Positions 1 through 64,000 of a stretch of DNA of 64,000 nt are shown here, piece after piece (within the stretch, counting starts at the first letter, position 1; each line of letters starts with the position of its first letter). Under the pieces are notes generated by a model, which was not told the origin of the DNA, made no database searches, and saw only the letters and a program-made list of their open reading frames with translations. The DNA is from an uncultured Poribacteria bacterium. GTDB taxonomy: Bacteria > Poribacteria > WGA-4E > WGA-3G. Both the position numbers and the translations under genes were made by a program. The DNA lies in the NCBI GenBank assembly GCA_951813565.1, contig OX638351.1, forward strand, positions 4,640,001 through 4,704,000, given 5' to 3'.

Positions 1-373
1 CTTCAATATTGGCAATCCAAAGTTGCTTCTCAACAATAACCGTTCCCGGTGGGTTTTCTTGACTCAGATGAACCAATATTTTTTCTCCTAAACGACGAAA
101 AGTAACGCGATATACATTCCCTGATTGAGGGGCTTTGTAAACGGGTTCGCTAACGGCAATACCGAGTTTTCGGAATTCTGCAGCTATCAGTATAGCCGCA
201 CTTTGTGCATCAACTTCATCAATACCAGCATGGTCTCCAATGAATAAAACAGCATTCCTGACTTTAGCAGTGGCAGAAGCTGAACTTTGTTGGGCGTAGG
301 TTGCAAATGGTAAGACACAAGTTAGTATTAGTATGAAAAAGACTAAGATATAGGACTTCAAGTTGATTTTCAT
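1..373 (-). CDS. Secreted hypothetical protein, 5' part (runs off the left edge)
   Basis: Read manually: ATG at 373 after AAGGAG; MKINLKSYILVFFILILTCVLPFATYAQQ... has a signal-peptide-like start and stays open to base 1. Confidence 0.7.
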   Translation of the reverse strand, partial: MKINLKSYILVFFILILTCVLPFATYAQQSSASATAKVRNAVLFIGDHAGIDEVDAQSAAILIAAEFRKLGIAVSEPVYKAPQSGNVYRVTFRRLGEKILVHLSQENPPGTVIVEKQLWIANIE

Positions 374-628
374 TTTTTCTCCTTATTGGTTTCAGCAGAG
401 GTGCAATAATTTAATGAAATTATAATGAGATTTTGTTTATATTAGTGGTAATGCATTTAACTTTTCTTTAAAAAATGAATTTGGGTATAGCACCACAGAC
501 ACTGACGCATTCATTTGTAATCGCGCACTTTATTTCCAAATCAACAGAGAATTACACACGCGCACGCATCGTAAATTTACTACGGAAGCCACATTGTATA
601 CATATATCAAACGCGTTATGTATAATAC

Positions 629-943
629 TTATATGCTACCGATTATAGAGTACATAACTAACATAAAGAAAAAAATTAAAACAAATGGAACAATTGCCCC
701 CACGATAGCATAAGTAAGTTGAATACCTCTTGCCTTCGATTTATATGCATCCGTGTAAAATACGATATATTCCTGTGATTTTTCAAACAAACGTGTTGCT
801 GGTGGTGTCGGTTGATAGATGGCAGCGATGAGAATTCCGACGATGTTCGCAAAAAAACCCAAAAAAAACCATAAAATTTTGCTAATATCAGTTTCGGCAT
901 CCTGTTCAGCTGTAAAATGAGCTTGGTTTTGATCATTATTCAT
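629..943 (-). CDS. Small membrane protein, paralog 1 of a tandem family
   Basis: 104 aa, two hydrophobic segments; shares NIxGILIAxIYQPxPP..FEKS motif with neighbours. Confidence 0.8.
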   Translation of the reverse strand: MNNDQNQAHFTAEQDAETDISKILWFFLGFFANIVGILIAAIYQPTPPATRLFEKSQEYIVFYTDAYKSKARGIQLTYAIVGAIVPFVLIFFFMLVMYSIIGSI

Positions 944-1062
944 TTTTCTGTTCCCTTAAGTATCGGTTTGTGCGTTTGTGTAAAATGGTTACCACATAAA
1001 GTAGATTCACAGCTTTTTTAATATTCACTTTGCTGACTCTTTATATATCTTGATGATAGAAT

Positions 1063-1392
1063 TTAATACCTCATATTACTGACGTTCCCCATCATAGATA
1101 TTGAACCTATGAAGATCAGAATTCCAACCCCAGCACCGATGGCAAATCCCACAGCGGTATAGGTAAGTTGAATACTTCTTGCTTTGGCTTTATAAGCCTC
1201 TGTGTAAAACGCGGTATATTCTTGTGATTTTTCAAACAAACGTGTTGCTGGTGGTGTCGGTTGATAGATGGCAGCAATGAGAATTCCGATGATGTTCGCA
1301 AAAAAACCAACGGCAATCCATAGAAACTTGACAACATCAGTGTTAGCATCCTTCTCGCCATTTATCTGTGCTTGGTATTGATCGTTATTCAT
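1063..1392 (-). CDS. Small membrane protein, paralog 2
   Basis: 109 aa; core nearly identical in DNA to paralog 1; GAGG Shine-Dalgarno. Confidence 0.8.
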   Translation of the reverse strand: MNNDQYQAQINGEKDANTDVVKFLWIAVGFFANIIGILIAAIYQPTPPATRLFEKSQEYTAFYTEAYKAKARSIQLTYTAVGFAIGAGVGILIFIGSISMMGNVSNMRY

Positions 1393-1415
1393 TTTCAGTA
1401 CCTCTTTAGTATCGT

Positions 1416-1582
1416 TTTATAGTAAGCTTTAGAATTAACGGGACATTTTGAGATGTGAATCAACGCCAAATGCGCGTTTGGCGGGAGGGAACTCCGATTC
1501 CCGACTATCAGTGAGTTTCGTCGCGATTCGGAGATCGCTCCTACAGAAAATGTGTGTCTTTATTTTTCAAGTTGACTATAAA
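1416..1582. mobile_element. MITE-like element containing REP-like palindromes
   Basis: Imperfect terminal inverted repeats (tttatagtaagctt / aagttgactataaa); internal ggagggaactccgattcccgac...cgcgattcggagatcgctcc recurs at about 57311-57366. Confidence 0.55.
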
Positions 1583-1658
1583 TAGGCAACTCTGCAATTC
1601 TGTAATGATATGAAATTGAAAATTCCGTATGTCTATTGATACTTATTCAGTGTTTGAG

Positions 1659-2142
1659 CTAACCTGTAAAAAATAGAAAGCTGCTTGTAAAAATAGCAGC
1701 CATGCCTATCCAAAGAAAAATCACTAAGCCGATAGGTATAATACCAAATTCATTTGATTCATCGTCTTTACATACCGCTCCGCTGGAGCGGAAGACAGAA
1801 AACTTCACGTGCTATAAACATACCGCTCCGCTGGAGCGGAAGAGTAGAAAAAACACTGGAAAAACAAGACGAATTCCGTTAATTTGGTATAACACAACCA
1901 ATGATGGAATAGGTAAGTTGAATCCCTCGCACTTTGGCTGTATACGCATCTGAATAAAACATTCTATATTCGTCTGATTTTTCAAAAAATCGTGATGCTG
2001 GAGGTGGAGGTTGATAGATGTATGCGATAAGAATTCCGATTACGTTTAAGGCAAACCCCACTGCAAGCCAAATAAGTTTGTTGACATCAGTTTGAGCATC
2101 CTGTTCAGCAGCAATTTGCATTTGTTGTCGATTAGCATCCAC
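1659..2142 (-). pseudogene. Small membrane protein paralog 3, interrupted by a MITE
   Basis: ORF 1879-2142 stops inside the insert; removing the ~150-bp insert plus the duplicated junction base(s) restores ...IIGCVIPIGLVIFLWIGMAAIFTSSFLFFTG* ending at 1659. Confidence 0.8.
1741..1890. mobile_element. ~150-bp MITE
   Basis: Perfect 10-bp TIR ataccaaatt / aatttggtat in a TATA context; two internal copies of cataccgctccgctggagcgg. Confidence 0.8.
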
Positions 2143-2562
2143 TCATCTGTCCTCCTTTTCGGAAAATTCTGTGTAAAGCACAGATAAATCTATCATAAAT
2201 TTTACATGAATCTTAGTTAGAACGTCAACCCTATTCTTGACCGACAAATCGAAAACTGGGATCTGAGGTTATTCTCCAATCTGGATTGAAGAATCGTCAG
2301 TTTTCAGTTAATCTTCTTACACTTAGCAGCAGTTATACCTAAATGAATAACGTGAGTTTGATAAAAGCATAGAAATCAACGCCGAATACACAAATTACAT
2401 TCGTTGGGTTTCGCTATATCTTATATCTATACGACTGGACACATAATGCATTACTTTCAGTGGAAACTTGATAACATTTGTTTTCGCCGCTCTACCCAAC
2501 CTACAATTATATTCTTTACAAATCTTGATGGTAAGTTTCGATGTGACATAATAATTAATGAT

Positions 2563-2610
2563 TTAAACAGACTCCCCAAAACCCACAACAACCCATAAAA
2601 ATTTGCTGAT
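2563..2610 (-). pseudogene. Remnant of a fourth paralog of the small membrane protein family
   Basis: Translates ISKFLWVVVGFGESV*, similar to DISKILWFFLGF and VVKFLWIAVGF; 5' side abuts a repeat end (tataacgacttgtgccagtta) also seen inverted at about 57440-57460. Confidence 0.5.
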
Positions 2611-2717
2611 ATAACGACTTGTGCCAGTTAGTTCTTTTTATGTAATATTATATTTCACACATTTAGGATTTTCTGTTTTCTAAGTGCATCCTTATGCTAC
2701 CTTATAGTAAATCACCC

Positions 2718-2915
2718 TATAAAAACCCAAGTTGCTACCGATTTCGTAAATTCTCTTGTAGGAGGGGTTTCTAACCCCGACAAATGCCAAAAAGCGCATT
2801 TGGCGTTGATTTGGATTTATAACAAAAGACATCCAGAATCAACGAAAAACCCTTGTTTTTTAGGAAAAACATCGTCTTTTTGTTCAAAATTTTGTAAGTA
2901 GCAACTTGTGTTATA
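2718..2915. mobile_element. MITE-like element with REP palindrome
   Basis: Inverted ends caagttgctac / gtagcaacttg flanked by TATA; contains gtaggaggggtttctaaccccga and the gcgcatttggcgttgatt repeat. Confidence 0.5.
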
Positions 2916-2974
2916 AAAGGAAACATAAGTATGCACTTACAGGATACCTTAGAACAGTATGTTATGCAACTGAA

Positions 2975-3340
2975 AAATACCCCGCGCACGCTTGAAGCAG
3001 TCGTGTCTGTCTGTCGGAAAATCATGGCAACGCTTTATGACCATATTTCCCGGGCGTAGAAACACTCCGTCCGGGTCCAACAAACCGATGTCCTGACAGC
3101 GACATACTCACACTCACATGGGTGCTTGAACTGATAGGGGAGGACAGTGAACTGTCAGGATATAATCTTATCAAAGCACAACTCGGACATCTATTTACAT
3201 ATTTGCCCGAACGCTCTCGCTTCAATCGCAGGCGGCGGAACTTGTGCCACAAAAAGACTTGACACCTTCTTAGGATTTCGTGGGAGTGTTATAACCACCG
3301 CTTACGGGCTCCCTGCCGATTTTGCCATTGCACCTGCGGA
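2975..3340. ncRNA. Candidate structured non-coding RNA, family and strand unresolved
   Basis: GC-richer island within AT-rich intergenic DNA with several stems (3091-3099/3152-3160; cccgggcg/cgtccggg; gcacaa/ttgtgc; gggag/ctccc); overlapping ORFs look spurious. Confidence 0.45.
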
Positions 3341-3514
3341 TACCGATGATAGAGAAGTGCTACCCTTTAAGCGTGAATATCACACCTATTTATGCACAAT
3401 CCTAATTATAATTGGCATTTCCCCTTTAAATCATGTAAAATTACTTCGTAAACAACTTACAAAAAAGGACGTTAAGTCTGTTAGAGCAATTCTTAAACTT
3501 ATAGGAATGAATAT

Positions 3515-5317
3515 GTGAGAGTACCCGAAATGCCAGAATCCAATCAACCCGTAGACTATTTAGAACGGCTTCGCCATTCAACTGCACATATTATGGCGTA
3601 TGCCGTGCAACAACTGTTTCCTGATGGTGAAAACACCGTCAAATTGGCGATCGGCCCTCCGATAGAAAATGAATTTTATTACGATATGGAGGTGCCCCGT
3701 CCAATTACGCCCGACGATTTTCCTGAAATAGAAAAACGCATGAAGGCTATGATTAAAGCCAATGTGTCTTTTGTGCAAGAAACATGGACTTATGATAAAG
3801 CACGTGAGTGGTTCACTGAACGCAACCAAACATTTAAACTGGAATTAATAGAAGGAATTTCTGACCAAGAGGTTAGTGCTTCAGATGAAGGCGTTGCAGA
3901 CGAGGGCGTTTCTATCTATCACAATGGTGACTTTACTGACCTCTGTAAGGGACCGCACATTGAAAAAACAGGCGAATGCAGACATTTTAAGCTGCTTCGT
4001 GTTTCTGGCGCGTATTGGCGGGGTGATAGCAATCGCGAGCAATTACAACGGATATATGGCACCGCATGGGAAACAAAAAATGACCTGCAAGCATATCTGA
4101 AGCAACGTGAAGAAGCAGCAAAACGTGACCATCGGAAATTAGGACGCGAATTGGAACTTTTCCAGATGCATCCCGAATCTCCTGGGAGTGTGTTTTGGCT
4201 TCCCAAAGGAGCGTTCATTTACAATCATTTGTCCGAAAAGGTTAGAAAACTCTATCTCAGTGAAGGCTACCAAGAAGTGCGGACACCACTCATCTATGAT
4301 AGTAGTCTATGGGAAACTTCAGGACATTGGGAACACTTCAAAGATGATATGTTTCTGATTGAAAATGAAGAAGGTGATCCAACGAGTGCGCTAAAACCGA
4401 TGAATTGTCCTGCACATATGCTTATTTACAAAAGCACACGCCACAGTTATCGCGATTTGCCATACCGACTTCATGACCAAGGCGTGTTGCATCGGAATGA
4501 AGCAACAGGAACGCTAAGCGGCTTGTCTCGTGTTCGTCAATTATGTCAAGACGATGCACATAACTTCGTAACCGAAGACCAGATCGCTGATGAATATGAG
4601 CGTATCCTTGGACTTTTCCAACGTATCTACAGCAAATTTGATCTGCCGTTCCGATGTGATTTTAGCACACGCAACCCGGAAAAATTTATGGGGGATGTAG
4701 ATGTCTGGAATCGTGCTGAAGATATACTTGAATCTGTGCTGAAAAACAACCAGATTGAATATGCTGTCGACCCAGGAGAAGCAGCGTTTTATGGGCCAAA
4801 ACTTGATTTTCAAGTTCGAGACTCGCTCAACCGAGATGTGCAATGTGCTACTGTCCAACTCGATTTTCAGCTGCCTGAACGGTTTGAATTGATTTATATT
4901 GCACCAGACGGTTCTGAAAAGAGACCTGTTGTAATTCATAGAGCGATTTGTGGGAGTTTTGAACGGTTTATTGCGATGCTTATTGAACACTATGCAGGTG
5001 CTTTCCCAACATGGCTTTCTCCTGTGCAGTGCGTTGTGATGACAATCAGTCAAAGATTCGTTGATTACGCGACAGAGGTCCAGGAGATACTATTAAAGAA
5101 AAATTGTCGTGTTGTGTTAGATAATAGTGATGATAAGATTGGAGCAAAAATACGTCAAACCCGCCTACAACGGGTTCCGTATATGTTAATTATTGGTGAG
5201 CGCGAACAACAAAACCGAACTGTCAGCGTCCGAAGCCGAGATGAAGGAGACATCGGCGCAATGCCGCTTGATAGTTTCGTTGACAGAATCATTCGTGAAG
5301 CTGATTTAGATTTTTAA
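3515..5317 (+). CDS. thrS: Threonine--tRNA ligase (short form lacking the TGS domain; start may be ATG 3530)
   Basis: RHSTAH, DLCKGPH, RDHRKLG, KPMNCP, FYGPKLD, HRAICGSFERF motifs. Confidence 0.97.
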   Translation: MRVPEMPESNQPVDYLERLRHSTAHIMAYAVQQLFPDGENTVKLAIGPPIENEFYYDMEVPRPITPDDFPEIEKRMKAMIKANVSFVQETWTYDKAREWFTERNQTFKLELIEGISDQEVSASDEGVADEGVSIYHNGDFTDLCKGPHIEKTGECRHFKLLRVSGAYWRGDSNREQLQRIYGTAWETKNDLQAYLKQREEAAKRDHRKLGRELELFQMHPESPGSVFWLPKGAFIYNHLSEKVRKLYLSEGYQEVRTPLIYDSSLWETSGHWEHFKDDMFLIENEEGDPTSALKPMNCPAHMLIYKSTRHSYRDLPYRLHDQGVLHRNEATGTLSGLSRVRQLCQDDAHNFVTEDQIADEYERILGLFQRIYSKFDLPFRCDFSTRNPEKFMGDVDVWNRAEDILESVLKNNQIEYAVDPGEAAFYGPKLDFQVRDSLNRDVQCATVQLDFQLPERFELIYIAPDGSEKRPVVIHRAICGSFERFIAMLIEHYAGAFPTWLSPVQCVVMTISQRFVDYATEVQEILLKKNCRVVLDNSDDKIGAKIRQTRLQRVPYMLIIGEREQQNRTVSVRSRDEGDIGAMPLDSFVDRIIREADLDF

Positions 5318-5404
5318 TAAATATTAATTATCATGCAGGTTACTCGCCTGCTGTAGGAGTAGGTAATTTTTTTACCGCCTAAAAACACTAAAAGGAGTAA
5401 TGAA

Positions 5405-6010
5405 ATGTTTAAAGTATTGTCATGCCTACTGTTCATCGGGATATTCGTTTTCAGCGGATGTGGTCCCTCCAAACAGGTCACCCGTATTGATAGTGATACC
5501 ACTGTCGACCTCTCTGGTAGATGGAACGACACAGATTCCCGCTGGGTTGCTGAAACTATGATTTCAGACTGTTTAGGGCACGTCTGGATTACTAACCACA
5601 TGACTCAGGCAAAAGGAGCAATACCTGTCGTTATTGTGGGCGGCATCCGAAATAAGAGTACGGAACATATTGCCACCCAAACGTTCATCAGCGATATTGA
5701 ACGGGCATTCATCAATTCTGGAAAAGTCCGTCCTGTCGCCAGCAAAAGCGAACGTAGTGAAATCCGAGAAGAACGCGCGGATCAGAGTGAAAACGCAGCA
5801 ATTGAAACAATCAAACGTATGGGACGGGAACAAGGTGCTGATTACATGATGACAGGTGAAATCAACACCATTGAGGATCGCGAAGGTAATAAACAAATTG
5901 TGTTTTACCAGACAGATCTCACGTTGACTAACATTGAAAGCAACGAAAAAGTTTGGATCGGTCAGGAAAAAATCAAAAAGTTTATTGGGCGAAAAAAGTT
6001 TAAAATGTAG
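5405..6010 (+). CDS. LpoB-family lipoprotein (penicillin-binding protein activator-like)
   Basis: Lipobox FSGC; DLSGRWNDTD, IRNKSTEHI, GADYMMTGEI motifs. Confidence 0.8.
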   Translation: MFKVLSCLLFIGIFVFSGCGPSKQVTRIDSDTTVDLSGRWNDTDSRWVAETMISDCLGHVWITNHMTQAKGAIPVVIVGGIRNKSTEHIATQTFISDIERAFINSGKVRPVASKSERSEIREERADQSENAAIETIKRMGREQGADYMMTGEINTIEDREGNKQIVFYQTDLTLTNIESNEKVWIGQEKIKKFIGRKKFKM

Positions 6011-6072
6011 TCCAATTCAGACTCATTCTAATGTTGAATTATAGGGCGGGTGCTAATTCCCGCCCACTCTAA

Positions 6073-7446
6073 TTGTTTAAAATCTGTAATATAATGACCA
6101 AATTTCTACCTTTTTTACTTATCATTTCTCTGACGATAGGATGTGCGGGTTATAATTTTGAAAAAGTTGAAATTAACCTTAAAACCGGCAAACCAGTAGA
6201 TGCCTACAACTATCTCAAGAAAAACGCACCGAAAAACCCTGATATCCCGCATCAGTATGAATTGGGATTAACCGCTCACTATGCTAATCTATTTCCAGAA
6301 AGCAGTAAAGCATTTGAACAAGCAGAAATGATCGCGGAAGATCGCTTCACCAAAAGTGTTTCAAAGGAGGCACTTTCCCTTGTTACCACTGATAAACTCC
6401 GTCCTTATGTTGGCACCCGATACGAGAGGTTGTTAGGTCACTATTATAGTGCTCTTAATTATATCTACAAAGGAAATTTAGACGATGCGTTGGTTGAATG
6501 TCGTCGCGCTACCAATTTAATTCAATATTTTAAAGGTGAAGAGAAAGAGTATAATTTCTTTAGTACTGGGTTTCTTACACATTTCTGCGGTATGGTGTTT
6601 GAAGCAGCGGGTGAATGGAATGATGCTTTTATATCATATAGACAAGCAGAGGAATACTATAAAAATGCTGCTGCGATTACTGGCGTCCCGATGCCTGAAG
6701 ATGTCGGTCATTCCTTGGTGCGTGTGTCACGTAAACTCGGTTTCACTGAGGAGTATGAGCGTTACCGCAAACAATATGAAGAACCAGCACCACTCCCTGA
6801 AAATCATGGCGAGTTAATTCTTTTTTATGAAACGGGTTATGTTCCACGGAAACGTGAAGAAACCTTGACCTTTCCTATTCTCAAAACCGATAAATTTGGC
6901 GAAAATGACGACAAAGACTCTATAAAGTTTGCCCGTACCCTTAGAACACGTCAGGGAATGGTTGTTGAAGAAATAAAACTTGAATACCTTGTACATGTTG
7001 CAATGCCGACAATTCGTTCCAATCGTCCAAGGTTTGCAGGTGTTAGGATTTCAGTAGAAGAAGAAATAGCCGATGGTGTGTTGATAGAGGACATAGAAAC
7101 AATGGCGATTGAAACGCTTGAATCTGAACGTCCTATAATACTTATTCGGACTTTAGTGCGTGCCTTGGGAAAATACTTAATATTCCGTAAAGCAAAGAAG
7201 GAAAACAAAGTTTTAGGCGCAGTTGTCAATCTTGCTGGTGTGCTAACTGAAAGTGCAGATGTACGTTCTTGGCAAACACTTCCAAATCAAATATTTATGG
7301 TGCGGATGCCGCTTTCTGCAGGCACTCATAAAATCAATCTCTCTTTTCTAAATGCTAACGGACGAGTCAGTGGAAATGAGTCTATTTCAGATGTTAAAAT
7401 TACCTCAAATCGGATAACCTTCCTCAACTTCCGAACATATAAGTAA
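6073..7446 (+). CDS. COG3014-like TPR lipoprotein
   Basis: Lipobox IGC; YER..ALNY..DDALVECRRA and ADVRSWQTLP motifs; usual neighbour of LpoB-like genes. Confidence 0.75.
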   Translation: MFKICNIMTKFLPFLLIISLTIGCAGYNFEKVEINLKTGKPVDAYNYLKKNAPKNPDIPHQYELGLTAHYANLFPESSKAFEQAEMIAEDRFTKSVSKEALSLVTTDKLRPYVGTRYERLLGHYYSALNYIYKGNLDDALVECRRATNLIQYFKGEEKEYNFFSTGFLTHFCGMVFEAAGEWNDAFISYRQAEEYYKNAAAITGVPMPEDVGHSLVRVSRKLGFTEEYERYRKQYEEPAPLPENHGELILFYETGYVPRKREETLTFPILKTDKFGENDDKDSIKFARTLRTRQGMVVEEIKLEYLVHVAMPTIRSNRPRFAGVRISVEEEIADGVLIEDIETMAIETLESERPIILIRTLVRALGKYLIFRKAKKENKVLGAVVNLAGVLTESADVRSWQTLPNQIFMVRMPLSAGTHKINLSFLNANGRVSGNESISDVKITSNRITFLNFRTYK

Positions 7447-7467
7447 ATATCGCTATAGAGAATAGAC

Positions 7468-8628
7468 ATGCAACGTATTTATCTTGATTACAATGCTACA
7501 ACCCCACTCCGCTCTGAAGTCCGGGACGCGATGATGCCTTTTCTGACAGATGCGTTCGGTAACGGGTCCAGCATTCACGCTTATGGGCGTGAAGCACGCA
7601 ACGCAATTGACACAGCACGCGAACAGGTGGCAGAACTCATTGGTGCAAAAAGCTCCAGTGAAATTGTGTTCACTGGAAGTGGCACAGAGGCAGATAACCA
7701 CGCCATCAAAGGACTAACTGAACTGCAAAAGAGTCGGGGAGAAGGAAACCATATCATTACCTCATCTGTAGAACATCACGCTGTTTTGCATACCTGTCAA
7801 TATCTGGAGCAAAGCGGTTTTGAGGTGACGTATCTACCTGTAGACCGATACGGGCGTATTGAAATTGAACAACTCCGTTCAGCCATTCGTGATACAACAA
7901 TTCTAATTTCCATCATGCATGTCAACAACGAAAACGGCACTATTCAACCGCTGGAAGAAATTTGTCAAGTTGCGCAGGAACACGACATCCCTGTTCATAC
8001 CGATGCTGTGCAATCAATTGGTAAATTAGATGTTGATGTACAGGAACTCGGTGTTAATCTGTTGTCGCTTTCGGGTCACAAAATCTATGCGCCAAAAGGT
8101 ATTGGTGTGTTATACATCCGCCGCGGCGCACGTTTGGCAAACCTTGTGCATGGTGGTTCACATGAACGCAATAGACGTGCAGGGTCTGAAAACGTCCCCG
8201 CTATCGTTGGACTTGGTGTTGCAGCAGAACTCGCTATGCAAGAACGGAATGCTTATGTTGAACACTTAAAAAAATTAACTGATCGACTCCGTGACGGACT
8301 TGATGCACACATTGATCGGTTACACTACAATGGACACCCCGAATACTGTGCACCCGGTACGCTCAACGTTTCTTTTGAGTCAGTGGAAGGGGAAAGTCTG
8401 ATCTTGCGACTGGATATGGAGGGAATCTGTGTGTCAACAGGTTCAGCGTGTACTTCAGGGTCTATGGAACCGTCGCATGTGCTTGCTGCTCTTGGATTAC
8501 CACCCAGATTAGCACAGGGTACTGTGCGGTTTTCACTCGGTAGGAACACGACTGAGGAAGAAATAGATACGGTAATTGCCAAATTACCGAAGGTGATTAA
8601 GCAAATGCGAGCGTTGTATAGAAGCTAA
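7468..8628 (+). CDS. iscS: Cysteine desulfurase (IscS/NifS type)
   Basis: YLDYNATTP, SGHKIYAPKG (PLP lysine), STGSACTSG (catalytic Cys). Confidence 0.9.
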   Translation: MQRIYLDYNATTPLRSEVRDAMMPFLTDAFGNGSSIHAYGREARNAIDTAREQVAELIGAKSSSEIVFTGSGTEADNHAIKGLTELQKSRGEGNHIITSSVEHHAVLHTCQYLEQSGFEVTYLPVDRYGRIEIEQLRSAIRDTTILISIMHVNNENGTIQPLEEICQVAQEHDIPVHTDAVQSIGKLDVDVQELGVNLLSLSGHKIYAPKGIGVLYIRRGARLANLVHGGSHERNRRAGSENVPAIVGLGVAAELAMQERNAYVEHLKKLTDRLRDGLDAHIDRLHYNGHPEYCAPGTLNVSFESVEGESLILRLDMEGICVSTGSACTSGSMEPSHVLAALGLPPRLAQGTVRFSLGRNTTEEEIDTVIAKLPKVIKQMRALYRS

Positions 8629-8727
8629 TAGAACCTATAATTTGAAAATATAATACACCTGGATAGCAGGGTGATTTAGTTTTAAGAATTATCAGTTGAT
8701 GTGTGTTACTGATAGTTTATTTCGTCC

Positions 8728-9104
8728 GTCGGGTAGAGCGGTAGCGAAACCCGACACGTCAAGCCCTTGTCGGGTTTCGCAAGCTCTACCCCATAGGCGT
8801 CAATTTAGTGGATTTTGACCCTCGGTAGATGCGTTTTCCCGACAAATACCAAATGCCAAATCAACGCCAAGCACGCGTATGGCACTTGTCGTATTTGGCG
8901 TTGATTCACCGCATCGGACTTACATGAGTTGGTAGTCACTAATTGGCAGGACATCATTGTGGGGGCGCTTTGTCCGCGCGATATATCGGCGTTGAAAACG
9001 CCTCCCACAAGAGCCTTTGGGATAAATACGGAGCGGTTAGAAACCGCTCCTACCGAGTCGGAATAGGTGGTCATGTTTTCTTAAATTGACACCTATGGGG
9101 CGAC
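8728..9104. repeat. REP-like inverted pair; the second copy is split by a MITE
   Basis: gtcgggtagagcggtagcgaaacccgac followed by gtcgggtttcgcaagctctacc|insert|cgac. Confidence 0.7.
8791..9100. mobile_element. MITE-like element with ccatagg(c/t)gtcaattta TIRs
   Basis: TIR ccataggcgtcaattta / taaattgacacctatgg; same ends at 54798-55113; interior made of REP palindromes. Confidence 0.75.
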
Positions 9105-9276
9105 TTGGACCTCCACCCCAGGCTGTTTGGGTGACATGTGGCAACATCCCAAATACTGTTATGCGTGAAATTCTACACCAACACTTTCAAAATGCCATTT
9201 CACGTTTACAAACTGGTATCGCTTTGGTAGAAATCCCTGACTTCACATAAACTACAACCTATCTCAAAAATCATCT

Positions 9277-9385
9277 GTAGGACGAGGTCCCGGGGAATGC
9301 CATAAGGCATTCATACCGTTGATTTGGTGCCTCGCCATGTCTTTCAGATGGAACAACGGGCCGGCACAGGGACCCGCCCCTACAA
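9277..9385. repeat. REP-like palindromes with ggggaatgccataaggcattcataccgttgatttggtgc insert
   Basis: The same motif recurs, often inverted, at about 53570-53790 and 54930-55075. Confidence 0.7.
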
Positions 9386-9466
9386 TATGAGGAAGCGTTA
9401 GATAAAACAGAGCAAGCCTAACAAAATCTGATTTATGAGATACGCAGTAAATTGAATATTATAGAA

Positions 9467-12088
9467 CTACAATTTCTTCGGATTCCAGAATGCACTGATT
9501 ACCGCAGTAATCGGAATTGCTAATACCAAGCCGAGTGTACCCGCCAGCAAACGCACAATCTCCGCTGACACGACTCCAAGGCTTAATAACTGCACTGCAG
9601 GTTCTTTAAAAAATTCAAGATTTGGTGCTGCTATCGTAATCACCAGTAACAACTCCACGCCAAGATAAGCGAATACCAAGGTATTGACCATCGTACCGAG
9701 AATGTCGGTGCCAACATTGAGTCCAGAGGCGATTAATCGCCATGTTGGCATATTCGGGTTTGCGCGGCGAATCTCTTCCATACTTGAAGCCACTTCAATC
9801 GCACCATCAACCGCTACGCCTAAAACTCCCATTAACATTCCTGCCAACAGAATTTGCACGAAATCAAAAGGGGGTGTCCGCGTTGCCTCAACAATATCTG
9901 CAGCAATTGCACTCTCTAAACCCGTAAAATGCAGCTGTTTTTGCGCAAAAAGCACGATCAAACCTGCTACAAGGATACCACCCATTGTTCCCAACACTGC
10001 GGAATAGGTTTTCCGACTCGGACCAATAACAAACACCAACGATACAAAAGCTACTACTCCCGAGGTAAGTGTAACAACAAGAATTGCGTTCATACCCTGT
10101 GAAATCAGGGGAAGCATGAAGAAGTAGATAACCGCACCAGAAATTAGCATCGCACAAACCGTACGGATACCTTCAATTCTTCCGACAAGAATAATAAGCA
10201 GAAACATCCCACCAACAAACCAGATAAGATATTTATCGCGAGCATATTCTTGTACAGTGTTTCCAAGAATAATTTGCTCAGAATCACCTCCAACCTTGCA
10301 AAGTACGATGTCTCCAGGCTCTGCGGGAATGCTTAACAACGGCATACTGTGATTGACAATATTCCGTAAAACTAAGTGTTTCCCTTTATACATCCCACTA
10401 AGTATCTTAACTTCAAGTACATGATTTTCAGTTTCAGCATCATATACGTTGAGATTACTTGTTCCATCATGTGCGATGCGAATACTGTAAGTCTGTTCGT
10501 ACTCTGCATCGGAAATCAACCATCGACTGTCTTTCCACGGTTTTATTGAGATAGTCGCGTCATCGGATAAAGCAATTCTATTGTTAGCAAATGCCTCCCG
10601 TAATGCCGAAGGCACAATTTTCTTCTCTAAATCAGTTGTATTAGTTCCATCAATAGTGAACAGAAGATCTCCAGTTGATTCGAGTAATCGAATCACTTTC
10701 CCCTTTGCATATTCTTGTTTTGTAATAAGTTTTCCTTGTTCATCATGTAATTCAAAAATTGTAGCAGAAAGTCCGCGTGTGCGATAGTAAACAAACGTTG
10801 AACCGATCAACACAAGAATCAATGCGATTGGTACTGCAACTCGGCGGGAAAAAATGCGAGTACCGCTATGTGTTGACTCACTACCGAATAATTCTTCTAA
10901 CTCCTCTTCGGTCGGTAAATTTTCGTGAATCTCCGATCTGCTTACTTCTATATATTTTGTAAGGAAACCTGCAACCGTGGCTGCAATCGGAACGGTAAGA
11001 ACAAGGCCAATAGTTCCAACTACTGCCTGAATAATAGCAACAGCTGTTGTCTCATCGTTAACCAATCGCAGAAACGGATATAAGAAACCTGCTTCAGGAA
11101 AATCGATGCGTGGCAGCAGCATTGTGATCATGTGTGCACCGAGGTAGGCAAAAATAAGCGTATCTGCCATTGTCCCCATAATATCCCGTCCAACGTTCAA
11201 CCCTGCGCGGATAGCTTGTCGGACACTAATGTTCGGATTCACCTGTTTGACTTCATGCACACTGGAAGATATGGACATGCTCACATCCATCATCGCGCCG
11301 ACTGCTCCCAAAATGATGCCAGCAGATAGGATACCTGTAAAATTCCAATGGTGTGCCGCCGGTGTCCGCCATAGTGCAATACCGAGTTCCAGAAAGCCAA
11401 ACTCTTGTGCTAATCCGGTTAATACCATCAAATGTTGGCTGAGGACAGACAAGATACCAACAGCGGTTAATCCTCCCAGTGTCCCGATCACACCTGAGAC
11501 AACTTTGAAACTAAATCCTGTAATGAGAAGGAAAGTTACTAATGTTAGAAATGCAGCGATTAACAACGCTACAGCAATCGGGTTGTAGCCGCTGACAGTT
11601 AGTGGAACAAGGATATAAAGAACAGAGAGGGCAGTAACAAACAATGTCAACATCGCACGTACGCCCTTCATTCCTGCAACCAGTATCATCAGAACCCCTA
11701 AAGCACCTGCAAGGTACAGCAAAAATGGAGTTCTGAAGTACTCTCCCATTGATACAGAATCAATTTTGGGATTTAAAGGATCACGGATTGGAATCTCAAG
11801 AAACAATATATCGCTTTTGCTTATCACACGGTCACTAAAAGCGCGTCCAATCCATATATTGTTTACTTGAACTGTCTCTCCGCGGAATTGGCCGGAGAGG
11901 ATACGGAAGGATAGAATTTGGTCTGCCTCATCACTTGTATCTATGTTAATTACACGTCCTAAACATACCAGAACCTGCAACTCACCACTCTTCGTTACTT
12001 CAGCAAAACGGTAAAGTTTCAGATGTAAAAAGGCAACACTTAGCAGAATAAGCAAAATACCGATGATTTTGATATATGTTTCCCGCAT
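9467..12088 (-). CDS. YibE/F-family membrane protein with two tandem YibE/F domains
   Basis: Twice-repeated G++GAxxDxxxxxSSxxE...NVGxDIxGTMxxTLxFAYLG signature. Confidence 0.88.
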   Translation of the reverse strand: MRETYIKIIGILLILLSVAFLHLKLYRFAEVTKSGELQVLVCLGRVINIDTSDEADQILSFRILSGQFRGETVQVNNIWIGRAFSDRVISKSDILFLEIPIRDPLNPKIDSVSMGEYFRTPFLLYLAGALGVLMILVAGMKGVRAMLTLFVTALSVLYILVPLTVSGYNPIAVALLIAAFLTLVTFLLITGFSFKVVSGVIGTLGGLTAVGILSVLSQHLMVLTGLAQEFGFLELGIALWRTPAAHHWNFTGILSAGIILGAVGAMMDVSMSISSSVHEVKQVNPNISVRQAIRAGLNVGRDIMGTMADTLIFAYLGAHMITMLLPRIDFPEAGFLYPFLRLVNDETTAVAIIQAVVGTIGLVLTVPIAATVAGFLTKYIEVSRSEIHENLPTEEELEELFGSESTHSGTRIFSRRVAVPIALILVLIGSTFVYYRTRGLSATIFELHDEQGKLITKQEYAKGKVIRLLESTGDLLFTIDGTNTTDLEKKIVPSALREAFANNRIALSDDATISIKPWKDSRWLISDAEYEQTYSIRIAHDGTSNLNVYDAETENHVLEVKILSGMYKGKHLVLRNIVNHSMPLLSIPAEPGDIVLCKVGGDSEQIILGNTVQEYARDKYLIWFVGGMFLLIILVGRIEGIRTVCAMLISGAVIYFFMLPLISQGMNAILVVTLTSGVVAFVSLVFVIGPSRKTYSAVLGTMGGILVAGLIVLFAQKQLHFTGLESAIAADIVEATRTPPFDFVQILLAGMLMGVLGVAVDGAIEVASSMEEIRRANPNMPTWRLIASGLNVGTDILGTMVNTLVFAYLGVELLLVITIAAPNLEFFKEPAVQLLSLGVVSAEIVRLLAGTLGLVLAIPITAVISAFWNPKKL

Positions 12089-12130
12089 TTTTTCCTCTCA
12101 GTTTTTGTGTGATCTAATAATAGATATTAG

Positions 12131-12534
12131 CACTCCCTGTCAAACCCCCTGCCTTTAGGTAGGGGATGTAGACAGCTCAGCAGTTTATGTGTCAAAAAAA
12201 CCTTGACACTTTCACCAAAATTTGATATATTGTCTTTAGCAGTCGGCATCGGTTCTGATTGATGTGGTGGTAGACCGCTCGGCAGTGAAACAATCAGGTA
12301 AAAGCCTTGCGATTCAATACTGCTAAAGTTCTTTGTAACATCTATTGCACGTTTAGGGTAGACGCATTGAAAAATGCTCACCCGCTTGAAAAATCACGTG
12401 TCAAAAATAATAAGTTGCCTTCGGGCAAGTGGCTGGCTTAGCAGCCACTGTGGAGCAGATGTAAGACGCTTCTTCGGAAACGCTAACTGCTACGAAGCAC
12501 AAGCCCCTGCCTTTAGGTAGTGGGTCACTATGAC
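12131..12534 (+). mobile_element. 404-bp non-autonomous IS200/IS605-type element, copy 1 (no tnpA or tnpB)
   Basis: Identical by eye to 60827-61230; subterminal hairpins cccctgcctttaggtagggg and cccctgcctttaggtagtggg; preceded by TTAG, ends TGAC, no target-site duplication. Confidence 0.88.
12203..12231 (+). promoter_or_regulatory. Sigma70-type promoter inside the element
   Basis: TTGACA-17 bp-TATATT with extended TG; the -35 overlaps inverted repeat gtgtcaa-N7-ttgacac. Confidence 0.75.
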
Positions 12535-12554
12535 AGCAAATTACATGCCAATAC
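12234..12554 (+). ncRNA. Structured RNA ending in a TnpB omegaRNA-like scaffold plus flank-derived guide (copy 1)
   Basis: Multiple stems with GAAA and cUUCGg tetraloops; ctgtggag...gtaagac...gaagcacaagcccctgcctttagg resembles IS605 right-end RNA; ends inferred. Confidence 0.6.
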
Positions 12555-12660
12555 AAAAATATCGTGCTTCCGAGAAAACGCACTTCAGCACTCACTACAG
12601 TTGCACGATAAGGGGCAGGACAAATTAAAAAGCACAAATTCGGGCAGCTTTATCAAATTA

Positions 12661-13009
12661 CTATAGTTTGGACAATTCTTGTCTTGTGGAAGTTAAGTTT
12701 ACAACAGAAAGCTATTTTTCTATGAGTTTTACATATCAGTGGAAACCTGCGAAAAATGCTGCACGCCAGTGGAGTGCTATGTCTATAGAAAACGGTATGT
12801 GCCCATGCTTGCACGCCAGCGGAGTGCTATGTGTCGAACCTCATACCGCTCCGCTGGAGCGGTATGAGGTTCATAATGTGGCTATAAACATATTGCTCCG
12901 CTGGAACAAAGAGGGTTTCTGTTTTGTTCATGGTGTCTTGATTGGAAACCTAAGTGGTGGACCAATTTCTTATATCAACTCACGTTTGAAAAAATTATTT
13001 AAACTATAG
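12661..13009. mobile_element. MITE-like element
   Basis: Imperfect ~20-bp TIR ctatagtttggacaatt / aattatttaaactatag; internal gcacgccagyggagtgctatgt twice and cataccgctccgctggagcgg shared with 1741-1890. Confidence 0.65.
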
Positions 13010-13046
13010 TCAAATTAGTACAGAATAGAATATCAGAGTTATAACT

Positions 13047-14918
13047 TTAGAGATGTTTTCGGATATTTTCGGCAACGCCACGAGGAATCCCTTTCACAGA
13101 GAGAAGTTCATCTAAACTTGCTTGTCGAATTGCATCAATTGAACCAAATTGTTGCAATAAAGCCTGTTTTCGTTTCGGACCGATATTTGGAATTTCGTCG
13201 AGCACAGACTCACTGAGGGCTTTTTGGCGTAGTTTACGGTGGTAGGTAATCGCGAACCGATGTGCCTCATCCCGTAATCGTTGAATTAAGTGTAAGGTCG
13301 GGTTGTCTTCCCGCAGTACAATGGGGTCTGGATTTCCTGGAACGAAAATCTCCTCAATCCTTTTTGCCAAGGCGATCAGTGGAATCCGAGTTGGAACAGG
13401 ATCCAAATCTACTTCAGCAAAAGGTAGAAGCGCAGATTGCACAGCACTCAACTGACCTTTTCCACCGTCAATTAACATTAAATCCGGTAATTTGCTAAAT
13501 TTTATATCTCCAGTCTCAGCACGTCGAAAACGCCGTGTAAGAACCTCTTGCATCATCGCATAATCGTTTTGCCCGACCACATCGCGAATCCGAAACTGCC
13601 GGTATTCACTCGAAGCCGGTTTACCATCTTCCAGAACGACCATAGACCCAACGGCATATCTATCACCAAGATTTGAAATATCATACGCCTCAATCCGTCT
13701 GAGCGGATGTTTTATTTTAAGTAGTTCCTGTAGTTCAACAAGGGCAGGATCAACATCACTACTATAAACCACGCTTTGCTCCCGCTGTATCAGAAGCACC
13801 TCAGCGTTTTTCATTGCCAAAGTTTGCAACCGCTTCAGTCTGCCTGCCCGTGGCACATGCAAAGAGACATGATTACCTCGTTTCTCGCTGAGCCATTTTT
13901 GAATTAGTTCTACCGATTCAATTGGCATCGGCAACACAATCGTTTTTGGAATCAGGACAGCATTTTGGTAATACTGAGAAACGAATGCACTTATAGCAGT
14001 TGGTATTAATTCTGGATGTACATCGTTTAGATAATAATGCTCACGTTCTAAGAGTTTCCCATCTCGAATGTGCAGCACTTGCACACAGGCAATATCTCCA
14101 AGACGATTTTGCACGCCGTGCTGAAAAGCGGTTGCAATACCGATAACATCTTCATCCACTGTTGAAACATTGTCAAGACTCTGTTGTGTGGTTACTGCTT
14201 GTTGAACGTCCTTAAGCATATCCCGATACCTCGCCGCTGTCTCAAAATCGAGTGCTTTTGATGCAGATTCCATCTGCTGGCGCAACTCTTTTACAACAGC
14301 ATTCGTATTCCCACCTAAGAACTGACACACCTTACGAACTATCTTTTTATAATCCTGCACACTTATCTTATTGGCACAAGGCGCGGGACACCTGCCGATG
14401 TGGTAATCAAGGCATGCGCGGTATTTGTTCCCTATTTCTACAAGCGGCAGCGTACAAGTGCGGATCGGAAACAATTTGGTCAACTGTTTAACTACCTGTC
14501 GTGTAGAACGAACACGCACAAAGGGACCGAAATAGCGCGTTCCGTCACTCTCCGTTTTACGCGTAATCATTATCCGTGGAAAAGGTTCATTTGTTGTCAC
14601 TCGCAGAAACGGATAACGTTTGTCATCTTTTAGTTTAACATTGTATCGTGGTTGATGTGCCTTAATCAGATTATTTTCCAGAATCAGAGCTTCTATCTCA
14701 GTGCTTGTGACAATATAATCGACCTCTGTCACATACCGCATCATCTGAGCAGTGAGAGGATTGTCAGTGAGTCCGCTCTGCTGAAAATAGGAGCGAACTC
14801 GATTCCGAAGGTTTACCGCCTTACCTATGTAGATAGGGGACCCATCAGAGGCTTTCATCAGATAAACACCGGGGGCACCCGGAAGAGATTGCCACATTTT
14901 CGGTTGGGTTTCCTTCAT
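13047..14918 (-). CDS. uvrC: Excinuclease ABC subunit C
   Basis: GIY-YIG PGVY..YIGKAVNLRNRVRSYF; IEAYDISN, DGGKGQ, RDEAHRFA; C-terminal HhH. Confidence 0.97.
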   Translation of the reverse strand: MKETQPKMWQSLPGAPGVYLMKASDGSPIYIGKAVNLRNRVRSYFQQSGLTDNPLTAQMMRYVTEVDYIVTSTEIEALILENNLIKAHQPRYNVKLKDDKRYPFLRVTTNEPFPRIMITRKTESDGTRYFGPFVRVRSTRQVVKQLTKLFPIRTCTLPLVEIGNKYRACLDYHIGRCPAPCANKISVQDYKKIVRKVCQFLGGNTNAVVKELRQQMESASKALDFETAARYRDMLKDVQQAVTTQQSLDNVSTVDEDVIGIATAFQHGVQNRLGDIACVQVLHIRDGKLLEREHYYLNDVHPELIPTAISAFVSQYYQNAVLIPKTIVLPMPIESVELIQKWLSEKRGNHVSLHVPRAGRLKRLQTLAMKNAEVLLIQREQSVVYSSDVDPALVELQELLKIKHPLRRIEAYDISNLGDRYAVGSMVVLEDGKPASSEYRQFRIRDVVGQNDYAMMQEVLTRRFRRAETGDIKFSKLPDLMLIDGGKGQLSAVQSALLPFAEVDLDPVPTRIPLIALAKRIEEIFVPGNPDPIVLREDNPTLHLIQRLRDEAHRFAITYHRKLRQKALSESVLDEIPNIGPKRKQALLQQFGSIDAIRQASLDELLSVKGIPRGVAENIRKHL

Positions 14919-14925
14919 TTCCGAC

Positions 14926-15501
14926 CTACCTCAAAAATTGGACTTTTGCATAAATTGCACGTAAAGCCAACTTACATTCTATTGATGTCAATACAAGCAC
15001 ATCGTCAAGCGAACGGAATTCTCTTAAAGTCCAGCTCCCATTTTGACGTATATACTGTTCAACATGCACACCGTTTTGTGAAACGAGGATATATTCTTGC
15101 AAAGATTCAAGAGTTTGATAGGACAAAAATTTGTCGTGCCGATCATAATTCTCGGTTGACGGCGAAAGCACCTCTACGATGACAGTCGGGTTGAGAAGTG
15201 TATCAAAGTGATTATCCTCAAAGCGCGGTTCATCGCATACTACGACAACATCAGGATATGTGTATAAACCGCTATCACTAACCTTCACACGCATATCGTT
15301 AGTATAAACTTCACATGTCCTATCCAGAAATTGTAAATAAAACTCACCAAATATATTGCCTGATAGTAGGTTATGCGGGCGACTTGCACCGGGCATTGCA
15401 ACAACCTGTCCGTTCCGATACTCGCTTTTGAATTCAGCTTTTCGTTCTTTCACAATATATTCTTCTGGTGTTAGAAGGATTTTTGCAGCCACAGTCGCCA
15501 T
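14926..15501 (-). CDS. Uma2 family endonuclease
   Basis: KSEY..G..AMPGAS..HN, YTYPDVVVVC, VEVLSPSTE. Confidence 0.9.
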   Translation of the reverse strand: MATVAAKILLTPEEYIVKERKAEFKSEYRNGQVVAMPGASRPHNLLSGNIFGEFYLQFLDRTCEVYTNDMRVKVSDSGLYTYPDVVVVCDEPRFEDNHFDTLLNPTVIVEVLSPSTENYDRHDKFLSYQTLESLQEYILVSQNGVHVEQYIRQNGSWTLREFRSLDDVLVLTSIECKLALRAIYAKVQFLR

Positions 15502-15519
15502 TATTTTCTCCGAATATTT

Positions 15520-16218
15520 TTACGATTTTTCATAGACTGCCCGATAAATTTTCCTGCCTTCTGAACGGTACTTCATTTCAAAGTTTGTAGTGATGTGGTT
15601 ATAGCCACTTGAATTCAATGGAACAGGTTCTAACTTTGTCAACTTTGCGAGTCTCTCTTGGATCTCACTGAAATATTCAGCAAAATCTGTTACGACGTAC
15701 AACTTACCAGTATCGAATGTAAGCGTTCGTGAAATAGCATCAAGAAACTCTTTATTTCGAAAGATTCTTCGCTTCTGCTGCCGTGCTTTCGGCCACGGGT
15801 CGGGAAAATAGATATGATACGCTTGCACCGATTCATCAGGCACATATCGCGTCAAAAAGTAATTGGCATCTGTCCACGCGAGGCGTACATTCTCAAACAT
15901 GCCTGAATTCTTGTCTATTGAGAAATGCCGCATATATTTCTTAAACCGCTCACGTGTGATTTCTACATACTTTTGCGCGCGTTCCACACCGATATAGTTT
16001 ATCTGTGGAAACTGCTTTGATGCTTCTAATAAAAACCGCCCTTTGCCTGGACCGACCTCTATTTCTACTGGATGCGCATTGCCGAAGAGGTTTTGCCAGT
16101 CAATTGGAGAAGGTAGATCGTGTAAAGACACGACATTGTCATGGACTGCATCAATTATCTGTGAGTAGGAAGTGGTGCATTTATAGTAGATATCGTTGTA
16201 ACGAGGTTCCGCATTCAT
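15520..16218 (-). CDS. trmB: tRNA (guanine-N7)-methyltransferase
   Basis: EVGPGKG, YFPDPWPK, TNFEMKY motifs. Confidence 0.9.
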   Translation of the reverse strand: MNAEPRYNDIYYKCTTSYSQIIDAVHDNVVSLHDLPSPIDWQNLFGNAHPVEIEVGPGKGRFLLEASKQFPQINYIGVERAQKYVEITRERFKKYMRHFSIDKNSGMFENVRLAWTDANYFLTRYVPDESVQAYHIYFPDPWPKARQQKRRIFRNKEFLDAISRTLTFDTGKLYVVTDFAEYFSEIQERLAKLTKLEPVPLNSSGYNHITTNFEMKYRSEGRKIYRAVYEKS

Positions 16219-16988
16219 TATTCGTTTTGCAAAAATTTGTGTAGATGTGTCTTAATCAAGTTGTTTTGTGGTTCATAACCTAATACTTCAACTGCGCCAC
16301 TGATGTCAAGGTAACTCTGCTGGTACCCATCCGAATTCGCTGAACGACCATAGGTTATCAGATATTTGACAGGTCCATCATAATTTACAGCCAAACTGAA
16401 CAGTTGGACACAATCGCGCGGTGTCAGGAGTGTGCTGCAGTGTCGAATCCCTTTCGGTTCTGATGTGCCGTTATAACTCCCAATACGTATGCTGATAAAC
16501 CGCATATCATGTGCGTCAACAAGGTATCGCCCCGCAATCTCTGCCATGCCTTTCATCGCGCCATACCAACCATCAGGGCGAAATTGGTCGCCGGTAGAAA
16601 ACTTTGGCGGTGAACTCAATCGCTCATTCCATCCAGATACATGATTTGTGCTTGCATATACAATCTTTTGAATTCCACCCTCTCGCGCAGCCTCAAACAA
16701 ATTCATTGACGCACCGATGTCGCTGACTTCTCCCGGAACTTTACCAAGCGAATCTTGGCGGACATAAGCCAAATGCACCAATACATCTTGTCCTTGACAC
16801 AACGCCTGCATCGCTGTGTAATCCCGAATATCTGCCTGTTCTACGCGTGATACCGATCCTTCAATCGGTTTGATATCCATCAAGGTTAACGTGTATAAAT
16901 CTTGCTTTTCCCATGCCTGCCAGAGCGTTGAACCTACCGTTCCCGCTGCGCCTGTGATAAGTACTCGTTGTTTCATCTTTTTCTCCAA
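16218..16988 (-). CDS. NAD-dependent epimerase/dehydratase (uronate dehydrogenase-like)
   Basis: TGAAGTVG, ASTNH, YGAMK, IRIGS. Confidence 0.85.
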   Translation of the reverse strand: MEKKMKQRVLITGAAGTVGSTLWQAWEKQDLYTLTLMDIKPIEGSVSRVEQADIRDYTAMQALCQGQDVLVHLAYVRQDSLGKVPGEVSDIGASMNLFEAAREGGIQKIVYASTNHVSGWNERLSSPPKFSTGDQFRPDGWYGAMKGMAEIAGRYLVDAHDMRFISIRIGSYNGTSEPKGIRHCSTLLTPRDCVQLFSLAVNYDGPVKYLITYGRSANSDGYQQSYLDISGAVEVLGYEPQNNLIKTHLHKFLQNE

Positions 16989-17107
16989 CTCGGCAAGGTA
17001 GGACTGTGCGCTTACCTCTTTTCATAAATTGACGCATAAGGTGCGGTTTCAAACCGCACTTACTTACAGCCACGTGTTAACATATTTTGGATTTCACTAA
17101 TCAGGTA

Positions 17108-17959
17108 TTAGGTGCGGGCTTGCAAGCGCGCGAGTTGTTCTTGGAGTTTTGCGGCTTCCGCTTCTGCCTGTTCGGCACGTGCTTCGGCAGTTTCTGCGCG
17201 TATGGCTTCCTGTTCAGCGTGTGCTTCGGCAGTTTCTGCACGTGTGGTTTCTTGTTCAGCGCGTGCTTCGGCAGTTTCTGCGCGTATGGCTTCCTGTTCA
17301 GCGCGTGCTTCGGCAGTTTCTGCGCGTATGGCTTCCTGTTCAGCAAGCGATAGTGCTGACTCCGCAGGTGTTTGAAGCCACTCATCTGCAACTGGGTCAT
17401 AAATACCTAAACCCACATTATCAACATGGAAATCTAAACCCAGAGCAGAAGAATGTAAACCGCCAGTCGGACCTGCTGAAATCGGAACATACACATCATC
17501 AACCAACTCAAAACCCATCAGCGCGGATGGTAAATACAATCCCTCTGCATCATATAATAAGTAGTCTTGTATTCCCAATAAACCGTAAAGTTCCAACTTT
17601 TTACCTAAGTCGTCTCGGTATGTGTTTTTGCTTGAAAACTCCATCGCGAAATCAGGCACCTTCCCTTCCTCCCAGACCTTATACGTCCTTCGGAGTTTCT
17701 TACCTAAACCGAAAGTGACCAGAACATCTGGCGCAACTGATTTACGCGGGTCTCCCTCCACATAATACATCAGTATATCACCAGATACATAGACTTCCGG
17801 TCTTTCTTCAAAATGCGTATCAAGAACTTGTAATGTTCGAATAAGGATTCGTCTGTGAAGGTCGCTGACTGCCATCGGTTTTCCATCCGTTTCTGGATAA
17901 ATGTCTAACTCATCTGTAGGTACGGAAGGGATATCGAGTCCTTTTAGATAAGTAGTCAT
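17108..17959 (-). CDS. Uma2 family endonuclease with C-terminal coiled-coil repeats
   Basis: YPETDGKPMA, APDVLV, EFSSKNT; AEQEAIRAETAEAR repeats. Confidence 0.88.
   Translation of the reverse strand: MTTYLKGLDIPSVPTDELDIYPETDGKPMAVSDLHRRILIRTLQVLDTHFEERPEVYVSGDILMYYVEGDPRKSVAPDVLVTFGLGKKLRRTYKVWEEGKVPDFAMEFSSKNTYRDDLGKKLELYGLLGIQDYLLYDAEGLYLPSALMGFELVDDVYVPISAGPTGGLHSSALGLDFHVDNVGLGIYDPVADEWLQTPAESALSLAEQEAIRAETAEARAEQEAIRAETAEARAEQETTRAETAEAHAEQEAIRAETAEARAEQAEAEAAKLQEQLARLQART
17160..17345. repeat. 42-bp tandem repeat, about 4 units, coding
   Basis: gtgcttcggcagtttctgcgcgtatggcttcctgttcagcgc repeated with few substitutions. Confidence 0.9.
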
Positions 17960-18032
17960 CGGTATTTCTCCTTTGCCATAAGATGTGTGAAAATAGGGTG
18001 AGAAGTTGATCCACGGTTTGCATTATGTGTTA

Positions 18033-18061
18033 ATTGTAACTGAAAATTGAGAAGGTGTCAA
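18033..18061 (-). promoter_or_regulatory. Sigma70-type promoter for the Uma2 gene
   Basis: TTGACA-17 bp-TACAAT on the minus strand. Confidence 0.65.
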
Positions 18062-18134
18062 GCAAGTTTAGAAGCAATTTAGGTGGGACGGTGTTGAAGG
18101 AGAGTACTTTACATCAAATTTCTATTCAATAGGA

Positions 18135-19274
18135 TTATTTTTTGGTAAGAATTATATCTCTCTCGCCTGGTTTTTTCTTTCCGTCACCGAACAAATGAGT
18201 TTGCGTTCGTCCAGTAAAAGGTTGTTCAATAATCAAAGGCTCTTCCCAAGATGGAGCTGGAAAATGTTTCTGCAATATCTCTAGTGTGGTATCAAAGGTA
18301 AATTCACGTTTAGAAGTTCGGATATAGATGGTACTATCTTCACCCATAATTTGTGAGGCACTTTTGAATACTTTCTCTAACAGTTCACTATATAATTCTT
18401 TTGATGAAAATTTTCCTGTGTATTCACTTTCACCATATCCGGGTTTAGAAGCACCTCCAAGTAGCCACAATCTTAACCATTGATCGTTATGATAGCCCGT
18501 GACACCTTGATACGGTGGCGACGTAAAAAGTAACGAACAAGGAATTTGTTTGCCACTAGCAATCCTCTTCGCAATCTTTGGCAATATTTGAGTACTATCG
18601 CCTAATTTAACTTCGCTTTGTTTTGTTACATTCGGTATGCCTTTGCTGTACCGCCTTTGTATTTTCCCAAGCAAAAATTCCTTAATTGGTATCTCAGGTG
18701 GGGTAATAAGATTTTCTTTTCGCCACCAGTCCATAGAGTACTTAGGACCCATTGCTTTTGTTTGTCGCATTTGATTGGAAAGACCCTCTCCTAACTTCCC
18801 GTGCAGATGAATAAGAAGCAATCCCATGAGCGTTCGGTCTACCTTACGACTCTTCCATTTTAGTTCCTTACGTGCAGTAATCAGAAAATTTAAAACCTTC
18901 TCTGAATAACACATCCTGAAAAATTCAGGGAGTTCCATTGGCTCTTGAACACATGCTTCGCTCATTTCAATAAGTGATTTAAGTCGTTTTTCTACATTGC
19001 GTTGAGAAGCTGTCTGTAATTTGGTTTGGGCGTATACCCATCCGAGTGGATTTATTTCAATACCTAACCCAATTCTATCTTGTGTTGCCGCAGCAAATAC
19101 ACTTGAAGCGCGTCCGGCAAATGGATCCAAAACGAGTTGTCCTGGTTCAGAGTATTCATTAACTATGTCAAATGCGAATTCTAGCGGGAACATTGCATAA
19201 TAGGGACCAACCGCAGCCCATCGTCCGATTGCATTGCTCATACTACGCTTGAATTTACCATTGACAAGTTTCAT
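18135..19274 (-). CDS. Amino-type DNA methyltransferase (m4C/m6A class)
   Basis: PYYAMFP, VLDPFAGRAS (motif I variant), GIEINP, FTSPPY (motif IV). Confidence 0.85.
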   Translation of the reverse strand: MKLVNGKFKRSMSNAIGRWAAVGPYYAMFPLEFAFDIVNEYSEPGQLVLDPFAGRASSVFAAATQDRIGLGIEINPLGWVYAQTKLQTASQRNVEKRLKSLIEMSEACVQEPMELPEFFRMCYSEKVLNFLITARKELKWKSRKVDRTLMGLLLIHLHGKLGEGLSNQMRQTKAMGPKYSMDWWRKENLITPPEIPIKEFLLGKIQRRYSKGIPNVTKQSEVKLGDSTQILPKIAKRIASGKQIPCSLLFTSPPYQGVTGYHNDQWLRLWLLGGASKPGYGESEYTGKFSSKELYSELLEKVFKSASQIMGEDSTIYIRTSKREFTFDTTLEILQKHFPAPSWEEPLIIEQPFTGRTQTHLFGDGKKKPGERDIILTKK

Positions 19275-20638
19275 TGGTTCTGTTCCTCTCTAATTTCCCT
19301 CGCTAGTTCTTCTAAAACACGAGCCCCAAGATTCATTGGTATCGCAGCTTCAGCATGTGCTGAAATAAGAGGCGATAAGGAATTTGGATAACGGGATGAG
19401 ACTAATTGATCAAGCAATCTAAGTGCATCGGCTAATCGAGGATACTGATTAGGGTCTGCCCTAGTCATATCGCGATGTGAATCATCTAAGAAAGGGAGTG
19501 ATGCAACGAGACGGGCACCTGATGCCGTTTTATAAAATAATTTACGACCAAAGTGTGTATCTGTCCCGTATGCCTTCGGACTATCCGAGAATCTTATATT
19601 TTTCTTGATGTACTCGTCAGTTAACAAAGAAACATTTTGCCTAGGAAATTCGTCTTGTTCACCACGTTTATTCTGATCGATCCTTTCAAAATGATCGACA
19701 AAAATACCTGACTTTTCTATCCCAATTATTAGTAAATCTTGACCCGTAGCGAATTTAACGGCATCATTGATTAGATAAAGTTCCTCGCGGATCGCGGAGT
19801 GCAACCAAGCAGGAGAACCAAAGACAGCGAGTGATCCATCAATTACAATTGCTGTATTTTTAAGTAAGTGGAGAGCATTCTGCTGCTGAAACCCACGCAA
19901 GATATGAATAACCACGAGACGTTCAAAAACTTGCATAATCTCACCAAACATTTCTCCGTTGGCACTGTCAGGGATCATTCTTTCGTGGACTCGTAAAGCG
20001 TCAGTGGAGTAAAGAGTATTTGCACTTGGACATTGGCATGTATATTTCCCGTTTTCGCGGTGATACTTGTTATCAGCTAGCTGACAATCTCCTTCTGCGG
20101 AATACGGACAATCTGGTTCTGTTCCTGTGGGTTTGTGTGCCAATAATGCTTCGTATGTTTCAAGAAGCGATTCACCTTCTAATACTTTAATGTCATTAAG
20201 GTATTCAAATAGCATTTTCCTTAACGAACGTTTGGCAGATTTTTCCTTATCAATAACAATGTTACAGCCAGGGAAAGCCGTATCAATAGAACCAACGTTC
20301 TCGGTTTCTCGATATAATTTAGGGTTAACCGGTCTGTGAGAGCCAAGCTCCCTAATTTTTGCCATATTCATCAAAACAGCAGCAGTCGTAACATATCCCA
20401 CTTCAGCCCCAGGATAGCCAGTTTCTACAGGTGTTCTTTGGTAACTTCCATCAATAGCAATAACAAATTTCGGGTCCCACTCACTTACGGGAATCTCAGA
20501 AGTTTTTATCAGAGGAAGTGTAGTTTCATCCGAAGAGTAATCTTGAATCCTTGCCCGCTGCATTAAACTTTTTACGCGTGCGTTGTTGACAAGTCGTCTA
20601 ATAGATCGGTAATGTGCGAATTCGCCTTCGTATGGCAT
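19271..20638 (-). CDS. NurA-like nuclease
   Basis: IAIDGS, IVIDGSL, GIEKSG and terminal AHAEA motifs typical of NurA; 4-nt overlap with the methyltransferase. Confidence 0.8.
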   Translation of the reverse strand: MPYEGEFAHYRSIRRLVNNARVKSLMQRARIQDYSSDETTLPLIKTSEIPVSEWDPKFVIAIDGSYQRTPVETGYPGAEVGYVTTAAVLMNMAKIRELGSHRPVNPKLYRETENVGSIDTAFPGCNIVIDKEKSAKRSLRKMLFEYLNDIKVLEGESLLETYEALLAHKPTGTEPDCPYSAEGDCQLADNKYHRENGKYTCQCPSANTLYSTDALRVHERMIPDSANGEMFGEIMQVFERLVVIHILRGFQQQNALHLLKNTAIVIDGSLAVFGSPAWLHSAIREELYLINDAVKFATGQDLLIIGIEKSGIFVDHFERIDQNKRGEQDEFPRQNVSLLTDEYIKKNIRFSDSPKAYGTDTHFGRKLFYKTASGARLVASLPFLDDSHRDMTRADPNQYPRLADALRLLDQLVSSRYPNSLSPLISAHAEAAIPMNLGARVLEELAREIREEQNQ

Positions 20639-20641
20639 AAA

Positions 20642-22711
20642 CTATACCTCAAATTTTTTGATTTGCACTGGCACAACGAAAGGGTTACTAAGAGTTTTAA
20701 CTCGGAGAAATCCTCTGTCTTGGGCGCGCAGAATTGAATTCTCAAAATCAGCGAAATCGTAGAATTTACAAAGCTCTCTTATTTCGTCTTTGTTGTTCAA
20801 ATGTCCGATGAACCAGTTCGCTGCGTTCTTAAGAATGTTCTTTTGAATACTGCTAACCTCTTGAGTGATACAGACCATACCGAGATTATACTTAGCTCCT
20901 TCTTTGGCTGTTCGCACCCATACATTTTTAAGGTCAGTTTCCGATCCGTGAAGTAACAAATTATGTGCTTCTTCAATGTAGATGAGAATATCTGGAAGAT
21001 CCTCATTTCTTCGGAATTTTCCCTGATTTTCACGAAAGATTCGCGACATAATCCGTTCCGCGGAAGACTCATTAACTTCCGGTTCACCACTGGACTGATC
21101 AATTATTACAAGTTTGCCTTCCTCCAATTCGTTATAAATGTCTTCTGCAAAGTCAGCGTCTGTTTCTTCTGTATGCTTGTTACGTGCCTGACCCATCTGA
21201 TTTGCCCCGGCGGGATGCTGGAACATTCTCAAAATATTAACAAGGTCAGTATCTGCCCAACTTTGGCCAGAGCTAGACCCAGCTATATATGAACTGTTGA
21301 ATTCTGTGTAGGATTGGGTATTTATAAAGGAGTTCAGGCCTTTAAATGCTATTGATAGGCTATCCCAAGGCGGAGTATCCATTGCAAAAATATCTGATGC
21401 CTCCACTATTTCTTGATTAGTGTCTATATGTCTCATCCTATCTAACAATTCGTTACTAAACAAACCTCTTAGATCAGGATTTAACTCAGTGGGAACCGCA
21501 AAACCAGCATTCTTTAGCAAGGTTTGGTAGGCTAAGACCCTACGCCTGTATCGAGTCATAGCACCGCGATCAGTTTCTGATGGCTTATCAAACCTCACTT
21601 GGACGAAGTTTTGTATGTATATCGTTCCTTCGTTGACAAAGACCTCATTTATTATTTCTTTTCCAATTTGGAGCATATCTTCGTTGTAAAAGTTAATCCG
21701 CATCAACTTTCGACAAGGATCATTATCGTGTGTTAGAATACCGTAGGTTACGACATCTTCCTTATCTCCATTTTTCGATTCCCAAACATTTTTCAGAGCT
21801 GTCTTATTATCTTGTACATTTTCATTGGCGTATTCCCCATCAGGATCAAATATAATTTGTCCGATGTGAAGCGGTTTTTTTGAATCGAATCGTAAATCAA
21901 ACACAGATTTGGCAATAATTTTAGTTGTGTTTGACTTACCTGTTCTTGTCATGCCAAAAAGGACAGTTTTCTGTTGAAGCAAATCCACAGGACTGATGCT
22001 CACCCCTACATTTGAGATGCCCTGAAATGCCCTGTTGGTTGAAGCGTAACGCACTTCTCCAATAGGAACACGTGTCTGATTTTGATTTATCAAGTCCTCA
22101 AGACGGTCAACATCCTGATAATTTACAATCTTTTCCAAAGAGTTATCGTTTGGCTTATAGACTGCCAACCCTCGATTCGGATAGTAATTGGAAAGATCGC
22201 TACCAAAACGTGGTGCTAAAACTGGAGGATCATCACTGACACGATCAAGAAAAAACGTTCCAATCACGCGACACCCTACACCAGCGAATGACAGTTTTTG
22301 ACTTGTTTGTAGATCCATCGCATCTAGGTCCCAGTGCCTACTAGGTTCGCCACTAACTTCTTCTGCACTTTCAACCCGTATTCGTTCTGCCTCACTACTG
22401 GTTGGAAGCGGAACCGCGTCCATAACTCTTAACAGAATGATAGAACTATCTTCAAGCATATAATCAATTTCTGTTTCATCAGGTTTAACACGTGTGGCAA
22501 TTAAAAAACTCAGACTTGGGATACCTCCAACTTCTTTGCGGAAGTGGTCGTGAACTAGAACATTAGCCGTTTCATAACTAATTGAATAAACATCTCCAAT
22601 ATACTGGCTTTCTTGGATAAGTGTTTTAAACCATTCATCCGCCTGGTTTGTTAATAGGTTATCTTGTTCTTCATCAATTGCTTCTTGTATTGGTAATTCA
22701 GAGTGATTCAT
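20642..22711 (-). CDS. HerA/DUF87-family ATPase
   Basis: Walker A GMTRTGKS, IFDPDGEY, Walker B IYIEEAH, AKEGAKY, ITQ. Confidence 0.88.
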   Translation of the reverse strand: MNHSELPIQEAIDEEQDNLLTNQADEWFKTLIQESQYIGDVYSISYETANVLVHDHFRKEVGGIPSLSFLIATRVKPDETEIDYMLEDSSIILLRVMDAVPLPTSSEAERIRVESAEEVSGEPSRHWDLDAMDLQTSQKLSFAGVGCRVIGTFFLDRVSDDPPVLAPRFGSDLSNYYPNRGLAVYKPNDNSLEKIVNYQDVDRLEDLINQNQTRVPIGEVRYASTNRAFQGISNVGVSISPVDLLQQKTVLFGMTRTGKSNTTKIIAKSVFDLRFDSKKPLHIGQIIFDPDGEYANENVQDNKTALKNVWESKNGDKEDVVTYGILTHDNDPCRKLMRINFYNEDMLQIGKEIINEVFVNEGTIYIQNFVQVRFDKPSETDRGAMTRYRRRVLAYQTLLKNAGFAVPTELNPDLRGLFSNELLDRMRHIDTNQEIVEASDIFAMDTPPWDSLSIAFKGLNSFINTQSYTEFNSSYIAGSSSGQSWADTDLVNILRMFQHPAGANQMGQARNKHTEETDADFAEDIYNELEEGKLVIIDQSSGEPEVNESSAERIMSRIFRENQGKFRRNEDLPDILIYIEEAHNLLLHGSETDLKNVWVRTAKEGAKYNLGMVCITQEVSSIQKNILKNAANWFIGHLNNKDEIRELCKFYDFADFENSILRAQDRGFLRVKTLSNPFVVPVQIKKFEV

Positions 22712-22734
22712 TGTTATATTCTCTTGTGCCTTCT

Positions 22735-22870
22735 CTAATTGGATGACGGTTTACCACCAAAGGATTTACGTTCGGCACCTACTTACCGTTCTTGCAGTTT
22801 CTTTAAGTCATATTCGGGTAAAAGGTCGTCCTGTATTGTTAGCTTATTTTTCTGCCTATCTTCTTTTTTT
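22735..22870 (-). pseudogene. Degenerate small antitoxin-like (BrnA-like) gene remnant
   Basis: Translates KKEDRQKNKLTIQDDLLPEYDLKKLQER*VGAERKSFGG with an internal stop and no start codon; family call from the DLxPEYD motif only. Confidence 0.45.
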
Positions 22871-23069
22871 GGACAAACTATTATACCACATACTTCGGTA
22901 AATAGCAATGCAAGTTAATTACAGAGAGTGTAAGGTATTTGTCGGAGTCTGCACTCATCGGAATGTAGACTCGGGTCTCTGTGCCTGCAGTTGTTGATAC
23001 ATCTCAGATATCGACCAGCTCAACATTAAAAACCTCAGTATTTCTTGGATTAGACGATTGGTACTCACA

Positions 23070-25790
23070 TTACTCATCCGTTGGCAACTCCGCTAATATT
23101 TGATCACGTACCTTTTGTGGGTCTGCGACAGGTTGTACATAAAACCGATCGATTGCTTGTCCTCCCAAGCCAGAACATTTACACATCTCAACGTTCAACT
23201 CCAATTTCGCTAAAATCCCGCTGAAATAGTGCAGAAAACCGACCTTCTCCTCTCCTGTCACCACAATTTCTGTGTAATTTCTCGCAGTTTCTACAGTAAC
23301 ATCGTCAATTCGCCATGTGCCTGTCGGATCAACATAGTGCTTCTCAAAAATCTGTTCAAGTGTTACCTCTTGTGCCATCAAGCTCCGAATGTCAAAATCC
23401 AGATCACGCTTTAATTCCTCGTCAAGCGGCAGCGGTTCAGCGGAGGCGTGTGGTGGTTGATGCACAAGACGATAAATTTCCAACTCAATGTGCGAATCTT
23501 GTTTTGTGTAAACACGCGCATCACGGACATCAATGTTATTCGCAAAAAACAGACCGCTCACCGTATGCAACTTACCAACACGACTACGACCACAAAGATG
23601 CAATTCTGTAAAACCCTGTTTGTCAACAAACTGGAGGATAGCTGCATTTGCTGTCCGATTCGCATCATCAGAGGATGTTGCCTCCGCTTGTGAAATCATT
23701 TTTATATGCATGGATATTTCTTCTGGTGGAATACCGATACGATAAGTAACTGGCATCTGATGAAGGAAATGCTGAAATTCTGCTGGCGGCGCGGAAACAC
23801 CCCATTGCGACTCCTCTTGACCTACGAAACGCACCCGCACAACTTCGTACAACCGCTTGAGATTATGTTTTACCAGATTGCTAAAACTTTGGGAACCGTT
23901 CGCTTTTGAATCACAATAGGTTAGCAGATAGAGCGCTGTTAGACGTTCTAACGAATTAACCTTTTCGCAAAACTCTGAGATAGTACTCTCATCCCATTGA
24001 TGATAACGTGCCAATGTTATCATTGTGAGATGCTCTCGAATTAGGAAGGATATCTCATCTGTCTGTTGTGGATTAAACCCAAATTCTGGGGCGATACGTT
24101 TTGCTTTTACGGCGCCTGTCTCCGGATGAGTCGGGTCAGGTTTATCAATATCATGCAAAAAAAGTGCCATGTATAGCGATCCTGGATCGGATAGTGAGCG
24201 AAAAGCAGTGTTCAACTCCTCTAACTCAGAACTTGGAGAAGGGGTCATCGGTTGACCGAGGCGGGCACCCCCAAACGGACTACTTGACTCAGTGCGGCGA
24301 ATTTCATCAAGATGTCCGATCGCGGTAAGTGTGTGTTTGCCTACGGTATATGGATCAAGGCTTCGTTCGCTCCGTGTCATCATCGCTTTTTCAAAACGTT
24401 CTCCTCCGTCACCGAGTCGAGACAATATCCCGAGTCTGTGTAGACGGGTTAGAGTCTTTTCAACATTACCGGGTGTGTTGATGAGTTCGGCCATTCTCGG
24501 TTTAAAACGGTCCCAATCAAACGCGTCAACATAAGCGAAAATAAAGGTGGCAAGTGAAGGGGCAATCTCAAAATCGTACTGTTGGAAATAGGTGAATAGT
24601 TTAAATAGTTCATCTGTATCAAGTTCACCGAAATTGTTATCAATACAGTAAAGCACATCTGTTCGCACACCGAGTACATCGGAAACTGGAATTCCGTTGG
24701 CGAGAAACTTTCGGATTAATAGTTCCGCCTTAAAATGCAGATACTTGGCTTTAGCGTAATAGTCCGCCATAAAATCATAACGGGATTCCTCTGTTTTGTC
24801 TGAATAACCGAGTGCAGTTGCAATTTGCGACTGAAGTGTGTCCTCTTGTTCTGGATGGTAAGAGAGTGAATCGTGGGGTGCATCTGCTAAAACGTGTAAC
24901 ATATTCCGCACCTTGAACATAAAATCAAGAGATGGTATCAGTTGTTCATCATCATATCGTTGATAAAGTTCAGGTATAGAGATAAACTGAGGAAGTCCAC
25001 ACATCCAGAGAGCATATTGAAGTGTCCGTAAACCTCCACGCCCCGTTTTGATATCGGGTTGATTGAGGTAGATCGTATCCTCGGAGGCTTTAAAGGAATC
25101 TGCTTTTGATTGTAGGAGGTCCAGCACAAGTGAAATGTCAGATTTATCGGAATGGACCGCTTTTCGGAATTTTTCTGTCAGTGTCTCATTGCCAACGATA
25201 AATCGCATATCAATCAGTGCGGTCATGTCTTGGTAGTTCCACTTAGTTATATCTGCCATTGGACGGTAGATAAAACTAAATTCAAAGCCGGGAATTACTG
25301 TATGTAGACTATCAAAAAAATCATAGAACCACCGAATAAGTTCCAGAGTGCCTTCGTCATACACATCCTCAAGATCAACAGAAGAGGTATATACAACGTC
25401 TACATCTGAATAGTAGCAGAGTTCATTTCTACCATAACTGCCTACACCGTAAAGCGCAACATCAGGTGACCATTCTTCTGGAACTTCATCCATAAAATCA
25501 CTATAATCAACCCCAGGAATCTTGAGTAGTTCTTCAACCTGTTTTGTGTATTCACCCTGAATCTGATAGGAAGCGACTTCGTAAACTTTCTGGATAACAG
25601 CATCCCATATCTGTGTGTGCATAGAACACGCAGAAAACCCGCTCTCTCCTTCCAAGATATGAGTTTTGAGTTGTTCCCGCTCAGATTTAATGAAAGCAGC
25701 TAACTGTTGTTGCAACACTTCTTGAGAGATATTTAGATTTGGAATGAATTGTGTAAGTCGGTTTTCAATCTGTATAGACATCGGCTTCAA
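23070..25790 (-). CDS. glnD: [Protein-PII] uridylyltransferase-like protein
   Basis: GSYGRNEL..SDVDV nucleotidyltransferase, PDIKTGRGGLR, YTVGKHTL..LHDIDK HD domain, two ACT-like C-terminal regions. Confidence 0.85.
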   Translation of the reverse strand: MKPMSIQIENRLTQFIPNLNISQEVLQQQLAAFIKSEREQLKTHILEGESGFSACSMHTQIWDAVIQKVYEVASYQIQGEYTKQVEELLKIPGVDYSDFMDEVPEEWSPDVALYGVGSYGRNELCYYSDVDVVYTSSVDLEDVYDEGTLELIRWFYDFFDSLHTVIPGFEFSFIYRPMADITKWNYQDMTALIDMRFIVGNETLTEKFRKAVHSDKSDISLVLDLLQSKADSFKASEDTIYLNQPDIKTGRGGLRTLQYALWMCGLPQFISIPELYQRYDDEQLIPSLDFMFKVRNMLHVLADAPHDSLSYHPEQEDTLQSQIATALGYSDKTEESRYDFMADYYAKAKYLHFKAELLIRKFLANGIPVSDVLGVRTDVLYCIDNNFGELDTDELFKLFTYFQQYDFEIAPSLATFIFAYVDAFDWDRFKPRMAELINTPGNVEKTLTRLHRLGILSRLGDGGERFEKAMMTRSERSLDPYTVGKHTLTAIGHLDEIRRTESSSPFGGARLGQPMTPSPSSELEELNTAFRSLSDPGSLYMALFLHDIDKPDPTHPETGAVKAKRIAPEFGFNPQQTDEISFLIREHLTMITLARYHQWDESTISEFCEKVNSLERLTALYLLTYCDSKANGSQSFSNLVKHNLKRLYEVVRVRFVGQEESQWGVSAPPAEFQHFLHQMPVTYRIGIPPEEISMHIKMISQAEATSSDDANRTANAAILQFVDKQGFTELHLCGRSRVGKLHTVSGLFFANNIDVRDARVYTKQDSHIELEIYRLVHQPPHASAEPLPLDEELKRDLDFDIRSLMAQEVTLEQIFEKHYVDPTGTWRIDDVTVETARNYTEIVVTGEEKVGFLHYFSGILAKLELNVEMCKCSGLGGQAIDRFYVQPVADPQKVRDQILAELPTDE

Positions 25791-25913
25791 GATAATTTTT
25801 GTTTGTATTGGTATAATGAACTTTGGTGAGATTTTACGTTTTTAGTTCTGTGTATTATACATCTAATATGAATTAATGACAACATTTTTTCAATTCCCGC
25901 TCCATCTTTTTTC

Positions 25914-25942
25914 TTGACACACTTTTTGGACATTGCTAATAT
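25914..25942 (+). promoter_or_regulatory. Sigma70-type promoter
   Basis: TTGACA-17 bp-TAATAT with extended TG. Confidence 0.6.
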
Positions 25943-25998
25943 GCAAAACGTTGGTAATCCAAATACATCAACCGTCATCAACATTGGAGAAATTACTA

Positions 25999-26787
25999 AT
26001 GAACGAAGAACAAAAATATCTATTTGATTTGACGGGATATATTATTGTTGAAAATGCACTCTCCACCGAAGAGGTTGAACAGTGCAACGCAGCAATTGAC
26101 CACCACATAGAACAGCTTAGAGAACGTGAGAATTCTTTGGCAGGTGGTTCAGAAGCACTTTTTGGAACAGCTCACCGTATGGATATGGGTGGCATGTTGG
26201 CATGGGAAAAACCGTGGTGTGAGCCTTTTCGTGAGTTACTGGTACATCCAAATGTTAAACCTCACTTGGAGGAAGTTTTAGGGAAAAAATACCGACTTGA
26301 CCACGGACCTGGCTTAATCGCTATGGAAGATGGTACTGAAGGCGGCACCTTACACGGTGGTGGGATTGAACGTCCTAATTTTTCTGAGGCATACTTTTTC
26401 AAATATGGTCGAATCTACACCGGACTTACCGTTGTTGAATATATGCTTGCCGATGAGGGACATGGTGACGGTGGTCTCGCTATCATCCCCGGTAGCCACA
26501 AAGCAAACCTACCATGTCCAAGTAATATGAAACGATACGAAAAACATCAGAACCTGGTGCTTGAAGTCAACGCTAAGGCAGGCGATGCTGTTATCTTCAC
26601 CGAAACTTTAACACACGGCACGCTCCCGTGGAAAGCATCGCATCAACGGCGCGCACTACTCTATAAGTTTAGTCCCGGTTTTCAAGCATATAGTGCAGGT
26701 GCACATCGCATTGAATACCCAGACTATATTGAAGATATGTCTCCTGAACAACGCGAAGTGATGGAAGCACCACACATAAGGCATTAG
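25999..26787 (+). CDS. Phytanoyl-CoA dioxygenase (PhyH) family protein
   Basis: YLFDLTGY, LHGG, IPGSHK, LTHGT; start moved to ATG 25999 after GGAG. Confidence 0.85.
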   Translation: MNEEQKYLFDLTGYIIVENALSTEEVEQCNAAIDHHIEQLRERENSLAGGSEALFGTAHRMDMGGMLAWEKPWCEPFRELLVHPNVKPHLEEVLGKKYRLDHGPGLIAMEDGTEGGTLHGGGIERPNFSEAYFFKYGRIYTGLTVVEYMLADEGHGDGGLAIIPGSHKANLPCPSNMKRYEKHQNLVLEVNAKAGDAVIFTETLTHGTLPWKASHQRRALLYKFSPGFQAYSAGAHRIEYPDYIEDMSPEQREVMEAPHIRH

Positions 26788-26797
26788 GGAGGATACT

Positions 26798-27745
26798 ATG
26801 GCGAACCTACAAGTCGCAGTTATCGGATGTGGCGGACGCGGACGCGGACACATGAAAATCCTCTCCGAATTTGAGGATACCGACCTTGTTGCAATCTGTG
26901 ATCCGGTAGAAAACGCACGAAACAACGCAGGGGAAGCGTTCAACGTCTCAAACCGTTATGACACGATTGAAGCATTGCTTGACAATGAAACACTTGATGC
27001 AATTTTCGTTGCAACCCCAGCACATCTTAACGCAGAAGCCGCTGCGCCGTGTTTAGAACGTGGAGTTAATACCCTGCTCGAAAAACCGCCAGGGATGAGT
27101 GTTGAAGAAACCATTAATTTGCGGGATACTGCGAAGAAAACCGGTGCGAAAGGCATGGTAGGTTGGAATCGCCGTTTTCATCCAATTATTGTGGAAGCAA
27201 CGCAGCAAGTTAAATCACGTGGGGCCGTCACACAATTGGTCGGCGAATTTCACAAGAGTATTACCCGTTTGGCGCAATCGGGCAGATTCCCTGAACATCT
27301 AATGGATAATATGTTTTTGGAAACACCTATCCATGCCTTAGATACACTCCGTGCAATTGCCGAATCGGATGTTAAGGAAGTGCATAGTGTCGTCCAACGC
27401 GCAATTTCTGATTATAAAGATGTTCACGCAGCATTGATTCTGTTTGAGAACGGCTGTGTAGCACAACTTATTGCCAACTATACAACAGATGCACGCCTTG
27501 AAAGATATGAGATTCACGGCAGGAACATCTCGGCTTATCTTGAAGGCGTCTCACATGGTACAATTTTCTGTGATGGCACGCAACACAAACTCACTGAACC
27601 CGGAAGCGGGGGTACCGTTGAGCAAAACAAGTATTTCCTTGATTGCGTTAAGTCTAATACTCCTGTTTCACTTCCCGCTGCTAACTTGGACGAAGCAGTT
27701 AAAACGATGCAACTTGCAGCGGATATTTTAAGCGGATTAAAGTAG
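26798..27745 (+). CDS. Gfo/Idh/MocA oxidoreductase
   Basis: IGCGGRG, EKP, WNRRF. Confidence 0.9.
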   Translation: MANLQVAVIGCGGRGRGHMKILSEFEDTDLVAICDPVENARNNAGEAFNVSNRYDTIEALLDNETLDAIFVATPAHLNAEAAAPCLERGVNTLLEKPPGMSVEETINLRDTAKKTGAKGMVGWNRRFHPIIVEATQQVKSRGAVTQLVGEFHKSITRLAQSGRFPEHLMDNMFLETPIHALDTLRAIAESDVKEVHSVVQRAISDYKDVHAALILFENGCVAQLIANYTTDARLERYEIHGRNISAYLEGVSHGTIFCDGTQHKLTEPGSGGTVEQNKYFLDCVKSNTPVSLPAANLDEAVKTMQLAADILSGLK

Positions 27746-27847
27746 GCACTCGCGTTATACGGTATTAGTTCGTAGGTTTCCCGTTGTTCTACCCAACCTA
27801 CATTTGATCCTTATTTCGAACTCACTTAATTTACTGATTGAATTTGA

Positions 27848-28573
27848 ATGAAAATCTTAGGCATTGATACCTCAACCCCTATCGGAAGCGTTGCCCTCAT
27901 AGATGATGACAACATAGTCGCTGAACACACCCTCAATATTGTTCAAGCACATTCCTCCAGACTGATGCCCGCAATTGACACTGTCCTTAAATGGGGGGAT
28001 ATTACGCCAAATGATTTAGATGGATGTGTTGTCGGTATTGGCCCTGGGTCGTTTACAGGTATCCGCATCGGTGTTGCGACAGCGAAATCGCTCTGCTATG
28101 CGGTTGACAAACCAATTGTCGGGGTGTCAACCTTAGAGGCTATTGCATACAATCTGCGGTGGACGAATGGGGTTGTCTGTCCAATTCTTGACGCTCGACG
28201 AAGTGAGATTTATGGTGGTGTTTTCCACGGCGGATCAGAATGGCAACGGCTCACCGATGATCTTTGCTTACCGATTGATGCGTTCTTAGACGAACTTGAT
28301 AGTCATACTTCACGAGATTCTGCTGTCATTTTCGTTGGTGATGGACTTGCGACGTACGGGAATACAGTCCAGGAGAGATTAGGTCAGACAGAGATAATAT
28401 CGGGGTTACAAACCCCTCCCACAAGAGAAGATGCAGTCCACTTTGCAGATGCAATTTTTAATGTGCCGCGGGGCGCAACTATTGCTAAACTCGGGGCGCA
28501 ACGTCTAAAACAAGGTGATAACGATAGTTATTGGACTTTAGTGCCGAACTATGTTAGAATCGGGTTGTATTAA
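27848..28573 (+). CDS. tsaB: tRNA threonylcarbamoyladenosine biosynthesis protein TsaB
   Basis: ILGIDTS, GPGSFTGIRIG, DARRSEIY, PNYVR. Confidence 0.93.
   Translation: MKILGIDTSTPIGSVALIDDDNIVAEHTLNIVQAHSSRLMPAIDTVLKWGDITPNDLDGCVVGIGPGSFTGIRIGVATAKSLCYAVDKPIVGVSTLEAIAYNLRWTNGVVCPILDARRSEIYGGVFHGGSEWQRLTDDLCLPIDAFLDELDSHTSRDSAVIFVGDGLATYGNTVQERLGQTEIISGLQTPPTREDAVHFADAIFNVPRGATIAKLGAQRLKQGDNDSYWTLVPNYVRIGLY
28400..28429 (+). repeat. REP-like palindrome within the tsaB reading frame
   Basis: 28/30 identical to the reverse complement of intergenic 2751-2780. Confidence 0.8.
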
Positions 28574-28637
28574 CAACCCACAACCTAAAACTGATTCCTG
28601 AATAACCCGCCCTTTTTTCAATTTGCTCTTCCATGAA

Positions 28638-30056
28638 ATGATCCGTATTTTCAAAAACACATCCACGTTGTTTAGCGCACATTTTATTAGCCGCCTGGGT
28701 TCACTCGTAATGATCTGGCTAATGCATCGTTTTTTTTCGGAGAATGCGTTAGGCGGCTATTTTTTTGCAATCGCCTTGACAAACCTTATTGCGAGTCTGA
28801 CAGAACTCGGTATACATAATCCGTTGATTCGGGAGATGACACTAAACCTGTCTCAAACGCGTCATTATCTCGGTAATACTCTCCTCATTCGACTCGTCTT
28901 ATCAGTTGTAGCGTACGCGCTCATGATTATCAGCGGTGTATTTCTGGGATACGCCTCAATAATCGTCACAATGATAATCTATTTGGGGTTAGCAGAGATT
29001 GTTAATTCTATTGCTCAACTCTATAGATGTGTTTTCCGTGCACATGAGGAGATAAAATATGAGGCGTTGACGGTGGTTGCGGAACGCGGTGTGTTTTGTC
29101 TTGTAGGTGGGAGCGCAATTTTGCTCGGATATGAACTTGTGAACGTATGTCAGGTGATGTTAATAGCAAGTTGTATTAACCTGATTTTGAGTATCGGATT
29201 TACTCGATACCGCTTCACGCCGCTCCACTTTGAACCGAGTCGTCAATTTATAGTGGTGCTGATGCAGCAAGCGCTTCCATTTGCTATTGGCAATCTGTTC
29301 CACCTCATCTATTTTCGGATTGATGCGATTATGCTTTCAAAACTAAGTCCGGATGGTTTAGATGCAAATACATGGTATGGTTTAGCGTATACGATTGTCA
29401 ACGCCTTTACAACGTTACCTGGTGCATTTATGATGGGAGCATTGTTTCCAGTGCTATCTCGCGCGTATGAAAGGGAGCGGGACAGGTTACCTGGTGCATA
29501 CACATTCGGTGTGCGGTGGATGGTAATATGTGGCGTTCCATTAGCTGTTGGGCTTGCAACGCTTTCCCACCAAATTGCTGCCGTGTTATTCTCTGCCTAT
29601 ACGCCAGATGCTGTAGCGAAGATCGCAACAGCATTGCTTTGGTTAAGCGGCTCAGGCGGATTGATTTTCTTGACAACCGTTGCCTTGACAATGCTGCGTG
29701 CTGCGGATAAACGTCGCGCGTTTTCGGTTATTATGGGAACAACGGCACTTTTGAATATTGGTTTGAACCTTGTGCTAATTCCGCGTTTTAGCCATGTCGG
29801 TGCAGCGATTGCGATGGTTATTAGTGAGGTTTATCTGCTTGTCGTTGGATTTGGTTATATTTCAAAACGGATTGCTAAACTTACTGAAACGGGTTTTATT
29901 TTTAAAGCTGTTGTTCTTTCTGCTGTGATGGGAATAGGTTTAGCATTGCTAAAGGATATTCTATCCATTTGGATTCTGATTCCGTTGGCGATGGTATTTT
30001 ATAGTGGTGGGATTTTTGTTTTAGGGGAATTTCGGACGAAATTTGAGTTTGGTTAA
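28638..30056 (+). CDS. Wzx-like polysaccharide flippase
   Basis: RIFKNT start, many TM helices, IYFRIDAIML, LNLVLIPRF..GAAIA; start moved to ATG 28638. Confidence 0.85.
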   Translation: MIRIFKNTSTLFSAHFISRLGSLVMIWLMHRFFSENALGGYFFAIALTNLIASLTELGIHNPLIREMTLNLSQTRHYLGNTLLIRLVLSVVAYALMIISGVFLGYASIIVTMIIYLGLAEIVNSIAQLYRCVFRAHEEIKYEALTVVAERGVFCLVGGSAILLGYELVNVCQVMLIASCINLILSIGFTRYRFTPLHFEPSRQFIVVLMQQALPFAIGNLFHLIYFRIDAIMLSKLSPDGLDANTWYGLAYTIVNAFTTLPGAFMMGALFPVLSRAYERERDRLPGAYTFGVRWMVICGVPLAVGLATLSHQIAAVLFSAYTPDAVAKIATALLWLSGSGGLIFLTTVALTMLRAADKRRAFSVIMGTTALLNIGLNLVLIPRFSHVGAAIAMVISEVYLLVVGFGYISKRIAKLTETGFIFKAVVLSAVMGIGLALLKDILSIWILIPLAMVFYSGGIFVLGEFRTKFEFG

Positions 30057-30089
30057 ATCCCGGGAATTTGCCATTCCACAGGAAAACAC

Positions 30090-30118
30090 TTGATATATTC
30101 AGAAAAAGGTGCTAAAAT
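30090..30118 (+). promoter_or_regulatory. Sigma70-type promoter
   Basis: TTGATA-17 bp-TAAAAT with extended TG. Confidence 0.55.
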
Positions 30119-30156
30119 AACTGTCAATTATACCGATTTAGACTAAGGAGCTTTTC

Positions 30157-30747
30157 ATGAGTGTAGCATACACATCTGCAATCGCTGAAGTCATAAAAAA
30201 ATTAGAAGCAGGCAATCCACTTCCACCGCTTGTTCCAGAGAAAGAGTGGAGCAGCGAACTTACAGATGAACTCGCAGCCTTGTCACTTGAAGACCTTTTC
30301 CAAGGACAATCACTGAAAGACGACATTTTCGGTGGTGCTATTAAAAGCGGTTTACTACTGTGGAACGATGCGTTGGACGATTCCCACGACGTATCACAAG
30401 AACTGGGGAACAACACTGGCAGTTATTGGCACGGTATCATGCATCGCCGTGAGCCGGATTATAGTAATGCCAAGTACTGGTTCGGTAGAGTCGGCACGCA
30501 CCCGATTTTTCCTGAACTTCGGGAACGTGCTATCGCCCTTTTTAAAGAAACATCAAATCCATCGAATGCACTTGCACAGATCGGACAAACAATTGAAGCG
30601 CAAGAGCATTGGGATGCATACCAGTTTATTGATTGGTGTCAGGCTGCAGAAAACGATCTGGATTCAGATGTTGCCCGATTCTTGCAACAGGTACAGGCAG
30701 AAGAGATCAAACTGTTACTTGCATATTCCTATCGGAACGCCATTTAA
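30157..30747 (+). CDS. Conserved hypothetical protein
   Basis: AAGGAG SD; SH..SQ...YWHGIMHRREPDYSNAKYWF motif. Confidence 0.8.
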   Translation: MSVAYTSAIAEVIKKLEAGNPLPPLVPEKEWSSELTDELAALSLEDLFQGQSLKDDIFGGAIKSGLLLWNDALDDSHDVSQELGNNTGSYWHGIMHRREPDYSNAKYWFGRVGTHPIFPELRERAIALFKETSNPSNALAQIGQTIEAQEHWDAYQFIDWCQAAENDLDSDVARFLQQVQAEEIKLLLAYSYRNAI

Positions 30748-30789
30748 GATGAATTATTCGGTTATCGTAGAAATCTAAGGAGATAGAAG

Positions 30790-31788
30790 ATGTTATCACG
30801 TAATAAGATTACAGAGATGGGCGGTTGGTGTTACCTCCTTACTATCCTTACAAGCATATTACTATTAGTTTCTTGTGTGCCTACTACTCTTAATTCGACA
30901 GGTTCGGCACCAGTTCGAGTGAGCGATGGATACGCTGAGATTAAAGAAATTGAGGAAAAACTTTCAATAACCAGCGAACCGGTTACTGCGGAGATGTTAA
31001 TCGAGAAATCAAGGACTTTTATCAAAGCACACCCGAAATATAAACAGGTGGGTGAGGTCTACCATATCCTCGGAACTACTTTGGTTCAGTTTGATCGGAC
31101 TGAAGAAGGAATTGAGGTTTTAGAAGAGTTTATTAGGTACTACCCGCTTGCTACTTCCGTTGAACCGAGTTTGTTAACATTGGGATTGGCTTACGACAAA
31201 GCCAACATGCATGACAAAGCAGATGTAGTCTATGAAAAATTGGTAAATACGTCAAAGTACAGTAGCGGAGAGTCCGCCAAAACCGCACGGCAATTGTTGC
31301 AAATGGATAAATCTGAGAGAAAAGGTGCGCTTGAAGGATTACCTGATGGATCCGGCAGAACTAATTTTGTTGGTCAAGCGGCATTAGATTTTCAGGTAAC
31401 AGACCTGAATGGTGAACCGTTATCGTTAGAAAAATTTAAAGGGCAAGTTGTGCTTCTTGATTTCTGGGCAACGTGGTGTCCACCTTGCATCGCGGAGATG
31501 CCGAACGTGAAGCGAACCTATGAAAAGTATAAAAATCAGAATTTTCAGATTATCGGTATCAGTTTAGATAACGGGAAAGCACCACTTAAGGATTATATTG
31601 AAAAAGAAGGAATTATGTGGCCACAATATTACGACAACAGCAGCCAGATTTCCGATATGTACCAGGTCCAATCCATTCCGTCAACTTTTCTGATTGATGG
31701 TGACGGGATTATCCGTAAAACGAATCTCCGCGGAAATGCCCTTGAGGTTGCTGTTGGTCAACTTGTGCAGGAAAATATGGCGCAGTAG
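30790..31788 (+). CDS. TPR plus TlpA-type redoxin lipoprotein
   Basis: LVSC lipobox; TPR-like helices; DFWATWCPPC. Confidence 0.85.
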   Translation: MLSRNKITEMGGWCYLLTILTSILLLVSCVPTTLNSTGSAPVRVSDGYAEIKEIEEKLSITSEPVTAEMLIEKSRTFIKAHPKYKQVGEVYHILGTTLVQFDRTEEGIEVLEEFIRYYPLATSVEPSLLTLGLAYDKANMHDKADVVYEKLVNTSKYSSGESAKTARQLLQMDKSERKGALEGLPDGSGRTNFVGQAALDFQVTDLNGEPLSLEKFKGQVVLLDFWATWCPPCIAEMPNVKRTYEKYKNQNFQIIGISLDNGKAPLKDYIEKEGIMWPQYYDNSSQISDMYQVQSIPSTFLIDGDGIIRKTNLRGNALEVAVGQLVQENMAQ

Positions 31789-31870
31789 ACGACTGAATGG
31801 GGCTGACACAGTGCCCTGTCCTACAATCAAAAGAACGTTCATGGTTTTCACAAATCTGAGGAGGTATACA

Positions 31871-34192
31871 ATGTTTATCCGAAATCAAACAACACTAATT
31901 GAAAAAAAATACACAAGGTTCTCGGTTCGTAGTTTTAGCATCTTCGCAATTATTGTGCTACTCGGTTTTTGTGTTAACCTTGCCAGTGTTGATTCTGCGG
32001 AAACAAGCACAACTGTTAGTACAAAGGAAATAAGAGACAAATATGATGAAATTAAGACGATTGCTAAGAAACTTACTAATCAAAGTGTGCCAGAAGAATT
32101 GGAGAAATTAGTTGAAAAGTCAACGGATTTTATTGCAGCGTTTCCAGAATACAAACGTATAGATGAGGTCTACTACCGTCTTGGCAACGCCTTAGTTCGG
32201 TTGGGCCGTGTTGAAGAAGGTATTAAAGTTTCTGAAGAATTTATCAAGAAACATCCAGATGCGCGTTGGGTCGCACCGATTTTGTTAGAATTGGGTATGG
32301 CTTACGACAAGCTCGGTAAACATTATAAAGCAGATGAAACGTATAAAAAGCTGGTAGACCACCCAAAGTATGGTGACCGATCGTATGCCCAACAGGCCAA
32401 AAAGATCCTTGAACAAGATAAAGCCTCGCGAACGGGCGAATTACCCAAACCTCCTGGGGCAAGTTCTATACCTATAAGTGAATTGGTCGGTAAATCAGCA
32501 CCGGATTTTCAGGTGAAAGATTTGAAAGGTGAAGAACTCTCGTTGAAAAAATACCGAGGACAAGTTGTACTTGTTGACTTCTGGGCAACATGGTGCGGGC
32601 CGTGTCTTGTAGAGTTACCTAACGTTAAGAGAACTTATGAAAAATACAAGGATCAGAATTTTCAGATTATCGGTATTAGTTTAGATAGGTCAAAACAACC
32701 ACTTGAGACGTTTATTGAAAGAGAAGGGCTTGCCTGGGACCACTATTGGGATCAAAGCCAAAAGATAACGACTCAATATGGGGTGCGAGGAATTCCATCA
32801 ACCTTTTTGCTTGACGGTGCGGGCGTTATTCGTAAGACAAATCTCCGTGGGCATTCGCTTGAGGCTGCTGTTGGTGAATTGGTGAAAGAAAATCTCGCTA
32901 AACCTGCTGATACTTCCACGAAAACACCCGCATCCAAGTCAATTCCCGCAACAGAGATCCTTAAAAGGGATATAACTTCCCGACAAGTAGAACCGATTGA
33001 GTCAATCAGATCAGGAATAAATGAGTGGGTTGGCAAACCCGCTCCAGATTTTGAGGTGATGGATTTGCAGGGTGAAGCACTCTCGTTGGAGAAATACCGT
33101 GGGCAGGTTGTGCTTCTTGACTTCTGGGCAACATGGTGTGGTCCCTGTCTCGCCGAGATGCCTAAAGTTAAGAAGACTTATGACAAGTACAAAGATCAAA
33201 AGTTTCAGATTATTGGGATTAGCTCGGACAGATCAAAGCCACCACTTGAAGCTTATGTTGAGAAAGAGGGACTCGATTGGATTCACATTTGGGATGAAAA
33301 TCGTAAATTGAGAAATCTATACGGGATAATAGGAATCCCGACAGCCTTTTTGATTGACGGTGAAGGTGTTATCCGAAAAGCGAGTCTCGGTGGTTTTGAT
33401 GTTGAAACTGCTGTTGCTGAATTGGTTAAGGAAAATCTTGCGAAACCTGCTAATCCAGCTCAACCTGAAAAAACACCCTCCGATTTTCCTACAGATAACC
33501 AAACGGTAGATCCTAAAGCGAAAGCAATTATTGCTGCTGCTGTTGCTGCCCACGGTGGGCTTGAGAAACTGCAAGCCGTGAAAAACATTGTGATTGAATC
33601 CGATAGTTTTGAACACTTTCCAGATGATTCCGTGCAGGATGAGGGACGGAGTAAATCCTACTTTTATACTAACAAACTCCGTAGCGATTGGCACATGGAC
33701 GACAGCGTAGATAGTATAATCTACGATGGAAACACTTTGTATCAGTTGGAAAATGGAGAGAACAAACCTATTCCACCAGAGGCGGCTAAGTCTTTTATTG
33801 ACTTCCTCAAAGATAGCCTTTTCCGAGAACCGATCTGGCTTCTGATAAACCTCTCACAAAACGAGATTCCCGTTCAATATATGGGAACGGCGAAGGTGAA
33901 AGATGTTCCTACATCTGTTCTTCTTGTTACGCAGCCTTCTGGGAGTGATCTCAAAATTTTCATTAGTGATGAAACACACTATGTGGTGCAGTTCAATTAT
34001 AGTCTTGAGATAGGAGGAGTAACAAAAAACATGGAGACGGTATTTGAAAATTATCGTGATGTAGACGGCATTAAAATCGCGTATCATCGCACCACAAAAA
34101 ACGGAGAATATCGACAAATTGCTATCACCGACATTAAGTTAAATGCTGAAATTGACGAAGCGCTGTTCAGTCCTAAAGAATCGAATGAATAG
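31871..34192 (+). CDS. Exported TPR protein with two TlpA redoxin domains and a LolA-like C-terminal domain
   Basis: DFWATWCGPC twice; AAHGGLEKL...YRDVDGIKI tail; start moved to ATG 31871 after GAGGAGG. Confidence 0.8.
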   Translation: MFIRNQTTLIEKKYTRFSVRSFSIFAIIVLLGFCVNLASVDSAETSTTVSTKEIRDKYDEIKTIAKKLTNQSVPEELEKLVEKSTDFIAAFPEYKRIDEVYYRLGNALVRLGRVEEGIKVSEEFIKKHPDARWVAPILLELGMAYDKLGKHYKADETYKKLVDHPKYGDRSYAQQAKKILEQDKASRTGELPKPPGASSIPISELVGKSAPDFQVKDLKGEELSLKKYRGQVVLVDFWATWCGPCLVELPNVKRTYEKYKDQNFQIIGISLDRSKQPLETFIEREGLAWDHYWDQSQKITTQYGVRGIPSTFLLDGAGVIRKTNLRGHSLEAAVGELVKENLAKPADTSTKTPASKSIPATEILKRDITSRQVEPIESIRSGINEWVGKPAPDFEVMDLQGEALSLEKYRGQVVLLDFWATWCGPCLAEMPKVKKTYDKYKDQKFQIIGISSDRSKPPLEAYVEKEGLDWIHIWDENRKLRNLYGIIGIPTAFLIDGEGVIRKASLGGFDVETAVAELVKENLAKPANPAQPEKTPSDFPTDNQTVDPKAKAIIAAAVAAHGGLEKLQAVKNIVIESDSFEHFPDDSVQDEGRSKSYFYTNKLRSDWHMDDSVDSIIYDGNTLYQLENGENKPIPPEAAKSFIDFLKDSLFREPIWLLINLSQNEIPVQYMGTAKVKDVPTSVLLVTQPSGSDLKIFISDETHYVVQFNYSLEIGGVTKNMETVFENYRDVDGIKIAYHRTTKNGEYRQIAITDIKLNAEIDEALFSPKESNE

Positions 34193-34276
34193 CCTCCAAT
34201 TTTTGTAATCCCGATTTTCTTAAAGCGGGATCAGAAATCAGCAGGCGAAAACGACATCTGACCAGCAGAGGAAAAT

Positions 34277-34753
34277 ATGGTTCGCATCAGTTTAATTGCA
34301 ACGCTAATTATCTGTGTGAGTATTTCCATTAGCATCCCTACAGCATACGGGCAAGACGCAGATTTTATGGGTGGTGGCGCGACGATCCGAGGTGAAGTTA
34401 TTGAAGCAACTCCTGAACAAAAGCCAATTGCGGGTGTCACTGTAACAATTGTTAACAGCTTCACAGGTGAGACATATACTGTAACAACGGGTAAGGGTGG
34501 TGCTTACGAAAAGACGGGACTGCCTGCCGGCCGTTATACAATTGCTGTTCATAAGGAGGGTTATGGGGATCGAGTTGGCAAATCGAAGGTCGTTGGAGCA
34601 GGGGGCGAAATCTTTGACCGAATCAAGATGAGAAAAAAAGATAATATTATCACTTTTTTTCAGAAACACTTTTTCACTTGGCAATCCTTGATTATCTTTG
34701 CCATTATTTTTTTTGTTGTTTTAATCCTAAGTTCCCTTCGATCGCGCGGTTGA
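34277..34753 (+). CDS. Carboxypeptidase regulatory-like domain membrane protein
   Basis: Signal peptide; PIAGVTVTI..GLPAGRYTIAV; C-terminal TM helix. Confidence 0.75.
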   Translation: MVRISLIATLIICVSISISIPTAYGQDADFMGGGATIRGEVIEATPEQKPIAGVTVTIVNSFTGETYTVTTGKGGAYEKTGLPAGRYTIAVHKEGYGDRVGKSKVVGAGGEIFDRIKMRKKDNIITFFQKHFFTWQSLIIFAIIFFVVLILSSLRSRG

Positions 34754-34762
34754 GGAGATCCA

Positions 34763-35854
34763 ATGGCGCATGTCACTTTGAAAGATGTTACCAAAATTTA
34801 TGACGGTGATGTCCTTGCAGTTGAAAAGGCAGATTTCCAAATCCCTAATGAGTCGTTTACTGTGCTTGTTGGACCTTCAGGATGCGGTAAATCAACAATC
34901 TTACGGATGATTGCCGGACTGGAGGAGGTTACTGAAGGTGACATCTATATTGACGACGAGCGCGTTAACGACACTCCGCCAAAGGATAGAGATATTGCGA
35001 TGGTGTTCCAAAACTATGCACTATACCCACACATGACGGTGTATAAGAACATGGCGTTCGGATTGAAACTTCGCAAGTATCCGAAAAGCGAGATTGACCA
35101 ACGCGTCAACAAAGCTGCAGATATCCTCAGTATTTCCCATCTGTTGAACCGCAAGCCGAAACATCTTTCCGGTGGCGAACGTCAACGCGTTGCAGTCGGC
35201 AGGGCGATCGTCCGACAACCGAAGGTATTCCTATTTGATGAGCCGCTAAGCAACCTTGATGCGAAGCTGCGCGTGCAAATGCGGATGGAAATCAGTCGCC
35301 TACACGACCGACTCAACGCGACTATTGTTTATGTCACGCACGATCAGGTTGAAGCGATGACGATGGGGGATCAAATAGTTGTTCTCAATCAGGGTAAAAT
35401 CCAGCAGATTGCTGATCCGGGGACACTCTATCATAAGCCTGCAAATCAATTTGTCGGGGGTTTCATCGGCACGCCACCGATGAACTTTATTGAGACACAC
35501 ATTGTGAACAACGGCGATTCACCAAAACTAAGGTTTGAAGGCTTTGAAGTGGAACTAAATTCTCATCTGCAGTCAACTCTCAGCAAACTTTCGGGGAACT
35601 CGGTTACGCTCGGCATCCGACCAGAGAATATTCATATCGGTGAAAATGAGAAAAATCAGGTTTTGACGCAGGTGGAACTGGTTGAACCGCTCGGAAACCA
35701 TGCGCTCCTCTATCTGCGGACAGAAAAGAGCAGTTTTGTTGCGCAATCTAATCTTGTCGATTTACCACAACATAACACACCTTTGAAGGTCAGTTTTGAT
35801 ATTGACAAAGCGCATCTGTTCCATCCAGAGACAGGAGAATTGTTGACAACATAA
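34763..35854 (+). CDS. Sugar ABC transporter ATP-binding protein (MalK/UgpC type)
   Basis: GPSGCGKS, VFQNYALYPH, LSGGERQRVA, DEPLSNLDAKLR. Confidence 0.95.
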   Translation: MAHVTLKDVTKIYDGDVLAVEKADFQIPNESFTVLVGPSGCGKSTILRMIAGLEEVTEGDIYIDDERVNDTPPKDRDIAMVFQNYALYPHMTVYKNMAFGLKLRKYPKSEIDQRVNKAADILSISHLLNRKPKHLSGGERQRVAVGRAIVRQPKVFLFDEPLSNLDAKLRVQMRMEISRLHDRLNATIVYVTHDQVEAMTMGDQIVVLNQGKIQQIADPGTLYHKPANQFVGGFIGTPPMNFIETHIVNNGDSPKLRFEGFEVELNSHLQSTLSKLSGNSVTLGIRPENIHIGENEKNQVLTQVELVEPLGNHALLYLRTEKSSFVAQSNLVDLPQHNTPLKVSFDIDKAHLFHPETGELLTT

Positions 35855-35924
35855 TTTCAGTATTGTCCTCTTCAAAATCGGCCTTACAAGGTTTCCCTCC
35901 TACAAGACTTTTTCGCAACAAAAC

Positions 35925-36950
35925 TTATAAAAGTGCTTGAATCTGCTGCCATGTCTTCACGTCTATCGGAATACCCTCTCGTTCTCGTTTGCGTTGTTCC
36001 TCCCAACCACGTTCCCCTGGCATCCAAATTGTATCAACCCCAGCAGCGCGTTTCGCAGACTTAAGATAACCGATAAACCGTTCTATTTCAGCACTGAATC
36101 CGGGAAATTCTCTAAAACTTGCAACATTAATCACAAACACAAACAATCCGTTACCCACGCGAGCATCTTCACTATGACTGCAACCCGCACTTGTCAGCGC
36201 GCCTGAAAGAATATCTACAATCACGCTAAGTCCAAAACCTTTGTGTGCGGATACCATCCCACCAAAAGGCAGTAAGGCAGCAGGCGGATCCCCATAGAAA
36301 TCATCGGCATCAGTAGTTGGATCCCCTTCCGCGTTGATGACCCAACCTTCAGGAAGTGCATCATTGCGATGCTGTTTAACGCGAATCTTTCCCGATGCGA
36401 CAACACTGGTAGACATATCCAATACAATCGGGTTTTGTCCTTCAATTGGCACTGCACATGCAATCGGATTGGTAGAGAGTCGTCCTTCAATACCGCCGTG
36501 CGGTGCAACACAAGTGCCACCCCCGTGGTCGTTTGCCATGAGCAATCCAATCATCTCAGCATCTGCAGCGAGGCACGCATATCCACCTAACCTACCCACC
36601 TCATTGCACCTTGATACAGCAACAGAACTAATATCTGTCTGTTTCGCCTTCTGAATTGCCAACGCAACTGCACGCGTGGCAATAACGGGACCGAAGCCCC
36701 AATTGCCGTCTAACACAGCGATAGATGCTGATTCGTGCAGTGTTTCTATTGACGCACCGGGCTGGATTAGTCCTGCTTCCAATTCTTGCACATATTTTGG
36801 GAGGTGTATCACACCGTGTGAATCGTGTCCAACACGATTGGCACCTACCATAGAACGGGTTACGATCTCTGCTTCATCTGCTGAGATATTCAATTTTTGA
36901 AAGACATTTAGGCAGATATCGGTGAGTTTTTCTGCGGTGAGATTCGGCAT
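35925..36950 (-). CDS. Ldh_2 family (malate/L-lactate/ureidoglycolate-type) dehydrogenase
   Basis: GHDSHG, STNPI, LDMSTS, HKGFGL. Confidence 0.9.
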   Translation of the reverse strand: MPNLTAEKLTDICLNVFQKLNISADEAEIVTRSMVGANRVGHDSHGVIHLPKYVQELEAGLIQPGASIETLHESASIAVLDGNWGFGPVIATRAVALAIQKAKQTDISSVAVSRCNEVGRLGGYACLAADAEMIGLLMANDHGGGTCVAPHGGIEGRLSTNPIACAVPIEGQNPIVLDMSTSVVASGKIRVKQHRNDALPEGWVINAEGDPTTDADDFYGDPPAALLPFGGMVSAHKGFGLSVIVDILSGALTSAGCSHSEDARVGNGLFVFVINVASFREFPGFSAEIERFIGYLKSAKRAAGVDTIWMPGERGWEEQRKREREGIPIDVKTWQQIQALL

Positions 36951-36990
36951 TATGGGAGTCCTGTGTGTCTTGTCAAAAGAATTTCATTAT

Positions 36991-38847
36991 TTAATCAAAA
37001 TTTTGTGCGACAATGGTGAGGTCTAATATGTTGACAACGCCATCTTTATTGACATCTACCTTCGGGTTATTGGGTTTCTCTACTCCAAAATTTTGCGCGA
37101 CGAGTGTAAGATCAAGGATGTTGACGACACCATCACTGTTAACGTCTCCAAACCGCCAGTTTTGTCGTTCCCGTGCGAGTTCAAATAACTTAAAAGTTTC
37201 AGGTCGGTATTGTTCTTGCAAATCCTTTGCGGTAATAATCCGAATGGTGAGCAAAATATCCCACACATCGTATTCAGGGAAATATTTTTGATATTCCTCA
37301 GCGCGAAGATCCGGATTGGGTATAGCACGTCCGCAGAGTTTTGTATAGGGCGAAAACAGAAAAGAGCTAATCGGATGCGATTGCTCCGTTGGTGGAATGC
37401 GCGAGATATACGCATAACTTTCGTGTAGAAAGGTGATATCATTAATTTCTTCTCCACCCAGAGCGATGCCCGGTATTGCCTCTCTGAGCTCTTGATGTAG
37501 CAAGATATTACCTTCTGCCATCGTCAAGCCGTCAATAAGTCCATTGTTATCGTTTTCAATTTTATAACTAATATCAAGATCAAAGCCATCCACTTGGTAT
37601 CTATCCCATACGTTTCTTACTTTGTCAACGAACATCTGTCTATATGCACGTGAAGCGGGATTAATAAAAGCATGTCGGTATGGGTCTGTTGGGTCGTCCC
37701 ATGCCCATCCTCTTTTTTTACCTGTATTCGGATCACGTATTTGATATTTCTCAAACGCCGCATAAAGCGGATGATACTCTGAAACGCCGAGCATACTTAT
37801 ATGTGCCGTTACCTTGAATCCGTAGCGATGTGCCTCCTTGACGAAATCAGCGAACTCCGGTTTCACCGCATCGGGACCATGATTCGGCAAATCCCCGTCG
37901 TGTCCACCATGTCTCCATTGGTGTATATGTATCAACGTTTGCTCAGGATCCACGAGTCGACTGAGGGGTGCTAAAATGTCAACGTCTACATTCGAGTGAA
38001 TTATCATCAATTCAATATCGTTGACCCATGCGGGCATCTCGGTTCGATCAACAGGTTGGAGTGCCTCATGCATCCATTGTTGATACGCAAGTGCGGGCAC
38101 TTGCCAGTCGCCTTGATAGGCGTTCAATCGCCATGTGGCAGTTGTGATCTCTTTCGCCTGCTCAAAAGGTGCGAACGGCACTTCCCAAAAGTTAAGAAAA
38201 AAACTCTCGCCTTCGGGACGACATTCAAGCGATTTGAACCGATATTGTGTATCGTCGCTACGGATAAAACAACCACCGTGGTGTCCTTGAAGAATAACAA
38301 GGGGTGTTTGCCATTTTACCGGGTAGTGGTATCTATCAGATTGCGTAAGGATGAGACCACCTAAGACAGGCGCGATGACATCTACGGATGCCTCAGAGAG
38401 ATTCGAGAACCCCCACATAATTCGTTCAATACCACCCATGTTTGAGAACCCTGTTTGCCGAATGAGCAGATCCCCGGTTTCCGCATCTATCCCGATAAAC
38501 AGGTGAAGCATCACCTCATTATTACGTGGAGCACGCCAGTTGTCCTGATAGATGAGTTGGCATTCGAGCGGTGAGTGTCTTTTTATTTTCTCTGGTACAA
38601 GGTTTTCTGTTCTTAAGCCTCTACCCCACGCTTTCATCTCTGTGTTTCCCTGGAGATCGCCTTGCGTATAAGTCTCCTGTGTGAGTTTGTTATGGAAATG
38701 CGTCAGCACACCATTTTCAAAGCGTGCCAAATAACGATCTGTCTCCGCGAGGACATTGCCCACTTCATCAACCGTCAGTGTATTGGGGTAGACAGAGAGA
38801 AGTAAAACAAGTTGCAATATAACGATAGAAGCTATTAATTTTTTCAT
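36991..38847 (-). CDS. Secreted glycoside-hydrolase-like (DUF6259-like) protein with dockerin, paralog A
   Basis: Signal peptide; TIM-barrel-like core with DGFDLD; C-terminal DVNxDGVVNILDL twice. Confidence 0.7.
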   Translation of the reverse strand: MKKLIASIVILQLVLLLSVYPNTLTVDEVGNVLAETDRYLARFENGVLTHFHNKLTQETYTQGDLQGNTEMKAWGRGLRTENLVPEKIKRHSPLECQLIYQDNWRAPRNNEVMLHLFIGIDAETGDLLIRQTGFSNMGGIERIMWGFSNLSEASVDVIAPVLGGLILTQSDRYHYPVKWQTPLVILQGHHGGCFIRSDDTQYRFKSLECRPEGESFFLNFWEVPFAPFEQAKEITTATWRLNAYQGDWQVPALAYQQWMHEALQPVDRTEMPAWVNDIELMIIHSNVDVDILAPLSRLVDPEQTLIHIHQWRHGGHDGDLPNHGPDAVKPEFADFVKEAHRYGFKVTAHISMLGVSEYHPLYAAFEKYQIRDPNTGKKRGWAWDDPTDPYRHAFINPASRAYRQMFVDKVRNVWDRYQVDGFDLDISYKIENDNNGLIDGLTMAEGNILLHQELREAIPGIALGGEEINDITFLHESYAYISRIPPTEQSHPISSFLFSPYTKLCGRAIPNPDLRAEEYQKYFPEYDVWDILLTIRIITAKDLQEQYRPETFKLFELARERQNWRFGDVNSDGVVNILDLTLVAQNFGVEKPNNPKVDVNKDGVVNILDLTIVAQNFD

Positions 38848-38858
38848 TACAATCTCCT

Positions 38859-39008
38859 TTAAATTAACCTGTTTAAAGTAGTCGGCATAATAGTGAGCGA
38901 AAATAAAGTGACCGTGTGTCCATAGCCTGCCTGCGCGAGTGAATCGGCGAGCATTGATTTGCCAGCAGCTTTAGACCCGTTGAGCAAAATAAAATTATGG
39001 GTTCGCAT
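38859..39008 (-). pseudogene. Truncated P-loop kinase-like ORF (49 aa)
   Basis: MRTHNFILLNGSKAAGKSMLADSLA...; Walker A right after a beta strand; overlaps the upstream gene by 14 nt; too short for a full domain. Confidence 0.55.
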
Positions 39009-39690
39009 ACTGTTCTCTGAGTTTTTTGAAACCGGGCATCATGCTATAATCAGCAGATTGCCAGACAGGATAATTGCCAGTCCCGACATCAAACCCCGCA
39101 AATTCGGAGATACCAACAACAACATTCTCAATGTTATCAAAATCCTCGTAGAAGATGAAATGACATTTGTGTTCATATCCACTATAGAGCGAGGGAAAGA
39201 ACCTATAAAACACGTTCGCTCGAAGGAAGTAATACGCAAACTTATCGTCATCTATTTGATAATCTTTGAGGATGTTCTCCCTGTATTTTGTCCAAACTTT
39301 ATGAGGGTTTTTCTGTTTGACTCCTCGGTCAAAGACTTGAGAACCGAACCAGTCCGTCAGGGCATGCATGAACCGGTCTTTACGACCTAACACCACGATT
39401 TTAGGGGACTGATGGATGAGGTAGTCAGAAAATGCTAACCACTGAACGAGATTTGGATCCTCAGTACTAAAGTTGTGATACCGTAAAAACTGAATTGATA
39501 AGTCTCCTATACCGTTATTTTTCCTATAAAGATTCGGATCAACAGGGTTGGTAGAACCTCCATCTTTGAGATAGTTGAGAAAAGTCACCCCTGTCAATGA
39601 AGCACACTTAATACTGTCTTGTAGGAAGTGCGACCCTGACCTTTTTTGTGCGATAATAAGTAGTTTGGGTATCTCGATTTGATAGTCCAT
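38995..39690 (-). CDS. Sulfotransferase-like protein
   Basis: IIAQKRSGSHFL (5'-PSB-like loop), IVVLGRKD, IFYED. Confidence 0.6.
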   Translation of the reverse strand: MDYQIEIPKLLIIAQKRSGSHFLQDSIKCASLTGVTFLNYLKDGGSTNPVDPNLYRKNNGIGDLSIQFLRYHNFSTEDPNLVQWLAFSDYLIHQSPKIVVLGRKDRFMHALTDWFGSQVFDRGVKQKNPHKVWTKYRENILKDYQIDDDKFAYYFLRANVFYRFFPSLYSGYEHKCHFIFYEDFDNIENVVVGISEFAGFDVGTGNYPVWQSADYSMMPGFKKLREQYANP

Positions 39691-39711
39691 TTTATTCCTT
39701 TTTTATGATCA

Positions 39712-40374
39712 TTAGAAAAACTCAGTTTTCAAGAATCTCATCTCTTGTATGCCTATTGTTTTTTTCGTTTCATCTTTCATAATAGGATCAAGATAGCTAT
39801 ATCCGTTCTCAACGATTGTTGCAATCAGAATGTCAGATGCTTCCCCTTTGCTTACATATTTTCTCTTTTCTTCCTGAATCATAGCAGGAGAGTGTAATTC
39901 AATAGTTATGAAAGTGGGTAAGAGAGGCCACTCCGCCATGTCATTGAAGATATAATGTTCATATCCGTCAATATCAAGCGCGAAGATATCAAAGGTTGGC
40001 GGTGAAATTTGATTAATTAGATGCTTCATGGTTATGTAAACGTGCATCTTATTGTGGATTGGAAAATTATACCATTCACTTCCATGATATCTTGATGTTG
40101 GTTCTATCAAATAGTGGGTATCACTAATTCCGGCGCATATCCACGTGACGTTGGTGAAATCTTTATATCGATCACTATTCGCCACATGCGCTATAGATTC
40201 AGGTTCAATATCAATACCATAATACTTAAACGGTGTTGAATCTTCTGTAAACAATTCAGGAAGGATGTGCTGAGGTCGATCAAGTACCGTTCTCATGTAA
40301 TCAACCCAATCATATTGAGTAAGGTATGCCCAATCTGCGCTTGTATTCAGGCCAAGTTGTATGCATGTTCTCAT
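39712..40374 (-). CDS. FkbM-like methyltransferase-fold protein
   Basis: IQLG, YGIDIEP, LDIDGYE, ITIELH. Confidence 0.6.
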   Translation of the reverse strand: MRTCIQLGLNTSADWAYLTQYDWVDYMRTVLDRPQHILPELFTEDSTPFKYYGIDIEPESIAHVANSDRYKDFTNVTWICAGISDTHYLIEPTSRYHGSEWYNFPIHNKMHVYITMKHLINQISPPTFDIFALDIDGYEHYIFNDMAEWPLLPTFITIELHSPAMIQEEKRKYVSKGEASDILIATIVENGYSYLDPIMKDETKKTIGIQEMRFLKTEFF

Positions 40375-40377
40375 ATA

Positions 40378-42261
40378 TTAACCTATTTGTTGTGCGACAA
40401 TGGTGAGGTCTAATATGTTGACAACGCCATCTTTATTGACATCTACCTTCGGGTTATTGGGTTTCTCTACTCCAAAATTTTGCGCGACGAGTGTGAGGTC
40501 GAGAATGTTGACGACACCATCGCTGTTTACGTCTCCGAATACCCAGTTTTGGCGTTTCCTTGCGAGTTCTAATATTTCATACGTTTCTGTTAATTCTGAA
40601 TCTAAATCTGATACCCCATCAAGTCTAAGGGTAGGGATTACCTCCCATATTCGATAGGCGTGGACATATTCCTGATACCTAACGGGATCTCTATCAGGAT
40701 TAGGAAAACCTAAGTGTCCATAGAATCTGGTATAAGGTGAAAACAGAAAGGAACTGATCGGATGAGGTTGCTCTGTTAAACCAATTAACAGTTGCTGTGC
40801 AAAACTTTCATGTAGAAAGGTAACATCATTGATGAGTTCGCCACCAAGAGCGATACCGGGCATTGCTTCTCTCAATTCTTGATGAAGCAAAATATTGCCC
40901 TCTGCCATTCTCATTCCTTTAATAGAGTAAACATTATCTACACTAAAGCTGAGATCTAGATGAAACGCATCAATATTATAAGTTTCCCATACATTTTTTA
41001 GCCGATTTATCAATAAATTTCTAAAATCCTCTGAAGCAGTATTGATAGAAACATAACCTCTTAATGGGTCTGGAGAATCCAAATGTGCACCTACTATTTC
41101 TCCTGTAATTGGGCTAGTAATTTGGTGTTTTTTTATTTTTTCATAGAATGGATTAGCAGGTGAAACAGCCAGCATATTTACATGCAGCATTACTTTAAAC
41201 CCATAACTATGCGCTTTCTGAAGAAATTCTCCAAAATTATCTGTTGGTGTATAATCAGGGTAATTCCAACGCCATCCTGCTTTTCGCCATCCTGTAACGT
41301 ATAATAGTGTTTTTTCAGGATCTACATATCGAGAAAGTATATCTATGACACTTGTACCTACACTTTCTAAAGGATCAGCATGAGTTATAACTAATTCAAT
41401 ATCATTTACCCATGCAGGCATTTCTTCACGATTGGCAGGCTTTAGTGAATTATGCATCCATTCTCTATAAATCGTAGCGGGGACTTGCCAATCACCTTCG
41501 TAAGCATTTATTCGCCATGTAGCTATTGCTATTTCTTTTACATCTTCAAATGGAACATGGGGGATTTCCCAAAAATTAATGGCAAAATCTTTACCTTGTG
41601 GAATATACTCAAGTAATTTGAATCTGTATTGGTCATCATCGCTACGAATAAATACTCCTCCATGCTGTCCTTGAAGTATCGCAAGTTGTGCTTCCCACTT
41701 CCCTGGATATTGGTATCTAACTCTCTCTGCTACAATAGAACTGGGAGTAAGGATTTGCCCTCCTTTTACAGGTACAATGGTATCTACAACTTCTTCAGAA
41801 AGATTAGAAAATCCCCACGCAATATTTCCTATTCCTCCCATTTTCAGTGTCCCTTTTTGTTTAATGAGAAGATCATTTGTTTCAGTATCTATACTAATGT
41901 ATAAATGTAAGGTTGCTTGATTGTCCTGTGGTTTACTTCGCCAATTATCTATATAGATGAGTTCACATTCAAGTGGAGAGGGTATTTTTATCTCTGATAA
42001 GTTACCTTTTGTTTCTAATTTTCGTCCACCAAATTGTCTAATTGATGTATATCCAGCCGCATTACCCCGCGTATAGTTTTCCTGCGTGAGTTTATTGTAA
42101 AAAGCTGTGATTACGCCATGTTCAAAGCGCACACGATAGTTATCCGTCTCCGCGAGGACATTGCCCGCTTCGTCAACCGTCAAAGTGTTAGCCGACCCAG
42201 CCGCAACTAAAACAAACTGCAATATCAGGATATACGCACATTTAGCCCAGAAACTTCTCAT
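40378..42261 (-). CDS. Secreted DUF6259-like protein with dockerin, paralog B
   Basis: Same architecture as paralog A; DAFHLD; dockerin repeats. Confidence 0.7.
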   Translation of the reverse strand: MRSFWAKCAYILILQFVLVAAGSANTLTVDEAGNVLAETDNYRVRFEHGVITAFYNKLTQENYTRGNAAGYTSIRQFGGRKLETKGNLSEIKIPSPLECELIYIDNWRSKPQDNQATLHLYISIDTETNDLLIKQKGTLKMGGIGNIAWGFSNLSEEVVDTIVPVKGGQILTPSSIVAERVRYQYPGKWEAQLAILQGQHGGVFIRSDDDQYRFKLLEYIPQGKDFAINFWEIPHVPFEDVKEIAIATWRINAYEGDWQVPATIYREWMHNSLKPANREEMPAWVNDIELVITHADPLESVGTSVIDILSRYVDPEKTLLYVTGWRKAGWRWNYPDYTPTDNFGEFLQKAHSYGFKVMLHVNMLAVSPANPFYEKIKKHQITSPITGEIVGAHLDSPDPLRGYVSINTASEDFRNLLINRLKNVWETYNIDAFHLDLSFSVDNVYSIKGMRMAEGNILLHQELREAMPGIALGGELINDVTFLHESFAQQLLIGLTEQPHPISSFLFSPYTRFYGHLGFPNPDRDPVRYQEYVHAYRIWEVIPTLRLDGVSDLDSELTETYEILELARKRQNWVFGDVNSDGVVNILDLTLVAQNFGVEKPNNPKVDVNKDGVVNILDLTIVAQQIG

Positions 42262-42295
42262 AACTTCATCTCCTTCTTGTGTTATTTCGTGTTTT

Positions 42296-44209
42296 CTATT
42301 CTAACGCATTTGCCACAATCACCAAGTCTTGAATATTCACAACGCCATCGCCATTGAGATCCGGTTCTGCTTCACCAAACGCGTTCGCAACAATCACCAA
42401 ATCCTGAATATTCACGACCCCATCTTCATTGACATCCGCTATAGGGTAGACATCCGCTACAGAAAATATGTCCCAAAAATATCCTGTGGCTATATTTTCC
42501 AGTTTCCTGAGTGTTAGGGTCATACCGGGGTCCAATATCCAGGGTCCACGGATACGGAGGGTTGGTAGAACATCCCATACTCGGTAAGCCTCTTCAAACG
42601 CTTGGTAGTGTTCAGGCTCTAAATCTGGGTTTGGAACAGAAGTATGTCCATAAGAGGTTGTCCAAGGCGAAAACAGAAAAGTGCTAATCGGGTGTGGCTG
42701 TTCGCCTTCATGAATATTCCAACGTAGTGCCAAATTCACGTGGGGGAAGGTGACTTCATGAAGGTGTTCGCCACCGAAAACAACTCCGGGCATCGCTGCT
42801 GCCAACTCCTGATGCAGCAGGATGTTTCCTTCTGCTGGAGTTAAGCCGTCAATGGGCGGATTGTTTACAACAAGGTGATTGATGTCCAGATGCCATGCAT
42901 CTATCGGGTAGGTTTCGTAAACCTTTTTCAGTTGCCCAACGAGATATTCTCTAAATTCTTTTGACGCTGGATTGATATAAGCCAGTCGGTATTTGGTTGT
43001 CGGATCATTCCAATTCCAGCCGAGTTTCCATCCTCGTATTGGGTCTCGAAATTGGTATTTCTCAAACGCTGGGTACAGTGGATGGTTCAGTGAACACCCG
43101 AGAAAATTCGCATGAGGCATGACCCGAAATCCATAAGCCTGTGCCGCTTCCACAAAATCACCGAATTCAGGTTTGGGAGTATATTCGGGGTAATTCTCTT
43201 CCAGGTCAGTGTCAACCTTATCAAGGTTAATACCTTGCCAAGGCAGCCAATTTATTAGATGTATCAAGGTTGTTGAAGGATTTACATGTTCTGCAAGCAG
43301 TTGTAGAGTTTCCTTATCTATACCTGGGGAATTTAGAACCAGTTCAATGTCTTTGACCCATGCGGGCGGTTGATTGGGTTGGAAAGCGTTTTCCATCCAG
43401 TCTCGGTAAATGCGTGCGGGCACTTGCCAGTCGCCTCGGTAGGCGTTCAATCGCCATGGAGCAGATGTGATCTCATGTTTATCGCGAAAGGGTGCGAGAT
43501 TGTCTGTCTGGAAACGCATATCAAAATGTTCACCACTCCGGGTATACCAGACACCTTTAAACTGATAGGTTGTATCCGTGCTGCGGACAAAGAACCCGCC
43601 ATCTTCACCCTGCAGAATGGCAAGTTGTGCCTCCCATCCCTCTGGATACGCGAAACCTCTCCTGCTAAATTCAGTGGCATTATTAATAATTTGACCGCCG
43701 TTTGCTGGCAATATGATGTTAACCTGTTGGCTATTGAGGTATCCGCATCCCCACATAACACCTACAAGCCCACCGAATGCCGAGGTCCCAGTTTGATGAA
43801 TCACCAAATCTTGGGTCTCTGAATCTATCATTATACGCATCCGCACGGCTTTATCTGTTCTATAATCAGAGTGATAAGCGATTTCTATAGCAAGCGGGGA
43901 TAACCTTTGGGTTTCTATGTCCCAATGCTCATTTAGAGTTTCTTCCCTTCCATAATGTCCCTCCTCATGTTGTATTGAGATACCACTTTGCTCATTTGAA
44001 TCGTCTTGCGGTGGGAGCGTATAAGTTTCGTTGGTGAGTTTGTTATGGAAGTGCACCAGCACCCCATGTTCAAAGCGAACCTGATAACGGTCCGTCTCCG
44101 CAAAAACTTCACCCTCTTCACTAAGCGTCAAAGTGTTCGCCAACACAGCAGCCACTAAAACGAACTGTAATATCACGATATAGGCACATTTACACAATAA
44201 CTTTCTCAT
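42296..44209 (-). CDS. Secreted DUF6259-like protein with dockerin, paralog C
   Basis: Same architecture; DAWHLD; DxNxDGVVNIQDL twice. Confidence 0.7.
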   Translation of the reverse strand: MRKLLCKCAYIVILQFVLVAAVLANTLTLSEEGEVFAETDRYQVRFEHGVLVHFHNKLTNETYTLPPQDDSNEQSGISIQHEEGHYGREETLNEHWDIETQRLSPLAIEIAYHSDYRTDKAVRMRIMIDSETQDLVIHQTGTSAFGGLVGVMWGCGYLNSQQVNIILPANGGQIINNATEFSRRGFAYPEGWEAQLAILQGEDGGFFVRSTDTTYQFKGVWYTRSGEHFDMRFQTDNLAPFRDKHEITSAPWRLNAYRGDWQVPARIYRDWMENAFQPNQPPAWVKDIELVLNSPGIDKETLQLLAEHVNPSTTLIHLINWLPWQGINLDKVDTDLEENYPEYTPKPEFGDFVEAAQAYGFRVMPHANFLGCSLNHPLYPAFEKYQFRDPIRGWKLGWNWNDPTTKYRLAYINPASKEFREYLVGQLKKVYETYPIDAWHLDINHLVVNNPPIDGLTPAEGNILLHQELAAAMPGVVFGGEHLHEVTFPHVNLALRWNIHEGEQPHPISTFLFSPWTTSYGHTSVPNPDLEPEHYQAFEEAYRVWDVLPTLRIRGPWILDPGMTLTLRKLENIATGYFWDIFSVADVYPIADVNEDGVVNIQDLVIVANAFGEAEPDLNGDGVVNIQDLVIVANALE

Positions 44210-44275
44210 AAATTTATTCCTTACGCCTCTCTTAATGTTTTTCCTGAGTTTTGGGATTAGAAATAAAGGAAGGGA

Positions 44276-45103
44276 TTATTTATCTTTCGTTTGTTTGAAG
44301 ATTTCTGCTATCCGCTCAGCGAAACGGAACGCGCTATTATCCTCTGGCGCGTAGCCTATCACCTCTCGTGCATTGGTGATACTCCAGAACTTATGTGAGT
44401 TGTCGCTGATGCCGTAGAAAATCTGGAATGGGATTCCGTTTTCATCTTCTATGTTCTCTGTTTCAATGCTCTTGACAAAGAGTTGCACCTGATCGCGAAC
44501 ACTTAGATATGCGCCGAGTGCGCGGTGCATCTTCTGATAGTTATCTGCTGTGACGTCATCCATATCAGTCTCTCGCGGTGCGCCGATACGGATCTGTACA
44601 TTTTGGATCTTCTTATTTTTTCTGAAACCTGTCGCAAAAACAAAACCGAGATGCTCATAAGCCTCTTTTGCCCACCCGTAGAAGTTATCTGACAACGGAC
44701 GCATCTCTGGTGTTACGAAATCCCATTTGCCTGCCCAGATGAGCCTTTCATAATAGTCTGCTGCATGGTTAGAACTACAGACAACAACGCGCCTGACATC
44801 CATTTCAAAGCAGGTATGGTAGACGTTGTATGCCATCTGAATGTTATTGAGTTCGTTTTCAAAACCGCCACCTTGGAAAGCACAGTGGACAACTGCGTCA
44901 ACACCTTCAAAATAGTGTTTGTATAGGTCACGGTCAGGGTTGCTAACGTCAACGACTTGAATATCTTTAACCTCTTCACCTTGCCGATTTGTGGTTCTCA
45001 CGTCAAGTAGAACGAGATCGTAACGTTCCCGGAATGCAGGTAGCATCCGTCCGGCTATATAGCCTGATGCACCGGTGATTAGGACTTTTCTGCGGTTTGG
45101 CAT
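44276..45103 (-). CDS. NAD-dependent epimerase/dehydratase
   Basis: TGASGYIAG, SSNHA, YGWAK. Confidence 0.85.
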   Translation of the reverse strand: MPNRRKVLITGASGYIAGRMLPAFRERYDLVLLDVRTTNRQGEEVKDIQVVDVSNPDRDLYKHYFEGVDAVVHCAFQGGGFENELNNIQMAYNVYHTCFEMDVRRVVVCSSNHAADYYERLIWAGKWDFVTPEMRPLSDNFYGWAKEAYEHLGFVFATGFRKNKKIQNVQIRIGAPRETDMDDVTADNYQKMHRALGAYLSVRDQVQLFVKSIETENIEDENGIPFQIFYGISDNSHKFWSITNAREVIGYAPEDNSAFRFAERIAEIFKQTKDK

Positions 45104-45145
45104 TGCTTTAGATGTTTCCTTCTGTGGAGGGATACAATAAAGTTT

Positions 45146-45913
45146 TCAGGAAGTTGGATTATGTGCTGAAATTTTCCGCTTTACTTCTTCCATTAATCTG
45201 TCCAACAAAGGATGTGATCCAGGTATCTTAAGTGCAAAGTTGTAAAGTGCGTAATCGTTAAGGCTTGCCTTTTCAAAACCGTGGGCAGGTTTGCTCAGAA
45301 AACGAACCAGTAACTGGAAAAGTTGTTTTCCTCTAAGTAAAAGTTTATAAGCGGATCTGATTTGTTGAACACGATCTGGGTCAGGAATGCGAAAGTCTTG
45401 ACGTGTACAAAAATCCGCGTCCAATTCAGTTTTGCCAGGCGGCACCATTTCATCACAATGCAGATCAAGTGTTGGAGAATTTCCTGCTAAATACTCCTCA
45501 ACTGCAAATGCAAACCATGTGCTGATAGAATCCAGAATTTGTTGATGTTCCGCTGTCTCGTTTTCATCTAACAAACGTTCCAAATCAGCATCTGAATACA
45601 AGTCGTTTTCAATACTGTATCCACTCGTCCAAATGACATCTTCGTACCCCGGCTCAATCCCTGAAAACAACCACATATCCTGATCCGCGATGAATGCAAC
45701 AGGAACTTGAGAAAATTCACCTCTGCGTTCGTAAATCTGGAGTAATTTATCCCTTCCACCAGAGGGACGTAAAATTACTTCAAAGATTCCAATTCTTTTA
45801 GTTAACTCCCGATAGATGATGACATCATCGTCTCCTTCAACAATATTAGGTTTTCGAGCGCGGCACAGAACACCAACTAAATGGTTTACTGTCATTGGGT
45901 CTGGTGTTGGCAT
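45146..45913 (-). CDS. TOPRIM-like DUF4435-type protein (AriB-like)
   Basis: IVEGDDD, GGR, IADQD, YSIEND, RGK motifs. Confidence 0.75.
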   Translation of the reverse strand: MPTPDPMTVNHLVGVLCRARKPNIVEGDDDVIIYRELTKRIGIFEVILRPSGGRDKLLQIYERRGEFSQVPVAFIADQDMWLFSGIEPGYEDVIWTSGYSIENDLYSDADLERLLDENETAEHQQILDSISTWFAFAVEEYLAGNSPTLDLHCDEMVPPGKTELDADFCTRQDFRIPDPDRVQQIRSAYKLLLRGKQLFQLLVRFLSKPAHGFEKASLNDYALYNFALKIPGSHPLLDRLMEEVKRKISAHNPTS

Positions 45914-47119
45914 TCAAATTTTCCCCTGATAACCTTGGGTATCACCTAACATAAATTCTTTGTCAGGATACATGGTATAGATGAAAGGCGAATGGGTCGC
46001 TATGAAAAATTGATTATTTGTTGCTTGTTCAAGCAAAGTAGATAAGAGTAGTCTTTGCCAATCTACGTGTAGGCTTAATTCGGGTTCATCAATGAAAACA
46101 AGTGTGTTTTTGTTAAAGGCGTTGTAACACAAAAAACTGAGCATCTGTTTCTCACCAGAGGAGAGCTTGTCAGATGATATTGCTTCCTTTGTCAAACCAA
46201 GGGCAATTCCTTCTGTTCCTTCACTAAGGGTAATTCCTTCTATGTCTTCACTATGTGCAACATGTCCTGTGACATGGACTGCTTGATACTCTAGGATATT
46301 CCTAGTAAGATCAGATAACACAGAAAAAGGTCTAAGCAAAGTTTCACGTTCTGCAGTAACCTGATCAACCCTTTTTTGTATATCCTCTAATACTTCATGC
46401 GCCTTTTGAGATGTTTGAGTTTCAGCTATTTCCTTATTACCAAAATACTCTTTAATTTTTCGAGTAATTTCTTGAGACAACTCTACTTGAAGATCGTCTA
46501 TTTTTTTAGAAATAGGGACGAATTTCTGGGTTAACAGTGAGGCTATATCATTGGTTGAAATTGAAGCAATGAATTTGTGGTCATAGACTGACACTGCAGA
46601 CGAGAATTCTGATATTGCTTCTTGAAGTCTCCCAGATGCCCTGCGATTCCGATAATCACTTTCTGAGTCGATCCTTCTAGAAAGGTTAGAAAAACCACCT
46701 TCAATTCTCCTAAATGTTGGAAAAAATAAACTATTCTTCATAGCACTCGCTATATCAACATTAAGTTCATGTAAATTTTCTATGTAATCCCGTCTATCGG
46801 GGTACCCAGTTTCCTGATCCACAGTAACTGTAAAATTCACGTCTTTCGAGAAAGAATTCTCCTCACTGAAAAACTTTATATTGCCTGAATCAAGGCGGGT
46901 TATAGTCAGAGAGAACAAGTCTGTGACAATCGAAACAGAATCAAACGGAATTTCAGGATAAATTCGCTCAAGATTTCCACTAGTTAGGTACCAAATGAGC
47001 TTTAGCAAAGTTGTTTTACATGAACCGTTTGGCCCGGTAAAAATATTCAAGTCTTCATTGAACTCAAACTCACCATCAAGACGATTATTGAGTCCCTTAA
47101 CTTCAAGTCTTTGTATCAT
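45914..47119 (-). CDS. AAA_15/AAA_21-type ABC ATPase (AriA-like)
   Basis: GPNGSCKT (Walker A variant), FPTFRRIEG, LSSGEKQ, IDEPELSLHVDWQ, ATHSP. Confidence 0.85.
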   Translation of the reverse strand: MIQRLEVKGLNNRLDGEFEFNEDLNIFTGPNGSCKTTLLKLIWYLTSGNLERIYPEIPFDSVSIVTDLFSLTITRLDSGNIKFFSEENSFSKDVNFTVTVDQETGYPDRRDYIENLHELNVDIASAMKNSLFFPTFRRIEGGFSNLSRRIDSESDYRNRRASGRLQEAISEFSSAVSVYDHKFIASISTNDIASLLTQKFVPISKKIDDLQVELSQEITRKIKEYFGNKEIAETQTSQKAHEVLEDIQKRVDQVTAERETLLRPFSVLSDLTRNILEYQAVHVTGHVAHSEDIEGITLSEGTEGIALGLTKEAISSDKLSSGEKQMLSFLCYNAFNKNTLVFIDEPELSLHVDWQRLLLSTLLEQATNNQFFIATHSPFIYTMYPDKEFMLGDTQGYQGKI

Positions 47120-47164
47120 CTGTTTTTACCTCACAGAGATGTCTTCAACGTAAAATCTGAATAC

Positions 47165-48844
47165 CTACGGAATCTTCAACTTCTCTTTACAGTGCCGAGT
47201 GAGCATTTTCATCTCGTCAATGACCTGCGTCTCAGTTTGCATCAGTTGGCAATAAAAAGGCGGGACAGGTTCTCTTCTAAAGAGTTTATCAAAGAAACTG
47301 CGTTGTGCTTCCGCAGGCACTTCAAAGCGCGATATTTCTGTCCGTGACGGATCTATTCCCAAGTATTCAATTGAGAGATAGTGTGCTGCGTCGTCTTTCT
47401 TAATTTTGCCTTTACGGATACTGCCGGTGATCTTCCGTCCGTAACTTACAGCATAGACTCTACCTGTCGTTTGACTTAGGACGGTATAACCGCCCTCGTC
47501 AATAGATTCATTCCAACACTCCTCAAATCCATTCTCTGGGAGACGTTCGCGAAGTTCTTGTGCAGACCGTACCACAAACCTGTTTTGATGTAAGATTTTA
47601 GTGATAGGAAATTCCTCATCCTGCTCTGTTAGTGGGAGAGGGCCTGTCAGCAGATCGACGTTATCAAGTGTCCAAACCACACCATCTCGGATACCTTTTG
47701 CCAAGTTCAGATGTTTTTCAACAAACTCTCCGTTTAGCGGATGCAGGTAGTAACCTTTGTTACCATTAAACACGGCGCGCAATTTTCGGCGATGATCAAT
47801 TACAGAGAATCGCTTTTCAGGAACAGGGACCTCTAACTGGAGGGTGTATCCTGTATCCAAATCGGTTGTAAGATTTAATTGCGACTTACGCAGTTGTGCA
47901 AGACGTGTCAACGCTGTCTGGCTTTTGGACAGAACGCGTCCAATTAGATATTCACTTCGGAGTGCGGGGATTTCCGTGGCGAGCCGTTCAAGTGTAGCAG
48001 CATCAAGTTTCTCCAACATAACCTTGTGTTCCCAACGGGTGCCGCGTTCATGTGCCAGAATTTGAAACTGCTGTTTATCGCCGCTGGTACGAATATATCC
48101 GAGTGCTGTCCACGGATCAAAGGTTGCGCGGTAGTATCCGCTTGTTTCAGCATCTCCACCTGCTAAGACACAATCTCGCCTCTCATATCGGGAATAGAGA
48201 CCGAATTGAAATTCATACGTTTCGTAGCTTTCTAAAGCCTTTCGCAAATCGCGCGCGAACTCACTTCCGCGTGAATACTTTCTGAAAATCTGTTCAGTAC
48301 GTTGTGGTTGATTGAGCGCGTCAAGGAATGATCCGATAGGGATACCCGCCTCTTCCACACCTTCGTCCTCGCTTTTACCAAAGACCTTTGTTTTGGTTTT
48401 GAAAGGCGGGTTTTTGAGCGATACATCACGTTGTGAAACGAGTTGTAAAGCGGGATCGTCTGCCATCCCCGCGAGGGTCGGGGCATCGCCAAGGATCTCT
48501 GCTAATTTCACATCGTCAATTTTTTCCATTAAAACGGTCCCGCGTTTAAGTTCCGCGAAATGGATAATATCGTTGAGACTATACTGAAGTGGTGCACTGG
48601 AAGAAAGGTTGTCGTAGTTAGAACGATGGAACCGGATACGCGGCTTAATCCGAAAGACAGGCGTGAGACCGTAATCCTTTAGCAATGCATACAAGGTCAC
48701 GGTATAGGATTCCTCGTGAACCTTCTGTGCCAGGATACCACGTTCGTTTGGCTTATTGTCAACGATTAACCGCTCTTGTACAAGACGACTATCGTTCCCA
48801 AAAATAATCATCCGATGTTCTTCTCTATTATCATCAACTAACAT
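47165..48844 (-). CDS. Hypothetical protein with VTC/CYTH-like motifs
   Basis: Ordered motifs TLY, KPRIR, FAELK, YERR, RATFD, EHK, SK resemble the VTC tunnel domain; weak. Confidence 0.5.
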   Translation of the reverse strand: MLVDDNREEHRMIIFGNDSRLVQERLIVDNKPNERGILAQKVHEESYTVTLYALLKDYGLTPVFRIKPRIRFHRSNYDNLSSSAPLQYSLNDIIHFAELKRGTVLMEKIDDVKLAEILGDAPTLAGMADDPALQLVSQRDVSLKNPPFKTKTKVFGKSEDEGVEEAGIPIGSFLDALNQPQRTEQIFRKYSRGSEFARDLRKALESYETYEFQFGLYSRYERRDCVLAGGDAETSGYYRATFDPWTALGYIRTSGDKQQFQILAHERGTRWEHKVMLEKLDAATLERLATEIPALRSEYLIGRVLSKSQTALTRLAQLRKSQLNLTTDLDTGYTLQLEVPVPEKRFSVIDHRRKLRAVFNGNKGYYLHPLNGEFVEKHLNLAKGIRDGVVWTLDNVDLLTGPLPLTEQDEEFPITKILHQNRFVVRSAQELRERLPENGFEECWNESIDEGGYTVLSQTTGRVYAVSYGRKITGSIRKGKIKKDDAAHYLSIEYLGIDPSRTEISRFEVPAEAQRSFFDKLFRREPVPPFYCQLMQTETQVIDEMKMLTRHCKEKLKIP

Positions 48845-48890
48845 GGATCCGTCCCCCTTTATTTTTAGACCTCGTATCCAAATTTGAGGT

Positions 48891-49865
48891 TCATCCCGCT
48901 TTGAGTCTCTGTCTTGCTAATGCTGCTGCGCCAAGCACACCTGCATTATCTCCCAGTTCCGCCTTCACAATCTGAACTCCTTTTAACGTATCGGGTAGTG
49001 CGTACTTCTTCGCAGCTTTGCGAATATCGTCAATGAATGTATCATCAAGTGCTTCAACAACACCGCCACCTAACACGATCATCTCTGGATTTAAGAAATT
49101 CACAATAGAACCGATACCAACGCCAAGATATTTTGTGACTTCTTTGAATACTTTCAGTGTCAATTTATCCTTGCTACGAAGTGCTTTAGCTAATGTGCCA
49201 CTACGTATTAATCCGAGATCGCCATCAGTAAGTTGGGTAAGTATACTTTTTTTACCTTTTTTCAGTATAGCTTTTTGGAATTGCTTTGCCATAGCGGTAC
49301 GACTCGCGAGTGCTTCTAAACATCCACGGGTGCCACATCCACACTTGGGTCCGTCTGCCTTGACAATGATATGTCCGATTTCACCAGCTGTCTTGCTTGC
49401 ACCGTGGAAAAGCGCACCGTTCAGAATAATGCCACCCCCAATGCCAGTGCCAACAAAAATTCCGACCAAATTCTGAACGTTTTGTCCTACTCCAAACGTG
49501 TGTTCGCCAAGCGTTCCTACATTCACGTCGTTGTCAACGAATGCAGGAATGTTGATGCGTGCTTCCAACTCAGTCTTCAGCGGCACATCCTTCCATCCGA
49601 GATTCGGAGCAAAAATAACGACTCCTGTTTCCGGGTCAAGCGGTCCGGGTGCGCCAATTCCAATTGCACTGATTGATTCTGTGTTAACATGAGATTCGTC
49701 AATCGCTTTTCGGATACAATCTGCGATTCGATCAATAACGATGGAAGTATTGCTTTTCGCGTTTGTTGGAATTTTAGCTGTACCGAGGATATTACCTGCC
49801 TCATCAACAACGGCGGCGAGAATCTTAGTGCCACCCATATCTACTCCGACAACATTCGTGTTCAT
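48891..49865 (-). CDS. ROK family sugar kinase (glucokinase-like)
   Basis: GVDMGGT, DNDVN, GTGIGGG, GEIGH, CGCGTRGCLE. Confidence 0.92.
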   Translation of the reverse strand: MNTNVVGVDMGGTKILAAVVDEAGNILGTAKIPTNAKSNTSIVIDRIADCIRKAIDESHVNTESISAIGIGAPGPLDPETGVVIFAPNLGWKDVPLKTELEARINIPAFVDNDVNVGTLGEHTFGVGQNVQNLVGIFVGTGIGGGIILNGALFHGASKTAGEIGHIIVKADGPKCGCGTRGCLEALASRTAMAKQFQKAILKKGKKSILTQLTDGDLGLIRSGTLAKALRSKDKLTLKVFKEVTKYLGVGIGSIVNFLNPEMIVLGGGVVEALDDTFIDDIRKAAKKYALPDTLKGVQIVKAELGDNAGVLGAAALARQRLKAG

Positions 49866-49907
49866 TTTTATTTCCTTTATAGTCAGTGTCGTCTTGGTGC
49901 GAGTTTT

Positions 49908-50372
49908 CTATGACGTAATAAATGTGAGCAATTTTTGTTTAAAGTCTGTTACTGATAATTGTTCCCATTTTTCTAAAAACGCCTGATAGTCGGAATTGCG
50001 AGTTTCGCTGGTACGTTCGATAAGTACATCAACCCCTGACAATTCAGCGGGTTGAAGATTTTCTTTATAATTTGTTAGCACCTCTAAGACAACATCACTA
50101 TCGTGTATATCGCCAAGTATATCTTGCAATTCAATAATAGTTTCAAGAAAATCAGAAAAATGTTTACCGTAGTTTACAGCGAAAAACTCCATTGTATACC
50201 GGAGCCGTTTAACAGAAATTCGCATGTTGTGTAGTTCTTCACGTCGCGCGGGGTCTCTAATAAACTGCTCCCAACTATAAACCTCTTCAACCTTTTGTGG
50301 AAGTATGATACAGGCATTCTCGCGAAAACTACGTTTCGGATTGAGTCCTGTGATTTTTTGCGGTTTTGCCAT
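49908..50372 (-). CDS. CHAD domain protein, C-half type
   Basis: LHNMRISVKRLRY, LQDILGDIHD; start moved to ATG 50372, just after the upstream stop. Confidence 0.85.
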   Translation of the reverse strand: MAKPQKITGLNPKRSFRENACIILPQKVEEVYSWEQFIRDPARREELHNMRISVKRLRYTMEFFAVNYGKHFSDFLETIIELQDILGDIHDSDVVLEVLTNYKENLQPAELSGVDVLIERTSETRNSDYQAFLEKWEQLSVTDFKQKLLTFITS

Positions 50373-50373
50373 T

Positions 50374-50847
50374 TCATTCATGTGCCTCAAAAAACGTCAG
50401 AAATTGCATTTCAAAATCGCTTACATCAAGTTCTGTAAATAGGGCCAACATCGGTTTTCGCGCTTCTTTTCGTTTCTGTTGTAGGTGTTCAATCAATCCT
50501 TGGATATCACCCTGTCCCGCTTTCGATAAAGTCTGCAACTCGTTTTGAAAATGCCTGATGAGAACATCAAGATCACGGACCGTTCCCATTGTCCGTGTGA
50601 TAGTTCTTATCTGTTTATAGTGTTTTTTGAACGGTTCTTTTTGAAAACATTCAGCGAAGTTGTCCATTGCGGCACGCAAACGTCGTGAGGCGACACGCAT
50701 ATCATGCACGAATTCGATATCTGTGCCATCAATTGCGCCTGCTTTATGGGACATCATCTCGCGGAAATAACTCACGATAATCTGTTTTGCCCAGACTTCC
50801 AAAGTTTTATCGGGTGAGATATCATTGAACTCGATTGCTGTTGACAC
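50374..50847 (-). CDS. CHAD domain protein, N-half type
   Basis: VHDMRVASRRLR, GTVRDLDV. Confidence 0.85.
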   Translation of the reverse strand: MSTAIEFNDISPDKTLEVWAKQIIVSYFREMMSHKAGAIDGTDIEFVHDMRVASRRLRAAMDNFAECFQKEPFKKHYKQIRTITRTMGTVRDLDVLIRHFQNELQTLSKAGQGDIQGLIEHLQQKRKEARKPMLALFTELDVSDFEMQFLTFFEAHE

Positions 50848-50890
50848 TGTTTCACCACCTTTTTAACTATAGCCTTGAATTAAAGATTTC

Positions 50891-52278
50891 TTAAAAAAGG
50901 AATATCTTCGCTAACAAAAAGTAGGTAAAAATCCCAATGACATCAATTGCAGTTGTAACAAACGGTCCAGTTGCGACTGCAGGGTCAATACGGATACGTT
51001 TGAAAAACAACGGAATAATTGTCCCTACCGTTGCGGCAATCATCATGTTAACAAAAATAGCAAGTGCCACGACAAGCGGCAGCTTCCACGCATATTCTCG
51101 AAATTGCGGAAAGAGACTGGCAAAACCTCCAAGCAAGACGCCATAAGTTGTTCCGAGTAATGCCCCCGTGCTGAATTCACGCCATAACACCCGCCATGTA
51201 TCTTTGAGGTTAACTTCCCCAATGGCAATACTCCGCACGATAATGGTAGAGGATTGTGTTCCTATATTCCCGCCCATTCCCATGATTATCGGGATAAAAG
51301 CGGCTAAGGCCGCAATTTGCTGCAACTGCGCTTCAAAAATGCCGATGATATAAACAGCAAATAAACCGCCTCCAAAACTGGCAAGCAGCCACGGTAAACG
51401 TGCTCGAGTGTTCCTAAAGATGGAACGGGAGGTAATATCCAGATCGCCGGTACCTGCCATTTTCAGCATATCTTCGGTATTTTCTTCTCGAATAACATCA
51501 ACTACATCGTCAATTGTCACAATACCGACCAGCTGCCCGATACTATTGATAACCGGAATAGCAAGTAAATTGTAGCGAGCGACTGCACGAGCAACCGTTT
51601 CCTGCGGCATGTCGGTATGAACGGTGTATAGGTGCGATGTCATCAAGTTTTTGAGCGGTGTATCTGGCTTTGTTTGCACCAACTGCCGTAACGACAATAC
51701 TCCTTTTAGTTTGTTTTCTTCGTCAATAACATAGACATAGAAGGTGATCGGCGGCATTTCTACTTCAGTGAGTTCTCGAATCATCTCTGTTGCTTCAGCG
51801 GCAGTTGTTTCTTGAAGCAACGCTAAATAATTCGGTGACATGATAGCACCCGCTGTTTTTTCTTCATATTCAAGGAGCCGTTCAATATCCTCAGAGTTTG
51901 CTCCTTCAATGAGATTAAGCAATTCCTCCTTCTTTTCTTCGGGCAGATCCGATAGAACTTGTGTTACATCATCCGCAGGCATTGTGCGTAAGACGTTTGC
52001 TACAACTGCGGATTCTGTTTCCTCAACAAACTCGCTTATGTCCGCACTATTCAGATCACATAGGACCTCCCCATACGATTTTCTTCAATTAGAAGCGTAA
52101 AAAGACTATTTTTTGCTTCGGGACGGAGACGCGGAAACCAACGTGCGATGTCTGCTGAATGCGTTTTTGCAATGATATTCCGAAGATTTGGGAAGGCACG
52201 CCGTTGAATCAAGCGAACAACGGTAGAGATAAACAGTTCATCAACATCATGTGTTGTAATGATTGTTTGACCTTCCAT
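50891..52278 (-). pseudogene. mgtE: Magnesium transporter MgtE, frameshifted at 52069-52072
   Basis: CBS pair, RLPWL, GGNIGTQS, DPAVATGPFVTT; ORFs 52051-52278 and 50891-51982 join if one G is added to a G4 run; may be a sequencing error. Confidence 0.8.
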
Positions 52279-52317
52279 ATCTGTATTCGTAATTTACCCT
52301 TTTTATTGTGCCAGTTT

Positions 52318-53391
52318 TTAGGATTTCGAGCGGTGTCGGAGCAGATGATCGGTGAGAACGAGCGCTGCCATCGCCTCTACAATTGCAGGAGCACGGACCA
52401 ACACGCATGGGTCGTGCCGACCACTTGCCTCTAATGTCACCTCGTTTCCGTCCATATCCACAGTCTGTTGGGGTTTGCCAATTGTAGCTGTCGGTTTGAA
52501 TACGACTTGAAACACAATATCTTCGCCGTTTGAAATGCCGCCTTGTGTGCCACCAGAATTGTTTGTGCGGGTACGAATCCGTCCAGACTTATTATAGAAT
52601 TCATCGTTGTGTTCAGAACCTGTCATAGTTATACCGCCAAAACCGGACCCGATTTGAAATCCCATCGTTGCAGGAAGTGACATCATTGCCTTCGCCAAAT
52701 CTGCCTTGAGTTTGTCAAAGACAGGTTCGCCAAGACCAACAGGAACGTTGCGACAAACCGATTCAATGATACCACCGAGGGAATCCTGGTCGCGCCGTGC
52801 TTGATCAATACGTTCTGCCATTTTCGGACTGACAATTGGGTCAGGACACCGCACCGGACTTGCTTCTATCTCATCAAGTGTTACCGTGTCTGTATCTACT
52901 GAGGCTTCTAATGTATGAATCTGTTTGACATAAGCGAGCGTTTCGGTTTCACATCTCTCCCGCAGGATTTGCTTTGCGATTGCACCTCCAGCGACGCGAC
53001 CAATGGTTTCTCGCGCACTTGCTCTGCCACCGCCATGCCAGTGCCGAATGCCATATTTCTGCTGGTAGGTAAAATCCGCGTGTGAAGGACGGTAGAGGTC
53101 TTTCAGGTGTTCGTAGGCAGATGGACGTGCATCCTTATTCCAGACCAGCATAGAGATAGGCGTGCCAAGTGTTTTGCCTTCAAACACACCGGAGAGTATT
53201 TCAACAACATCTCCCTCCTGGCGAGGTGTCGTAAGATGGCTCTGCCCAGGTCTGCGGCGATCAAGTTCATATTGGACAGCGGGGACATCAAGGTCAATCT
53301 GCGGGGGACATCCATCCACAACAACACCTATAGCAGCACCGTGTGATTCTCCCCAAGTTGTAATCCGAAAAAGGTGGCCGAATGTATTCAT
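52318..53391 (-). CDS. aroC: Chorismate synthase
   Basis: [30 protein letters not shown]; start taken at MNTFG. Confidence 0.96.
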
Positions 53392-53549
53392 CTGTTTTAT
53401 TTCGATAGGCACACTTTGGGTGCCTGTCTTTATTTTTTTGAGTGTATATTTTACATTTCTTGTGATATACTATATCAAATTGTCAATAAATATGCAAGTA
53501 ATTTGACATCAGCAGGGTGTAAAGTTTTTGTAGAAAACCGCACAACTCC

Positions 53550-53935
53550 TATTGTAGGGGCGGGTCTCTGGGGAATGCCAAAAGGCATTCGGACCCGGTG
53601 AAGACTAAAGACGAATGCGCCAAATCAACGGTCCGAATGCCCTTTGGCATTCCCCGTATGGCATTCGCCATGGTTCATACCGTTGATTTCTTGATTTGGT
53701 GCCTGCCCGTTGCATAGCACGTCCTGCGCAGTGGCGGGGCACCAAATCAACGGTATGAATGCCTTATGGCATTCCCCGGGACCCCGCCCTACAGTGGACG
53801 CCGCGTAATCATTGCAAATTGAACCTATGTAACCAAATATTTACACACCCACATCAGCATCAGAGGCATTCAATTGTCAGCTTATTATCCGTTTTAGGCG
53901 AAAGGTCGCGACCAGGAGGTCGCTCCTACAGGAAG
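53550..53935. repeat. Cluster of nested REP-like palindromes
   Basis: gtaggggcggg...cccgccctac with gaatgcc...ggcattc and aaatcaacgg units; related to 9277-9385 and 54830-55075. Confidence 0.75.
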
Positions 53936-54080
53936 AGATATTTGAGAAAAGTTAGAAATTACTGGAGAATTGAATGGCTCTGTATCAGCATTGGTTTACT
54001 TGCCTAATTGACGGTTGCTCTTACAATGCTCACCTACTGCGAAATATCTACGTATTTTATGGATTTTCTATAGAGGATAG

Positions 54081-54785
54081 ATGATGACCTTTTTTAAACG
54101 TTATATTGCCCTACTTTTGATTTTTATCGCTATCGTGCTTTTGTGGAATACTGTGGTTATTTACCCTCTCAAGATTTTTGTTGTGTTTATGCACGAAGTG
54201 AGCCATGGAGTTGCAGCGATTGCAACGGGAGGCAGTATCGTCGAAATTGAGATTAATCAGCATCAAGGGGGACATGCACTCACCAGGGGCGGGAATCGTT
54301 TCTGGACACTATCCGCTGGTTACCTCGGCAGTCTGTTATGGGGCGGTGTTATTCTACTATTAGCAGCAAGGACGCGCTTTGGTAAAGCGGTTAGTGTGTT
54401 GATTGGTATAGGTATGGTAGCGATCACTATCGGTTTCGGATCCGATATGTTCACATACCTTTTCGGTATCGGTTTTGGGGTAGTGCTCATCCTTTTAGGT
54501 TTGTTTCTGCCGGAGATTGTCAATGACTGGATATTACGCATAATTGGTGTAACAAGTTGTCTCTACGCAATTCTTGACATTAAGAGTGATGTTTTAGATC
54601 GGTCAAATTTACGTTCTGATGCTCGGATGCTGGAAGAAGTAACAAACCTTCCAACACTGTTTTGGGGCATATTATGGATTGTCATTGCCATTGGGTTGAC
54701 CATTTGGTTTCTCTACATAGCAGGGAAATCTTCTAATTCTACAGATGCGGGAAGCACAGACTCCGCTGCTACGGAAACGGGTTAG
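54081..54785 (+). CDS. M50B-like membrane metallopeptidase
   Basis: HEVSH, AGYLG, SDA motifs; multiple TM helices. Confidence 0.85.
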   Translation: MMTFFKRYIALLLIFIAIVLLWNTVVIYPLKIFVVFMHEVSHGVAAIATGGSIVEIEINQHQGGHALTRGGNRFWTLSAGYLGSLLWGGVILLLAARTRFGKAVSVLIGIGMVAITIGFGSDMFTYLFGIGFGVVLILLGLFLPEIVNDWILRIIGVTSCLYAILDIKSDVLDRSNLRSDARMLEEVTNLPTLFWGILWIVIAIGLTIWFLYIAGKSSNSTDAGSTDSAATETG

Positions 54786-54797
54786 TCCTTAAGCGGA

Positions 54798-55113
54798 CCA
54801 TAGGTGTCAATTTAAGGATAGATATTCTTGTAGGAGGGCTTTGTCCGCCCGATTTTCTTCCAAATGCCACCTTTATTGTAGGGGCGGGGCACTTTGCCCG
54901 CCCGTTGCACGGCACGTTCCTGACACATGGCGGGGCACCAAATCAAGAAATCAACGGTATGAATCATGGCGAATCATGTAGAATACCAAAAGCGTATTCT
55001 ACCAAGCACATTCGTCTTTAGTCATTCACCGGGTCCGAATGCCTTATGGCATTCCCCGGGACCCCGCCCTACGATGTGAATGGGATTGCATGCCGTAAAT
55101 TGACACCTATGGG
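54798..55113. mobile_element. MITE-like element with ccataggtgtcaattta TIRs (second copy of the family)
   Basis: Perfect 17-bp TIR; interior differs from 8791-9100. Confidence 0.75.
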
Positions 55114-55326
55114 TTAATTATTTAGCGGTCCGAAGTCTATATTGTAATAGTTCAGCAACCATACGCAGATACCTAACAGAAAAAGAGGAATACAGATAAG
55201 GAGGATGAGGATAAAGACACCCCATATCCAGGAACCTTTGGATTTTGCGACGGTTGCTAACCGCGCGATCAACACCCCACCACCTATTATAATCAAAACC
55301 ACGAGTCCGAATACCACCATTACCAT
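55114..55326 (-). CDS. Small two-TM hypothetical protein
   Basis: 70 aa, GAGG SD, two hydrophobic helices; head-to-head with the next gene only 15 bp away. Confidence 0.5.
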   Translation of the reverse strand: MVMVVFGLVVLIIIGGGVLIARLATVAKSKGSWIWGVFILILLICIPLFLLGICVWLLNYYNIDFGPLNN

Positions 55327-55341
55327 TTCTGTTTCCTCTCT

Positions 55342-57252
55342 ATGAAGTCTCCAACGAAAAGTCCGATCACTTTACGTGCAACGCTAATCGGCATTGCCCT
55401 CATTCCATTAAACAGTTATTGGATTCTTCACCTCAGTTACATCTGGGACTCTAATCGTCCCACAAGTTTGGCATTGCTGTTCAATGTGCTGTTTACGTTA
55501 CTTGTCCTCATTGCACTTAATGTTTTACTGCGTCGGTTGCGACCAACACTTGCGTTTTCACAAAGCGAACTGTTAACCATCTACGCGATGCTCTGTCAAG
55601 CTTCCGTTTTCGCTGGACGCGATATGCTACAAGTTTTGGTGCCATTGATGGGTAACGGTTTCTGGTACGCAACGCCGGAAAACGAATGGGCACAACTCTT
55701 TCATCAACATCTCCCTGAATGGCTTGTTGTTGGCGAACAAGATATATTGAGCGGTTTCTATAAAGGCGAATCAACGTTTTATCTTCAAACACATTTACAA
55801 GCATGGTTAGTGCCAACACTGATATGGGTATGCTTCTGTCTCGTTATTGGTGTAACAATGCTTTTCCTCAATGTGCTATTACGTAAACAGTGGCAAGAAC
55901 ATGAACGACTCACCTACCCAATTGCTCAACTTCCCTTTGAAATCACGCAAGGAAAAAATCGCTTTTTCAATCGGCGGATGATGACTGTCGGTTTATGCAT
56001 CGCTGCCTTGCTGAACCTCCTCTATAGTTTACACCAAATCAATCCAGTTTTCCCGACAATTCCGCTTTATCATAATTTTCGCCTCAGCGAAAAGCCGTGG
56101 AGTGCGATGAATAATCCCGGATTCCGTATTAGTTTCTTCCCGTTTGCAATCGGTGTAGGTTTCCTAATTCCGCTTGATCTTGGGTTTTCTTGCTGGTTTT
56201 TTCACCTATTTTGGCATTTTCAACGGATTGTCGGCGAAAGTTTTGGATGGCGTGGTTCTATTGGATTTCCAAGAGAAATGGCACAAATTCGAGGTGTATG
56301 GATAGCCCTATTTCTTTGGACATTGTGGATGGGACGCTCACACGTTAAGGCTGTGTTGAAGACCTTGTTCAGTAGTCGGGCACTGACGGATAGCGATGAA
56401 GGCGAAGCGTTACGCTACAAAACAGCAATAATCGGCGCGCTTGTTGGCTTCATCTTGATTATCGTGTTCTGCCTAAAAGCAGGGATGTCGTTGTGGTTTG
56501 CTGCGCTGTTTTTTGTTCTCTATTTTGCAATGTCAATTACTATAACTCGCATCCGCGCTGAGTTGGGACCGCCTGCACATGACCTATACAACGCGGGTCC
56601 AGATTTACTCTTAATAGATGCATTCGGGACACGGCGTATCGGCAATCGTAATTTATCAGTAATGTCGTTATTTTTCTGGTTGAATCATCTCTCTTATCGA
56701 GCGCATCCAATGCCGCATCAATTGGAGGCTCTAAAACTTGCAAATCAAACCCGTTTTAATGCCACACAACTGCTATGGGTATTAGCAATTGCGATTTTCG
56801 TTGGTGCGCTTTCGGCTGCATGGGGACACCTACACCTTTCCTATCAGGTTGGTTTAGAGAATGCACGTTCATGGTATGCCCGTGCGGCTTTCAATCGACT
56901 CGCTGGATGGCTCTATAACCCAGGCGAAACAAACTTCAGCGGATTGTTCTATACTGGTGGTGGGTTTATTTTCGCTATCAGTCTGCTGCTATTGCGATGG
57001 CGATTTATTCAGTGGCCCCTACATCCTGTCGGATATGTCGTTTCAAGTTGGTGGACGTTTACCGGGCTCTGGTTTCCACTTTTAATCAGTTGGACAATTA
57101 AACGTATCCTGCTGTCAACGGGTGGTGTTCGGTTATATCGGCGTGCCATTCCGTTTTTTATTGGCTTGGTTATTGGGGATGTTATCGTTGCATCCGTGAT
57201 TAGCATTTTGGGATTATTCTTGGATTATCGCGTTGTTTATCTGAGTTGGTAA
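55342..57252 (+). CDS. Large polytopic membrane protein (DUF6785/DUF6784-like, putative transporter)
   Basis: ELLTIYAM, RKQWQEHERLTYPI, TRIRAELG, WPLHPVGY, PFFIGLVIG. Confidence 0.75.
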   Translation: MKSPTKSPITLRATLIGIALIPLNSYWILHLSYIWDSNRPTSLALLFNVLFTLLVLIALNVLLRRLRPTLAFSQSELLTIYAMLCQASVFAGRDMLQVLVPLMGNGFWYATPENEWAQLFHQHLPEWLVVGEQDILSGFYKGESTFYLQTHLQAWLVPTLIWVCFCLVIGVTMLFLNVLLRKQWQEHERLTYPIAQLPFEITQGKNRFFNRRMMTVGLCIAALLNLLYSLHQINPVFPTIPLYHNFRLSEKPWSAMNNPGFRISFFPFAIGVGFLIPLDLGFSCWFFHLFWHFQRIVGESFGWRGSIGFPREMAQIRGVWIALFLWTLWMGRSHVKAVLKTLFSSRALTDSDEGEALRYKTAIIGALVGFILIIVFCLKAGMSLWFAALFFVLYFAMSITITRIRAELGPPAHDLYNAGPDLLLIDAFGTRRIGNRNLSVMSLFFWLNHLSYRAHPMPHQLEALKLANQTRFNATQLLWVLAIAIFVGALSAAWGHLHLSYQVGLENARSWYARAAFNRLAGWLYNPGETNFSGLFYTGGGFIFAISLLLLRWRFIQWPLHPVGYVVSSWWTFTGLWFPLLISWTIKRILLSTGGVRLYRRAIPFFIGLVIGDVIVASVISILGLFLDYRVVYLSW

Positions 57253-57309
57253 CCTCACAGTATAAGCACTTTTATAGTGGGTTTCACAGTTAACTTAACA
57301 TTTTAATTT

Positions 57310-57400
57310 GTAGGAGGGAACTCCGATTCCCGACTGCAAACGTGTCGCGATTCGGAGATCGCTCCCGCCAAATGCCAAAAGCGTATTTGGCGTTGATTCC
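57310..57400. repeat. REP-like palindrome pair
   Basis: Matches about 1458-1545. Confidence 0.75.
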
Positions 57401-57591
57401 AAAACATGAACAATTGTGAAAAACAACAAAACTTTCACTTAACTGGCACAAGTCGTTATAAAAGCGTTTTTGTTAATGAAAAGTGGTCATTCAGAAATGG
57501 TATAAGCACTTTAATGGGTGGATAGAGATGAGAAAACAGGCAGATACCGTAAGATACCTGTCTGTAAGGTTTGAGGATGTGTTGAACACCT

Positions 57592-58164
57592 TTACGGCTT
57601 TTCTTCTATCAGGTGCACATTATCTGTAAAACTGGGAGTATAAGCCTGAGACTCATGTTTTTCACCAGAGCTGGGGATCGTCACTTCTGCCTTCGAATAC
57701 GAATCACAGTGAGGAAAGGTAAAAACTGGATGGTAGGTATTAAACCAGTCTGTATCTTCGTGATCACCATTATGACTCATGCCGTCTACTTTACCGACGA
57801 TGTCACCGTCATCCTCAAATGGCTCTCCGTCTGGCTCAATTAACGGATTAATCTTCGCGCGTAGATGCCAGGTGCCTTTGATTTTGGGGTCCTCGTAACT
57901 TGATGAATAATAGGAGTAGGCATATAGAAAATGGCATAGCTTGAATTGTGCAGCGGCATTAGCAGTATACGTATACACGCTGCCTTTGCTGCCGTCACCT
58001 TCTGAATCTGCGCCACGCTGTATCACCTTCCAAGTGTCACCATCCCAATAATAATGGGTTTTTTTGCTTGTAATCTCATTGTAGATGTCATTATCCGAAC
58101 GGATGCCTGAATTCAGGGTCGTCAAAAACGCCAATATGGCGATAAAACAAAATACTTTCTTCAT
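57592..58164 (-). CDS. Secreted hypothetical protein
   Basis: AAGGAG SD; signal peptide; 190 aa. Confidence 0.7.
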   Translation of the reverse strand: MKKVFCFIAILAFLTTLNSGIRSDNDIYNEITSKKTHYYWDGDTWKVIQRGADSEGDGSKGSVYTYTANAAAQFKLCHFLYAYSYYSSSYEDPKIKGTWHLRAKINPLIEPDGEPFEDDGDIVGKVDGMSHNGDHEDTDWFNTYHPVFTFPHCDSYSKAEVTIPSSGEKHESQAYTPSFTDNVHLIEEKP

Positions 58165-58179
58165 CGGATTTCTCCTTTA

Positions 58180-58980
58180 TTAGGGTCGTGGTAAATCTAA
58201 AAAAGTGTAAGGGTCAATGCCTTCTGACGAATCTAAAATCTTTATATCAGAAGGAATATCACTTTCTAACAAGGGGCGATCATCTCGGCGATTGGCACGA
58301 ATGGCTGCCAAGTCGTCTGGATGCCCTTTTATATATCGGATTCTTCTGCCGATACCCTGCCCAAAAACTTTCCAGCGCGGGCCCCAGTCAACGTAGACCG
58401 TGCCACGTATCGTGGGGTAAAATAACCCCGTTGATCTCCGCGTTGAAAAGCCTTCAACTTTCTCGCCACGCTTCCACAACTCGACCCAAAGACGATCCAT
58501 CAATTCATAATTTGGATTGTCTTTATATTCGTCCATGTTAGGGTTCTCAGTATAATACGGTGGATCAAAAATATCTTGCCAGGGGAAGTCAGGTGGCAGT
58601 TCTGGATAGGGTCCAAAACCGAACTTTGATACCCGAACCTCTGCTGTCTCTGCGTTTTGTGCGGGGGCGCCGGTTTGTGACGCCTCTGTGTTATCCGTCA
58701 GGGCAGTTGCATCGGCACTTTGTTTATCTGCGGTTGGCAATGTGCTATCCGCAGGTGCATCGGCTGCCTGTTCTGCTACCTTGCTTTTCTCGGATTTTTC
58801 TATCTCCGATTGGCGAAGCAGTTTTTGTGCATCGGATGCCGCTTTTCTCTCGTCTGCCAGTGAGTGTTGATACCATAGATAACATGCACCAGCAATGATT
58901 ATCAGAAGGGCTATGCCTCCCAATATCCATAGGGTATAGCTGCTTCTAATCATGCTTATACCTCTTTTGTTGTGCCACAC
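58180..58980 (-). CDS. Membrane-anchored hypothetical protein (start possibly ATG 58953)
   Basis: N-terminal TM helix, low-complexity linker, VSKFGFGPYPELPPDF and GIDPYTFLDL motifs. Confidence 0.75.
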   Translation of the reverse strand: MWHNKRGISMIRSSYTLWILGGIALLIIIAGACYLWYQHSLADERKAASDAQKLLRQSEIEKSEKSKVAEQAADAPADSTLPTADKQSADATALTDNTEASQTGAPAQNAETAEVRVSKFGFGPYPELPPDFPWQDIFDPPYYTENPNMDEYKDNPNYELMDRLWVELWKRGEKVEGFSTRRSTGLFYPTIRGTVYVDWGPRWKVFGQGIGRRIRYIKGHPDDLAAIRANRRDDRPLLESDIPSDIKILDSSEGIDPYTFLDLPRP

Positions 58981-59452
58981 TTTCGCGTGGCGTTTTACTT
59001 GTTTATGAGTTATCCCTATCTGCTTAGTACGCCGGCGTGCCTTGCCTGCTTAAAAGGTTAGGGCACCCCCGGCGACCAAGCCAATACTCCAAAATATAAT
59101 TTTAGAAAAAGGGCACCCATATTGTGAGTATTGTTTGGTCGTTATAAGTATTATAGATGGAAGAAAAAGTCAAGTATAAATTTTAAAAATGAAATTTAGT
59201 GGAGATTGAGCAATTTTAACAAATTTAACGGATTCCAATAATCTTTTCTATAACCTATTGTGTATCTATTGTTTTGAAGACAGCTTTGGTACTTCTGGAC
59301 CAGAATTTTAGAAATATTACAATCCGATTGATTGTTTTTGTTTGATAGGAAAATCACTTGACATTTAAAATACATTGGTGTTAAACTTCTCATGCAAAAC
59401 TGAAGGTTTAATTTTAACACATCTCAAAACACATTATCCTGAGGCCTCTCCA

Positions 59453-59704
59453 ATGAAACGACATCATATTGTTGGTATTATCGTTGGGATATGTGCGATA
59501 GGTTTGGCAGTACGTAGTGCCCTTTCGGGAAATATCATTGACGCACTCATAAACTTTACAGCGTTATCTGTCGTAGCCATCTCAACCTTTTTTAAGGACA
59601 GATTATCACCCAGATGGTCGCACCGGAGATTACCCCTTTGGATGTGTGTTATTGTAGTTTGCCTTTTCTTATTTGAGTTGATTTTTGAGTTGATTGTCCC
59701 TTGA
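59453..59704 (+). CDS. Small membrane protein
   Basis: MKRHHIVGIIVG..., three hydrophobic segments; start moved to ATG 59453. Confidence 0.55.
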   Translation: MKRHHIVGIIVGICAIGLAVRSALSGNIIDALINFTALSVVAISTFFKDRLSPRWSHRRLPLWMCVIVVCLFLFELIFELIVP

Positions 59705-60675
59705 CCTTCTTTCCTAAAGCGGCAGCATCACCTTCATTACATAAAATGGATACAACAGATTTATCACTCAGTGTAAATATCGGCGGGATTCGGATGCGTA
59801 ACCCTGTGATGACTGCATCAGGAACATTTGGATACGGTAGCGAATACGCGGATTTCGTAGACTTAAACCGACTCGGTGCGGTTGTCGTTAAAGGTGTTAC
59901 AAGCGTGCCGTGGCCCGGCAATCCGATGGACCGCATTATGGAAACACCGTCTGGTATGCTCAACGCTATTGGGCTGCAGAATGTTGGGGTAGATGGTTTT
60001 ATTGCAGAAAAGTTACCTTACCTGCGAGATTTTGATGTGCCGGTGATTGTCAATGTTTGTGGCAAAACAGTTGAAGAATACCTGATAGTCGTAGAAAAGT
60101 TAAGTGAGGCAGGTGGTGTCGCTGGAGTGGAGCTCAATATCTCCTGTCCGAATCTTGATTGTGGTGGTATGAGTTTCGGTGTTGATGCAACGTTAGCGCA
60201 TCAACTTGTGAAAGCGGTCAGGGCAAAAACACATCTGCCGTTATTGGTGAAACTGTCGCCAAATGTCACGGATATTACTGAGATAGCGCGTGCCGTTGAA
60301 GATGCTGGAACAGATGCACTTTCTGCGATTAACACGCTACTCGGCATGGCAATCAACGCGGAAACCCGCAAACCGGAACTCGCCAACGTAACAGGTGGTC
60401 TTTCCGGACCTGCGATTAAGCCTGTAGCATTGAGATTGGTTTGGGAGGTATACAAAAGCGTCTCTATTCCGATTGTTGGAATGGGAGGTATAATGAATGC
60501 AACGGATGCAGTAGAATTTTTCATTGCTGGCGCATCTGCGGTTGCTGTCGGAACAGCAAACTTTGTCAATCCACAGGCATCAATAAAAGTGGCAAAAGGT
60601 ATCAACAACTACCTTGAGAAGGTGGACATGAATTCAATAAAGGAATTGGTTGGGAGTTTGAAGGTTGACACTTAA
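59701..60675 (+). CDS. pyrD: Dihydroorotate dehydrogenase, class 1B catalytic subunit (start probably ATG 59746)
   Basis: NPVMTASGTFG, NAIGLQN, ELNISCPN, KLSPNV, GGLSGPAIKP. Confidence 0.95.
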   Translation: MTFFPKAAASPSLHKMDTTDLSLSVNIGGIRMRNPVMTASGTFGYGSEYADFVDLNRLGAVVVKGVTSVPWPGNPMDRIMETPSGMLNAIGLQNVGVDGFIAEKLPYLRDFDVPVIVNVCGKTVEEYLIVVEKLSEAGGVAGVELNISCPNLDCGGMSFGVDATLAHQLVKAVRAKTHLPLLVKLSPNVTDITEIARAVEDAGTDALSAINTLLGMAINAETRKPELANVTGGLSGPAIKPVALRLVWEVYKSVSIPIVGMGGIMNATDAVEFFIAGASAVAVGTANFVNPQASIKVAKGINNYLEKVDMNSIKELVGSLKVDT

Positions 60676-60826
60676 TCAACGTAAAAAAGTTGGTATTTTC
60701 TGACAATCTGATGTATAATTTGGAATATGGCACAATACTACGATAACGCAGTCAAATATGTCATGCTTGGGCATTCTCAAGAATTTGCAGAATTCATGGT
60801 AGGACACTCAAACATCAAAGTATTAG

Positions 60827-61230
60827 CACTCCCTGTCAAACCCCCTGCCTTTAGGTAGGGGATGTAGACAGCTCAGCAGTTTATGTGTCAAAAAAACCTT
60901 GACACTTTCACCAAAATTTGATATATTGTCTTTAGCAGTCGGCATCGGTTCTGATTGATGTGGTGGTAGACCGCTCGGCAGTGAAACAATCAGGTAAAAG
61001 CCTTGCGATTCAATACTGCTAAAGTTCTTTGTAACATCTATTGCACGTTTAGGGTAGACGCATTGAAAAATGCTCACCCGCTTGAAAAATCACGTGTCAA
61101 AAATAATAAGTTGCCTTCGGGCAAGTGGCTGGCTTAGCAGCCACTGTGGAGCAGATGTAAGACGCTTCTTCGGAAACGCTAACTGCTACGAAGCACAAGC
61201 CCCTGCCTTTAGGTAGTGGGTCACTATGAC
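60827..61230 (+). mobile_element. 404-bp non-autonomous IS200/IS605-type element, copy 2
   Basis: Identical to 12131-12534; boundaries fixed by reading-frame restoration of the host gene. Confidence 0.9.
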
Positions 61231-61839
61231 AGAAACTTGAAACGGAGCAACCGACCCTCAAGACGCATCAAAATGATAGCACTTTGAAGGTACAGCTTCC
61301 TGATGAAACAGTTATATTTCACACTGAAGTGCAAGCAGACGACAGTAGAAAACCGATGCATTATCGCCTTGCAGGGTATAACGGTTTTCTTATTAATTTA
61401 CACGAAATGCCTGTCTATTGTAACGTTCTCTATCTACATCCTAACGCAGGTAGAGATGATAATGGCCACTATGCTTACAAAGGGATGGGGTACGAATATA
61501 CGCTTCACTATAAGGTGCTCAGACTGATTGAGATAGACGGACAATCAATATTGGAAAAGCAGGCACCCGGGTTACTACCTTTTACTCCGCTGATGGAAGC
61601 ACCAGAAGGAATGGATGCCAACCGTTGGTTGGAAAAATGTATTGATGCGACAGCATCTGCAAGCATAGATCAGCATACTCGGGATATTTTACTCGCGGCA
61701 CTTGGTATTTTCGGCGGTTTAGTTTATGAACCACAACTAATTAAACAATTTTTACCGGAGGGTATCATGCAAGAATCTCCTTTTTTCCAACACGTTATTC
61801 AAGAAGCAACAACAAAAGCAAAAAAAGAGGCTTACAAAG

Positions 61840-61918
61840 AAGGCATGAAACAAGGCATGGAACAAGGCATGGAACAAGGCATAGAACAAGGCATGGAACA
61901 AGGCATGGAACAAGGCGA
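61840..61918 (+). repeat. 12-bp tandem repeat (GMEQ), coding
   Basis: gaacaaggcatg about six times. Confidence 0.9.
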
Positions 61919-62152
61919 AAAGAAGGGTACTATCCAAAGCATTATCGCACTACTTGAGAGGCAATTCCAACCCGATGCAGTGCAAGTTTTAGAGCCGACT
62001 TTAGAGGGTATTGATGATTTACAACGCCTCAGAGAGTTGCTGCTTGCAGCATCTCAAGTTAATAGTCTTGAAACGTTCATGCAGTTTCTGACAAATGGAA
62101 ATGCCACTGAATCAGGGAATGGATTTCAATAAACGCGCTCTTAGAGGAGACA

Positions 62153-63232
62153 ATGCGACATCTGGTAACACTTGACGATTTATCGAATTTTGAGATTGAA
62201 CAGATTTTCCGGCTGGCAGCAGGAATGCAGTCGCAATTAGAGACATGGGCAGGAATCTGCCGTAGTAAATTGTTGGCAACTCTCTTCTATGAACCGAGCA
62301 CACGAACTCGACTCTCCTTTGAAAGTGCTATGGAACGTCTCAACGGCGGCACGCTTGGCTTTGCCGACCCAAGTTCAACTTCTGTGACAAAAGGTGAAAC
62401 GCTCGCCGACACAGCACGGATGGTCACGAACTACGCAGATGTTATAGTTATCCGCCACAGTTGGGCAGGTTCAGCGCGAGTCATGGCAACTTATGCCAAT
62501 ATCCCTGTCATCAACGGTGGAGACGGAAGCCACACACATCCGACACAAGCACTCACTGACCTCTATACGATTATTCGAAGGAAATCACAGGTGAAAGGTT
62601 TAACCGTTGGTATCTGTGGCGATCTCCGCTATGGACGCGCGGCGCACTCGTTTGCATTAGCAGTTGCAAGATTCGGTGGAAATCTGGTTCACATCGCCCC
62701 TAACGGGTTACAGATGCCACCCTGGATACTCACGCGGTTAGCGCAAATCCACGGACAGAAACCTCTTGAGGTAGAAAACGTCACAGAGGTCATTGAAACA
62801 CTTGATGTTATTTATGTGAATAGACTTCAAGAGGAGCGACTCCCGCCAACTGTAGATGCAGAAACGGTACGCGGAAGTTATCTGCTGAATGCTGCAGTGA
62901 TGAAAAATGCCAAACCGGATGCGATGATTATGCATCCGCTTCCACGCGTCAATGAACTCGCTTATGAATTAGATGATGACCCTCGTGCTGCCTATTTTGA
63001 ACAATCCGCGAATGCCGTGCCGGTTCGGATGGCACTTATTTCAAGTCTGATGGGGTTAGAACAACTTATTTTAACACAACCCCCAAAGCGAGACATTGGT
63101 GAGTCTTCCCATCAATGTGAAAACGCAAACTGTATAACTCACCATGAGACCTATCTTGTTCCTGAACATGAAACGTTTAGTGGTAATACAGAGATACACG
63201 GCTGTGCTTATTGTGGAAATCTGTTTTCGTGA
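62153..63232 (+). CDS. pyrB: Aspartate carbamoyltransferase with C-terminal PyrI-like zinc-binding extension
   Basis: FYEPSTRTRLSF, HPTQALTD, MHPLPR; tail CENANCIT...CAYC. Confidence 0.92.
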   Translation: MRHLVTLDDLSNFEIEQIFRLAAGMQSQLETWAGICRSKLLATLFYEPSTRTRLSFESAMERLNGGTLGFADPSSTSVTKGETLADTARMVTNYADVIVIRHSWAGSARVMATYANIPVINGGDGSHTHPTQALTDLYTIIRRKSQVKGLTVGICGDLRYGRAAHSFALAVARFGGNLVHIAPNGLQMPPWILTRLAQIHGQKPLEVENVTEVIETLDVIYVNRLQEERLPPTVDAETVRGSYLLNAAVMKNAKPDAMIMHPLPRVNELAYELDDDPRAAYFEQSANAVPVRMALISSLMGLEQLILTQPPKRDIGESSHQCENANCITHHETYLVPEHETFSGNTEIHGCAYCGNLFS

Positions 63233-63305
63233 TAGAGAGCCAAATGGTTTGATGAATTCGCATGCGTTTCTTGTTGAATCCGATGTTCCTACACACAAAG
63301 ATAGT

Positions 63306-64000
63306 CTAATCATCCTCTGATTCTACAGGTTCGGGAATCTTGGACACCAATCCATCTTTCTCTATGATAGCGGTTCGCGCAATCCGCCATAGAGGCCCTT
63401 TAGGACTAACGGCTTGCCATCCACCTTCGTGGAAAGTGACCACAACATAGTCCTTTTCGGTATCCGGCGCATGATCGGGAAACATTCCCCGTGTTGCCCA
63501 GTTGGTATAGGTAACAGGTTCACCACTATCCCATGCCCATACACCCTCTTTTTCTACATCATTGAGTCCTATCCAAAAATGTGGGTCTCTAAACATTACC
63601 TGAACCCAAAACTGTTCTTCTTCGTCGTTGATGGAAACAAGATGCGCGCCTTCCGCAATCGCTTTCTGTTGTGCATCGAGCCAACCCTGGCAGAAAATCT
63701 TCGCGTATGCGTGTCCATTTGCAGGGTTAATGATCCACACTATTTTCTCTCGTTGCCGAGCGATTGGTTGACGTACATTCTCATCGACAAACACCTCATT
63801 AATAAAACGTCGAGCTTTCTCCTCATCAAGTTTTTTAAGGTCACCAGTAGGGCGTTTCGCAATAACCGGGTTACCGTCAAGTCTAATTACAATATTCTCA
63901 GGGTGCTCGTCTTTTTTGATAAGAAATGGACCTGCCCCTCCAGAAAATGTTTTATATTTTACAGAAAGCGTGTAATACCCCTGATCTTCCCTATATTCAG
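63306..64000 (-). CDS. C-type lectin domain protein, 3' part (open to the right edge)
   Basis: NPANGHAY, HLVSINDEEEQ, WIGLND, WDSGEPVTYTNW; frame stays open upstream of 63794 to base 64000. Confidence 0.8.
   Translation of the reverse strand, partial: EYREDQGYYTLSVKYKTFSGGAGPFLIKKDEHPENIVIRLDGNPVIAKRPTGDLKKLDEEKARRFINEVFVDENVRQPIARQREKIVWIINPANGHAYAKIFCQGWLDAQQKAIAEGAHLVSINDEEEQFWVQVMFRDPHFWIGLNDVEKEGVWAWDSGEPVTYTNWATRGMFPDHAPDTEKDYVVVTFHEGGWQAVSPKGPLWRIARTAIIEKDGLVSKIPEPVESEDD

What the first reader, a model, noticed from the sequence alone, without database searches (positions are those of the whole stretch)
12131..12554. Protein-free IS200/IS605-type element that looks like a mobile guide-RNA cassette
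Seen: two identical 404-bp copies 48.7 kb apart, each directly 3' of (TA)TTAG, ending TGAC, with no target duplication, matching left and right subterminal hairpins, an internal near-consensus promoter, and no credible ORF. Established: IS200/IS605 elements insert 3' of a tetra/pentanucleotide via the HUH transposase TnpA, and TnpB uses a right-end omegaRNA whose guide comes from flanking DNA. The last ~90 nt (ctgtggag..gtaagac..gaagc..cccctgcctttagg) resemble that scaffold. Inference: each insertion yields a new guide (copy 1 agcaaattacatgccaatac; copy 2 agaaacttgaaacggagcaa) for a TnpB-family protein supplied in trans, with TAM near TTAG, giving a dispersed, self-renewing guide set.
Basis: partly seen in the sequence, partly recalled or inferred. 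Interest (0 to 1): 0.9.

Follow-up and report, generated by a model that had tools for sequence, protein, structure and literature searches.

The report
Gene-less transposon carrying guide-RNA gene
This is a small mobile DNA element without any protein gene that carries its own promoter and a roughly 300-base structured RNA, whose last third looks like the guide RNA used by the TnpB nucleases encoded elsewhere in the genome; the idea is already published, but the conserved extra RNA domain at its front is not explained.

Summary
Window 12131-12534 and 60827-61230 are identical 404-bp elements, and the genome holds five such copies. Each lies directly 3' of TTAG, and copy 2 is a precise insertion with no target duplication.

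It is an ORF-less IS200/IS605 derivative (a PATE). Its ends match resident tnpA+tnpB and tnpB-only elements. A conserved promoter drives a ~298-nt RNA that stops at the right end.

The last ~106-113 nt are homologous, with compensatory base changes, to the right-end RNA region downstream of tnpB. This supports a trans-acting omegaRNA whose guide is the right flank. Transcription across the right end and TnpB binding were not shown.

The concept is in print: Meers 2023 and Altae-Tran 2023 describe PATE or standalone omegaRNAs that act in trans.

What looks new is a strongly covarying ~150-190-nt 5' domain. A covariance model did not find it in tnpB-linked elements. It occurs in 47 of 99 sampled genomes of one Poribacteria family and in 0 of 51 from other families. 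It is combined with at least three kinds of transposon end, and sits behind sigma-70-like or ECF-like promoters.

Verdict: new variant of a known kind; moderate interest.

The parts
12127..12130 (+). TTAG target / transposon-adjacent motif of copy 1
   Evidence: 28 of 28 paired elements with these ends follow TTAG.
12131..12534 (+). Copy 1 of the 404-bp ORF-less IS200/IS605 derivative (PATE)
   Evidence: It is one of 5 identical copies in the genome. The ends are fixed by the empty sites of copy 2.
12146..12165 (+). Left-end subterminal hairpin (CCCCTGCC-TTTA-GGTAGGGG)
   Evidence: Read. Left end positions 1-46 are 96% identical to the left end of resident tnpB/tnpA elements.
12203..12231 (+). 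Promoter TTGACA-17-TATATT with TG
   Evidence: It sits at the same place as the promoter of the full IS605. Of 52 relatives examined, my stricter script rule found a sigma-70-like motif at this fixed position in 31, and by eye 3 more have weaker -35 hexamers; 18 have an ECF-like motif.
12237..12385 (+). Conserved 5' RNA domain (helices P1-P5)
   Evidence: Covariance model R1 matches here at 158 bits. Covariation is shown.
12415..12428 (+). UUCG-capped hairpin (TTGCC-TTCG-GGCAA)
   Evidence: The stem changes in a compensatory way among relatives: GCAC/GTGC, GATAC/GTATC, GACCC/GGGTC. Read from the alignment.
12429..12534 (+). omegaRNA-like 3' scaffold shared with tnpB-linked right ends
   Evidence: 79-81% identity to family B right ends over element positions 301-404. 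The shared structure is 93.5% paired, and 15 of 25 pairs change on both sides.
12504..12524 (+). Right-end subterminal hairpin
   Evidence: helix 12.
12529..12534 (+). Right-end terminus TATGAC (cleavage motif)
   Evidence: Present at the right end of the elements of this end type listed; one unpaired right end reads TATGAA.
12535..12554 (+). Inferred guide of copy 1 (right flank)
   Evidence: By position only, following the rule for TnpB omegaRNAs. No transcript was shown.
60823..60826 (+). TTAG of copy 2
60827..61230 (+). Copy 2 of the PATE, a precise insertion
   Evidence: Empty orthologous sites in 8 of 8 relatives examined.
61231..61250 (+). Inferred guide of copy 2
   Evidence: By position. 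TTAG followed by this sequence is exactly the empty site seen in relatives.

Best explanation
The element is a non-autonomous IS200/IS605 transposon (a PATE). It keeps four things:
- the left and right subterminal hairpins that the resident Y1 transposase TnpA needs;
- the promoter that drives tnpA/tnpB in the parent element;
- a ~298-nt RNA gene in place of the protein genes;
- the right-end boundary as the end of that RNA's scaffold.

The last ~106-113 nt of the RNA are the omegaRNA scaffold of the local TnpB nucleases. Transcription should therefore run into the flank, and the first 16-20 flank bases should serve as the guide.

Inferred mechanism. TnpA excises the element and reseals the donor as TTAG plus flank. 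A TnpB made by another element, loaded with this RNA, cuts that empty site. Repair from a sister copy then restores the element. In this way the gene-less element exploits both TnpA (to move) and TnpB (to be retained).

The conserved 5' domain is a module specific to these elements. Its role is unknown. My best guess is that it stabilises or processes the RNA, or helps it compete for TnpB in trans.

What is shown: the element's anatomy, the precise insertion, the homology, the RNA structure, the conserved promoter, and the presence of tnpA and tnpB. What is inferred: transcription across the end, loading onto TnpB, and cleavage.
For: Ends and target site:
- Left end 46 nt at 96% and right end 41 nt at 93% identity to 16 tnpB-only elements of 1362-1365 bp and 2 full IS605 elements of ~1751 bp.
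- TTAG precedes 28 of 28 elements.
- Empty sites in 8 of 8 relatives examined.

Proteins supplied in trans:
- TnpA matches Y1_Tnp at 1e-40. TnpB matches OrfB_IS605 and Cas12f1-like_TNB.
- Family A TnpB matches the solved ISDra2 TnpB at 7e-44 over residues 28-369.
- The genome holds 5 tnpA loci and 45 tnpB loci.

Scaffold homology:
- Element positions 301-404 are 79-81% identical to family B right ends.
- In a joint alignment of 10 tnpB-linked and 22 PATE right ends, 93.5% of cells are paired, against 78% in shuffles and 34-48% when partners are slid. 15 of 25 pairs change on both sides.
- A long-range helix near -86/-84 with -36/-34 lies where ISDra2 pairs -84..-81 with -35..-32. The solved scaffold is 116 nt (passages read).

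The RNA as a whole:
- 48 predicted pairs, 25 of them compensatory, 98.1% paired.
- G-U pairs fit only the promoter strand.
- A promoter-like motif sits at a fixed distance in all 52 relatives examined.

Expression:
- The whole element sits in contigs of three RNA libraries from one study at depth 15-33, while this window's single-copy flanks have depth 0.

Literature:
- Meers 2023 and Altae-Tran 2023 state that PATE or standalone omegaRNAs exist and act in trans.
Against: - No start, end or strand of a transcript is known. Contigs cannot show them, and DNA carry-over in the RNA libraries is not excluded. One RNA-library contig spans 12144-12499, which starts upstream of the predicted start.
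- The scaffold is family B-like, but family B elements follow TCATCA rather than TTAG. Family A shares only the last 41 nt by BLAST. A TnpB that accepts this scaffold and also reads TTAG is therefore assumed.
- The pseudoknot that defines TnpB and Cas12 guide RNAs could not be confirmed. The candidate is 86% paired, with one cell changed on both sides.
- The 5' domain is better conserved than the scaffold. It travels with at least three different end types. It is not found in tnpB-linked elements. This would also fit a cargo RNA whose function does not involve TnpB.
- In ISDra2 the region 5' of -116 is dispensable, so the omegaRNA model does not predict a conserved 5' domain.
Confidence: 0.6

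Rival explanations
1. The real cargo is the conserved 5' RNA domain. It would be a new structured RNA with a function of its own, such as a regulator, a ribozyme or a protein-binding RNA. It hitch-hikes on IS200/IS605 ends. The omegaRNA-like part would be a leftover of the parent element or an accessory.
For: - The 5' domain has long invariant unpaired stretches and strong covariation.
- It is joined to three right-end classes (..TGAC..GTATGTCAA..TATCAC) and to several target motifs.
- It is not found in tnpB-linked elements, even with search filters off.
- About a third of members swap the sigma-70-like promoter for an ECF-like one. That suggests regulated expression.
Against: - In every class, the RNA keeps about 100 nt of the matching omegaRNA-type scaffold beyond what TnpA needs. 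That scaffold has compensatory changes.
- All members whose flanks I inspected lie inside transposon ends with the RNA ending at the right end.
- No Rfam family matches.
Confidence: 0.2
2. The RNA guides a domesticated or nuclease-dead TnpB relative (TldR-like), or another effector. It would then regulate genes next to each insertion rather than serve transposon retention.
For: - Copy 1 lies 43 bp upstream of the start of a YibE/F-like gene.
- Four distant TnpB-like loci (28-32% identity) exist and were not inspected.
- TldR systems are in print (abstracts seen in the listings).
Against: - The guide equals the element's own flank, so its natural target is the empty site.
- For each of the five guides, the only perfect 16-nt match in the shown part is the flank itself. 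Part of that output was cut.
- The copies are identical and one sits inside an ORF-like region, so the insertions look recent and selfish.
Confidence: 0.1
3. It is an inert deletion derivative (a plain MITE). Its interior is junk, and the promoter and folds are leftovers.
For: - The promoter is inherited from the parent element.
- The copies within this genome are identical, so they carry no selection signal on their own.
Against: - The family is kept in 48 of 151 sampled genomes of the phylum (including this one), with 1-14 copies each.
- 25 of 48 pairs are compensatory and 98% of cells are paired.
- The promoter motif keeps its position in all 52 relatives examined.
Confidence: 0.05

Closest known systems
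PATEs (palindrome-associated transposable elements) of IS200/IS605, as noted in Geobacillus stearothermophilus by Meers et al. 2023 (PMC10055086, passages read) and first named in Haloquadratum (PMC3119063, search listing only)
   Same: - No ORF.
- IS200/IS605 left and right subterminal hairpins.
- Mobilised in trans.
- Meers et al. write that PATEs 'often encode omegaRNAs' that TnpB from other elements must act on.
   Different: - It has its own conserved promoter.
- A ~150-190-nt covarying 5' RNA domain is not found in the tnpB-linked elements.
- One RNA body is combined with several end types.
- It is confined, in the genomes sampled, to one Poribacteria family.
Standalone omegaRNAs of OMEGA systems (Altae-Tran et al. 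2021, as summarised in PMC10691335, passage read; the 2021 paper itself was not seen)
   Same: They are mobilised guide-RNA loci without an effector or transposase, in genomes that hold effector loci. They are reported to work in trans.
   Different: Whether those loci resemble effector-linked omegaRNAs throughout was not checked here. In this case only the 3' third is shared with tnpB-linked copies. In-trans activity is untested here.
ISDra2 TnpB omegaRNA (Nakagawa et al. 2023, PMC10097598, passages read)
   Same: - The scaffold of about 110 nt ends at the right end.
- The guide is the flank.
- A long-range helix lies at nearly the same distances from the end.
- Family A TnpB is homologous to ISDra2 TnpB.
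   Different: - No sequence similarity was tested.
- The pseudoknot is not confirmed.
- In ISDra2 the region 5' of -116 is tnpB coding sequence and is dispensable. Here it is a conserved non-coding domain.
IS605-type PATE with IStron ends in Clostridioides difficile (Zedaveinyte et al. preprint 10.1101/2023.11.20.567912, figure legend passage read)
   Same: An ORF-less element that keeps the ends of a composite IS605 element carrying a structured RNA.
   Different: No group I intron was found here: Rfam gave no match. The 5' domain is far smaller than such an intron.

Membership tests
IS200/IS605 non-autonomous element (PATE) | No protein-coding gene | tested here: met
   The longest ORF is 84 aa. 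It has no Pfam hit. Its frame is broken in 31 of 55 homologues and shows no codon periodicity.
IS200/IS605 non-autonomous element (PATE) | Subterminal hairpins at both ends rather than terminal inverted repeats | tested here: met
   Hairpins at 12146-12165 and 12504-12524 have nearly the same sequence in the same orientation.
IS200/IS605 non-autonomous element (PATE) | Insertion 3' of a fixed tetranucleotide without target duplication | tested here: met
   TTAG in 28 of 28 elements. 8 of 8 empty sites have zero bases between the flanks.
IS200/IS605 non-autonomous element (PATE) | Ends shared with an element that encodes a Y1 (HUH) TnpA in the same genome | tested here: met
   The left end is shared with the 1751/1752-bp elements that carry Y1_Tnp at 1e-40.
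IS200/IS605 non-autonomous element (PATE) | Excision and integration by TnpA | not testable with these tools
   Five identical copies and further insertion sites in RNA-library contigs suggest recent mobility. This is indirect evidence only.
TnpB omegaRNA | Scaffold encoded at the right end, ending at the transposon boundary, with the guide in the flank | tested here: met
   By position and by homology to tnpB-linked right ends.
TnpB omegaRNA | Structure shared with effector-linked omegaRNAs | tested here: met
   Joint alignment A4: 93.5% paired, 15 of 25 pairs change on both sides, covariation 0.416 against 0.02-0.08 when partners are slid.
TnpB omegaRNA | Pseudoknot between the 3' tail and the 5' stem region | tested here: inconclusive
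   The candidate (loop UUAG/UUGG with tail CUA/CCU) is 86% paired, but only one cell changes on both sides.
TnpB omegaRNA | Transcript that reads into the flank | tested here: inconclusive
   The element is present in RNA-library contigs, but contigs show no ends. Raw reads were not available.
TnpB omegaRNA | Binds TnpB and directs TAM-dependent cleavage | not testable with these tools
   Needs RIP-seq and an interference or cleavage assay.
Any Rfam family | Match to a curated covariance model | tested here: not met
   No match better than E = 0.012 in 11800-12900, and none inside the RNA on its strand. The tnpB-linked right ends also give no match, so Rfam's silence says little.

The most novel reading that the evidence does not exclude
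The ~150-190-nt 5' domain is a new functional RNA module that turns a bare omegaRNA scaffold into an autonomous guide-RNA gene. Possible roles are self-processing, ligand or stress sensing, or high-affinity capture of TnpB. Such a module would let a gene-less element outcompete the TnpB-encoding elements for their own nuclease. Its spread across several IS200/IS605 end types, and its swap between housekeeping and ECF-type promoters, would then reflect selection on the RNA itself.
Probability: 0.25. Interest if true: 0.75.

Novelty: new variant of a known kind. Interest (0 to 1): 0.5.

Why it matters
The biological role of standalone omegaRNAs is stated to be unknown (PMC10691335, passage read).

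This family offers a natural case in which the guide-RNA gene has been separated from tnpB. It has its own promoter and an extra conserved domain. It recurs, with 167 reported matches of the 5'-domain model in 48 of the 151 genomes sampled.

That makes three questions testable:
- How do trans-acting guides compete with cis-encoded ones?
- What, beyond the ~116-nt core, can improve a TnpB guide RNA?
- Do gene-less elements parasitise both the TnpA and the TnpB of their relatives?

The 5' domain may also be of use as a stabilising add-on for compact TnpB editors.

If the RNA proves to be a plain omegaRNA with a passive leader, the finding is an ordinary new PATE family.

Tried and rejected
Rfam. 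The permissive scan of 11800-12900 gave only chance-level hits. The control on tnpB-linked right ends also gave none. Rfam cannot decide the question.

Minus-strand 84-aa ORF. Rejected as a gene.

5' domain hidden inside tnpB coding sequence. Rejected as far as model R1 can see. It hits only the 6 PATE copies in the genome. With filters off it scores no more than 6.7 bits in tnpB-linked loci.

Upstream ORFs in relatives that lack a sigma-70 promoter. No ORF ending within 70 nt upstream of the RNA exceeded 131 codons, the translations carry left-end hairpin sequence, and TnpB homology was not tested. In the divergent class III loci no ORF of 90 aa or more on the RNA's strand ends within about 220 nt upstream.

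Pseudoknot test. Inconclusive.

Second targets of the guides. In the shown part the only perfect 16-nt matches are the flanks themselves. The output was cut for part of copy 1's list.

RNA evidence. Only Logan contigs were available. They show the element in 3 RNA libraries of one study, with other flanks. They cannot show a start, an end or the strand. The window flanks have no cover.

Earlier findings of the scan. The look-up by sequence found nothing. The genome look-up returned only an IscB/CRISPR note.

My guess that copy 2 interrupts an Rpn-like gene was not borne out: the orthologous ORFs have no Pfam match.

Not in print, as far as searched. A search for Poribacteria together with IS200, TnpB, MITE or transposase listed no Poribacteria paper among its top 15 of 2,327. 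No supplementary files were read.

Full report
**Observation.**
- The stretch 12131-12534 is repeated exactly at 60827-61230. The identical run is 412 bp because both copies are preceded by TATTAG and followed by AG.
- The window lies in a single-contig genome of 5.43 Mb with 43% G+C.
- BLAST of the 404 bp finds five copies at 100% identity, plus one diverged copy at 73% over positions 88-404.
- It also finds many partial matches to the first 46 nt (93-96% for the 46-47-nt matches; a few shorter ones lie outside this) or the last 41 nt (90-95%). When paired, these delimit 16 elements of 1362-1365 bp, two of 1751/1752 bp, two other 407-bp elements and three odd sizes.
- All 28 paired elements lie directly 3' of TTAG and end in TATGAC.

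**What the longer elements are.**
- The 1751/1752-bp elements encode a 139-aa Y1 transposase (Pfam Y1_Tnp, 1e-40) and a 370-aa TnpB (OrfB_IS605 and Cas12f1-like_TNB). The ~1365-bp elements encode TnpB alone.
- This TnpB matches the solved ISDra2 TnpB at E = 7e-44 over residues 28-369.
- tblastn finds 5 tnpA loci and 45 tnpB loci in the genome. They fall into family A (87-100% identical for the full-length copies, 83-88% for three partial ones), family B (48-49% to A, 373 aa), a family at ~55%, a family at ~41% with a different right end, and four distant loci.
A cognate-type gene is present, TTAG is conserved, and the repeat is not an artefact.

**Exact ends.**
- I searched the genus with copy 2 plus 400 bp on each side. 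In many genomes the two flanks are adjacent.
- In 8 of 8 loci inspected, the junction reads ..AAAGT(A/C/T)TTAG|AGAAACTTG.. with no base in between.
- Copy 2 is therefore a precise 404-bp insertion after TTAG with no target duplication. This is the hallmark of IS200/IS605.
- The empty site is also exactly what a guide taken from the right flank would recognise.

**Promoter.**
- TTGACA-17-TATATT preceded by TG lies at 12203-12231.
- It occupies the same position as the TTGACA-17-TATAAT promoter of the full IS605 and of the tnpB-only elements. Family B elements have an equivalent one.
- The element has therefore kept the parent's left end and promoter, and has replaced the genes.

**The family.**
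- Homologues at 75-88% identity over the whole length occur in other species of the genus.
- An exact-pattern scan of 185,579 species' genomes with a 22-nt conserved core gave 65 loci. Of these, 64 are in records titled Poribacteria.
- 53 of the loci are non-redundant RNAs with a recognisable end. 37 end in ..TGAC (class I) and 16 end in ..GTATGTCAA (class II).
- A more divergent class III, found with the covariance model, ends in ..TATCAC and follows TTATC-type motifs.
- The members whose flanks I inspected have a left-end hairpin and a promoter-like motif at a fixed distance from the RNA start. In the class III loci no ORF of 90 aa or more on the RNA's strand ends within about 220 nt upstream.
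- Of 52 loci with enough upstream sequence, 31 passed my script's sigma-70 rule, always with a 17-nt spacer. By eye, 3 more have weaker -35 hexamers. The other 18 carry (C)TAAAC-N17-18-CGTCTAA. From memory, that resembles the AAC/CGT consensus of ECF sigma factors. No call tested this.

**RNA structure.**
- On 39 class I RNAs (alignment A2), RNAalifold predicts 48 pairs, 25 of which keep pairing after changes on both sides.
- Counting on that structure gives 98.1% of cells paired. Column shuffles give 84.0%, and sliding the partners gives 34-46%.
- The covariation score is 0.442, against 0.05-0.07 for slid partners.
- The structure was derived from the same alignment, which favours it, but the margin is large.
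- G-U pairs, including one invariant U-G, fit only the strand read from the promoter.
- A UUCG-capped hairpin at 12415-12428 changes its stem in a compensatory way (alignment). MAFFT does not keep it in register, so I read it by eye.

**Two domains: the 3' scaffold.**
- The last ~106-113 nt are homologous to the sequence downstream of tnpB. Identity is 79-81% to family B over element positions 301-404.
- The same motifs (GTGGAGC, TAAGAC, GAAGCACAAG, the end hairpin) recur in families A, B and the 55% family.
- In a joint alignment of 10 tnpB-linked and 22 PATE right ends, a structure of 25 pairs is 93.5% paired, and 15 pairs change on both sides.
- The solved ISDra2 omegaRNA scaffold is 116 nt and pairs -35..-32 with -84..-81. 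Its 5' region (-231 to -117) is dispensable (passages read).
- Here a helix joins about -86/-84 with -36/-34, a similar topology.
- The defining pseudoknot could not be confirmed.

**Two domains: the 5' domain.**
- The 5' domain spans about 12237 to 12428 on the window, of which model R1 covers 12237-12385.
- R1 (150 positions, built from 55 sequences) finds only the six PATE copies in this genome. It finds nothing in tnpB-linked loci even with filters off.
- Across the phylum sample it is present in 47 of 99 genomes of this family (18 of 37 and 29 of 57 in the two genera that have matches). It is in 0 of 51 genomes of other families, among those searched. Copy number is 1-14 per genome.

**Which TnpB?**
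- The element is a chimera. Its left end and right-end hairpin are family A-like. The scaffold upstream of the hairpin is family B-like, for example the GCAG/CTGC helix and GCTAACTGCTACGAAGCACAAG.
- Family B elements follow TCATCA, not TTAG. A TnpB that reads TTAG, presumably family A, would have to accept this scaffold.
- The differences between the A and B scaffolds lie mostly in compensated stems, so cross-use is plausible. It is not shown.
- In other species the same RNA body sits behind left ends that follow TTAA or TCAT. The ends have therefore been exchanged repeatedly around the RNA.

**Expression.**
- One search for sequencing runs gave four poly-A 'transcriptomic' metagenome runs of one study that hold about a third of the 1.1-kb query, plus sponge metatranscriptomes with small shares.
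- In the three runs of that study that I laid, the whole element is covered by contigs of depth 15-33, while the single-copy flanks of this window have depth 0.
- One 1032-nt contig carries the element between other flanks, again after TTAG. This points to further insertion sites in the sampled population.
- Contigs cannot show transcript ends or strand, and DNA carry-over is possible. I count this as weak support only.
- In a sponge metatranscriptome, short contigs over the shared scaffold (12489-12525) reach depths of 229 and 875. This fits abundant right-end RNAs from many elements.

**Comparison with what is known.**
- Meers et al. (preprint PMC10055086, passages) found PATE-like elements in Geobacillus. 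They state that PATEs 'often encode omegaRNAs' that would need TnpB from other elements.
- Altae-Tran et al. 2023 (PMC10691335, passage) state that standalone, mobilised omegaRNAs exist, function in trans, and have an unknown biological role.
- Three things are not described in the passages I read, nor in the top 15 listed of 2,327 results of the search: a conserved, covarying 5' domain not found in effector-linked copies, its combination with several end types, and the promoter swap.

**Verdict.**
It is unproven as to function, and it is not novel as a concept.
- This is a new variant of a known kind, with one real unknown: the 5' domain.

Noticed in passing
G000:C1:4985928-4986334 and 365561-365967 (L035); related solo right end at G000:C1:1854320-1854420 (L036): A second, unrelated ORF-less element of 407 bp uses the same family A ends. 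It has a different G+C-rich interior and a family A-like scaffold. Rfam gives no match.
   Followed up: partly
L085-L087, L090, L096, L098, L099, L103, L104, L106, L108, L113, L116, L118, L137-L139, L144 (45 nt upstream of the RNA): In 18 of 52 relatives the sigma-70-like promoter is replaced by (C)TAAAC-N17-18-CGTCTAA at the same position. From memory this resembles ECF sigma-factor promoters.
   Followed up: partly
L084 and L097: A 407-type element appears to be inserted inside the RNA gene of a 404-type element, a nested insertion (alignment).
   Followed up: no
window 12657-12720: A separate ~60-nt repeat has about 20 partial copies (79-89% identical) scattered over the genome. A weak Chlorobi-1 hit lies nearby at 12753-12797 (19.8 bits, gathering score 50).
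   Followed up: no
L032:1300-1400 region (family B tnpB leader, G000:C1 about 1845130-1845230): Family B tnpB has a ~95-nt leader with long self-complementary stretches between its promoter and the start codon.
   Followed up: no
window 12489-12525, run X6: Short metatranscriptome contigs over the shared right-end scaffold reach depths of 229 and 875. Loose ends run into other termini (..GCTATCAC), which points to many expressed right-end RNAs in sponge symbionts.
   Followed up: no
window 17127-17378; 31357-33316; 699-2168; 36984-44185; 9275-9337 with 53732-53794: Other repeats in the window: a 42-bp tandem array, several diverged direct-repeat families, and a 63-nt inverted pair 44 kb apart.
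   Followed up: no
window 12088-12131: Copy 1 lies 43 bp upstream of the start codon of an 873-aa YibE/F-like gene on the minus strand, and downstream of uvrC. It may have displaced that gene's promoter.
   Followed up: no
G000:C1 159903, 2448711, 5065082, 5222191, 5253841 and others: At least nine right ends of another class (..GGGGAGTATGTCAA) occur in the genome. Several lie next to the 41% tnpB family. The same end class carries class II RNAs in relatives.
   Followed up: partly

Follow-up and report, generated by a model that had tools for sequence, protein, structure and literature searches.

A gene-less IS200/IS605 element of Poribacteria that very probably joins a conserved, doubly pseudoknotted RNA to a TnpB omegaRNA scaffold

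Poribacteria are sponge symbionts, and a short insertion element in the genome of one uncultured member raises the question of what a transposon without genes carries between its ends. The element lies in a 64,000-nt stretch of contig OX638351.1 (GCA_951813565.1, positions 4,640,001 to 4,704,000), referred to here as the window; plain coordinates are those of the window and all features are on its + strand unless stated otherwise. A first-pass annotation of the letters alone had placed structured RNA domains, selected as RNA rather than decayed from coding DNA, where tnpA or tnpB would normally lie, and had wavered between an enlarged omegaRNA and a second RNA module carried as cargo. The analysis described here identifies the element, with high confidence, as a PATE served by TnpA in trans, in which a promoter points to the opening base of an RNA of ~170 nt that is conserved and doubly pseudoknotted (the module) and that is joined, with no terminator in between, to an intact TnpB omegaRNA scaffold. 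Such elements form a known class; the module is apparently a new structured RNA motif.

The gene-less element measures 404 bp and is composed, in order, of a left end, a promoter, the module, a small hairpin and an omegaRNA scaffold, the whole being flanked by a YibE/F-family gene and uvrC. It follows the tetranucleotide TTAG (12127..12130), which is host DNA and the presumed TnpB TAM, and opens with an IS200/IS605 left end (12131..12176) bearing a subterminal hairpin (12146-12165). This left end is 94-96% identical to the left ends of the genome's tnpB and tnpA+tnpB elements, the ends being common to ~30 such elements. Ten matches to Y1 transposases (TnpA, PF01797) occur in the source genome, and the 370- and 373-aa proteins of related elements carry PF01385 and PF07282, which makes them TnpB. 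No ORF of 81 aa or more is present in the gene-less element itself. A BLAST search of the source genome with 12127-12534 recovered five copies at 99.5-100% identity and one at 73%; two of the five near-identical copies fall within the window, the second at 60823..61230 with its module starting at 60934. All five identical copies are preceded by TTAG, as are most of the tnpB elements that share their ends; the five copies have five different flanks, a distribution that implies recent movement. The empty site of a relative (locus L244) reads TTAG and then directly the right flank, with no target duplication. Together, the TTAG, the shared ends, the empty site, the Y1 transposases and TnpB argue for a recently active gene-less IS200/IS605 element. 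Hairpin ends shared with tnpA/tnpB elements, a fixed tetranucleotide target without duplication and the lack of a protein gene are likewise the features of PATE-like IS200/IS605 elements in the available text of Meers et al. (PMC10055086), which also have an omegaRNA scaffold at the right end and rely on TnpA and TnpB in trans; the Poribacteria element differs from the PATEs of that text in having its own promoter and the conserved ~170-nt doubly pseudoknotted module.

The right portion of the element (12429..12534) comprises the TnpB omegaRNA (reRNA) scaffold and the right end, with a hairpin at 12501-12523 and a terminus reading ...ATGAC; over its full length it can be aligned with the 3' ends of the elements encoding the 370- and 373-aa TnpB proteins. 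The pairing gtggctg/cagccac (from 12429), initially counted as an extra domain, is in fact the opening stem of the usual omegaRNA scaffold, which the tnpB genes of this genome also have at their 3' ends. The host flank adjoining the right end (12535..12550) would be the guide of this copy; TTAG followed by its 10-nt seed was not found elsewhere in the source genome, and six guides of that genome yielded no self-target of TAM plus 10-nt seed, with three 16-mers at three mismatches. Solitary right-end or partial-scaffold pieces of ~100 nt, with a fixed AT-rich start and neither left end nor module, are present at L307, L308, L309, L294 and L300. In the source genome, a left end is fused to a right end via their common hairpin in a minimal element of ~50 bp (G000:C1:918775-918813), and in a tnpB element (G000:C1:2821929-2824394) the left end is separated from tnpB by an additional ORF of 346 aa that probably represents a second insertion. 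Elsewhere in the window are a nested, REP-like palindromic repeat cluster (12650-13040), with portions that recur at as many as 65 genomic sites, and a gene (17108-17959) whose tail is made of AEQEAIRAETAEAR-type repeats in tandem.

Ahead of the module lies a sigma70-type promoter (12203..12231; TTGACA-17-TATATT with an extended TG, 11 of 12 consensus positions) whose predicted start is 12238, in a region similar to the tnpA promoter region of the full element. Of 100 distinct upstream regions, 99 have a promoter-like motif that ends 5-9 nt short of the module, sigma70-like in 77 and in 22 of a type (AAACC..CGTCTA) that we take to be ECF-like, against 9% and 2%, respectively, in shuffled controls. 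The ECF-sigma-like form is seen at the same distance from the module in about one fifth of copies (L172, L176-L180, L063, L064, L195 and others). Conservation begins exactly at the predicted +1 behind both promoter types, and the delivery of the same +1 base by two unrelated promoter classes suggests that the exact 5' end matters. Loops of the type cUUCGg occur on the + strand of 48 of 106 distinct modules and on the - strand of none (shuffled controls, 4%), which supports the view that the module would act as + strand RNA. The + strand has no intrinsic terminator or ribosome site downstream; a single transcript of ~310 nt presumably runs from the module through the scaffold. The small UUCG hairpin between them (12415..12428), replaced in the homologs inspected by a hairpin of differing sequence, lacks a following U-run on the + strand and has a terminator-like score on the - strand only. 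Two poly(A) libraries cover the element at a depth of 15-33 and leave the flanking genes uncovered, a signal inseparable from DNA carry-over; one contig of an RNA library spans the left end and its flank, and a DNA run gives ~16 element copies per chromosome. A metatranscriptome covered only the ends and scaffolds of relatives.

The module extends over ~170 nt (12238-12404) and is followed by an AU-rich linker and the UUCG hairpin. Covariation outlines two pseudoknots and a three-way junction in addition to a stem that is long and irregular. Its first domain, a knotted core (12238..12345) assessed by pair counts and by the energies of matched versus swapped duplexes, starts with P1, which begins at base 2 of the module and closes the 5' end (P1a, 12239-42/12307-10; P1b, 12245-47/12304-06). 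Beyond P1 come the conserved internal loop AUNGGUU/GUAAAA (12248-54/12298-303), P2 (ctgattg/caatcag; 12255-61/12291-97) and the junction hairpin P3 (12264-67/12275-78). Pseudoknot 1 joins the strand between P3 and the 3' side of P2 with the tail past P1 (12281-86/12319-24 plus 12287-89/12313-15), P4 follows at 12328-30/12337-39, and pseudoknot 2 pairs the P3 loop with bases past P4 (12270-74/12341-45). The second domain (12345..12404) consists of P5 (12345-52/12396-404) around P6 (12356-59/12380-83) and a GAAA-capped hairpin (12364-77). Sixteen positions of the module are invariant and largely unpaired, the invariant bases lying at 12247-49, 12251-54, 12262, 12264, 12269, 12279, 12298-99, 12302, 12314 and 12326-27. 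GG faces AA in the internal loop of most variants, with CC in 6 of 103.

The pairings proposed at the outset, all of them present as letters, fared unevenly against this fold. Those of P2, of gggt..gcatt-GAAA-aatgc..accc (12356-12383) and of ttgcc-TTCG-ggcaa were retained as helices, but the outermost, ctttagcagt/actgctaaag (12234-12243/12319-12328), is a perfect 10-bp inverted repeat that was abandoned as a helix: four bases at its 5' end precede the predicted start, the part that would be transcribed has double changes in none of seven pairs and, at 88%, pairs no better than shuffles, and its 3' strand covaries with the internal segment 12281-12289. As the subtype present in the window has the same six bases in its 5' end and its pseudoknot strand, the outer helix appears to be a by-product. 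Similarly, the boxA-like string gttctttgtaac proved to be hairpin P4, whose arms change together, unlike an rrn boxA, which is a conserved sequence in single-stranded form, and antitermination through it finds no footing in a variable hairpin that an A-rich linker replaces in one subtype.

The structure was derived from mutual information and from a reading of divergent copies. Among 40 homologs of one genus, 98.3% of cells are paired, with double-sided changes in 20 of 40 pairs; for 57 sequences from two genera the corresponding values are 92.6% and 24 of 31 pairs, the latter including all five pairs of pseudoknot 2 and four of the seven counted pairs of pseudoknot 1. P5 is 96% paired in the 40 homologs and shows double changes in two of five pairs. 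None of 500 shuffles attained the observed values and slid controls reached at most 45%, counts that are not probabilities since the structure was derived from the same, related sequences; the variety of pair types is the stronger point in favour of the fold. An alignment-free comparison gave pseudoknot 1 a duplex energy of -7.67 kcal/mol for matched strands and -4.32 for swapped ones, and pseudoknot 2 values of -5.05 and -3.67, in a test that skipped three copies and in which five rows with a mis-parsed 3' strand lower the matched mean. At least six pairs of pseudoknot 1 can be formed in 96 of 101 sequences. Nested folding is less telling: z is -1.68 for 12200-12480, -2.54 for 12344-12432 and -0.13 for 12238-12352, so that the core folds no better than shuffles in nested form and its case rests on covariation. 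The nested fold of the second domain is predicted in most of 14 homologs, with a median z of -0.48 over 101. Judged by comparison of sequences, the fold is clearly under selection. No ORF start is common to more than 46 of the 106 modules, and these share no ORF for a small peptide. The initial expectation of a selected + strand RNA in place of tnpA/tnpB, upstream of the omegaRNA, is therefore borne out by the covariation and the + strand-only cUUCGg loops.

That no family could be assigned also held. Rfam 15, with its riboswitches, ribozymes, HEARO and IS605-associated motifs, has no match in the window at the gathering score, the sole match at E<=10 being one of 14.6 bits on the left-end hairpin, and a scan of ten loci at E<=5 placed nothing on the module in the seven homolog loci among them, with a sub-threshold HgcC match on one scaffold. 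Hammerhead, HDV-like, twister and pistol ribozymes were rejected for want of an Rfam match and after a comparison by eye in which their core nucleotides and topology were not seen. A group I intron of the IStron kind was set aside as well, since the RNA begins inside the element, the element ends in C, whereas such introns have a terminal G along with a P3/P7 core and its G-binding site, and no Rfam match was obtained; the helix order of the module presumably also differs from that of group I. IStrons (group I intron plus IS605/IS607; 10.1101/2023.11.20.567912) do resemble this element in placing a structured RNA between IS605-type ends and ahead of an omegaRNA, but their splice sites, as given in the available text, are the element ends, whereas the Poribacteria RNA is much smaller and starts ~107 nt inside at its own promoter. 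The loops of IS110 bridge or seek RNAs pair and covary with target and donor. Among 85 distinct copies no position of the module tracks the target motif, contrary to the suggestion that its loops might be complementary to ends or targets, and the best offset equals the target motif or its complement in six copies, all with one motif, so that this identity was rejected too. A 17-nt likeness between 12168-12184 and 12270-12286 was treated as chance, given that it lies upstream of the promoter and that similar linkers occur in full elements. A motif named 'Poribacteria-1' is said to be among those of Weinberg and colleagues from 2017. The name is absent from the main text of that paper (Weinberg et al. 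2017; PMC5737381) and, if the motif is in Rfam 15, the Rfam scans exclude it as the module. More generally, neither Rfam 15 nor the literature searched on Poribacteria RNA, TnpB and IS605 cargo, which took in few subscription papers, contained the module.

The module is confined to a single Poribacteria family in the genomes searched. Its interior was found by DNA search in 19 of 40 genomes of the genus, the source genome included, and with covariance model R1 it was detected in 48 of the family's 99 genomes but nowhere in 51 genomes belonging to other families. Model R3, applied to a partly different set of genomes, extended the range to a third genus, its one match among 16 genomes of other families being noise at 22 bits; in model R2, usable only as a sequence profile, true matches score at least 50 bits and noise ~25. 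An exact degenerate pattern retrieved 49 GTDB loci, all from Poribacteria, 17 metagenome records of which three are true members and 14 chance, and no viral contig, a scan blind to remote relatives. In none of the genomes and metagenome records searched does the module occur outside IS ends. Ten of 122 distinct contexts are cut by contig ends; in 105 of the remaining 112 a right end follows within 420 nt of the start, which leaves no room for a gene, and 16 further copies have the same layout. The other seven contexts, without a recognisable right end, are interrupted, decayed or unexplained. Two of these seven, L202:280-600 and L199, have a divergent module with both domains; a promoter lies upstream together with an end of a different type, and no scaffold follows. 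A group of three CRISPR-like 30-nt repeats, 67-68 nt apart (L047:2951-3114), lies ~1.3 kb downstream of one module-bearing element.

All six module matches of the source genome are in gene-less elements, model R3 found the module in none of 26 tnpB-bearing loci, and some genomes have dozens of tnpB copies but no module (e.g. G020, G062 and G080). About ten types of left end precede the module and three right-end/scaffold families follow it, families that are all seen on tnpB genes as well. On a tree of 96 modules, from which four aberrant rows and copies lacking a right end were left out, the scaffold family changes at least eight times where two changes are the minimum, and the deep split roughly follows two genera. 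At least eight re-joinings to different scaffolds argue that the module works independently of scaffold sequence. Its presence on three scaffold families and absence from the 26 tnpB loci favour a second RNA module carried as cargo, the better fitting of the two original readings, over an enlarged omegaRNA, which fits less well.

Other IS605-family transcripts and elements in Poribacteria also bear structured-looking RNA. Many tnpB genes (L315-L344; e.g. G000:C1:1845333-1843929) have, by eye, a closed, pseudoknot-like leader of 70-95 nt between promoter and start codon, which like the module starts at the +1 and combines a closed 5' stem with a pseudoknot, but differs in topology and sequence; the module model matches none of these leaders, nor anything in the element of the source genome that bears such a leader. 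Ten gene-less IS605-type elements of the source genome, belonging to several end families, have a promoter-less, structured-looking interior of ~220-400 nt (G000:C1:365561-365971 [L143], 1854043-1854420 [L144], 2324387-2324954, 4013158-4013735 and six more), without an Rfam match in the two that were scanned; in L058 and L076 the module itself is interrupted by one such element. A third gene-less kind (G000:C1:963510-963977, L142) has a promoter, a tnpB-like pseudoknot-like leader and then the scaffold, with ~150 nt of structured-looking RNA containing a T-loop-like hairpin between leader and scaffold.

What the module does is less certain than what it is. The role considered foremost, which we hold tentatively and at somewhat less than an even chance, is that of a 5' protective and insulating fold that would raise the supply of guides for TnpB loading in trans. 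The module would take the place of the missing tnpB mRNA. A ~300-nt transcript without translation may be prone to fast degradation, and a fold closing on the first nucleotides and locked by two pseudoknots would shield it from RNase J and 5'-dependent RNase E, while also preventing upstream sequence from mispairing with the scaffold. More guide would then be available to load TnpB from other elements, TnpB would trim off the module, and its cutting of empty donor sites (TTAG plus flank) would keep and spread the protein-less element. This proposal rests on the requirement for a start at +1, on the compatibility of the module with any scaffold, on its occurrence almost only before a scaffold, and on the RNase J and RNase E/G encoded by the host genome; the different closed, pseudoknot-like fold at the start of many tnpB mRNAs is in keeping with it. 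Exoribonuclease-resistant RNAs block 5'-3' exonucleases by a ring-like fold around the 5' end. Their flaviviral members, with a three-way junction and pseudoknots near the 5' end (PMC5760640, in the available text), offer a functional analogy only and have no sequence or Rfam similarity to the module; according to the same text, pseudoknotted viral RNA blocks RNase J1 in vitro. As far as the accessible text of Meers et al. (PMC10055086) goes, PATEs often encode omegaRNAs that are acted on in trans. In that of Nety et al. (PMC10278001), processed TnpB omegaRNA scaffolds measure 79-466 nt, TnpB trims 5' sequence from the omegaRNA, and upstream mRNA can inhibit by pairing. The omegaRNAs with a long 5' extension described there are comparable in being one transcript with a 5' part, ahead of a scaffold (~106 nt here), that TnpB could trim, but their 5' part is tnpB mRNA, whereas that of the Poribacteria element is non-coding, covarying and absent from the 26 tnpB-bearing loci.

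Protection by itself meets objections. A plain 5' hairpin would protect, the ten promoter-less mini-elements have spread in the source genome with no module at all, genomes such as G020, G062 and G080 do without it despite their dozens of tnpB copies, and L199 and L202 keep both domains without a recognisable right end; 170 nt with 16 invariant and largely unpaired positions look over-built, which suggests a pocket or a partner. The main alternative, possible yet distinctly doubtful, is thus an independent functional RNA with IS605 ends as its vehicle, be it protein- or metabolite-binding, a decoy or a self-cleaving ribozyme of new fold, which TnpB 5' trimming or its own cleavage would release from the guide and which would act in trans or mature the guide. 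It is given this weight because the invariant bases and two pseudoknots exceed the needs of protection and because mini-elements thrive without the module. The compact double-pseudoknot core, an internal loop that varies as in a structured non-canonical helix, and a deep tree split roughly by genus together with free movement between end families are all in keeping with such an RNA. Its restriction to IS ends is not, nor are the absence of the known ribozyme and group I core motifs, the dispensability of P4 in one subtype, and the patchy distribution, from which it follows that the module is not needed by the host. Bolder still, and unlikely, is the idea of a new catalytic or ligand-binding RNA class existing as a mobile, protein-free 'RNA gene' that would lodge between the ends of many IS605 families, would depend on TnpA for movement and on TnpB for retention and release, and that would mature or conditionally activate the guide.

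A switch gating guide production or folding, in which the pseudoknot would compete with a 5'/3' helix or envelope stress would act through the ECF-type promoter of one fifth of copies, is improbable. Two folds are possible in the window's subtype, where the 5' AGCAGU equals the pseudoknot strand; 54 of 101 sequences allow a 5' helix with an unbroken run of six or more pairs, G-U included, and its 5':3' duplexes average -2.84 when matched and -2.19 when swapped (0 of 2000). This helix nevertheless lacks compensatory change and is weak beside pseudoknot 1, the + strand offers no downstream terminator or ribosome site, and the scaffolds that follow have unrelated sequences, which leaves no common expression platform in view. 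Selection of the pairing in a single-stranded DNA transposition intermediate is very improbable: IS200/IS605 elements do move as a single strand, the same one as the RNA (PMC10055086, available text), but conservation from the exact +1 behind two promoter types, the strand-specific cUUCGg loops and the many G-U pairs all speak for RNA. Least credible of all is an interior that consists of decayed tnpB/tnpA coding DNA, largely refuted in that covariation of this strength is incompatible with decay alone, or that was once part of tnpB and was later shaped into RNA. In its favour one could cite a 17-nt exact match of one subtype to a tnpB gene and the mean score that 14 modules, chosen beforehand, reach in local alignments to two tnpB families, which exceeds those of all of the 150 control ORFs and of 59 out of 60 shared permutations. 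Against it, reversed modules, which cannot be homologous, outscore the real ones (35.5 versus 34.4), the matched positions differ between families, module profiles match nothing in tnpB genes, a nucleotide profile built from 29 tnpB genes puts a shuffled control at the top, and 44 transposon proteins gave no tblastn match better than E 0.019 in 101 elements.

The repeated swapping of the module between transposon families indicates that IS605 ends can carry non-coding RNA modules, and over 100 natural variants of this compact double-pseudoknot motif are at hand. Should the module be a ligand-binding or cleaving RNA, it would define a new class of riboswitches or ribozymes, one linked to an RNA-guided nuclease, and a mobile 'RNA gene', if true, would be a natural controller of such a nuclease. 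If, as the protective role proposes, guides are stabilised and loaded in trans, the module would be a natural 5' stabiliser for TnpB/Cas12f guides and would explain how protein-less IS605 elements compete for TnpB.
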